A stretch of DNA of 34,574 nt from the NCBI GenBank assembly GCA_031459535.1, contig JAVKIJ010000033.1, positions 1 through 34,574 of the forward strand. The letters are read 5' to 3'. Under the pieces are notes generated by a model that was given only the letters and a program-made list of their open reading frames with translations, ran no database searches and was not told where the DNA came from. This document shows positions 1-34,574 of this stretch, piece after piece (positions within the stretch are counted from its first letter, which is position 1; every line of letters begins with the position of its first letter). The position numbers and the translations under genes were made by a program. This stretch comes from Candidatus Fervidifonticultor quintus. GTDB lineage: Bacteria; Sysuimicrobiota; Sysuimicrobiia; Sysuimicrobiales; Humicultoraceae.

Positions 1-315
<315 letters not shown>

Positions 316-1926
316 CTACTGCCGAACCCGGATCCGAATGGTGTGATATCCGGTGGCGCCATCCGGCAGCGTGGGTGTCTCCTGCGCGGCCTGCATGACG
401 CCCTGCCCGTCCCGCGCGCGGACTTTCAATGTGTACTCGCCCGGTGCTGTCGGCGTCCAGGTCGTGGCCCACAGAACCCAGGTGTATGGGCCCAACGGGG
501 GCTTCACCTCGGCCTTCACCCAGGTCTTGCCGCCGTCGGTGCTCAGCTCCACGTCTCTGATGCCTCGGTCGCCGCTGTACGCAACTCCGCCCACCGCGAC
601 CTCGCCCAACGTCGCGACTCCGCGGCCCGGTACCCGGAACGCCGACATGGTCTTCACCACCGCCTCGTCGCTCCACCCCGACGCCTGCCAGTAGCCCGTG
701 AAGTCGGTGGTCACGGCCTCGATCCTGGTGAGCCACTTCGGGTTCTTCATCCCGAACAGGCCCGGGATCAGCAGGCGCACTGGAAACCCGTGGCTGGGCG
801 GCAGCGGCACACCGTTCATCTCATAGGCCAGCATCACGTCGGGTCTCATCATGTCTGCCACGGGGATACCCTCACTGTACCCGTCGGCGCACCGGAGCGC
901 GAAACGCACGGCCCTGGGGCTTACTCCCCCAGCCCGCGCTACCAGATCCCGGAATCGCACGCCCTTCCACAGGGCGTTGCCGATGAGGTCGCCACCGACC
1001 TCGTTGCTGATGCACTCCAGGGTGTGGTAGCGGGCAAACGACGGCATGGCGCGGATCTCGTCGTAGGTGAGTTTGACCGGTGTAGCCACCAGACCGGTGA
1101 TCTCCAGGGTCCACTTCTTCGCATCGAGCCGGGGGTCGAGCCCCGCCGGGTTCTTGCTCACCACGTAGAACCGGTCGTTGGGCGTGACTTCGGGCGGCAG
1201 CCCCTTGATCCGGTGGAAGATGGACTGCGCGGCCGCAGCCGCGCGCGCGGGGGTCGCGCGCAGCCACCGTCCGAGCGTACCGGCACCGGCGAACGCCCCG
1301 CCGATCACGATCGACCTGGCCAGGAACTCGCGACGGCCCACATTGCCTGATGCGCCGCTCGCCGGCAGCCGGGACGGTGGAGCGCTCGCTGCCGATGTGG
1401 CAGTCGGCACACGCCGACGCACGCGACCGGTCAGCAGCCCCGCCAGGACGTAGGCGGCCGCCACAAGTCCTGCGTATGCGGCTACGGAGAGCGCCACGAG
1501 GCGCGTGGCCACCGCTTCGGGCTGCGCGACCCCCTCGGCGCCCAGAAGAGCGGCCAGATAGCGCAGCGCCGGGGGCGCCGCGAGCAGCGCCAGCCCCAAG
1601 CCGGTTGCGCCGGCCACCGCTAGACCTGCCAGCAGAGGGCGGCGAGCCAGTCGAGCCGCCTGCAGCCCGCCCAACACGCCACAGACCACCACCACAGCGC
1701 CCATACTGGTCCAGAACCCCAGCGGCTTGGCGGCAAACTTCAGGCGCACGATGAGGAAGGCCAGGGCGTGCAACGGCAGCAAACCCCGCACCCGCTCCGC
1801 GATCCCGGCGGCCAGGGCCGGCCCGGCCGGAAACACCCCTGTGACCAGCGCCCAGACCAGCACCCCGCCCGCCAGGGCTCCGGCCAGTGCACCGTGCCAC
1901 GCCCACCGCCGACGCATCGCGTCCAC
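316..1926 (-). CDS. Membrane-anchored molybdopterin-dependent oxidoreductase, sulfite oxidase family, with C-terminal Ig-like dimerisation domain
   Basis: TLECISNEVGG (Mo-ligating Cys), HGFPVRLLIPGLFGMKNPKWL, VELSTDGGKTW, GEYTLKVRARD. About four hydrophobic N-terminal helices, then GRREFL and a further hydrophobic stretch. Confidence 0.9.
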   Translation of the reverse strand: MDAMRRRWAWHGALAGALAGGVLVWALVTGVFPAGPALAAGIAERVRGLLPLHALAFLIVRLKFAAKPLGFWTSMGAVVVVCGVLGGLQAARLARRPLLAGLAVAGATGLGLALLAAPPALRYLAALLGAEGVAQPEAVATRLVALSVAAYAGLVAAAYVLAGLLTGRVRRRVPTATSAASAPPSRLPASGASGNVGRREFLARSIVIGGAFAGAGTLGRWLRATPARAAAAAQSIFHRIKGLPPEVTPNDRFYVVSKNPAGLDPRLDAKKWTLEITGLVATPVKLTYDEIRAMPSFARYHTLECISNEVGGDLIGNALWKGVRFRDLVARAGGVSPRAVRFALRCADGYSEGIPVADMMRPDVMLAYEMNGVPLPPSHGFPVRLLIPGLFGMKNPKWLTRIEAVTTDFTGYWQASGWSDEAVVKTMSAFRVPGRGVATLGEVAVGGVAYSGDRGIRDVELSTDGGKTWVKAEVKPPLGPYTWVLWATTWTPTAPGEYTLKVRARDGQGVMQAAQETPTLPDGATGYHTIRIRVRQ

Positions 1927-2042
1927 CCCCCGCCCGGATGCTCATCCCTATCAACCTGTCGGCGGGACGCAAAGATTCCGTCCACGTGAGCGTCAGGCGG
2001 GCCATGGCACGGGTAGCTGGAAGAGCCCGGCGGCCGCGCCAG

Positions 2043-2654
2043 CTAGGCGCGTTCGCCCAACCCCAACCCTTCGATCTCGCGCTGCCGCTGGACCGCCAGG
2101 TCTATGAGCCACCGGGGCTCCTTGTAGACATAGTCCTTGCGCAGCGGATGGCCTTGCCAGTCCTCCGTCATCATGATCCGGCGGAGGTCAGGATGACCCT
2201 CGAACGTGATCCCGAACAGGTCGTATGTCTCGCGCTCGTGCCAGTTGGCCCCAGCCCAGATCGGCGTCACGCTGGGCACGCGGGGCTCGCTGCGGGGTAC
2301 GCGCACCTTGATGAGGATCTCGTGACAGGCCGCGATCGAGAACAGATGGTAGACGACTTCGAACTGATCCTGCTGCGGCCGGTCCACGGCCGAGACGAAC
2401 GAGCAGTAGTCCAGGTGGAACGGCGCCTCGTCCCGCAACACCCGGCAGATCGTCAGCAGACGCTCGGCGGGGACAAACGCGCCGGGCACGTGATACGTCG
2501 GCCCCCTGGCCTCGTGCCTGGCAGCGGGCCGGCCCGCTGTCGGTTCCGCGGGGGGACCCCCGGCCTCGCCATGGGTGTCGTGCGGCCCTTCGTGCGGGAA
2601 CGGCTCGATCTCAGGAAAGCGCTGCCGGAGTTGCTCGACCAGGGCCCAGCTCAT
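2043..2654 (-). CDS. nuoC: NADH:quinone oxidoreductase subunit C-like
   Basis: FEVVYHLFS, ANWHERETYDLFGITFEGHPDLRRIMM, GHPLRKDY. Start set at ATG 2654, which overlaps the nuoI stop (TGATG); the track ORF extends too far upstream. Confidence 0.93.
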   Translation of the reverse strand: MSWALVEQLRQRFPEIEPFPHEGPHDTHGEAGGPPAEPTAGRPAARHEARGPTYHVPGAFVPAERLLTICRVLRDEAPFHLDYCSFVSAVDRPQQDQFEVVYHLFSIAACHEILIKVRVPRSEPRVPSVTPIWAGANWHERETYDLFGITFEGHPDLRRIMMTEDWQGHPLRKDYVYKEPRWLIDLAVQRQREIEGLGLGERA

Positions 2655-3130
2655 CAGAACCCTCGCATCTTCACCACGCCGTGCGCAATGGGCTCCTTGG
2701 GCGCGGCACGCCGGAGATCGTCCAGATTGTACAGCAGGTTGGCCCGGTTGTACGTGCTGGTCTCGTAGTGGGGCACGAAGACAATGGCCTCGGTGGGACA
2801 CACCTCCACGCACAGCCCGCAGTAGCAACACTTGTCCATCTCGATGTCGAAGCGGGAGAGCAGCCGATCCTTCCCCTTGCCGGTCGCCTCGATGTGAATA
2901 CAGCGATCGGGACAGACGCGCTCACACTGAAAGCAGATGATGCACCGGTCGCTGCCGGTCTCGGGGTCGATGGGCAGGGCCAGCAACCCGTGCCAGCGCG
3001 GCGCGACGTTCACCTTCTCGATCGGGTACTTGACGGTGTTCTTCCGACCGAGTAGCGCCCGCCACGTCACGCGCAACCCGGCGTAGAGCCCGGCCACCGC
3101 ATCCCACGCGCGCAGCGCCCGATCCAGCAT
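2654..3130 (-). CDS. nuoI: NADH:quinone oxidoreductase subunit I-like (2x[4Fe-4S])
   Basis: TVKYP, CIICFQCERVCP and CCYCGLCVEVCP ferredoxin motifs. Confidence 0.93.
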   Translation of the reverse strand: MLDRALRAWDAVAGLYAGLRVTWRALLGRKNTVKYPIEKVNVAPRWHGLLALPIDPETGSDRCIICFQCERVCPDRCIHIEATGKGKDRLLSRFDIEMDKCCYCGLCVEVCPTEAIVFVPHYETSTYNRANLLYNLDDLRRAAPKEPIAHGVVKMRGF

Positions 3131-3140
3131 GCCGGCCTCC

Positions 3141-4244
3141 CTACCTATCCACGTCCGACAACACGATGTCCACGCTACCGAGAATGGCGACGACGTCAGC
3201 CACCTTCCACCCCCGCATCATTTCCGTCAGGGCGTAGAGGTTGGAAAACGACGGCGCGCGGATCTTGACCCGGTACGGCGTGTCCTCTCCCTCGCTGACC
3301 AGGAACACCCCGAGGTCGCCGCGGGGCGACTCGGTCCGGGCGTACGCTTCGCCCCTGGGCAGCTTCACATTCACCGGCACCTTTGCTCGGATCTCGCCGG
3401 CGGGCAACTTCTCGATCGCCTGCTGAATGATTCGAACGCTCTGGCGCATCTCTTCCATGCGGACCTTGTAGCGGGCAAAGCAGTCGCCCTCGTGGAAGAC
3501 CGGCACGTCGAACGCCAACTCGCCATACGCCTCGTAGGGGATCGCCTTGCGGACATCGAAGTCGATGCCCGACCCCCGCGCTACGGGACCGCACGCACCC
3601 ATGTTGACCGCCGCATCCCGGGGCAGCACACCGACGCCCTGCACCCGGGCCAGGAAGATGGGGTTGCCCGTGAGTAGCTCGTGATATTCCTGGAGGTGTT
3701 CGGGGAACTCCTCGCAGAACTGGAGCGCCCGGTCGGTCCAGCCCCCGGGCAGATCCTCGTAGACGCCCCCCGGCCGGAAGTAGACGTGGTGGAGCCGGCC
3801 ACCGGTGACCTGCTCGAACAGGTCCAGGATGCGCTCTCGTTCGCGGAAGCAGTACAGGAACACGGTGGTGGCGCCCAGGTCGATCCCCCACGTGCCCAGC
3901 CAGACCAGGTGGCTGGCCAGCCGCTGGAACTCCAGCATGATGGTGCGCAGGTACCTGGCGCGGGGCGGCGGGGTGATGCCGCCGATCTTCTCGACCGCGA
4001 GCAGGTAGGCTTCTTCGTTGGCCAGGGCGGTCAGGTAGTCCATCCCCCGATCGGTCAGCGCTACATTCTGCAGGTAGGTGCGGTGCTCCATCATCTTCTC
4101 GACCGACGAGTGGAGGTACCCGATGTCGGGCTGGACGTCCACGATGTTCTCGCCGTCGAGGGTGACCACCAGGCGCAGCACGCCGTGCGTGCTGGGGTGC
4201 TGCGGCCCCATGTTGAGCATGAGTTCTTCGGTGCGAAGCGCCAC
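3141..4244 (-). CDS. nuoD: NADH:quinone oxidoreductase subunit D-like
   Basis: LNMGPQHPSTHGVLRL, IGYLHSSVEK, ESPRGDLG, RAPSF, GSVDIVLSDVDR. No NiFe-binding CxxC pairs. Start set at GTG 4244 with GGGAG RBS. Confidence 0.93.
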   Translation of the reverse strand: MALRTEELMLNMGPQHPSTHGVLRLVVTLDGENIVDVQPDIGYLHSSVEKMMEHRTYLQNVALTDRGMDYLTALANEEAYLLAVEKIGGITPPPRARYLRTIMLEFQRLASHLVWLGTWGIDLGATTVFLYCFRERERILDLFEQVTGGRLHHVYFRPGGVYEDLPGGWTDRALQFCEEFPEHLQEYHELLTGNPIFLARVQGVGVLPRDAAVNMGACGPVARGSGIDFDVRKAIPYEAYGELAFDVPVFHEGDCFARYKVRMEEMRQSVRIIQQAIEKLPAGEIRAKVPVNVKLPRGEAYARTESPRGDLGVFLVSEGEDTPYRVKIRAPSFSNLYALTEMMRGWKVADVVAILGSVDIVLSDVDR

Positions 4245-4264
4245 GTCCGAGGCTCCCGGGACGA

Positions 4265-4834
4265 CTACGCGCTGGCGACCAGACCGCGCCGCAAGAACGG
4301 CTCGGCCTTGATCTTCTCCTGCAGCTTGAGAATGCCCTCGATCAACGCCTCGGGCCGAGGGGGACACCCGGGCACGTAGACGTCGACCGGCACCACCTGG
4401 TCGATGCCCTTGAGGATCGAGTAGTTGTCGTAGTAGAACGGCCCGCCGCACGTGGCGCAGGAGCCCATGGAGATCACGTACTTGGGCTCCGGCATCTGCT
4501 CCCACAGGCGCCGGACGATGGGGGCCATCTTGACCGTGCACCGGCCGGCGACGATCATACAGTCCGCCTGCCGAGGCGTGGCACGGGGGATCACGCCCAT
4601 GCGGTCGAGGTCGAACCGGCCGGCCCACGCGGCCATCATCTCGATCGCGCAGCAGGCCAGCCCAAAGGTGAGCGGCCAGAGGCTGGCGGCGCGGCTCCAG
4701 TTGAGCAGGTACTCCACCTTCGACAGGACGACGCTGCCGCCGGGCAGCGCGTCGAGGATCTCGACTGCGGCGTCGACGGGCGCCATGCGCGACGGCGCAG
4801 GACGTTGAGGGAACTGCGGGACCTGGGCGCTCAT
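4265..4834 (-). CDS. nuoB: NADH:quinone oxidoreductase subunit B-like (cluster N2)
   Basis: [52 protein letters not shown] 4834 with GGAGG 5 nt upstream. Confidence 0.95.
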
Positions 4835-4859
4835 CGGCACCTCCGGGGCGATCGCGGCC

Positions 4860-4889
4860 AGTGTATCAGAGGTCGACGAGCAGCGTCAA
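4860..4889 (-). promoter_or_regulatory. Sigma70-type promoter for nuoBDIC
   Basis: Minus strand reads TTGACG-N18-TACACT with an extended -10 TG (TGA-TACACT), about 25 nt upstream of the nuoB start. Confidence 0.65.
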
Positions 4890-4914
4890 ACGTGTGCTGA
4901 GGGCACGCCGTGGA

Positions 4915-5493
4915 TCACCGGACATCCCTGAGAAGCCGCGAGAGGATCAACGGAACCGCGACAACCTGAACGAGCATGCCGGGGATTCCGGACGCGACCG
5001 CCGCTTTGAGATAGACCAGGGCCGGCACCCGGAGCCCGAGTAGGGGTCCAAGGGCCGCTGCCGCCAGGGCGAGGACGATCCGGCCCGCGACCATGGCAAC
5101 GAGGACGCCGGCCGTGAGGACGAGTAGAGGCGAGCGGCGTCCCGACTCACCATGCCGCAACCGCGCCGCCCGCATCGAGAGGCCGGCCACGGCGCCATAG
5201 GTCGCGAGCTCCGCCGTCATGAGTGGAGCCACAGGAGGCACCATGGGAGGCATGCCTGTCAGGAGATGCGACAGCAGCGGTGCCAACGCGCCGACCAGAC
5301 CACCAACCGCCGGACCCGCGAACCCTCCGACAACCAGCACCGGGAGGTGCATGGGGAGCAGGACCGGTCCGAGGCCGAACGGATGGACGGCGATCGGCAG
5401 AGCGATGGCCACGGCCAGCCCCACACCGCCAGCGGCGACTCCCCTCGACCGCCCACCGCGCCTGTCTGGTCGGCCCCCGACCCGGGCGGTCAA
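4915..5493 (-). CDS. ECF transporter substrate-specific (S) component, substrate unknown
   Basis: LLPMHLPVLVVG..GP..G..VG..APLLSHLLTGMPP, M..EL..YG, PGMLVQ; about six TM helices. TTG start overlaps the upstream stop (TTGA 5490-5493). Confidence 0.75.
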   Translation of the reverse strand: MTARVGGRPDRRGGRSRGVAAGGVGLAVAIALPIAVHPFGLGPVLLPMHLPVLVVGGFAGPAVGGLVGALAPLLSHLLTGMPPMVPPVAPLMTAELATYGAVAGLSMRAARLRHGESGRRSPLLVLTAGVLVAMVAGRIVLALAAAALGPLLGLRVPALVYLKAAVASGIPGMLVQVVAVPLILSRLLRDVR

Positions 5494-5960
5494 CCGCGCG
5501 CCTCGGAGCGGCGCATGTGCGCTGCCACACTCCGGACTACGCGGAGGGCCTCGACGGGATCGCGGCAGCCCTGTAGCGCCAGTTCGAACGGACACCCGTC
5601 GGTCTGTGCGCGGTTCAGGATGGCCGGCACCCGGACGCTCCATGAGAGCGCGATGCCGCGCCCCTGGGCTTCGAGCACTGCGGCGTCGCTCGCTGTCTCC
5701 CCGTGCGCCGCCTGCACGTCCACGGCCAGCGCCAGCAGAAGGGCCGCGCGGCCCAACACCCGATCCGCCAGGGCAGTGGCCCGGCCACCATGGTCTCGGA
5801 GCGCCTCCACCGCGTCCAGCAGCGGCATGATCCCATGGCGGTCGCCGCGGGCGACCACTTGACCCCCGCCCACCAGGACAAAGCCCGCCCCTTCGCGCCG
5901 CAGCAAGTCCACCGCGAGGCGGAGGTCGCGATCGACGGCCTCGTCGGCGTGGGTCGTCAT
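5490..5960 (-). CDS. DUF1893 (TM1506-like) protein
   Basis: GIMPLL, ADRVLGRAA, ILNR...DGCPFE pattern typical of DUF1893; next to an ECF S component. Confidence 0.8.
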   Translation of the reverse strand: MTTHADEAVDRDLRLAVDLLRREGAGFVLVGGGQVVARGDRHGIMPLLDAVEALRDHGGRATALADRVLGRAALLLALAVDVQAAHGETASDAAVLEAQGRGIALSWSVRVPAILNRAQTDGCPFELALQGCRDPVEALRVVRSVAAHMRRSEARG

Positions 5961-6688
5961 GGCCCCACGGGCGTGGGCGCCGGCAGCTCCGCGCTGCCCA
6001 GATACGCCAGGACGGCCTCGCGGATTCGCAAGATGTGGCGCCGCGCCGCCGCCTCAGCCGCGTCGGGATCCCGCCGTTCGAAGGCCTCGAGGATGGCCCG
6101 ATGCTCCTCCACCGCCTTCTGCATGCGGCCGGGGATCGTCGCCGATGTCCTGAACACGATGCGAATCTGGTCCTGGAGGGTGTCCAGGGCGTCCATGAGG
6201 CGGCGATTGCCGGCGCGCTCCCGGATCAGCCGGTGGAATTCGAGGTCGATGGCGACGTGAGCGTCGAGATCCCCTCGATCGACGGCCGCTTCGTGGCGCC
6301 CCATGAGGTCGCGAAGCCGGTCCAACAGCGCATCGTCCATCGTGACCGCCGCCAAGCGGGCCGCCAGGCCTTCGAGGATCTCCCGCATCTGGTAGATCTC
6401 GTTCACGTCCTGCTGCCGGAGGATGGCCACGAACGCGCCGCGGTTGGGCAGGGTCGTTACCAGACCGTCCTTCGAGAGCCGCTCCAGCGCCTCCTTGACC
6501 GGCGTCCGGCTGACGCCCAGTTGCCTGGCAAGTTGGGGCACGCTGAGTTTGCTTCCCGCCTTCAGCCGCTGGCTCAAGATGTGTCGCTTGAGCGCCCCAT
6601 AGACGCGGTCGCTGAGACTGGGGGTCATCTCCAGCGGCCTCAGGGCGTCGGTTGGTTCGCTTGGATCCAGATCCCTGATCTGCATCAT
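5957..6688 (-). CDS. GntR-family transcriptional regulator (FadR/FCD type)
   Basis: wHTH LARQLGVSRTPVKEALERL; FCD domain D.EFH...GN..L, EEHRAILEA, H. Confidence 0.93.
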   Translation of the reverse strand: MMQIRDLDPSEPTDALRPLEMTPSLSDRVYGALKRHILSQRLKAGSKLSVPQLARQLGVSRTPVKEALERLSKDGLVTTLPNRGAFVAILRQQDVNEIYQMREILEGLAARLAAVTMDDALLDRLRDLMGRHEAAVDRGDLDAHVAIDLEFHRLIRERAGNRRLMDALDTLQDQIRIVFRTSATIPGRMQKAVEEHRAILEAFERRDPDAAEAAARRHILRIREAVLAYLGSAELPAPTPVGP

Positions 6689-6787
6689 GCCCTTCCTTCA
6701 GGTCCCATAGACCCGAGGATCCCGACGGCAGGCCCCGTCGGGACCTGCCGTCGGGTTACGCGGCAGGCGATGCACCTATCTGTGTAC

Positions 6788-6816
6788 AAGTTACATGCAA
6801 CATGCAGAGCTTTCAA
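6788..6816 (-). promoter_or_regulatory. Putative gntR promoter with tandem heptamers in the spacer
   Basis: Minus strand TTGAAA-N17-TAACTT; ACATGCA ACATGCA (+ strand 6793-6806) lies in the spacer. Confidence 0.55.
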
Positions 6817-6863
6817 GAGACGCGACCAGGAGAACGAGGAACGAATCGCGAAGACAAGAGAGT

Positions 6864-6884
6864 ACATACAGCATTTTACATGCT
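6864..6884 (+). promoter_or_regulatory. Second heptamer array upstream of the ABC operon (candidate GntR operator)
   Basis: ACATACA-GCATTTT-ACATGCT in 7-bp register, similar to the 6793-6806 repeats, in an AT-rich divergent intergenic region. Confidence 0.45.
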
Positions 6885-6911
6885 ATCAACGTACCAATTA
6901 CCGAGTTGAGG

Positions 6912-7718
6912 ATGGCTGTGCGTCACAACACCGGTCGCTCAGGCGCGACGTCGGTTGGAACCAGATACGCGCTAGTGAGCTGGGGCACAGTCGCCGCCAT
7001 CCTCTTCCTGTGGTACCTGAGCACTTCGGCGGGATGGGTGTCCGCCTTCATCCTGCCTTCTCCTGGAGGCCTACTCGCCGAGTTCCGGGTCATGCTCGCG
7101 AAGGGCTACGCCGCCAAGCCGCTGGGAGAGCACGTCCTGGCCAGCCTGTTCCGCACGTTCACAGGCTTGGGACTGGGCATCGTCGTCGGCGTTCCCGTGG
7201 GATTGTCGATGGGCTACAGCCCGCTGGCCTACGCTATTCTGTCGCCGATCTTCGCCTTCCTGCGCCCGATCCCGCCCATCGCCTTCATCCCATTGATGAT
7301 CCTCTACTTTGGCATCGGCGAGTTCTCGAAGGTGGCACTGATCTTCCTGGCCGCCCTCTACTACGTGGTGCTGAACTCCTCGGCAGGCGTGCGCACGGTG
7401 CCCCGGGATCTCATCCGGGCCGGGGAGAACATGGGCCTCAGCCGCGTGCAGCTCTTCGCCAGGGTCATCTTCTGGGCCGCACTGCCCCATATCATGACAG
7501 GCATCAAGACTGCGACCGCGGTGAGCTGGGCAATCGTCGTGGCGGCCGAGCTGATCGCCGCCCAGGCCGGGTTGGGGTTCATGGTGATGGACGCCGCCAC
7601 GTTCTTCCGCGTGCCCAACGTCTACATCGGCATCATCATCATTGGTCTGATCGGCGTCACCCTCGAGGTGATCACGTTCTCCATCGACCGGAGGCTGTTG
7701 CATTGGACCGGCAAGTGA
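6912..7718 (+). CDS. NitT/TauT-family ABC transporter permease (TauC/SsuC-like)
   Basis: LPSP, RPIPPIAFIPL, EAA-like loop LIRAGENMG, VVAAELIAAQAGLG. ATG 6912 with GAG RBS. Confidence 0.9.
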   Translation: MAVRHNTGRSGATSVGTRYALVSWGTVAAILFLWYLSTSAGWVSAFILPSPGGLLAEFRVMLAKGYAAKPLGEHVLASLFRTFTGLGLGIVVGVPVGLSMGYSPLAYAILSPIFAFLRPIPPIAFIPLMILYFGIGEFSKVALIFLAALYYVVLNSSAGVRTVPRDLIRAGENMGLSRVQLFARVIFWAALPHIMTGIKTATAVSWAIVVAAELIAAQAGLGFMVMDAATFFRVPNVYIGIIIIGLIGVTLEVITFSIDRRLLHWTGK

Positions 7719-8554
7719 CCGCGCCGGCGGACGAACCGCCCCCCACCGCCAAGGCCAAGATCGTGTTCCGGCGGGTCGGCCGTGTGTTTCCCTCTACCTC
7801 GAAGCGCTCGAGTCCCGTGGTGGCCCTTCGCGACGTGAGCGGTGAGGTCTTCGATCAGGAGATCGTCGGTTTGCTCGGGCCCAGCGGGTGCGGCAAGACC
7901 ACACTGCTCAATCTCGTGGCGGGATTCGACCGTCAAGACGAGGGCGACATCTATGTCGCCGGCCGCCGTGTCGAACGCCCGGGGCCCGACCGCATGATGG
8001 TCTTCCAGTACCCGGCCCTCTTCGCTTGGTTGACCGTCTGGGAGAACGTGGTCTTCGGCCCCCGGCACCGCGGCGAGAATCCCCGCGACTACGAACCACG
8101 CGCCCGCAGCCTCCTGGACGCCGTCGGTCTGGCCGGGCGCGAACACGACTATCCGTATCAGCTCTCGGGTGGGATGAAGCAGCGCGTGCAGCTCGCACGG
8201 GCCCTACTCAACCGTCCCGAGGTGCTGTTGATGGACGAACCCTTCGGGGCGCTGGACTCCCAGACCCGCAGCCAGATGCAGGAACTCCTCCTGCAGGTCT
8301 GGGACCTCTACCACCCCACGATCCTTCTGGTGACCCACGACCCGGAGGAGGCCCTGTTCCTCTGTCACCGCATCTACGTCATGGGCCGCCAGGGCACCAT
8401 CCGGGAGAGCATTACCGTGCCATTTCCCTCTCCCAGGACCGTGGGATTGATCGGTACGGCCGAGTTCGCGCGCTTGAAGTTCGATCTGCTCTCCGCGTTG
8501 CGGGCCGACGAGAGCAGCACGGCTGCCTCACCGCAGCGTGGAGTCCATACCTAG
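7715..8554 (+). CDS. NitT/TauT-family ABC transporter ATP-binding protein
   Basis: GPSGCGKTT, PGPDR..VFQ, LSGGMKQR, LLMDEPFGALD, VTHD. GTGA overlap with the permease stop. Confidence 0.93.
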   Translation: MTAPADEPPPTAKAKIVFRRVGRVFPSTSKRSSPVVALRDVSGEVFDQEIVGLLGPSGCGKTTLLNLVAGFDRQDEGDIYVAGRRVERPGPDRMMVFQYPALFAWLTVWENVVFGPRHRGENPRDYEPRARSLLDAVGLAGREHDYPYQLSGGMKQRVQLARALLNRPEVLLMDEPFGALDSQTRSQMQELLLQVWDLYHPTILLVTHDPEEALFLCHRIYVMGRQGTIRESITVPFPSPRTVGLIGTAEFARLKFDLLSALRADESSTAASPQRGVHT

Positions 8555-8565
8555 GGAGGTGCCGC

Positions 8566-9558
8566 ATGCGCAGGAGTCTACATTGGATCGTCGCCGGCAT
8601 GGTGCTCGTGGTCGCGACGGGGCAGGGGTGGGCCCAAGTGCCGCTCCGCATCCGCATCGCGTGGCAGCCGTACAACGCCGTGATCTTCTACACGGCCCGT
8701 GATCTGCGGCTCTTCGAGCGGGTCGGGCTGCAGCCGGAGTATACGCGCTTCACAGCTGGGCCGCCGCAGTTCGCGGCGTTCGCCAGCGAGAGCGTGGACG
8801 TGGGGTTGTTCGGCACGGCCGGGATGGTAGTCGGCGCATCCCAGGGCCTGGAGTACCGCAACTTCTACATCCAGATTGCCAGCAGCTACGCCGACGGTCT
8901 CGTCGTCCGTCCGGATAGCGGCATCACCAGGCTGCCGGAACTCCGGGGCAAGCGCATCGCGTTCATGCGGGGGACCAGTGCCCACCTGGGCCTGGTGAAG
9001 GCGCTCCAGAGTGCCGGCCTCTCGGCAGCAGACGTCACGATGATCCATATGGACGTCACGGCCATGGCGCCAGCGTTCGCCAGGGGAGACGTGCACGCCG
9101 CCTACTCCTGGGAGCCCTGGATCTCGAGGATGCAGGAGGCCGGCGGGCGCGTGCTCGTGCGCAGCCACGATGTCGGGCTGAACACCTCGGACCATTGGGT
9201 GGCGCGGGTGGCCTGGGTCCAGAGGAATCCCCGGGCCGTGCTGTTGATGCTGCGGGCCATTGACCTGGCCCTGGAGGAGTTCCGGCGCAATCCCGCGGTG
9301 GCCATTCGGGCCACGGCGGAGAACCTGGGCGTCAGCGAGGTGGTCGCCAAGCGGATCGTCGAGATCAACCCGGTGTTGACGCTGGAGCAACTGGTAGATC
9401 CCAGGTTCGAGCTCTCCCTGCTGCCCGGCGGCGGCGCCCAGCGCATGATCCAGGAAGTCGGAGACTTCCTCCTGCGCGAGGGGATCACCAGGGCGCCGAT
9501 CGACGCCAGCAAGATCGTGGAGGGGTCGTACATCCAGGCGTACCTCCGGACGAAGTAG
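8566..9558 (+). CDS. ABC substrate-binding protein, SsuA/TauA (aliphatic sulfonate/taurine-type) family
   Basis: Signal peptide; FTAGP, ELRGKRIA..GTSAH, WEPW. GGAGG RBS. Confidence 0.85.
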   Translation: MRRSLHWIVAGMVLVVATGQGWAQVPLRIRIAWQPYNAVIFYTARDLRLFERVGLQPEYTRFTAGPPQFAAFASESVDVGLFGTAGMVVGASQGLEYRNFYIQIASSYADGLVVRPDSGITRLPELRGKRIAFMRGTSAHLGLVKALQSAGLSAADVTMIHMDVTAMAPAFARGDVHAAYSWEPWISRMQEAGGRVLVRSHDVGLNTSDHWVARVAWVQRNPRAVLLMLRAIDLALEEFRRNPAVAIRATAENLGVSEVVAKRIVEINPVLTLEQLVDPRFELSLLPGGGAQRMIQEVGDFLLREGITRAPIDASKIVEGSYIQAYLRTK

Positions 9559-9580
9559 CAGGCGACTACGGAGCGCCTAC

Positions 9581-10576
9581 ATGGCCCAGGCTGTGGTGCT
9601 GGTCACCGCTCGCATGTTCGGGCGGATCACCGACGCTGCAGGCCGCCGCCTGGAGGCGGCCGGATACCGGTTGCGCTTCCCCGCCGACCGCAACCGCCCG
9701 GCGCGGCCGGATGAGGTCCGCCCGTTGCTGAGCGATGTGGAGGCCGTCATCGCGGGCGTCGAGCCGTGGACGGACGATCTGATGGCTGCGGCACCACGGC
9801 TGCGACTGATCTGCCGGTTCGGCGTCGGGTTCGACTCCGTGGATGTGGACGCCGCCTCGCGGCGGGGCATCCTGGTGGCGACCACGCCGGCCGCGAACCA
9901 CACCGCCGTGGCCGAACACACCATGGCCTTGATGCTGGCCGTCACGCGCCGCGTCGCGCGGCAGGACGCCGGAGTCAAGCGGGGGGAGTGGGTGCCCGAG
10001 CCGGGGCCGGAGCTACGCGGCCGGACGCTTGGGATCGTGGGGCTCGGCCGGATTGGGCGCGAGGTGGCCGACCTGGCCCGAGCTTTCGGCATGCGCGTCC
10101 TGGCGTGCGAGACGGCACCGGATCGCACGTTCGTTGCCAGCAGGGCCATCCCGCTGGTGGACCTGGAAACACTGCTGGCCCAATCCGACGTCGTCACCTT
10201 ACACGTTCCCCTCACCCCGCAGACCCAACGGATCATCGATGCTGCGGCCCTGGCGAAGATGCGACCGGGCGCGTATCTGGTCAACACTGGCCGGGGCGGG
10301 CTGGTGGACGAGGCCGCTCTCTACGACGCCTTGGTATCTGGGCGCCTGGCAGGCGCGGGGCTGGACGTGGCCGACCCGGAGCCTCCGGAGAACTGGCGCC
10401 TCGCGCGACTCCCGCAGGTGGTCATGACGCCGCATGTGGCAGGACTGAGTACAGATGCCATTGCCCGCATGGAGACCCTGGCGGTCGAGACCACCCTGGC
10501 AGTGCTGCGGGGCGAGTGCCCGCCGACTGTGCTGAATCCCCACGCCGCGACCCCTCCCGGGAGGCTGACGACATGA
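9581..10576 (+). CDS. D-isomer-specific 2-hydroxyacid dehydrogenase (SerA-like, no ACT domain)
   Basis: GVGFD, AVAEH, GIVGLGRIG, LVNTGRGGLVD, GLDV...EP, TPHVAG. Confidence 0.9.
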   Translation: MAQAVVLVTARMFGRITDAAGRRLEAAGYRLRFPADRNRPARPDEVRPLLSDVEAVIAGVEPWTDDLMAAAPRLRLICRFGVGFDSVDVDAASRRGILVATTPAANHTAVAEHTMALMLAVTRRVARQDAGVKRGEWVPEPGPELRGRTLGIVGLGRIGREVADLARAFGMRVLACETAPDRTFVASRAIPLVDLETLLAQSDVVTLHVPLTPQTQRIIDAAALAKMRPGAYLVNTGRGGLVDEAALYDALVSGRLAGAGLDVADPEPPENWRLARLPQVVMTPHVAGLSTDAIARMETLAVETTLAVLRGECPPTVLNPHAATPPGRLTT

Positions 10577-11478
10577 AACGACTGCGTGGCATGTATCCTG
10601 CGCTGGTCACACCGTTTTGCGCCGAAGGCGCGGTGGACGAAGCCGCGCTGCGGCGTCTTGTGGCCTACCATGTGGCCAAGGGCAGCGACGGGTTGTTCCT
10701 GTGCGGATCGTTGGGCACCGGGCCCGCCATGTCCGCTGAAGAACGCCGACGGGTCGCAGAGGTCGCCGTCGACGCGGCCGGCGGGCGGCTGGGCATCATC
10801 GTCCACGTGGGCTCGATCAATCCGCAGGAGGCGGCGGCGCTGGCCCGGCACGCAGAGAGCCTGGGGGCCGACGCGGTGGCCGCCATCGCGCCGTACTACT
10901 ACAGGCCCACATGGCCGGTCGTGCGCGCGTTCTATGAGCGGCTGGTGGATGCGACCCGGCTGCCGGTCTGGGCGTACAACCAACCGCTCCATACCCACTT
11001 CGAGTTCACGGTGGACCAGGTGCTCGAGCTGGCCCAACGGGGCGTGCGCGGGTACAAGGACGGCGGGCTCTCGCTCTACGCGTTCCAGCAGGTGCTCGGC
11101 CGCGTCAACCGGGAGGAATTCACCGTGTTCACCGCGGTGCCGTCCGTGCTGTTTGCCGCCCTGGCCGCCGGCGCCGACGGGTTCATCGGCGGCCCGAACA
11201 ACGCTGTGCCCCAGTTCTACAACGCCCTCTACGCCGCGGTGCGCGCCGGCGACTGGGCGCGTGCGGTGGCGCTCGAGCGCCGGGCAGGCGAAGTGTTCCG
11301 CCTCTGCGGCGGCCCCGGAAACGTTCCCATGTGGCAGGCGCTGCTGACCGAGTTTGGCGTCGAGGCCGGCCTCACACGGCTGCCGCACCCACCCATCACC
11401 GACGAGGTGCGCGCCGCGGCCAGCGCCAACGCAGCGCGCCTGCGGCAGATCCTGGCCGAACTACACGTTGCGTGGTGA
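10573..11478 (+). CDS. DHDPS/NAL-family Schiff-base aldolase or dehydratase
   Basis: PALVTPF, GSLGT (divergent GxxGE), PYYY, catalytic YNQP and YKDG. ATGA overlap with the upstream gene. Confidence 0.85.
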   Translation: MKRLRGMYPALVTPFCAEGAVDEAALRRLVAYHVAKGSDGLFLCGSLGTGPAMSAEERRRVAEVAVDAAGGRLGIIVHVGSINPQEAAALARHAESLGADAVAAIAPYYYRPTWPVVRAFYERLVDATRLPVWAYNQPLHTHFEFTVDQVLELAQRGVRGYKDGGLSLYAFQQVLGRVNREEFTVFTAVPSVLFAALAAGADGFIGGPNNAVPQFYNALYAAVRAGDWARAVALERRAGEVFRLCGGPGNVPMWQALLTEFGVEAGLTRLPHPPITDEVRAAASANAARLRQILAELHVAW

Positions 11479-11491
11479 GGGCGTGACATCC

Positions 11492-12394
11492 ATGAGGGTC
11501 GGACTCGTCGGCGTCGGCACCATGGGCAGCCGCATTCTGGCGCGGCTGATCGAATCTGGCCACAGCGTCGTCGCCAGGGATATCGCGCCCGAAGCCGAAC
11601 ACCGGGCGGCGCAGGCGGGCGCCACCGTCGCTGGCTCCCCGGCAGAGGTCGCCCGGCGGGCGAGCCTCATCCTCCTCTCCCTCCCCATGCCAGCGGACGT
11701 GGATCAGGTCGTCGGCGGCGACGACGGGCTGCTTGCGGGGGCGCAGCCGGGCGCCATCATCGTCGACCTGAGCACCGTCGACCCTGATACGACCCGCCGC
11801 AACGCCGCGCGCGCCGCCGCCCGGGCTGTCGGGTACCTGGACGCGCCGGTCCTCGGCCGGCCGCCCGGATGCGGCCGTTGGACCCTGCCGGTCGGCGGGG
11901 AGGCCTCACAGCTGGAACGCGCGCGGCCGGTCCTCCAGACGCTCGCCGCCCGGGTGATCCACGTGGGATCCAGCGGCGCCGGCAACGTGGTCAAGTTGCT
12001 AAACAACATGATGTTCTCGGCCATCAATGCGGTGACCGCCGAGGTGCTGGCCGTCTGCGCCGCCCTGGGCATGGACCCGCACGTCTTCGTGAGCGCGGTG
12101 GCCGACAGCGGGGCCGCCACGGTGAGCAACCTGTTCCGTGAGCTTGGACCCAAGATTCTGGCCCGCGACTTCTCGCCGGCGTTCAGCATCGACCTGCTAC
12201 ACAAGGACGTCCGGTTGGCGCTGGAGATGGCCTCCCGCGCCAAGGCGCCCACGGTCATCACGCCGGCCGGCTTGGTGCTCATTGAGATGGCCCGCGCCCG
12301 CGGCCACGGTGCAGAGGACACCGGGGCGGTCGTGAAGGTCTTCGAGGCCCTGAGGACCGGCGAGACGGAGCCGCACGGGGAGGTGCGTCGGTGA
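11492..12394 (+). CDS. NAD(P)-dependent beta-hydroxyacid dehydrogenase (3-hydroxyisobutyrate/6-phosphogluconate dehydrogenase family)
   Basis: GVGTMG, DLST, DAPVLG, catalytic KLLNN, F....L.KD. Confidence 0.88.
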   Translation: MRVGLVGVGTMGSRILARLIESGHSVVARDIAPEAEHRAAQAGATVAGSPAEVARRASLILLSLPMPADVDQVVGGDDGLLAGAQPGAIIVDLSTVDPDTTRRNAARAAARAVGYLDAPVLGRPPGCGRWTLPVGGEASQLERARPVLQTLAARVIHVGSSGAGNVVKLLNNMMFSAINAVTAEVLAVCAALGMDPHVFVSAVADSGAATVSNLFRELGPKILARDFSPAFSIDLLHKDVRLALEMASRAKAPTVITPAGLVLIEMARARGHGAEDTGAVVKVFEALRTGETEPHGEVRR

Positions 12395-13815
12395 TCGCCG
12401 TTCCGCTGGAGTATGGCGACGAGATGATGACCGTCGAGGTGCCCGACCACGCCACCGTGTTCTGGCCCGGCCGGTCCCATCAGGATCCGCCCGAGGTGGA
12501 TCCCGCCGAGGCCACGCGCCAGGCGCTGGCTGCGCCGTGTGGCGCACCGCCCCTGCGGGATCTGGTGCGAGCCGGCAGCCGCGTCGTGGTCGCATTCCCG
12601 GACCGCGTCAAGGGCGGCACCCACGAGCGCGCCCACCGCAAGGTCGCGATCCCGATCATTGTGGAGGAACTGGAACGCGCCGGCGTGCGCCCCGAGCACA
12701 TCACGTTGCTGTGCGCCATGGGGCTGCACCGGAAGAACACCTACGAGGAGCTGGTCGGCTACCTCGGCCAGCGGACGGTGGATGCCTTCTGGCCCGATCG
12801 GCTGCTGATGCACGACGCCGAGGACCCCGACGGCATCGTCCGCCTGGGTACCACCGAGTACGGAGACGTGGTCGAGGTCAACCGGCATGTCGCCGAGGCC
12901 GACCTGACCATCCTCGTCGGCCACACCCAGGGCAACCCCTACGGCGGCTACAGCGGGGGGTACAAGATGGCCGCGACCGGCATCACCACCTGGCGGTCGA
13001 TCCGCGGGCACCACAGCCCGACCACGATGCTGCGGGCCGACTTCGTGCCGGTCAACGTGGACCGCAGCCACATGCGCCGGCAGTTCGATGCGGTGGGGCG
13101 GACGATCGAGCGCGGCATCGGCAAGCGGTTCTTCACCGTCGACGCCGTGCTTGGGACTACGGCGCAGGTGCTCGGCGTCTTTGCCGGCACGCCTGACGCC
13201 GTCCAGGAGGCGTCGTGGCCGCTGGCGGCACGACGGACCGATGTGGCGCTGGACATCGCCGAGCCGTTCGACGCGGTGATCTTCGGCCAGCCTCGGTCGT
13301 TTCACTATGGCCCCGGTATGGGCACGAACCCCATCCTCATGCTGCAGTCCATCGGCGCCCAGATCACCCGCCACCGGGACGTGCTGCGCGAGGGGGTCGT
13401 GGTGATCGTAACCTCGATCTGCGACGGCTGGTTCAACGACGCGTGGTTCCCCTCGTACCGGCCGGTCTTCGAGCGGCTCGCCCTAGTGAACGACTTTGCG
13501 GAGGTGGCGCGCTTCGAGGACGAGATCTCGACCGATCCGGCCCTTGTGCGCAAGTACCGGGTGGAGTATGCCTATCACCCCTTCCATGCGTTCTCGATGG
13601 TGTACATGGGGACGGTGGCCCATCGGTACGCCGAACGCATCTTCATCGTCGGGGCCCGGGCGCCGGGCCACGCCCGCGCCATGGGCTGCACGCCGGTCGC
13701 GACCGTGGACGAAGCCCTGCGTCGTGCCCGGCACATTGTGGGCCCCAATCCCCGCCTCCTGGTGCTGCCGGAGGCGTTCACCAAGGTACCGGTCCACCTG
13801 CGGAGGAAGCGCTAG
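12391..13815 (+). CDS. LarA-family (DUF2088) nickel-pincer-nucleotide-dependent racemase/epimerase-like protein, divergent
   Basis: LEYG start, ALAAP.G...L, AMGLHR, MHDAED, EVNRHVAEADL, GGYSGGYK, IRGHH. GTGA overlap with the upstream gene. Confidence 0.85.
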   Translation: MIAVPLEYGDEMMTVEVPDHATVFWPGRSHQDPPEVDPAEATRQALAAPCGAPPLRDLVRAGSRVVVAFPDRVKGGTHERAHRKVAIPIIVEELERAGVRPEHITLLCAMGLHRKNTYEELVGYLGQRTVDAFWPDRLLMHDAEDPDGIVRLGTTEYGDVVEVNRHVAEADLTILVGHTQGNPYGGYSGGYKMAATGITTWRSIRGHHSPTTMLRADFVPVNVDRSHMRRQFDAVGRTIERGIGKRFFTVDAVLGTTAQVLGVFAGTPDAVQEASWPLAARRTDVALDIAEPFDAVIFGQPRSFHYGPGMGTNPILMLQSIGAQITRHRDVLREGVVVIVTSICDGWFNDAWFPSYRPVFERLALVNDFAEVARFEDEISTDPALVRKYRVEYAYHPFHAFSMVYMGTVAHRYAERIFIVGARAPGHARAMGCTPVATVDEALRRARHIVGPNPRLLVLPEAFTKVPVHLRRKR

Positions 13816-14447
13816 TGCGCATCCATGACCTGACCCATCCGGTGGGCGACGGCACCGAGGCAGGCTTCCACCTGCCTCCAGCCACCGTTCGGCTCTGGCA
13901 GCCCGTGCCGGAGAGAGGCTGGTGGGCGACGGACATTCGCCTCCCATCCCACATCGGCACCCACGTCGATGCCCCCCGACACTGGCTGGCCGACGGCGCC
14001 ACCGTCGAGGCGCTCGATCTTGACATCCTCGTCGGACCTGCCATCGCCCTGGACCTGACGCGTCGGGCAGACGCCCAACAGGTCACCGTAGCAGACCTGG
14101 AGGCGGCCGCTCCCCAGACCCCGCCCCGCTGGTTGCTTCTGACGGGGTGGGATCGCACCTTCGGTACCCGCGAATACTTCACCGCGTATCCCTCGCTGGG
14201 GCCCGAGGCCGCTGAATGGATCGTCGGCCGCGGGGTGCGCCTGCTGGGCGTGGACATGCCGTCCCTGAGCAGAACCGCGAATCCCGCGACACACCGGGTG
14301 TTGCTGCAGGCGGGTGTCGTAGTCGTCGAGGGGTTACGGGGACTCGCGGCGCTTCTGGGTCGGACATTCGTGATCTGTGTGCTCCCCCTGTGCGTTGCGG
14401 GGGCTGACGGCGCCCCAGCGCGTGCCGTCGCCCTCGAGTTCGAGTGA
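13815..14447 (+). CDS. Cyclase-family (kynurenine formamidase-like) metal-dependent hydrolase
   Basis: DLTHP, HIGTHVDAPRH, GVDMPS, THRVLL, VEGL, GADGAPARAVA. GTG start overlaps the larA-like stop (TAGTG). Confidence 0.9.
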   Translation: MRIHDLTHPVGDGTEAGFHLPPATVRLWQPVPERGWWATDIRLPSHIGTHVDAPRHWLADGATVEALDLDILVGPAIALDLTRRADAQQVTVADLEAAAPQTPPRWLLLTGWDRTFGTREYFTAYPSLGPEAAEWIVGRGVRLLGVDMPSLSRTANPATHRVLLQAGVVVVEGLRGLAALLGRTFVICVLPLCVAGADGAPARAVALEFE

Positions 14448-14457
14448 GGAGGTGGTC

Positions 14458-15504
14458 ATGCAAGCCGCCAGGCTGTTTGGTACTCGCGACATGAGGGTCG
14501 TCCAGGTCAACCGGCCTCACCCTGCCCGCGGTGAGGTGGTCGTCCGGGTGGCGTATGCGGGCATCTGTGGGACGGATCTCGAGATCTACACCGGCCGGAT
14601 GCCGTTCGTCCGGATGGGCTGGGTTCCATTGCCCCAGACGCTGGGACACGAGTGGTCGGGGATCGTCGACGAGGTCGGCGAAGGGGTCACGGAGTTCGCC
14701 CCCGGAGATCGCGTCACAGGCGACGTGACCATCTCGTGCCGGATGTGCGAATACTGCAAGGCTGGCCGGTACAACATCTGTCCCAACCGCAGGTCGGTGG
14801 GGATCATCCGCAAGGACGGCGCGTTTGCCGAGTTCCTGGTGATGCCGATCCACCATGTCTACAAGCTGCCTGAAGGGCTCTCCCTGGAGGATGCCGCGGT
14901 GACCGAACCCGCCAGTTGCGCCCTGCACGCGGTGCAACGTCTGGGCCCAGACCCCGGCGACCGGATCGTGGTGATCGGTGATGGCACACTGGGCCTGCTG
15001 GCCCTGCAGGCGGCCCGTGCCGTGGGTGCAGGGCGCGTGGTGCTGATCGGATCGCACGACGAGAAACTGGCCATCGCCCGGCAGCTGGGGGCGTACGCCA
15101 CGGTGAATCGCCATCGCGACGATGTCGTGCAGGCCCCGCTGGACCTGCTGGGCGGGAAGGTCGAAGGCGTGATCGAAGCCTCCGGCAATGCGGCGGCCTT
15201 CGGGTCGGCCCTCAGGCTCCTGCGTCCCGGTGGGAGAATGGTGATCATCAGCATCTACCATGAACCGGTCTCATCCGCCGACCTAGCCTTTGTCGCGACC
15301 AACGAGATCGTCCTCTCCGGAACCCTGGCAGGCCCCAACGTGTTCCCAGGCCTCCTGCGCCTGATGGCTGAGGGGGCCATTCGCACGCGTCCGTTGATCA
15401 CCCAGCGTCTGCCTCTGGCCCAGGTGCCGGACGCGTTCCAGAAGATCGAGTCACGCAGCGAGCTCTCTGTGAAGACCATGGTGACGATCCGCGGCGAGGC
15501 GTGA
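14458..15504 (+). CDS. Zn-dependent medium-chain alcohol/polyol dehydrogenase (sorbitol/threonine dehydrogenase-like)
   Basis: GICGTD, GHEWSG, structural-Zn CRMCEYC...NIC, GDGTLG. GGAGG RBS. Confidence 0.92.
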   Translation: MQAARLFGTRDMRVVQVNRPHPARGEVVVRVAYAGICGTDLEIYTGRMPFVRMGWVPLPQTLGHEWSGIVDEVGEGVTEFAPGDRVTGDVTISCRMCEYCKAGRYNICPNRRSVGIIRKDGAFAEFLVMPIHHVYKLPEGLSLEDAAVTEPASCALHAVQRLGPDPGDRIVVIGDGTLGLLALQAARAVGAGRVVLIGSHDEKLAIARQLGAYATVNRHRDDVVQAPLDLLGGKVEGVIEASGNAAAFGSALRLLRPGGRMVIISIYHEPVSSADLAFVATNEIVLSGTLAGPNVFPGLLRLMAEGAIRTRPLITQRLPLAQVPDAFQKIESRSELSVKTMVTIRGEA

Positions 15505-15516
15505 CCTCGCAGCCTC

Positions 15517-16398
15517 ATGACCGCGCAATGGCCAGAGTCCTGGGAGGGCCTGCGGGCTCTCGTCCTGGTGGCGGGGAACTCCCGTGCGGTCATCCTCCCC
15601 GACGCAGGGGCGAAGGTAGCGTCGCTGGTCCTGGGGGATCACGAGGTGCTGTGGCGTAACCCCCACGTCCCGATTCGCCCGGCGCCTTACGGCGCGCGGT
15701 ACCGCGACTGGGGGGCCAGCGGCATTGACATCTGTTTCCCGTCGATCGCTCCCTGCCCGTTCCCCTCCCCGCCCTGGCGTGGTCTGGCCGTACCCGACCA
15801 CGGCGAAGTCTGGGCGCTGCCCTGGACTGTGGAGATCCGGCCTGACGGTGCACACCTGTGGGTTGAAGGACGCCAGTGGCCGTACCGCCTGGCCCTGATC
15901 GTACGCCTCGACGACGGCACGCTGGCGTTTACCACGCAGGTGGAGAACCTGGGCGACGCCGCCTTCCCGTACTTGTGGGCCCTCCACCCGGCCTTCCCGT
16001 TGACCAGGCAGACCCGCCTCCGCTGGCCCGCCTCGGAACATGTGGAGGCCAAGGGTCAGCGCATGGAGCTGTACACTCCGGGGCGCGTGCCAGAAGGGTT
16101 CGTGGCAAAGGTCTTTGCCGGACCGCTCCACCGTGGAGAGGTCACGCTGGAGGAGGACCGGATCACCGTGCGGTTCCAGTGGGACCCGCGCCTGCTGCCC
16201 TACCTCGGTGTCTGGATATCCAACGAGGACGAAACCCAGACCGGCGGCCGACGGTGCATCGCGGTGGAGCCTTCGTTCGCGCCCACGGACAGCCTGGAGG
16301 CCGCCTTCGCTGCCGGGTCGGCGCCCGTGGTCGCCCCCGGCGGCACGCACCAGTGGCAGGTCACCATGGCGTCCCGCCTCACTCCCGCAGGGGCGTGA
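15517..16398 (+). CDS. Galactose mutarotase-like (aldose 1-epimerase superfamily) protein
   Basis: GAKVASL, G.D.CFP, PDHGEVW, YLWALHP, IAVEP. Confidence 0.75.
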   Translation: MTAQWPESWEGLRALVLVAGNSRAVILPDAGAKVASLVLGDHEVLWRNPHVPIRPAPYGARYRDWGASGIDICFPSIAPCPFPSPPWRGLAVPDHGEVWALPWTVEIRPDGAHLWVEGRQWPYRLALIVRLDDGTLAFTTQVENLGDAAFPYLWALHPAFPLTRQTRLRWPASEHVEAKGQRMELYTPGRVPEGFVAKVFAGPLHRGEVTLEEDRITVRFQWDPRLLPYLGVWISNEDETQTGGRRCIAVEPSFAPTDSLEAAFAAGSAPVVAPGGTHQWQVTMASRLTPAGA

Positions 16399-16711
16399 TG
16401 TGCTTGACCCAGTAGAACCGCGCCATCTCCCGCACCCGACCTGCGGGCACGCCACGCACCTCGATGGTGTTACCCTCGGTGCCAGAGACCCGGCCGAAGC
16501 GCTGCATCATCAGGGTGTGGAAGCGCTCGGGCGGAAACCGCAACGTAACCCTGAGGTCGACCGTACCCCTGGGCGAGACGTACGCCGCCAGGTCGGGCGG
16601 CATCTTGCCCTCTGCCTGATAGGCCAGCCAGCCGTGCCAGGCCGCGACGACCAGCGTCGCCCCCAGGAGCCACCGCCCGGTGCGCGAGGCGAGCACGCGC
16701 CGCAGCTTCAC
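16379..16711 (-). CDS. Small membrane-anchored hypothetical protein coupled to the ABC ATPase
   Basis: 110 aa; basic N-terminus, one hydrophobic helix, then a compact domain (FPPERFH...GRVSG...YWV). GTGA overlap with the ATPase stop. Confidence 0.7.
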   Translation of the reverse strand: MKLRRVLASRTGRWLLGATLVVAAWHGWLAYQAEGKMPPDLAAYVSPRGTVDLRVTLRFPPERFHTLMMQRFGRVSGTEGNTIEVRGVPAGRVREMARFYWVKHITPLRE

Positions 16712-17481
16712 GCCGGTTGCGACCTCACCAGACCCAGCACGCGGGCCACCAGGCTCTTGTAGGCGTCGTCCTCCACCAGGCGCGACCAGGCACGGGGCCT
16801 GGGCAGGTCCACGTGGATGACCTCCCGGACCCGGCCTGGCCTGGCTGACAGCACGATCACCCGGTTGGCCAGGAAGACGGCCTCTTCGACATCGTGGGTC
16901 ACGAACAGGATCGTGGGCTGGCGCGCCTCCCAGATCCGCGTGAGCTCTTCCTGCAGGGTCATGCGGGTCTGGGCATCCACGCTGGCGAACGGCTCGTCCA
17001 TCAGCATCAGGTCCGGGTGGTTGGCCAGCACCCGGGCCACGCCCACGCGCTGCTGCATGCCGCCGGACAGCTCGTGCGGATATCGGTCCTCGAACCCCTC
17101 AAGCCCCACCAGTGCAATGTATTCCCGCGCGATCCGGTCGCGCTCGGCCTTCGGCACGCCCCGCATCTTCAGGCCGAAGCCGACGTTGTCCAGCACGGTC
17201 TTCCACGGGAACAGGGCGAAGCTCTGGAACACCACACCGCGGTCCGGCCCGGGCCCCTGGATGCGGCGACCGTTGAGCAGGATCTCGCCCCCGGTGGGCG
17301 GGATGAAGCCGGCGATCATGTTGAGCAGGGTGGTCTTTCCGCAACCGCTGGGCCCCAGGATGGATACGAACTCGCCAGCGGCGATCTCCAGGGAGACGTC
17401 CTCCACCGCGGCGACATGCTGGCCGGTGTACAGGTCATAGTAGACCTTGCTCAGGTTGCGGATGACCAACCCGTCGTCCAT
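16708..17481 (-). CDS. NitT/TauT-family ABC transporter ATP-binding protein
   Basis: GPSGCGKTT, PGPDRGVVFQ, LSGGMQQR, MDEPF, VTHD. Confidence 0.93.
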   Translation of the reverse strand: MDDGLVIRNLSKVYYDLYTGQHVAAVEDVSLEIAAGEFVSILGPSGCGKTTLLNMIAGFIPPTGGEILLNGRRIQGPGPDRGVVFQSFALFPWKTVLDNVGFGLKMRGVPKAERDRIAREYIALVGLEGFEDRYPHELSGGMQQRVGVARVLANHPDLMLMDEPFASVDAQTRMTLQEELTRIWEARQPTILFVTHDVEEAVFLANRVIVLSARPGRVREVIHVDLPRPRAWSRLVEDDAYKSLVARVLGLVRSQPA

Positions 17482-17487
17482 CGGGCG

Positions 17488-18318
17488 CTAGGCCTCCCGC
17501 CGGATCAGGCCCCAGCGCTCCACGGTCGCCCGCTCGACCGGGGCCAGAACACCCGCGTCCACGGCGTACCACAGGATCCCCAACACGATCATACCCAGGA
17601 TCATCTCGACCACGCTGCCGGCCCGGCGCGCGTCGAACATCATGAAGCCGATGCCGCTGGTGCCCACGATGATCTCCGCCGCGATCAGCGCCCGCCAGCC
17701 GTAGCCCAGCCCGTTGCGCAGGCCGGTGATGATGTTGGGTAGTGCGCCCGGCAACAGCACCTCCCCCAAAATGTGGGCCGGCCGCGCCCCCAGACTCTGC
17801 GCGGCGCGGACCATCTCGGACGGAATGGTCCGAACACCGAGGGCCGTGTTGAAGATGACCGGAAAGATCACGGTATAGACGATCACGAACGTCATGGTCG
17901 TGAGCGTGAAGCCGAACCAGATCAAGAGAATGGGCAGCCAGGCGATGTCGCCGATAGCCTGGAAGAAGATCACGATGGGCCAGAAGAACCGGTAGCTGGC
18001 TGCGTGCAGGCCGATCAGAAATCCAAAGGGAACGCCGATGGCGATGCCGGCGGCGGCGCCCACCGCCAGGCGCGTGACGCTGTCCTGCAGGTAGGTGGGC
18101 AGGACTCCCTTGTACACCAGGTCCACGAACGCGCGGGCGACGTCGGCGGGACCCGGGAAGAACGCGCGGGGGAAGATGCCGGCCTCCACGACCACGGCCC
18201 ACGCCGCGACGATGGGGACGAAGGGGCCGAGCGTTCGCGCCACCGGGGATGCTGCCAGCCCGCGGATCACCCGCCCGACTCCCATCGCGGCCGGGGAGGC
18301 GGCCGCCGGCGCGCTCAT
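17488..18318 (-). CDS. NitT/TauT-family ABC permease 2
   Basis: FPGP, IAWLP, MVRAAQSLGA, LPGALP, WRALIAAE. Start ATG 18318 overlaps the upstream stop (ATGA). Confidence 0.9.
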   Translation of the reverse strand: MSAPAAASPAAMGVGRVIRGLAASPVARTLGPFVPIVAAWAVVVEAGIFPRAFFPGPADVARAFVDLVYKGVLPTYLQDSVTRLAVGAAAGIAIGVPFGFLIGLHAASYRFFWPIVIFFQAIGDIAWLPILLIWFGFTLTTMTFVIVYTVIFPVIFNTALGVRTIPSEMVRAAQSLGARPAHILGEVLLPGALPNIITGLRNGLGYGWRALIAAEIIVGTSGIGFMMFDARRAGSVVEMILGMIVLGILWYAVDAGVLAPVERATVERWGLIRREA

Positions 18319-19142
18319 GTTGCCCTCCGGGTCAACCCCCACCGCTCGATGGTCGTGCGCTCGATGGGGGCCAGGATCAACCGGTCGATGGCCACCCAGA
18401 TGGCGCCGATCAGGATCATGCCGAGCACGATGACCTCGGTGCGGTAGAAGTCCCGGGCCAGGAAGACCATGTAGCCGAGCCCGGCGTTGGTGGCGATGAT
18501 CTCCGCGGCGATCAGGCCGCGCCAGGCAAAGCCCATACCGGTTCGGATCCCCGTCACGATGTTGGGCAGTGCGCCGGGCAGCAGTACCTCGGTCAACACC
18601 TGCCAGCGTCCCGCGCCCAGCGAGAGCGCCGCGTCCCGCAAGCCGCGGGGAATGCGGTTCACGCCGAGAATGGTGTTGTAGACCACCACGAAGAACACGG
18701 CGTTGAACACGATGAACGTGATGGCTCCGAAGCCGTACCCGAACCAGAGCGTCGCCAGCGGGATCCAGGCGATGCCTGCCAGTACGGAGAAGAAACGGAG
18801 GATGGGAGTGAAGAACGCCGAGACCGCCCGGTTCGTGCTGATGGCCACGCCCAGGGGAATGCTGGTCAGGATCGCCAGCGATCCGCCCACGAGCACACGC
18901 CGCATGCTCTCCCTGATATGGGTCCACAGCGCGCCCGAGGCGGCCTGCCCGACCAAGGCACGGGCCACATCGCCGGGCGCCGGAAAGACGCGCAGCGGCA
19001 CCCCATAGGTCCGCACGGCCAGGTGCCAGGCCAAGACCAGCACCAGGAAGGGGGCGGCGAACCACGCCGCCGCCCCCAGCACGCCCCCGGTGCGCCGCCA
19101 TCCCGGCGCTCCTGCGGGGGGGGTCACCGCTGCGGTGCGCAC
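18315..19142 (-). CDS. NitT/TauT-family ABC permease 1
   Basis: FPAP, IAWIP, LRDAALSLGA, LPGALP, WRGLIAAE. Confidence 0.9.
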   Translation of the reverse strand: MRTAAVTPPAGAPGWRRTGGVLGAAAWFAAPFLVLVLAWHLAVRTYGVPLRVFPAPGDVARALVGQAASGALWTHIRESMRRVLVGGSLAILTSIPLGVAISTNRAVSAFFTPILRFFSVLAGIAWIPLATLWFGYGFGAITFIVFNAVFFVVVYNTILGVNRIPRGLRDAALSLGAGRWQVLTEVLLPGALPNIVTGIRTGMGFAWRGLIAAEIIATNAGLGYMVFLARDFYRTEVIVLGMILIGAIWVAIDRLILAPIERTTIERWGLTRRAT

Positions 19143-19144
19143 GT

Positions 19145-20248
19145 CTACTTCGGCGGCGTGAAGACGAACCCCGGCCCGACCACCGCCGTGCGCGGAATCG
19201 GCGGCAGGTCCGAGAACAGGTCAGGGTGCTTCCTGATCACCTCGTTGATCGGCCCCGGCATGAACACCTTGTTCACGTCGAAGGTCCCGGGCAGGAATCC
19301 CAGGCGATGGAGTGTGACCACCGCGTTGTGGAGCGACAGATAGTTGAAGTAGGAGATACGAATGTCCAGGGTCGGCAGGTTGTTGCGCACGCCCCGCAGG
19401 GCCACCTCCGGCGTGCGCTGCAGACCCGGCAGCCAGCGCACGGCGATCTCAGCGGTCTTCACGTCGTTGGCCCGCATGAACTTGTCGGCCTCGGCCCGGG
19501 CGGCCAGGAAGCGCTCGATCGTGTCCTGGTTGCGCTCCGCCCAGGGCCGCAGGGCCACGTTGAACCCCATGAACCCGATGAACCCGCCGCCGCGCACGAC
19601 CTCATAGGCATTGGGCACCTCCTGCAGCGCGATGACCGGGAACGGATCCCAAGTGGCGAACGCGTCCACGGCGCCGCCCCGCAACGCGACCGGCATCTCC
19701 CCGGGAGGGGTGTTCACCAGGGTCACGTCGGTGGGCGTCAGGCCGGCCTTCTCGAGGATGCCCAGGATGTAGAGGTGGCTGATCGTGCCGAACGAAACCG
19801 CCACCCGCTTGCCGCGCAGGTCCCGGATCGTGCGGATCCCGCTCCCCTGCCGGGACACCAGCGCCATGGTGTTGTCGCCGCCAAGCTTCACCGCGCTGCC
19901 GCTGTAGTTTCCCAGAATGACCAGATCCATGCCGCGCAGGACCGCGCCGATCATCGGCACGCCCACCTGGCCCATCTGGATCTCACCAGCCTGGAGGGCG
20001 TTGAGCAGATCGACGCCGGTGGGATAGGGGGTCGCAATGGTCATGTCTAGGCCCCACTTCTCAAAGAACCCACGGTCGAGCGCCACCGGCACACCGAGCT
20101 GGTCAATGGCGCCCACGATCCCCACGCGTAGCTTCACCGCTGGGGGCGCAGCCCAGGCGCCAGGCGCCAGCGCCGCGAGCGCCAGCCCTAACACCATGGC
20201 CGCCGCCAGCCATGGGGCGGTCCCCTCTTTCGCCTTGATCTGTCTCAC
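19145..20248 (-). CDS. ABC substrate-binding protein, SsuA/NMT1-like family
   Basis: Signal peptide ending AWA; GFFEKWGL, DLRGKRVA..GTISH, WDPF. GGAGGGAG RBS. Confidence 0.85.
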   Translation of the reverse strand: MRQIKAKEGTAPWLAAAMVLGLALAALAPGAWAAPPAVKLRVGIVGAIDQLGVPVALDRGFFEKWGLDMTIATPYPTGVDLLNALQAGEIQMGQVGVPMIGAVLRGMDLVILGNYSGSAVKLGGDNTMALVSRQGSGIRTIRDLRGKRVAVSFGTISHLYILGILEKAGLTPTDVTLVNTPPGEMPVALRGGAVDAFATWDPFPVIALQEVPNAYEVVRGGGFIGFMGFNVALRPWAERNQDTIERFLAARAEADKFMRANDVKTAEIAVRWLPGLQRTPEVALRGVRNNLPTLDIRISYFNYLSLHNAVVTLHRLGFLPGTFDVNKVFMPGPINEVIRKHPDLFSDLPPIPRTAVVGPGFVFTPPK

Positions 20249-21255
20249 GTTGCTCCCTCCCTTCGAGTCTCGCTTCCGCTCCCATCTTGCACACTGGTGT
20301 ACGCGGCCTCATCACCGGACGCCTCACGGGCCATGAAGGCTTCGACCTCCGGCCGCCGGGGAATGGGCGCCACGGCGCCGAGGCCGGTGGTGACCAGGGC
20401 GCCCACGGCGTTGGCAAAGCGCGCGGCCTGCTCCAGCGGCGCACCCTCCAGCCACCGGATGAGGAACGCCGCGTTGAACGCGTCGCCAGCGCCGGTGGCG
20501 TCCACCGCGGCAACCCGCCAGCCCGGCACCGTGACCCGCAGGCCGTCGGCTGTCCCCACGAGGCACCCGAGCGGGCCCTGCCGCAGCACGACGATGCGCG
20601 GCCCCAGGCGGAGGATGCGGCTGACCACCTCCTCGCCCGCCGTCTCCCCGAACAGATGGCCAGCGTCTTCTGTGCTGAGGAACACCACGTCGGCCAGGGT
20701 GAAGGTGTCCAGGACCGTCCTGCGCAGGGCGTCTGGAGCCATCAACCTGGGCCGCACGTTGGCGTCGTAGCTGGTAGTGATGCGCCCCTCTCGCGCCAGG
20801 CGCAGGGCCACCAGCGCAGCTTCGCACGCTGAGGCGGAGATCGCCTGGGTGATGCCGCTGGTATGCACGATGCAGGCGCTGGCGAGATAGTCGCGGTCCA
20901 GATCCGACGGCCCAAGACGGCTGGCTGCGGAATGGGCGCGGTAGTAGGTGAAGCTGTGCCGGCCCTGCTCGTCCAGGGCGATGAAGTAGACGGCGGTGAA
21001 GCCCTCGGGCTCCACGATGACCTGCGAGGCGTCCACGCCCTCGCGCTGCCACAGGTCGAGGAAAGATCGGCCAAACTCGTCGCCTCCCAGGCGGGTGATG
21101 TAGCCGCTGGAGGCCCCCAGCCGGGCCGCGGCCACGACGAAATTGGAGGTGTCACCGCCCCAGCCGCGGCGAAAACCGGTCACCGTGGACAGCCGCCCGC
21201 GCTCGGTGGCTGCGAACTCGGCCATAGGCTCACCTACCGCCACGATATCAGGCAT
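20245..21255 (-). CDS. PfkB-family sugar kinase (2-keto-3-deoxygluconate kinase-like)
   Basis: GEPMAEF, GGDTSN, G.DEFG, SGITQAIS, D.NVRP.L, DATGAGDAF. Confidence 0.9.
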   Translation of the reverse strand: MPDIVAVGEPMAEFAATERGRLSTVTGFRRGWGGDTSNFVVAAARLGASSGYITRLGGDEFGRSFLDLWQREGVDASQVIVEPEGFTAVYFIALDEQGRHSFTYYRAHSAASRLGPSDLDRDYLASACIVHTSGITQAISASACEAALVALRLAREGRITTSYDANVRPRLMAPDALRRTVLDTFTLADVVFLSTEDAGHLFGETAGEEVVSRILRLGPRIVVLRQGPLGCLVGTADGLRVTVPGWRVAAVDATGAGDAFNAAFLIRWLEGAPLEQAARFANAVGALVTTGLGAVAPIPRRPEVEAFMAREASGDEAAYTSVQDGSGSETRREGAT

Positions 21256-21265
21256 GGGCCCTCGC

Positions 21266-21922
21266 TCAGATCCTCGAGAACTCGTCCAGTGCCCGCAGGA
21301 TGGACCCGGTCCGACGGATGGCTTCGGTCATGCGACGCTCGGTCTCTTCGATCTCGCGGGCCACCGCCAGCACCTCGGCCGCCTGCGCCCGGGGAACCAC
21401 CACGACCCCGTCGGCATCGCCCACCAGGAGATCGCCGGGATGCACCCGCACGCCGCCGCAGGTCACGGGCACGTCCCGGTCGACGGTGATGTACCGGCCC
21501 ACCGTGGTCGACGGGATGACCGACCGTGAGAAGACCGGAAATCCCAACTGCCGGATCTCCTCGACGTCCCGCACGCCGGCGTCGAGCACGGCGCCGCCGA
21601 GTCTCCGCGTCACCGCCGCCGTGGCCATGAGTCCACCCCAGCAGGCTACGTTGCGGCTGCCGGCGGGATCCTCCATGCCGATGACGATCACGTCGCCCGG
21701 TGCGGCAGCGTCAATAGCCGCCAGGGCGTGGGTGGGCGGCTGGGGCTCGAAGCCCTGACGCTCTAGCACCGTGACGGCCGGGCCCACCATCTTGGTGGGG
21801 GCGATGGGCTTGATCTCGTGGGACATGAAGCCGGGGCGCCGCACCACGCGGTCCACCGCATCTGCCACCGAGGCGGTGGTCACCCCCCGGAACCCCTCGA
21901 TGAGGTCGTGCAGTTCGGTCAT
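21266..21922 (-). CDS. RraA-family protein / HMG-CHA aldolase-like
   Basis: TASVADA, GPAVTV, ACWGGLM, DAGVRD, V.PGDLLVGDADGVVVVP. ATG 21922 overlaps the iclR stop. Confidence 0.88.
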   Translation of the reverse strand: MTELHDLIEGFRGVTTASVADAVDRVVRRPGFMSHEIKPIAPTKMVGPAVTVLERQGFEPQPPTHALAAIDAAAPGDVIVIGMEDPAGSRNVACWGGLMATAAVTRRLGGAVLDAGVRDVEEIRQLGFPVFSRSVIPSTTVGRYITVDRDVPVTCGGVRVHPGDLLVGDADGVVVVPRAQAAEVLAVAREIEETERRMTEAIRRTGSILRALDEFSRI

Positions 21923-22710
21923 GGGACCCTGGCCTCCTCCGAAACCCGCGCCTCGGTCCAACCCAATGCGCGGGAGATGTCGAGCGCCGCGCGACGCACC
22001 AGCGGCCCCAGTTCGCGGCGGGCGCGGTCGAGCGTGATGCTGCTCGCCGCCCCCGACAGGCTCACGGCGCCCGCCACCTGGGCACGATGGTCGAAGATGG
22101 GCGCGGCCACGCACCGAATGCCTTCCTCGTTCTCAATGTTGTCAATGGCGAAGCCTCGGGCCTGGATCCCGGCGAGTTCCTCGAAGAACCGCGCCGGATC
22201 GGTAATGGTGTTGGCCGTCCGGCGGGGCAGGCCGTGGTCGCGCAGGACGTGGCGCGCCACCGCAGGAGGCATGAAGGCCAGCATCGCCTTGCCCAGCGCC
22301 GTAGAGTGCGCGGGCATGATCTTGCCCACCGCCGACGCCATGCGCAGGGGACCCGACGATTCCACCTTGTCGATGTAGACGACCTGGCCCTGTTCCAGCA
22401 CCGCCAGGTGCACGGTCTCCCCGGTCTGGTCCCGCAGCGCGCGCAGGCGGCTGTGTCCCGCGGTGCGCAGTTCGATCTGCTCCAGCCGCTGCGCGGCCAG
22501 GGAGAGAATGCGCGGGCCCAGCACGTGACCCCCTTCCGCGGCCGCCACCAACCCGCAGGCGGCCAGCGTCTGCATCAAGCGGTACACGGTGGGGCGCGGC
22601 AGCCGGACCTGGGCGCTGAGCTCTCGAACCGCAAGCGGCCGGCCGGCGCGCCCGAGGGCCTCGAGCAGCGCGGCAACCCGCTCCACCGATTGGACCGATC
22701 TTCGTGCCAC
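21919..22710 (-). CDS. IclR-family transcriptional regulator
   Basis: VQSVER..LLE.L, HTH PRPTVYRLMQTL, TGETVHL, HSTALGKA, T..TIT, GIRCVAAPIF. Start likely GTG 22710 (track start 22767). Confidence 0.93.
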   Translation of the reverse strand: MARRSVQSVERVAALLEALGRAGRPLAVRELSAQVRLPRPTVYRLMQTLAACGLVAAAEGGHVLGPRILSLAAQRLEQIELRTAGHSRLRALRDQTGETVHLAVLEQGQVVYIDKVESSGPLRMASAVGKIMPAHSTALGKAMLAFMPPAVARHVLRDHGLPRRTANTITDPARFFEELAGIQARGFAIDNIENEEGIRCVAAPIFDHRAQVAGAVSLSGAASSITLDRARRELGPLVRRAALDISRALGWTEARVSEEARVP

Positions 22711-22734
22711 GGCGAGACCTGACGATCCGGCAGG

Positions 22735-22812
22735 GTTCTGTCCAGAATACGGACTCTTTGCCCTCATCGTGAGATTCGCTGCCAGCAGGGTAACTCCTGT
22801 CCGCCACAGAAC
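22735..22812. promoter_or_regulatory. Candidate IclR operators in the iclR/transketolase divergent region
   Basis: GTCCAGAATACGGAC (22740-22754, GTCC-N7-GGAC palindrome) and a related GTCCGCCACAGAAC (22799-22812). Confidence 0.45.
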
Positions 22813-22850
22813 CTAGCAGTACCCGCAACAGGTCGCTACTGGAGCCGTTC

Positions 22851-23693
22851 ATGAAAGGAGCCGCCGACATCCGCGCGCTGGAAGCCCGTGCCCGCCAGTC
22901 GCGCAAGACCATCCTCCAGATGATCACCAGGGCCGGATCCGGGCATCCGGGCGGGTCCCTGTCGGCTGTCGACATCATCACCGCCCTCTACTTCCACCAC
23001 ATGCGCCATGACCCGACCCATCCCGCCTGGCCCGACCGGGACCGTTTCGTCCTCAGCAAGGGGCACGCGTGCCCGGCCTGGTATGTCACGCTGGCGGCCG
23101 CCGGGTACTTTGACGCGCAGCATCTGTGGACGCTGAGGGAGATCAACAGCATCCTGCAGGGCCATCCCGACATGACCCGGACACCGGGCGTGGACATGTC
23201 CACCGGGTCGCTGGGCATGGGGTTCTCCGCGGCCATCGGCATGGCCCTGGCCGGCAAGCGCGACGGCCGGTCCTACCGGGTCTATGTCATGCTGGGAGAC
23301 GGGGAGTCGCAGGAGGGCGCCGTCTGGGAGGGAGCCCTGTTTGCGGCCCACTACGAGCTCGACAACTTGGTCGCGATCGTGGATCGCAACGGCCTCCAAC
23401 AGACCGGGCGCACAGAGGAACGCATCCGACTCGATCCGCTGGCGGACAAGTGGCGCGCCTTCAACTGGGACGTCCAGGAGATCGACGGGCACGACATGAC
23501 CGCCATCGTCGCGGCCCTGGAGCGTGCCGATGCCGCCGGCGGACGACCCCACGTCATTGTGGCTCGAACTACCAAAGGCAAGGGCGTCTCCTTCATCGAG
23601 GGTGTTGTGGGCTTTCACGGCAAGGCCCTCACGCCTGCCGAGCTGGAGCGGGCGCTGGCCGAACTCGACGGCGCCGCCGACGCGCGGCGGTAG
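22851..23693 (+). CDS. Split transketolase, N-terminal (ThDP-binding) subunit
   Basis: SGHPGGSLS, DRDRFVLSKGH, LQGHP, TGSLGMG, GDGESQEG...DRN, KGKGVSF. Confidence 0.93.
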   Translation: MKGAADIRALEARARQSRKTILQMITRAGSGHPGGSLSAVDIITALYFHHMRHDPTHPAWPDRDRFVLSKGHACPAWYVTLAAAGYFDAQHLWTLREINSILQGHPDMTRTPGVDMSTGSLGMGFSAAIGMALAGKRDGRSYRVYVMLGDGESQEGAVWEGALFAAHYELDNLVAIVDRNGLQQTGRTEERIRLDPLADKWRAFNWDVQEIDGHDMTAIVAALERADAAGGRPHVIVARTTKGKGVSFIEGVVGFHGKALTPAELERALAELDGAADARR

Positions 23694-23703
23694 GAAACCG
23701 GCC

Positions 23704-24666
23704 ATGCGGTTGACACAGACCACGGCATCGAAAGCTACCCGCGACGCCTACGGCGAGGCCCTGGTGGAGTTGGCGCGGGCGAATCCGCAGGTCGTGGCCC
23801 TGACCGGTGACCTGCGTGACTCGAACCGGCTGGAGGCCTTTGCAGCGGCGTATCCCGACCGCTTCTTCGAGTGCGGGATCGCCGAGCAGAACATGGCCGG
23901 CATCGCCGCGGGCCTGGCGACCTGTGGCAAGATCCCGTTCGTGAGTTCGTTTGCGGCCTTCTCACCCGGTCGCTGCTACGACCAGATCCGTGTGCTCATC
24001 GCGCAGCCCAGGCTGAATGTCAAGCTGGTGAGCACCCACGGCGGCATCACCGTGGGCGAAGATGGCATGAGCGCCCAGGCCGTCGAGGAGCTGGCCATGA
24101 TGCGGGCGCTGGCCCACATGACGGTCATCGTGCCGGCCGACGCCGTCGAGACGGTGCAGGCCGTGCACGCCGTCGCCGCCCTCGACGGTCCGGTCTACAT
24201 GCGGCTGGGGCGCCCGGCGGTGCCGGTGCTCTTCGACGAGACCTACCGCTTCACGATCGGGACGGCGCCGCTGTTGCGCCAGGGCACGGATGTCACCCTG
24301 GCCGCCTGCGGGATCATGGTGGCCGAGGCACTGGCCGCCGCAGAGGTCCTGGCCGGGGAAGGGATCGACGCCCGCGTCCTCAACTGCGCCACGCTCAAAC
24401 CGCTGGACGAGCCCGCCATTGTGGACGCCGCACGGGAGACCGGTGCGATCGTGACGGCCGAGGAACACTCGATCCTGGGAGGCCTGGGCGGCGCGGTGTG
24501 CGAGGTGGTGGCCGCCAGGCACCCGGTGCCGGTGGAACGGGTCGGCCTGCAGGACTGCTTCGGGGAGTCGGGTTCCCCCAGAGCCCTCATGGAGAAGTAC
24601 CGCCTCACCGCTGCCGAGATCGTCGCGGCGGCCCGCCGCGCGGTGGCCCGCAAGTCCCGCGGATAG
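23704..24666 (+). CDS. Split transketolase, C-terminal subunit
   Basis: TRDAYG, GIAEQNM, GEDG, GPVYMRLGR, KPLD, EEHS..GGLG. Confidence 0.93.
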   Translation: MRLTQTTASKATRDAYGEALVELARANPQVVALTGDLRDSNRLEAFAAAYPDRFFECGIAEQNMAGIAAGLATCGKIPFVSSFAAFSPGRCYDQIRVLIAQPRLNVKLVSTHGGITVGEDGMSAQAVEELAMMRALAHMTVIVPADAVETVQAVHAVAALDGPVYMRLGRPAVPVLFDETYRFTIGTAPLLRQGTDVTLAACGIMVAEALAAAEVLAGEGIDARVLNCATLKPLDEPAIVDAARETGAIVTAEEHSILGGLGGAVCEVVAARHPVPVERVGLQDCFGESGSPRALMEKYRLTAAEIVAAARRAVARKSRG

Positions 24667-24685
24667 ACTGGCTGCCTGGCGTCCG

Positions 24686-26629
24686 CTAGGACGCCGCACC
24701 GCTCCCGTCGCCTCCACCGGCACCTTCCATCGAGGCCGACGCCGCGGGCTTGGCAGGCGCAGGTCGTTGCACCGGACGGAGGGCTGGCGTCGGGATCTGT
24801 CCCCACTCCCTGCCCAGTCGCAGCCGCGCGGGGCGCACGAAGCTCGGCGGCGGGGTCCGTCCCAACGTCTCGCTCAGGGCCGCGAATGCCCACGTGGCTG
24901 CGGCCACGAAGAGGACCGGGAAGACGATCAGCCACCAGTCGCCTCGATGCAGCGCTTCCCGCGCGCGCCACAGCATGGTTCCCCAACTGGGCGTCGTCGG
25001 CGCCACGCTGAACCCCAGGAAGCCCAGCGTGGCCTCCAGCAGCACGAAACCTGGCACCAGTCCCGCAGCGGCAGCCACCAGCGGGCGCGCCAGATGGGGC
25101 AGCAGATGGCGCTCTCCAATCCACAGGGGCGACGCGCCCGCCGCACGGGCCGCCTCGACGAACGGCCAGCGCCACGCGTCCGCCTGCAGCGCGCGCATCT
25201 GCGCCGCGATGGACGCGTACCCGAGGGCGACAAATGTGGCGGCAATGACGGCTGGCGAGCGCCCGGCGGTGGCAATGATGGCGAGGGCGAGGCCGAGTGG
25301 CGGCATCGCCAGGACAGTGCGACCCAGGCCAACGGTGAACGCCGGCCAGGCCGGCCGTCCTCGGGTCGTGGCGGCCAGGACCACCGTGGAGGTCACCGAG
25401 ACTGCGGCGGCGAGGACGGCGATGCCCAGGGTCGTGCGGCTCGCGTGGAGCAGCCGGCTGAACAGGTCGCGGCCGGAAGAGTCGGTGCCCATCCAGTGCC
25501 GCCGTGAAGGTGCCATGTTGATCTCATCCAACAGCACCTGGTCGGGCGGAAAGCGGGCGACCAGCGGCGCAGCCACGGCTCCGATCACCAGCAGGGCGGC
25601 CACCGCCGTGGCGACGGAGAGCCGCCAGTCGGTCGCCGGCAGCGGTGAGGGGCGACCGACCGGGGCGGCGCCCGGCGCTGAGGCCGCATACGCCTCCGCG
25701 TCCAGGCCGATCCGTCCGACGAGCCGCCGGAGTAGGACCTCGCCGGCGACGGCGACGATCGCCAGGACCAGCAGAGTGGCCTGCATGACGGGGATATCCC
25801 GCTGGGTGACGGCGCGCGTGAAGCTGCGGCCGATCCCCGGCCAGTTGAAGATCTCCTCGATGAGGAGCAGCCCGGACAGCAACAGCGACAGCCACGGCAA
25901 CGGCCGGGCCAGCAGCCGCCGGGTCACCACGCGGGCGGCGTGACCCCAGACGACGCGCCCCGGAGCCAGACCCCGCGCCCGCGCGGAGACCGCAAATCGC
26001 GCCGACAGCGCCGCGGTCAGGTCCCTGCGCAACTGCACGGCCACCGCCGCCGCCAGCGGCAGGGCCAGGCTCGCGGTGGGTAGGACGAGCCCCAACCACA
26101 AGGCCGGATCGAGGGGGTTCAGCTCGAAGGGTGGCAGAATCGGGATCAGCGTCAGGCGCACGGCGAACACGTACACGAAGGCGGTGGCCACCAGAAAACC
26201 GGGCGCCATGAGACCCAGTGCGATCAGCCCGTCGCCGACTGCGCCCAGGATCCCTCCGCCGGCCGAGGCCACCGAGAGCCCCACCGCCAGCACCCAAGCC
26301 ACCACGGCCCCGGTCCCGGCCAGCAGCAGGGACCAGGGCACGCGCCGCCAGATCTCTGGGCCGACCTCGCGTCGGGTCGCCACGGATGCCCCGAAGTCCC
26401 CGCGAAGGGCCCGGCCCATCCAGCGAAGGTACTGCAGGGGGATCGGGTCGTCGAGGCCGTACCACTCGCGGAGCCGGGTGATCTGCCCGTCGCGCACGCC
26501 CTGCCGGAACCCGACCATGAAGCGCGCTGGGTCCATCGGCGCCAGGTGCATGAAGCCAAACGCCACGGTCGAGGCGCCCCAGACGGTCACCAGCGCGACG
26601 GCCAGCAGGCGGCGCACCGGACGGCTCAA
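24686..26629 (-). CDS. Fused OppB/DppB + OppC/DppC peptide/nickel-type ABC permease (orphan)
   Basis: N-half: P.DP, YGLDDP...QY..W, GDFG.S, E.IFNWPGIG, RDIPVMQ. C-half: HWMGTD..GRD.FSRL, FVEAARAAGA, EATLGFLG, PSWG.ML. TTG start overlaps the sufU stop. Confidence 0.85.
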   Translation of the reverse strand: MSRPVRRLLAVALVTVWGASTVAFGFMHLAPMDPARFMVGFRQGVRDGQITRLREWYGLDDPIPLQYLRWMGRALRGDFGASVATRREVGPEIWRRVPWSLLLAGTGAVVAWVLAVGLSVASAGGGILGAVGDGLIALGLMAPGFLVATAFVYVFAVRLTLIPILPPFELNPLDPALWLGLVLPTASLALPLAAAVAVQLRRDLTAALSARFAVSARARGLAPGRVVWGHAARVVTRRLLARPLPWLSLLLSGLLLIEEIFNWPGIGRSFTRAVTQRDIPVMQATLLVLAIVAVAGEVLLRRLVGRIGLDAEAYAASAPGAAPVGRPSPLPATDWRLSVATAVAALLVIGAVAAPLVARFPPDQVLLDEINMAPSRRHWMGTDSSGRDLFSRLLHASRTTLGIAVLAAAVSVTSTVVLAATTRGRPAWPAFTVGLGRTVLAMPPLGLALAIIATAGRSPAVIAATFVALGYASIAAQMRALQADAWRWPFVEAARAAGASPLWIGERHLLPHLARPLVAAAAGLVPGFVLLEATLGFLGFSVAPTTPSWGTMLWRAREALHRGDWWLIVFPVLFVAAATWAFAALSETLGRTPPPSFVRPARLRLGREWGQIPTPALRPVQRPAPAKPAASASMEGAGGGDGSGAAS

Positions 26630-27093
26630 CCTTCATCCTTGGTGGTGGCCCTGGAGGGGGCGCGGCCGGCGGCGTAGTCCGCCAGCCCCTGCTCCAACGC
26701 CACCCAACCCAGCGTCGCGCACTTGATGCGCACCGGGAACTTGCGCACGCCCGCCAGCGCCACCAGGTCCCCCAGGTCCGCCCCGGGCTCGCGGCCGTGC
26801 ATCATCGCTTTGAACGCCCCGATCAGGTCCGTCACCTCGTCGAGCGTCCGGCCCCGGATCGCCTCGGTCATCATCGAGGCCGACGCCTGGCTGATGGAGC
26901 AGCCGCGGCCCTCGAATCGCACGTCGGCGACCCGGCCCTGGGAGATCCTGACGAACAACGCCAGCTCGTCTCCGCAGAGGGGATTGGCCCCTTCCACGGC
27001 GATGTCGGCGGGATCCAGACGTCCCCGGTTGCGCGGGTGCGCATAGTGGTCGAGGATCACCTCGCGGTACAGCTCGTCGAGGGCCACCGGCAT
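26626..27093 (-). CDS. sufU: SUF system sulfur-transfer/scaffold protein SufU
   Basis: LYREVILDHY, NPLCGD, GCSISQASASMM, RIKCATLGW. Confidence 0.95.
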   Translation of the reverse strand: MPVALDELYREVILDHYAHPRNRGRLDPADIAVEGANPLCGDELALFVRISQGRVADVRFEGRGCSISQASASMMTEAIRGRTLDEVTDLIGAFKAMMHGREPGADLGDLVALAGVRKFPVRIKCATLGWVALEQGLADYAAGRAPSRATTKDEG

Positions 27094-27139
27094 CGCCTCC
27101 GTCCCACAACGCCCTGCGACACCCTCGCGGGCACCAGGC

Positions 27140-27607
27140 CTACGAGGGGCTCCAGAGGGCGGGCTTCGTCACCATCAGGAACACGATGAGGATCATCAGC
27201 ACCGCCAGCACCACCCCGACCAACTGCGCCCGGCCGGCCAGTGCCCGGTACTCCATTGACTCGAGCCCGCGAGTCTCCAGCGCTTCGATCTGGCGGCGCA
27301 GGGTCGGTGTGTACCCCCACAACGCCAGGACCATCGCCACCGCATAGAGCACCAGCGCCGTCAGCACCCACGGTGTGGTCCAGGTATCCTGGCTCCAGTG
27401 GAGCATCGCCAGCCCGGTCAACAACAGCAAGGCATAGGCCGGGGTGGCCAGCCGGTCATCCAGGGCCTTGATGCCGCGCAGGGCGAATGGCAGGGCGCGG
27501 GGATCCCGGGCCGCCCGCCTGATCCACACCCCATAGGTCACGTTGGCCCCGACGGCGACGATGGCCAGCAGCACGTGGAAGAACTTGAGTATGGCGTAGG
27601 CGCCCAT
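27140..27607 (-). CDS. Four-TM membrane protein, DUF2269-like
   Basis: HVLLAIVAVG, TP...LLLTG, W...ALVLY, C-terminal LMVTKP. Confidence 0.7.
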   Translation of the reverse strand: MGAYAILKFFHVLLAIVAVGANVTYGVWIRRAARDPRALPFALRGIKALDDRLATPAYALLLLTGLAMLHWSQDTWTTPWVLTALVLYAVAMVLALWGYTPTLRRQIEALETRGLESMEYRALAGRAQLVGVVLAVLMILIVFLMVTKPALWSPS

Positions 27608-27667
27608 GGATGCTGTCGCCTCATTCGCGACAGACGAGCGCGCCCCCTTTCCCGAGGGGACCGGCGC

Positions 27668-28921
27668 CTAGCGCGAGTCGGCCACAGGGTGCGTGGAGCG
27701 CTGAAAGAACCGCCGCACGGCCGCCAGGCCCTCGATGAGGGCGTCGATGTCCTCGATGGTGTTGTAGAGGTGGACGCTGGCCCGCGCGGAGGCTGCGATC
27801 CCAAACCGCCGATGCAGGGGCTGCGCGCAGTGATGGCCTGCGCGAATCGCGATTCCCTCTTGATCGAGCACCTGGGCGATGTCGTGTGGGTGCGCCACAT
27901 CCATCGTGAAGCTCAGGGCGCCGCCACGCTCGGCGGGCTCACGCGGGCCGTAGAGGCGCAGCCCGGGCACTTCGAGCAGCCGTCGCAGAGCGTACGCCGT
28001 CAACTCGTGCTCCCAGGCGGCGATGGTACCCAGCCCAATGCGGCCCAAATAGTCCACCGCGACGCCCAGCGCGATGCTGTCGGCAATGTTGGGCGTTCCG
28101 GCTTCGAACTTGTGCGGCGGATCCTTGTAGGTCGAGGCGTCGAGCCCAACCATCATGATCATCTCGCCACCGCCCTGATAGGGCGGCATCGCCTCCAGCA
28201 ATTCGTAACGCGCCCACAGGCCGCCGCTGCCTGTCGGCCCCAGCATCTTGTGGCCGGAGAACGCCAGGAAGTCGGCGCCCAGGCTCTGTACGTTCACCGC
28301 CTGGTGGGGCACACTCTGGGCGCCATCCACCACGACCACGGCACCCGCCGCATGGGCCCGGTCCGCGATCTGGCGAACGGGGTTCACGGTGCCCAGCACG
28401 TTGGACTGATGCACCACCGCCACAATCTTCGTGCGCTTGGAGAGCAAGCGATCGTAGGCACCCAGGTCCAGCCGGCCTTCGTCGGTCACCGGCACGTACC
28501 GGAGCACCGCGCCGCGCTCGGCCGCCAGCATCTGCCACGGCACGATGTTGCTGTGGTGCTCCATCTCGGTCAGCACGATCTCGTCACCGGCGCCCACGTG
28601 CATCCGGCCCCATGTGGCCGCCACCAGGTTGATCGCCTCGGTCGTCCCTCGCGTGAAGACGATCTCTTCTGGCCGACGCGCCCCCAGGAACGCGGCCACT
28701 TTGGCGCGGGCTTCCTCGTAGCGGGCCGTCGCCTCCTCGGCGATCTGGTAGACGCCGCGGTGCACGTTGGCGTTGTAGAGCTGGTAGTACTGCCCCAACG
28801 CGTCCAGCACGTCGCGGGGCTTCTGGGAGGTGGCGGCGCTGTCCAGGTAGACGAGGCGCTTCCCGTGAACCGTCCGGTGCAGCAGGGGAAAGTCGTCGCG
28901 GACGCGCTCGCCCAGCGTCAT
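27668..28921 (-). CDS. sufS: Cysteine desulfurase SufS
   Basis: YLDSAATSQKP, NVHRG, EHHSN, DGAQS, FSGHKMLGPTG, FEAGTP, RAGHHCAQPL. Confidence 0.96.
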   Translation of the reverse strand: MTLGERVRDDFPLLHRTVHGKRLVYLDSAATSQKPRDVLDALGQYYQLYNANVHRGVYQIAEEATARYEEARAKVAAFLGARRPEEIVFTRGTTEAINLVAATWGRMHVGAGDEIVLTEMEHHSNIVPWQMLAAERGAVLRYVPVTDEGRLDLGAYDRLLSKRTKIVAVVHQSNVLGTVNPVRQIADRAHAAGAVVVVDGAQSVPHQAVNVQSLGADFLAFSGHKMLGPTGSGGLWARYELLEAMPPYQGGGEMIMMVGLDASTYKDPPHKFEAGTPNIADSIALGVAVDYLGRIGLGTIAAWEHELTAYALRRLLEVPGLRLYGPREPAERGGALSFTMDVAHPHDIAQVLDQEGIAIRAGHHCAQPLHRRFGIAASARASVHLYNTIEDIDALIEGLAAVRRFFQRSTHPVADSR

Positions 28922-28936
28922 GGGTCCGCTCCCGGG

Positions 28937-29281
28937 TTACGGTTTGTGGGGCATCCCCCGCCCCGGCCTCGCCTCCGGCGAGAGCAGGATGTCGTCACCC
29001 TCGATCTTCACCGGATACGTCCGCACGGGCCGGACCGCCGGCAGGGTCATCACGCGGCCGGTCGGGAGGTGGAACCGCGAGCCGTGCTTGGGACAGATCA
29101 GCAGGTCGTCGACCACCGGCCCGGCCGCCAGCGACTGCTCCTCGTGGGTACAGGTGTCGTCCACGGCGTAGACCCCGCTCGCGGTGCGGGCCACGGCAAT
29201 CTTGCGTCCGTCCACGATCACCTGCCTGGCGGCACCCACCGGGATGTCGGCCAGCGTGCCCACCTTGACGAACTCCGCCAT
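28937..29281 (-). CDS. Rieske-type [2Fe-2S] ferredoxin
   Basis: CTHE...CPKHGSRF; usual position within suf operons. Confidence 0.92.
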   Translation of the reverse strand: MAEFVKVGTLADIPVGAARQVIVDGRKIAVARTASGVYAVDDTCTHEEQSLAAGPVVDDLLICPKHGSRFHLPTGRVMTLPAVRPVRTYPVKIEGDDILLSPEARPGRGMPHKP

Positions 29282-30613
29282 CTAGATCATCTTCTCCGCC
29301 GCTCTGGCCTGCAGGTAAGTGCGCACCCGCTCCAGCGGGATCCGGTCGAAGATGTCGGCGAAAAAGCCCTCGACGATCATGAACGTCGCCTGCTTGCGCG
29401 ACAGCCCCCGGCTCATCAGGTAGAAGATGTGTTCCTCGTTCAGCCGGCTGGCGGCCGAGCCGTGCGTACAGCGCAGGTCGTTAGCCATGATCTCCAGTTT
29501 GGGGATCGAGTCCGCTCGCGCGCCCTCGGAGAGGATCAGGTTGCGATTGGCCTGAAACGCATTGGTCTTCTGGGCCCCCGGCTCCACCCGGATCAGCCCG
29601 GCGAACACCGAGCGGGCCGTGTCTCTGACCGCGCCCTTGAACAGCAAGTCGCTCGTCGTTCGCGGGGCATGGTGCGCCTGCAGGGTGTGAAAGTCCACGT
29701 GCTGTCGGCCGGTGCCGAAGTACAGCCCCAGCATCTCCGCCGATGCGCCCGGCCCCACCAAGTGGGATTCGACGTCGACCTTCACCAACCCCCCTCCGAG
29801 CGACACCACCAGCCCGTTGAGGGTAGCATCGCGCTCCAGACGGGCCCGGACCAGGCTGCCCACCTCCCAGGTAGGCTGGCCCCACTCCTGGACGGCCACG
29901 TAGCGCACCTGTGCGCCCTGCCTCAGGATAAGCTCGACGACCCTCGACGCCAGCGCCCGGGGGCCCGTGGGTATCGACGCGAAGAGCTCGACCAGGGTCA
30001 CCTTGCTGTGTTCCTCGGCAACCACCAGCGTGTGCGGAAAGACCGCGCCGCCCGCTGTACCCAGCCAGGTCTGGGTCACCAGGGGCCGCGCCACCTCCAC
30101 GCCCCGGGGCACGTGGAGGAATGTCCCCCCCGTCCAGAGCGCCGCGTGCAGGGCCCGAAACCGATGCTCATCGGGCCGGGCAATCACACACAGGTGCTCG
30201 CGCACCACCTCAGGATGCTGCCGGGCGGCCGCGGCCAGATCGCCGAAGATCACGCCCGCGCGGGCCAGGTCGTTCTCCACGGACGCGCCGGCTGGCCAGC
30301 CGTCCATATGACCGATCAGCCCGGCGCGTTCTGTCGCTTCGCGGGCGATGGTGCCCAGGTGCCACGGGCTGGATGCCGGTTCCCTCGGCCCCGGCAGCAC
30401 GATCCCCGTCAGGTCGAGGTCGCTGACATCCGTCCGCCGCCACTCCTCGGCGTGTGTGACTGCCGGGTGCGGCAGACGCTGGAACGCGGCCCAGGCCGCA
30501 AGACGCTGGTCCAGCACCCAGTCAGGCTCTCCCATCTGCCGGCTGCGGGCGGCGATGGCGTCTGCTGTAACGGCCCCCAGGACCGTGGGCTCCGTGAGGT
30601 TGAGCATGGTCAT
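29282..30613 (-). CDS. sufD: Fe-S cluster assembly protein SufD
   Basis: EEWRRTD, SDLLFKG, SVFAGLI, NRNLIL, PKLEI..NDLRCTHG, FYLMSRG. Confidence 0.93.
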   Translation of the reverse strand: MTMLNLTEPTVLGAVTADAIAARSRQMGEPDWVLDQRLAAWAAFQRLPHPAVTHAEEWRRTDVSDLDLTGIVLPGPREPASSPWHLGTIAREATERAGLIGHMDGWPAGASVENDLARAGVIFGDLAAAARQHPEVVREHLCVIARPDEHRFRALHAALWTGGTFLHVPRGVEVARPLVTQTWLGTAGGAVFPHTLVVAEEHSKVTLVELFASIPTGPRALASRVVELILRQGAQVRYVAVQEWGQPTWEVGSLVRARLERDATLNGLVVSLGGGLVKVDVESHLVGPGASAEMLGLYFGTGRQHVDFHTLQAHHAPRTTSDLLFKGAVRDTARSVFAGLIRVEPGAQKTNAFQANRNLILSEGARADSIPKLEIMANDLRCTHGSAASRLNEEHIFYLMSRGLSRKQATFMIVEGFFADIFDRIPLERVRTYLQARAAEKMI

Positions 30614-30615
30614 GC

Positions 30616-32022
30616 CTAGCCCACCGAACCCTCCATCTCCAGCGCGATGAGCCGGTTGAGCTCCACCGCGTACTCGAGCGGCAGCTCCTTGACCACGGGC
30701 TCAATGAACCCCCGCACGATCATGTTCATGGCTTCGTCCTCTTTGACCCCGCGGCTCATGAGATAGAAGAGCTGCTCGTCTGACACCTTGGAAACCGTCG
30801 CTTCGTGCGTGACCGAGATGTCTTCCTCGTCAATCTCCATGTAGGGATAGGTGTCGGACCGGCTCTTCTCGTCCAGGATGAGGGCGTCGCAGCGCACAGC
30901 GCACTTGCTACCCTTCGCGCCGCCATAGACCTTGACCAGTCCCCGGTAGCCGGCGCGGCCACCGTCCTTGCTGATGGACTTGCTGACGATGCTGGACTGG
31001 GTGTGCGGGGCCGCATGGATCACCTTGCCGCCGGGATCCTGGTGCTGACCCGCACCGGCGAACGCCACCGAGAGAATCTCGGCCCTCGCGCCGGGCTCGA
31101 CCATGTAGACCGACGGATACTTCATAGTGATCTTCGAGCCCAGATTCCCATCGACCCACTCCATGGTGGCATCTCGGTAGGCCACCGCCCGTTTCGTCAC
31201 CAGATTGTAGACATTCTTGGACCAGTTCTGGATGGTGGTGTACCGGCATCGCGCGCCTTCCTTGACGATGATCTCCACCACCGCCGAGTGCAGCGAGTCC
31301 GTGGTATAGACCGGCGCGGTGCAGCCCTCCACGTAGTGCACGTATGATCCGGGCTCGCAGATGATCAACGTGCGTTCAAACTGCCCGGCCTTCTCGGCGT
31401 TGATGCGGAAGTAAGCCTGCAGCGGGATGTCTACCTTCACGCCCTCGGGCACGTAGACGAACGACCCGCCGGACCACACGGCGCTGTTGAGCGCCGCCAG
31501 CTTGTTGTCCTCGGGTGGTACCACAGTGCCGAAGTACTGCCGGAAGATCTCGGGATGCTGCTGGAGGGCCGTGTCGGTATCCAGAAAGATGACCCCGAGT
31601 CGCTCCCACTCTTCCTTCAGATTGTGGTAGACCGACTCGCTCTCGTACTGGGCGCCGACCCCGGCCAGGAACTTCTTCTCGGCCTCAGGGATGCCCAGGC
31701 GGTCGAAGGTGCGCTTGATGTTCTCCGGGACTTCGTCCCACGTATGTCCCTTCCGCTCGGTCGGCTTCAGGTAGTAGTAGATGTCGTTGAAGTCGATCTG
31801 GGTCAGATCGGCGCCCCACGTGGGCATCGGTCGTGCCATGAAGTGCTGGAGCGAGTGGAGCCGAAACGCCCGCATCCAGTCTGGCTCGGCCTTCATGTAG
31901 GAGATCTGCTGCACGATCTCCTGGTCGAGCCCCTTGCGCGCTCTGAACACATAGCTCTCGGGATCGCGGAACCCCCACTTGTACTGGTCGAGTTCGATCC
32001 CAAGCGGATTGGTGGCGGCCAT
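30616..32022 (-). CDS. sufB: Fe-S cluster assembly protein SufB
   Basis: [48 protein letters not shown]. Continuous; no intein visible at 468 aa. Confidence 0.97.
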
Positions 32023-32042
32023 CGTCCCAGATCCTCCCTGTG

Positions 32043-32873
32043 TCAGTGCACGACCCAGAAGACCTTCCCGGCCCGCCGGACGGCGCCTTCTCCCTGCACC
32101 TCTGCCGCGATCACTTCGAACTGCCGGCGGATGTCCTCATAGCCCCGCTGCTCGAGTTCCTCGGCCAGTTCCGGCCCTCCGGAGACCACGATGCGACCGT
32201 CGTACATGATGTGGACATGCTGCGGCTTGATGAACTGGAGAATGCGGGAGTAATGGGTGATGACCAGCACGCCCATGGCGCCTCGGGCCTCCTGGTACAT
32301 GCGGTCGATGCCCTCGGCCACCACCTTCAGTGAGTCGATGTCGAGCCCCGAATCCGTCTCGTCCATGATGGCGATCGTGGGTTCCAGCAGGGCCATCTGG
32401 AGGATCTCGGCCCGCTTCTTCTCGCCGCCGGAGAACCCTTCGTTGACGTAGCGGCCCACGATGGACGGGTCGATCTTGAGGGCCTCGATCTTCCCGCGCA
32501 GCAGCTTCTGGAACTCTGCCACCGGCATCAGCTCGTGCTCGTATCCCCTCCTGGCCGAGACCGCTGTGCGCAGGAAGCTCGCCATGGTGACACCGGGAAT
32601 GCTGACCGGATACTGGAAGGCGATGAAGAGCCCTTTGCGGGCCCGCTCGTCCGGTGACATGGCCAGCAGGTCCTCGCCCATGTAGAGGACGTCGCCCCTG
32701 ATGACCTGATAGAAGGGGTTGCCCATCAGGACATTGGCCAGGGTGCTCTTGCCCGACCCGTTGGGCCCCATCACCGCGTGGATCTCGCCCCGCGAGAGCG
32801 CCAGGTTGACCCCCTTCAGGATGACCTTCTCCTCAACCTGAACGTGCAGATCGCGGATGTCTAGGTCTGGCAT
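32043..32873 (-). CDS. sufC: Fe-S cluster assembly ATPase SufC
   Basis: [42 protein letters not shown]. Start set at ATG 32873 (MPDLDIRDL). Confidence 0.96.
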
Positions 32874-32955
32874 GCCATTCCCCCAAGTATCCGTATTCCA
32901 CTCCGGCTGCGCCCGGCTGCCGGCCACATCACGGCAGCCCACAGTGACCTCGCCC

Positions 32956-32984
32956 ATTCTAGAGTAAAACAGTCAAGAAATCAA
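32956..32984 (-). promoter_or_regulatory. suf promoter overlapped by an IscR/Rrf2-like operator
   Basis: Minus strand TTGATT-N17-TAGAAT. The 25-mer TTTCTTGACTGTTTTACTCTAGAAT is an imperfect palindrome resembling type-1 IscR boxes. Confidence 0.65.
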
Positions 32985-33001
32985 GGCGCCGACAGCCGCC
33001 T

Positions 33002-34027
33002 TCACGGCGCCGGCAGTGGGGCCGAGCGGATCTGCCCCTCCAGCGCGACTCGGGCATCGTCGGGCAGGAAGGCGGCCCGCGCCGCGGTGACCATCAGTCC
33101 CACCAGGTCGTCTGGTCCGAGGCGGTACGCCCTGGCCACGGCGGCCAGCTCCCTCGACAGCGAGGTGCCCAGCAGCACGGGGTCATCACTGTTGATGCTC
33201 ACCGGCACGCCGCGCTCGAGGAACCGGCGCAGCGGGTGCGCGGGCAGGCTGGAGACCAGCCCCAGGCGCAGGTTGCTGGTCGGACAGATCTCCAGCGCCA
33301 CGCCTCGCTCCCGCAGTCGGTCCATCAGCACCGGATCGTCCGCTGCGCGGATGCCGTGCCCAATGCGGGTGGCGCCGAGCTGATAGACTGCAGTCCAGAT
33401 GCCCGCGGGCCCGGTGAACTCGCCGGCGTGGATCGTGATGCCAAGCCCCGCGTCCCGGGCCCGGTTTGCGGCCTCCACAAAGAGCGCCGGCGGATAGTTC
33501 TCCTCGTCGCCCGCCAGGTCCACGCCGACCACGTGACAGTCGCGGCAGGCCGCGGCTGCCTCTACCAGCGCCGCGGCCTCCTGTGGGCCGCGTTCCCGGA
33601 CTGCGGTCACGATGAAGCCGTAGGAGAGGTGCGGCGGGCGCGCGCCGTCTGCACCCTCGGCCATCGCCTCCAGCATCCCGCGGACTCCAAGCAACGCAAA
33701 GCCACGTCGGCCGCCCACCCTGATCTCCACGTGGCGCACCGACTGCGCGGCGACCTCCCGGATCAGTTCGGCGGTGATGGCCGCAATGTTGGCACGGGTG
33801 TAGGCCCCGTCGCCGATGCGGCCCGTCCGGCTGGCATACCGCAGCCTGCGGAGGCGATCGTACCCTGAGAACAGGGAGGGATCGGCCACTAGGTGCGGGT
33901 GCTCCACCGCAGGATCCTCATCGCGCTGCCAGAGCAGCCGGCGCAGGCGGAGGGAGGTCTCCAGATGGAGGTGCAACTCGGCTTTGGGAAGACCGGCAAT
34001 GATCGAAGACAGGGGCAGGTCAGTCAC
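33002..34027 (-). CDS. add: Adenosine/adenine deaminase-family amidohydrolase (divergent)
   Basis: LPKAELHLHLE, GVDLAGDE, HAGE, RIGHG, EICPTSN, NSDDP. Start set at GTG 34027 with GGAG RBS. Confidence 0.8.
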   Translation of the reverse strand: MTDLPLSSIIAGLPKAELHLHLETSLRLRRLLWQRDEDPAVEHPHLVADPSLFSGYDRLRRLRYASRTGRIGDGAYTRANIAAITAELIREVAAQSVRHVEIRVGGRRGFALLGVRGMLEAMAEGADGARPPHLSYGFIVTAVRERGPQEAAALVEAAAACRDCHVVGVDLAGDEENYPPALFVEAANRARDAGLGITIHAGEFTGPAGIWTAVYQLGATRIGHGIRAADDPVLMDRLRERGVALEICPTSNLRLGLVSSLPAHPLRRFLERGVPVSINSDDPVLLGTSLSRELAAVARAYRLGPDDLVGLMVTAARAAFLPDDARVALEGQIRSAPLPAP

Positions 34028-34048
34028 ATGCGGCTCCGTCGCGCCGTC

Positions 34049-34078
34049 ATTATATCGGGCCGCAGGAGGCAGGAGCAA
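34049..34078 (-). promoter_or_regulatory. Putative promoter of the add-like gene
   Basis: Minus strand TTGCTC-N18-TATAAT (perfect -10), about 20 nt upstream of GTG 34027. Confidence 0.55.
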
Positions 34079-34138
34079 TCCATTCCGTCAAGTCCACGGG
34101 GTCGTCCTCGCGCCTGCGGGGCGACGGAGAATCGGATT

Positions 34139-34147
34139 TGGTATAGT
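34139..34147 (+). promoter_or_regulatory. Putative extended -10 promoter of pdhA
   Basis: TG-G-TATAGT about 45 nt upstream of the ATG. Confidence 0.45.
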
Positions 34148-34192
34148 AAATGGGTACCGCGGCTGTGCCACTGCAAGGGAGTGACCCAGCGC

Positions 34193-34574
34193 ATGGATGA
34201 TCGTCCGATCCGAACCAACGAACAGAGGGGCCGGCGCGTTGCCGCCGCCGTGGCGGCGGCCCACACGCCCGACCTGGTCGATGCCCTGGCGTGGTATCGA
34301 CAGATGGTCATCGCCAGGCACTTCGAAGAGGAGACCGAGCGTGCGTTCCGCCGCGGCAAGATTGGCGGCTATCTCCATGTCTACTCGGGGCAGGAGGCGG
34401 TGGCGGCCGGCTTCCTGGCCGAGCTGCGGCAGGACGACATCTTCTTCACGGCCTACCGCGACCATGTCCACGCCCTGTTTCGCGGATCGCCGCCCGGCGC
34501 CGTGATGGCCGAACTCTTCGGCAGGGTCACCGGGGTCGCGCGCGGCAAGGGTGGGTCGATGCACATCTTTGACG
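34193..34574 (+). CDS. pdhA: Pyruvate dehydrogenase E1 alpha subunit, 5' part; gene runs off the right edge
   Basis: Not in the ORF track. Manual translation gives ...YRQMVIARHFEE...GKIGGYLHVYSGQEAVAAG...TAYRDH...MAELFGRVTGVARGKGGSMHIFD. Confidence 0.9.
   Translation, partial: MDDRPIRTNEQRGRRVAAAVAAAHTPDLVDALAWYRQMVIARHFEEETERAFRRGKIGGYLHVYSGQEAVAAGFLAELRQDDIFFTAYRDHVHALFRGSPPGAVMAELFGRVTGVARGKGGSMHIFD

Follow-up and report, generated by a model that had tools for sequence, protein, structure and literature searches.

The non-phosphorylative Entner-Doudoroff-type and the oxidative uronate-aldarate pathways combine a sugar dehydrogenase, a lactonase, an acid-sugar dehydratase, a 2-keto-3-deoxy-acid aldolase and a tartronate-semialdehyde reductase. 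Hydroxypyruvate isomerase together with tartronate-semialdehyde reductase makes up the gcl-hyi-glxR system, while the tetronate routes employ LtnD/DenD and OtnI. Structures of single-histidine LarA homologues were solved in 2025 (9q2u, 9q3j; Gatreddi et al. 2025, PMC12611868); according to the available sections of that paper, lactate racemisation was not detected in this subfamily, which has no known activity and is suspected of a role in carbohydrate metabolism.

The window, i.e. the whole analysed stretch of 34,574 nucleotides from Candidatus Fervidifonticultor quintus, harbours ten co-oriented genes at 6912-16398 of the plus strand (Table 1). They are tentatively read as one operon through which an anionic sugar would be taken up and oxidatively degraded without phosphorylation; a carboxylated sugar acid of the uronic, aldonic or aldaric type is the most likely substrate. 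Within this operon, a LarA homologue and its dehydrogenase would form a separate isomerising module.

Table 1. Features of the operon and of its divergent flank.
Feature	Position	Strand	Family or remark
ECF-transporter S component	4915..5643 (open frame)	-	PF12822, 40 bits
DUF1893/TM1506-family protein, deaminase-like fold, predicted nucleotide binder	5490..5960	-	downstream of GntR gene; PF08973, 77 bits
GntR/FCD-family regulator	5957..6688	-	divergent from operon; PF00392 + PF07729
Divergent control region	6689..6911	.	between GntR gene and operon
NitT/TauT-type ABC permease	6912..7718	+	PF00528 (BPD_transp_1)
ABC ATPase	7715..8554	+	PF00005 (ABC_tran)
NMT1/SsuA-family periplasmic binding protein	8566..9558	+	PF09084 (NMT1)
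D-isomer-specific 2-hydroxyacid dehydrogenase	9581..10576	+	PF02826, PF00389 (2-Hacid_dh)
DHDPS/N-acetylneuraminate-lyase-family class I pyruvate aldolase	10573..11478	+	PF00701, 183.6 bits
Beta-hydroxyacid dehydrogenase, conserved LarA-homologue partner	11492..12394	+	PF03446 (NAD_binding_2), PF14833 (NAD_binding_11)
LarA homologue, single-histidine (His-to-Asn) subfamily	12391..13815	+	PF09861 (Lar_N), 142 bits
Cyclase-family (kynurenine-formamidase-like) metal hydrolase	13815..14447	+	PF04199, 101 bits
Zn-dependent medium-chain dehydrogenase, polyol/threonine-dehydrogenase type	14458..15504	+	PF08240 (ADH_N), PF00107 (ADH_zinc_N); PF16912, 42 bits
Aldose-1-epimerase-fold protein, DUF4432/DUF5107 group	15517..16398	+	PF01263 (Aldose_epim), 39.9 bits, weak

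The compact layout described in the earlier note, with overlaps or gaps of no more than 22 nt, was confirmed: the genes are joined by three 4-base overlaps, one 1-base overlap and gaps of 11, 22, 13, 10 and 12 nt, the starts of the beta-hydroxyacid dehydrogenase (11492) and Zn-dehydrogenase (14458) genes each having been corrected by 3 nt to an ATG. Neither sigma-70-like promoters nor intrinsic terminators were found within 6500-17000 (shuffle means 0.8 and 3.5), which fits a single transcription unit without proving one. The arrangement goes beyond chance, since the genome of another, sister genus shows synteny for nine of the ten genes (locus L018, 64-87% amino-acid identity), and a short contig from a third genome (L025) does so for all six genes visible on it. 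Together with the enzyme families and the tight spacing, this synteny speaks for sugar-acid catabolism. Away from these two close relatives, the LarA homologue is repeatedly accompanied by its dehydrogenase partner and the transporter type alone, the other operon enzymes being lineage-specific; hence the neighbourhood conservation proposed as a check holds among relatives, but the ten genes form no fixed set elsewhere. All NCBIfam matches of the ten genes stayed below the curated cut-offs, so that no characterised pathway is matched, just as the earlier note had maintained; that all enzyme assignments are sub-cut-off also counts against the sugar-acid reading.

The operon is probably under the control of the divergent GntR/FCD regulator, an orthologue of which (72% identity) occupies the same position in L018. 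The control region contains a perfect 12-nt inverted repeat (6721-6732/6744-6755) and two copies of TACATGC, at 6792 and 6877. Regulators of the FCD type usually sense carboxylates, which favours a carboxylated sugar acid as the substrate.

The best NCBIfam match of the permease is TauC (194.5 bits versus a cut-off of 342), that of the ATPase SaoA and the taurine ATPase (∼212 bits, below cut-offs), and the binding protein scores 157.4 bits with TIGR01728 (SsuA_fam, cut-off 163.5). In the PDB, the latter is most similar to TauA (6ssy, 75.5 bits), followed by SsuA (3e4r, 2x26), and that these nearest relatives are all sulfonate binders counts against the sugar-acid reading. On the other hand, a second NitT/TauT importer in the window is accompanied by a KDG/KDGal-kinase-like PfkB gene (217 bits) and an RraA-type aldolase; this transporter type is therefore paired twice with keto-deoxy-acid enzymes in the organism, which counts in favour.

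From the protein families we infer the following order of steps. After import by the NitT/TauT-type transporter, the anomers of the substrate would be handled by the epimerase-fold protein, the sugar oxidised by the Zn-dehydrogenase, and the lactone (or amide) opened by the cyclase-family hydrolase. Dehydration would be performed by an enolase-superfamily dehydratase, here one of nine paralogues encoded elsewhere in the genome, whereupon the DHDPS-family aldolase would release pyruvate from the 2-keto-3-deoxy acid and leave a short fragment, a hydroxy-aldehyde or acid, the 2-hydroxyacid dehydrogenase taking over the redox handling of that fragment. The window's own operon contains no dehydratase gene, which argues against the scheme, and the best of the nine paralogues are only 43-44% identical to the gene of L018. 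That operon, however, is headed by an enolase-superfamily gene that is most similar to dehydratases of acid sugars (in the PDB 4ggb, 258 bits, and galactonate dehydratase 5olc, 234 bits; in NCBIfam galactonate dehydratase, 188 bits, and talarate/galactarate dehydratase, 179 bits). This supplies the dehydratase step missed in the earlier note, strengthens a route that runs from oxidation through hydrolysis and dehydration to aldol cleavage, and favours a carboxylated sugar acid over a sulfosugar. The earlier proposal that an anionic sugar derivative is imported and oxidatively degraded is supported at the level of families. At an unrelated locus (L091), the same dehydratase cluster lies directly 3' of a LarA homologue, and further support comes from the homologues that the Zn-dehydrogenase (33% identity), 2-hydroxyacid dehydrogenase (40%) and epimerase-fold genes (28%) have there; a TRAP transporter and a hydrolase of the beta-lactamase fold are also encoded at L091.

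The individual assignments differ in how well they suit this scheme. The aldolase, with its AYNQP and GYKDG motifs, matched N-acetylneuraminate lyase best in NCBIfam (175.7 bits, cut-off 281) and 8u8w best in the PDB (141.8 bits), and scored 119.9 bits with the archaeal KD(P)G aldolase model. For the 2-hydroxyacid dehydrogenase, PGDH (256 bits), glyoxylate reductase (233 bits) and GhrB (178 bits) were all below cut-offs. The hydrolase carries the motif HIGTHVDAPRH and resembles 8hmo and 1r61 (“metal-dependent hydrolase”, 79 bits) as well as kynurenine formamidases (54-64 bits); no cyclase-family enzyme is known to act as a lactonase, and this counts against the sugar-acid reading. So does the Zn-dehydrogenase, which, with 4ej6 (194 bits), ketose reductase 1e3j (178 bits) and sorbitol and threonine dehydrogenases as its PDB relatives, resembles secondary-alcohol-oxidising polyol/threonine dehydrogenases, unlike known aldose 1-dehydrogenases. 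The epimerase-fold protein gave no NCBIfam match, and no counterpart of its gene was found in the L018 operon; a structure match in the ESM Atlas (TM 0.91) supports the assigned fold.

Over its full length, the LarA homologue matched 9q2u/9q3k (448 bits) and 9q3j (405 bits). Residues D71, K74, H113, N182, K192, H208, H305, Y306 and H399 are invariant across 38 sequences; an Asn takes the place of the second catalytic His, while all other cofactor-binding residues are kept. Judged by these residues, the gene belongs to the single-histidine subfamily and does not encode a classical 2-hydroxyacid racemase. The C2 epimerisation attributed to it earlier is consequently not sustained. Among 84 LarA-homologue loci from many phyla, there are only three recurring associates, namely a dedicated beta-hydroxyacid dehydrogenase (48 loci), NitT/TauT-type ABC parts (27-37 loci) and an extended SDR just upstream (29 loci; best NCBIfam match D-erythronate dehydrogenase, 121 bits), and neither a DUF1537 kinase nor a class II aldolase-type decarboxylase was found among the largest clusters around LarA homologues (∼35 annotated proteins).

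The dehydrogenase partner is marked by a private signature, DAP[VI]LGRP, present in 48 of 50 sequences including that of the window. Its NCBIfam matches, all below cut-offs, are tartronate-semialdehyde reductase (2-hydroxy-3-oxopropionate reductase, 186 bits), sulfolactaldehyde reductase (181 bits) and L-threonate dehydrogenase (156 bits). The pair is read as a separate two-enzyme module moving between pathways. In this module, the dehydrogenase would interconvert the hydroxy and oxo group of a small hydroxy-acid, and the LarA homologue, by means of its nickel-pincer cofactor, would then shift a hydride to the adjacent carbon. Such a reaction would be a unidirectional isomerisation like that of hydroxypyruvate isomerase or oxo-tetronate isomerase, not a racemisation. 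The recurrent pairing, the signature and the Asn among otherwise preserved cofactor residues speak for the proposed scheme, as does the likeness of the upstream SDR and of the partner to D-erythronate and L-threonate dehydrogenases, respectively; against it stands the top PDB match of the partner, the sulfolactaldehyde reductase YihU (6sm7, 158 bits), which leads by a narrow margin only (3cky, 156 bits; 1vpd, 150 bits).

Neither LarB, LarC nor LarE was found, so that the LarA homologue may be without its cofactor unless this is otherwise obtained, another point against the sugar-acid reading. LarC is absent from all nine genomes of this order that bear a LarA homologue, and bacteria with this operon seem unable to make the nickel cofactor. 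The DUF1893 protein (PDB 1vk9, 32 bits; D66, G70, S91 and C123 invariant over 26 sequences) adjoins the LarA homologue in nine of ten DUF1893-bearing genomes, in eight of them along with the ECF S component, homologues of which directly follow the LarA-homologue/dehydrogenase/DUF1893 genes in eight related genomes. The S component of the window probably starts near 5460, giving ∼180 aa; its ESM Atlas feature matches (0.92-0.94) are ECF S-component clusters of 174-211 aa. In addition, DUF1893 and LarC are nearly mutually exclusive in 301 Bacillota-type genomes (1/41 versus 177/260), of which literature searches returned no published account. Taken together, the missing LarC, these neighbours and the near-exclusion hint that the cofactor may be salvaged.

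The sulfonate-type matches raise the question of a variant Entner-Doudoroff-like sulfoglycolytic route for a sulfosugar or C3 sulfonate, which seems unlikely. Here the SsuA/TauA-like importer would take up a sulfonate, the epimerase-fold protein, Zn-dehydrogenase and cyclase would serve as sulfoquinovose mutarotase, sulfosugar dehydrogenase and lactonase, the DHDPS aldolase would yield pyruvate and sulfolactaldehyde, the YihU-like dehydrogenase would form dihydroxypropanesulfonate, and the LarA homologue and 2-hydroxyacid dehydrogenase would act on sulfolactate or DHPS. Besides the near-cut-off SsuA_fam score and the TauA, SsuA and YihU matches, such a route could draw on the Gly-Arg (for the usual Ser-Gly-Gly) and Asn174 shared with YihU, whose sulfonate pocket is taken from the available part of PMC8006165; however, a Phe is aligned with YihU Ser178, and YihU outscores 2-hydroxymethylglutarate dehydrogenase and tartronate-semialdehyde reductase by very little. 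Beyond the phylum, the nearest LarA homologues (Neomoorella, 66-67% identity) have as neighbours a PFK-family kinase, a class II aldolase and a TIM-like gene together with a CUT1 importer and a TauE/SafE exporter, a neighbourhood resembling the sulfo-EMP2 gene set as given in the accessible part of PMC12890257, yet TauE accompanies only 4 of the 84 loci. A sulfite-oxidase-family gene is present at 316-1926, but Pfam scans of the window's open frames revealed neither a sulfoquinovosidase nor a sulfonate exporter nor any family of C-S-cleaving enzymes. The FCD type of the regulator is a further point against such a route, as is the absence of “LarA” from the retrieved reviews of sulfoquinovose catabolism.

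It is likewise improbable that the locus is a mosaic with no single linear pathway, in which a transferable unit of four genes (those of the LarA homologue, its partner dehydrogenase, DUF1893 and the ECF S component) with its own small nucleotide-like or C3/C4 hydroxy-acid substrate was inserted, in this lineage, into an unrelated sugar-acid operon. The four genes do accompany one another in eight more genomes of the phylum, inside CUT1-importer operons of varied content, and appear to have diverged as a set, since all four share ∼50-57% identity with those of the window; several genomes have DUF1893 and the S component fused, one has DUF1893 and the dehydrogenase in a single open frame, and the window's other six enzymes and transport genes are rare beside LarA homologues elsewhere (1-11 of 80 loci). 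Nevertheless, in the window and L018 the LarA homologue and dehydrogenase sit mid-operon with 4-base overlaps with their neighbours, the order is kept in L018 and L025 without DUF1893 or S component, and at L091 sugar-acid enzymes of these kinds are independently combined with a LarA homologue. Less probable still is an N-acylated or ulosonic (sialic-acid-like or KDO-like) sugar acid, cleaved directly by the aldolase with no need for a dehydratase, the cyclase removing a formyl or acyl group and the dehydrogenases and epimerase-fold protein processing the released sugar. The N-acetylneuraminate lyases heading both searches with the aldolase, the amide hydrolases (formamidases, isatin hydrolases) among the cyclase's named relatives and the lack of a dehydratase in the window's operon would suit it, but the aldolase stays below the lyase cut-off, the sister-genus operon does include a dehydratase, and none of the kinase, ManNAc epimerase and deaminase genes known from sialic-acid routes was found in the window.

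Read as an operon for sugar-acid catabolism, the locus shares with the Entner-Doudoroff-type and uronate-aldarate pathways a Zn-dehydrogenase, a hydrolase, an enolase-superfamily dehydratase (in the orthologous operon), a DHDPS-family aldolase and a dehydrogenase best matched by 2-hydroxy-3-oxopropionate reductase. It differs in its cyclase-family hydrolase, NitT/TauT importer and embedded LarA homologue, in the missing dehydratase of the window's copy and in that no equivalog cut-off is reached. As in gcl-hyi-glxR and the LtnD/DenD and OtnI systems, a dehydrogenase (plus, at 29 loci, the extended SDR) is paired with a possible oxo-shifting enzyme, although here a nickel-pincer enzyme would take the place of the TIM-barrel isomerase, and the L-threonate and D-erythronate dehydrogenase matches of the partners are all far below cut-offs. 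The logic of mutarotase, dehydrogenase, lactonase, dehydratase, aldolase and C3-sulfonate redox is also that of the Pseudomonas putida SQ1 sulfo-Entner-Doudoroff pathway, and the YihU-like top match and sulfonate-type binding protein recall it (available parts of PMC12890257 and PMC8006165); however, every step here would involve a different protein family, sulfoquinovosidase and exporter are missing, and the beta-hydroxyacid dehydrogenase keeps the YihU sulfonate pocket only in part.

The LarA homologue itself agrees with the Streptococcus plurextorum (9q2u/9q3k) and Blautia wexlerae (9q3j) proteins, as presented in the available sections of PMC12611868, in the Asn replacing the second catalytic His, in the thioamide-link Lys, nickel-ligand His and ribose-phosphate Asp/Lys, and in the His-Tyr and His of the new substrate pocket. 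The published proteins lie among glycolysis-like genes of Firmicutes, whereas here a sugar-acid-type operon with a NitT/TauT importer surrounds the gene; the dehydrogenase partner, the transporter link and the missing cofactor-synthesis genes do not appear in sections 2.1 and 2.3-2.6 of that paper. DUF1893 beside a small multi-pass membrane protein was described for the TM1506/DUF1893 family by Iyer et al. 2011 (PMC3239186), the accessible part of which predicts that the fold binds NAD, ADP-ribose or a similar nucleotide. Compared with that account and with ECF vitamin transporters, the pair of DUF1893 and S component is distinguished here by its fusion in several genomes and its position beside a LarA homologue.

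The LarA homologue of the operon carries a Lar_N domain (PF09861, 142 bits) and aligns over residues 4-473 with the PDB structures of Gatreddi et al. 2025 (448 and 405 bits), whereas the classical LarA and malate racemase structures are matched with 65-88 bits only. The corresponding NCBIfam models scored far below their cut-offs (LarA, 133.8 bits vs 460; malate racemase, 145.8 vs 500). In alignment with the solved protein, the GLHRKN and QGNPYGG motifs of the window protein fall on His115 and Asn185, so the first catalytic histidine is kept (H113) and the second is replaced by asparagine (N182), both residues being invariant among the 38 subfamily sequences aligned. K192 (thioamide link) and H208 (nickel ligand) are invariant in the same 38 sequences and align with Lys195 and His211, which are given as the covalent cofactor link and the nickel ligand of the solved protein in excerpts of the original paper (PMC12611868). 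The window protein also has the pocket residues, and the Asp and Lys next to the ribose phosphate, at the corresponding positions, and they are invariant in the 38 members. A subfamily with an invariant Asn in place of the second catalytic His has been described by Gatreddi et al. 2025 (PMC12611868). According to the same excerpts, the solved single-histidine protein is an octamer with a new substrate pocket (His115, His306, Tyr307, His401), lactate racemisation was not detectable, the bound ligand was left without an identity, and a role in carbohydrate metabolism was suspected only.

Judged from these alignments, the LarA homologue belongs to the single-histidine (His-to-Asn) LarA subfamily and stands outside the two-histidine racemase class (LarA, Mar, Hgr, GntE). 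The C2 epimerisation that the earlier note had assigned to this enzyme is therefore not upheld, since with Asn in place of the second His the protein falls into a different family branch from the one presumed. It was suggested that LarA homologues lacking one His may use one enantiomer and move the hydride to the adjacent carbon (Desguin et al. 2020), and the protein of the operon is expected to be an isomerase that shifts a hydride in one direction, not an epimerase. A role of the LarA homologue as the missing dehydratase was also considered, and was dropped on chemical grounds, because transient oxidation at C2 would give no 3-deoxy product.

The ten co-oriented genes reported earlier were recovered by open-frame listing combined with a codon-position GC filter. 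Their junctions consist of three 4-base overlaps, one 1-base overlap and gaps of 11, 22, 13, 10 and 12 nt, as counted after a one-codon shift of the start to ATG for two genes (11492, 14458), and scanning revealed neither promoter-like nor terminator-like sites within the operon. Pfam assigned the gene families claimed for it, with a NitT/TauT-family importer encoded by three neighbouring genes (PF09084, PF00528, PF00005). For the putative mutarotase, the Pfam match is weak and the fold is supported: this epimerase-fold protein gave 39.9 bits with Pfam only, a best PDB sequence match of 28 bits and no NCBIfam match, and its ESM Atlas structure match has a TM of 0.91. None of the ten operon proteins reached a curated cut-off in the NCBIfam search, and thus none can be equated with an enzyme of a characterised pathway, in agreement with the earlier view that the operon matches no described pathway. 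The divergent control region contains an inverted repeat and two TACATGC copies, which are candidates for operators bound by the GntR regulator.

Coordinates of the operon, its divergent unit and other features of the window
Feature	Position	Strand	Remarks
Sulfite-oxidase-family molybdoenzyme	316-1926	minus	Oxidored_molyb and Mo-co_dimer; N-terminal extension of ~260 residues with no family match
Compact complex-I-like subunits (30, 49, 20 kDa) and 2x[4Fe-4S] ferredoxin-like frame	2043-4840	minus	resembles a small module of the hydrogenase or Mbx kind more than a full nuo operon
ECF S component	4915 to ~5460		PF12822, 40 bits; Atlas 0.92-0.94
DUF1893/TM1506 protein	5490-5960		after the GntR regulator, divergent unit
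GntR/FCD regulator	5957-6688		divergent from operon
Inverted repeat	6721-6755		perfect, 12 nt, 11-nt loop
TACATGC	6792, 6877		4 copies in whole window
Ten-gene operon	6912-16398	plus	Pfam, in order: BPD_transp_1 permease, ABC ATPase, NMT1 binding protein (8566-9558), D-2-hydroxyacid dehydrogenase, DHDPS-family aldolase, beta-hydroxyacid dehydrogenase, Lar_N, cyclase-family hydrolase, Zn medium-chain dehydrogenase, weak aldose-epimerase match
Beta-hydroxyacid dehydrogenase	11492-12394	plus	partner of LarA homologue
LarA homologue	12391-13815	plus	
ATPase, second NitT/TauT importer	16708-17481	minus	
Permeases, second importer	17488-18312, 18315-19142	minus	
NMT1/SsuA-like binding protein, second importer	19145-20248	minus	
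KDG/KDGal-kinase-like PfkB	20245-21255	minus	
RraA/HMG-aldolase-family protein	21266-22114	minus	
IclR regulator	21919-22767	minus	
Split transketolase, N-terminal subunit	22851-23693	plus	divergent from IclR gene
Split transketolase, C-terminal subunit	23524-24666	plus	
Ordinary Suf cluster	26626-34078	minus	NifU-like, cysteine desulfurase, Rieske protein, SufD/SufB, SufC-like ATPase; also adenosine deaminase

The genes from the second importer to the IclR regulator (16708-22767) form another cluster of the keto-deoxy-acid type, with the same type of transporter and no assigned pathway. Split transketolases, such as the one next to it, are found in the sulfo-TK pathway among others.

Relatives of the LarA-like protein were found in 9 of the 41 genomes of the same order, a count that includes two unpublished genomes (G013 and G022), both negative. 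Two of the nine carriers, both of another genus, have a copy of the LarA homologue that is 81-84% identical, and the named loci closest to the window are labelled as Armatimonadota MAGs. In the orthologous operon of the sister genus (L018), the genes are kept at 64-87% identity to the window and follow the order GntR, permease, ATPase, binding protein, 2-hydroxyacid dehydrogenase, aldolase, beta-hydroxyacid dehydrogenase, LarA homologue, cyclase and Zn-dehydrogenase. The epimerase-fold gene is absent from the L018 operon, which starts with an enolase-superfamily gene not present in the window operon and ends with TctC, a short frame taken for TctB, TctA and an Ldh_2-family dehydrogenase. In a third genome, all six genes visible on a 5.9-kb contig (L025) are conserved. 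The joint conservation of the gene set, on which the earlier note had made its reading depend, thus holds for L018 and L025, but the enzyme genes of the operon other than the LarA homologue and its partner dehydrogenase are rare in the 80 wider LarA loci.

These loci are the best 80 (51-84% identity) of the 242 relatives obtained in a wider scan of one genome per species, and span Bacillota, Chloroflexota, Desulfobacterota, Pseudomonadota, Acidobacteriota, Deinococcota, Actinomycetota and an archaeon. Open frames were clustered from 85 sources (the 80 loci, four relatives and the window), of which 84 gave a LarA-homologue frame; as many contigs are short, the neighbour counts are lower bounds. 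A beta-hydroxyacid dehydrogenase was located near the LarA homologue in at least 48 of the 84 loci, followed by an ABC ATPase (at least 37), an extended SDR directly upstream (at least 29), a NitT/TauT permease (at least 27), a LacI regulator (at least 26), an NMT1 binding protein (at least 19), an alkaline-phosphatase-superfamily phosphodiesterase (at least 16), parts of a CUT1 sugar importer (at least 14-16) and a TIM-like protein (at least 10). Meanwhile tblastn detected the remaining operon genes in few of the best 80 of 242 loci (2-hydroxyacid dehydrogenase in 5, aldolase in 3, cyclase in 3, Zn-dehydrogenase in 6, epimerase-fold in 1). The recurrence counts define a stable core of LarA homologue and dehydrogenase, often with an anion-type importer, and the ten-gene set is a lineage-specific elaboration of that core.

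The partner dehydrogenases constitute a group of their own, with DAP[VI]LGRP instead of the usual DAPVSGG in 48 of 50 sequences; the sulfolactaldehyde reductase YihU has VPVGRT at this position. The NCBIfam matches of the partner are tartronate-semialdehyde reductase (186 bits), sulfolactaldehyde reductase (181) and L-threonate dehydrogenase (156), and the best match of the upstream SDR is D-erythronate dehydrogenase (121 bits vs a cut-off of 325). Partners of the tetronate pathway (DUF1537 kinase, class II aldolase) were not found among the ~35 annotated proteins of the larger LarA-neighbour clusters. In L081, L096 and 14 further clusters of the Desulfobacterota type, the LarA homologue occurs with the phosphodiesterase (650 aa) and with CUT1 and NitT/TauT importers, which hints at a substrate precursor that is phosphodiester- or ester-linked.

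As to the substrate of the operon, a carboxylated sugar acid is tentatively proposed, with somewhat less than even confidence; a catabolic operon of the sugar-acid type would then have recruited the LarA homologue and its dehydrogenase as a portable module. By sequence comparison, the enolase-superfamily gene at the head of L018 appears most like acid-sugar dehydratases. Among PDB entries it matches 4ggb, a galactarolactone cycloisomerase, with 258 bits and the galactonate dehydratase 5olc with 234 bits, and among NCBIfam models galactonate dehydratase (188) and talarate/galactarate dehydratase (179). A dehydratase of the same cluster directly follows the LarA homologue at an unrelated locus (L091), which also encodes a TRAP transporter, a Zn-dehydrogenase, a beta-lactamase-fold hydrolase, a DUF4432 protein and a 2-hydroxyacid dehydrogenase. 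The FCD type of the regulator and the association of the second NitT/TauT importer with a KDG/KDGal-kinase-like PfkB and an RraA-type aldolase were likewise counted for a sugar acid. Of the non-phosphorylative pair, the DHDPS-family aldolase is present in the window operon and the dehydratase, absent there, is at the head of L018; nine enolase-superfamily paralogues are encoded in the window genome outside the operon. Hence the earlier statement that sulfoquinovosidase, dehydratase and desulfonating enzyme are missing is correct for the window, but not, as regards the dehydratase, for the orthologous operon.

A sulfonate or sulfosugar as the substrate seems unlikely, even though the nearest solved relatives of the binding protein are TauA and SsuA, its SsuA_fam score of 157.4 bits is only 6 bits short of the cut-off (163.5), and the top PDB match of the partner dehydrogenase is, narrowly, YihU. 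Moreover, LarA relatives of Neomoorella (66-67% identity) have a PFK-family kinase, a class II aldolase, a TIM-like gene, a CUT1 importer and a TauE/SafE exporter nearby, a gene set that resembles sulfo-EMP2 as summarised in PMC12890257. On the other hand, Pfam scans of the open frames of the window detected no sulfoquinovosidase (GH31), exporter (TauE) or desulfonating family, and of the residues that form the sulfonate pocket of YihU (excerpts of PMC8006165), Asn174 is kept in the partner dehydrogenase while Ser178 is replaced by Phe. The curated cut-offs for sulfonate importers were not reached either (TauA, 118.4 vs 304; TauC, 194.5 vs 342; SsuC, 139.6 vs 347). With sulfoquinovosidase and exporter absent from these scans and the pocket kept in part, the earlier conclusion that this is no standard sulfoglycolysis cluster stands.

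In the Neomoorella/Moorella loci L026, L027 and L028, the LarA homologue is placed between the TIM-like gene and a GntR/UTRA regulator, and DUF1634 is found next to the kinase, aldolase, importer and exporter genes. L027 adjoins a divergent set of IlvD/Edd dehydratase, DHDPS aldolase, TctABC and 2-hydroxyacid dehydrogenase. Since the strains are cultured, the function of these three loci is open to growth tests.

LarC (PF01969), involved in nickel-pincer cofactor synthesis, was detected neither in the genome of the window (88.85% complete) nor in any of the nine genomes of the order that carry a LarA homologue (76-97% complete, one in 4 contigs), nor in any of the 24 genomes of the bacterial family of the window, and the LarB and LarE models gave nothing over the cut-off in all six genomes tested. 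The absence of LarC from nine of nine genomes is hard to ascribe to assembly gaps, though absence in incomplete genomes is no proof. LarC is present in all four genomes of a sister family without this LarA homologue and, outside the phylum, in all five genomes that encode a protein of the subfamily. Other, more classical LarA homologues (Lar_N, 180-194 bits) were noticed in G009, G018, G023 and G024; their occurrence in a LarC-less family means that the missing cofactor pathway is not confined to the single-histidine subfamily. A LarA homologue whose cofactor site is predicted to be intact is thus encoded within genomes in which no cofactor pathway was found. Either the cofactor is shared among community members, or it is made by other, still unrecognised enzymes, or the proteins work without it, and each of these would alter the genome-based prediction of nickel-pincer enzymes.

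The divergent unit may be relevant in this respect. DUF1893 was found in 10 of 94 genomes of the phylum and adjoins the LarA homologue in nine of the ten. Seven genomes were shown by tblastn to have the LarA homologue followed by dehydrogenase, DUF1893 and S component; in an eighth (G004), from which tblastn itself retrieved no DUF1893, its place follows from the family search and the flanking tblastn matches. In the window, DUF1893 belongs to the divergent unit and is not located behind the LarA homologue and dehydrogenase. As assembled, DUF1893 and the ECF S component form one frame of 370-390 aa in five genomes (G012, G020, G002, G095, G096), and at locus L113 (G001:C63, 610-1953) the partner dehydrogenase and DUF1893 form one uninterrupted frame of 448 aa. 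The DUF1893/S-component pair is missing from the LarA loci outside Armatimonadota. EcfT (PF02361) has two matches in the window genome, and a predicted complex of LarA homologue and DUF1893 (score 0.02, mark 0.32) counts neither way. TM1506 has a deaminase-like fold with a predicted NAD- or ADP-ribose-like ligand, and is linked to a 5TM membrane protein and TonB receptors and predicted to act with membrane transporters (Iyer et al. 2011, excerpts of PMC3239186).

The relation of DUF1893 to LarC was surveyed in 301 genomes from the phylum of Neomoorella (Bacillota-type), with a LarA homologue defined as Lar_N at E<=1e-20. DUF1893 was present in one of the 123 genomes with both LarA homologue and LarC, in 22 of the 44 with a LarA homologue and no LarC, in none of the 55 with LarC only and in 18 of the 79 with neither, that is, in 1/178 genomes with LarC vs 40/123 without. 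Among LarA carriers, the exclusion has an odds ratio of 122 (Fisher p ~2e-14), kinship being ignored and completeness not known. The share of LarA-homologue genomes without a LarC match (44/167, completeness not known) is larger than the literature led us to expect. Among the DUF1893 proteins from the best 30 loci the median pairwise identity is 36%, so that they are not one shallow clade. In these Bacillota-type genomes DUF1893 is not next to the LarA homologues, but lies on another contig or at a distance of hundreds of kb. Pyridine-nucleotide salvage genes were sought beside DUF1893 in the 30 loci and this candidate was rejected, as only the ECF S component recurred (at least 6 of 30); the neighbours, otherwise variable, include LexA, PilN/PilO-like and RadA-like genes. 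The exclusion pattern, which adds to the puzzle of the absent cofactor pathway, fits a system that replaces cofactor synthesis, such as an uptake route, and is also compatible with a deep phylogenetic coincidence.

It may be proposed, with considerable doubt, that the nickel-pincer enzyme is used without own synthesis, DUF1893 and the ECF S component importing and handing over the ready cofactor or a late precursor, which would be released by neighbouring organisms. The lack of LarC in all nine carriers of the order and the presence of DUF1893 in half of the LarC-less LarA-homologue genomes of the 301-genome sample speak for such salvage, as does the prediction of DUF1893 as an NAD-like nucleotide binder acting with membrane transporters (PMC3239186, in part); according to published protocols, the free cofactor withstands 90 C for 10 min (excerpts of PMC13524815). 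Nevertheless, the two genomes with a true orthologue of the window operon have neither DUF1893 nor S component, the co-occurrence statistics ignore kinship, and the 18 genomes with DUF1893 and no LarA homologue imply that DUF1893 cannot serve LarA alone. Literature searches found no report of nickel-pincer cofactor salvage or ECF uptake, and none connecting DUF1893/TM1506 with LarA. If true, salvage of an organometallic nickel cofactor would have its first example here.

With respect to the enzyme itself, the candidate substrates of the LarA homologue are narrowed to small hydroxy-oxo acids and sugar acids, which can be purchased or made enzymatically. For the single-histidine LarA subfamily, highlighted in 2025 as a probable case of new nickel-pincer chemistry, a partner with its own signature, a recurring transporter type and two independent links to acid-sugar dehydratases provide a handle on the substrate.
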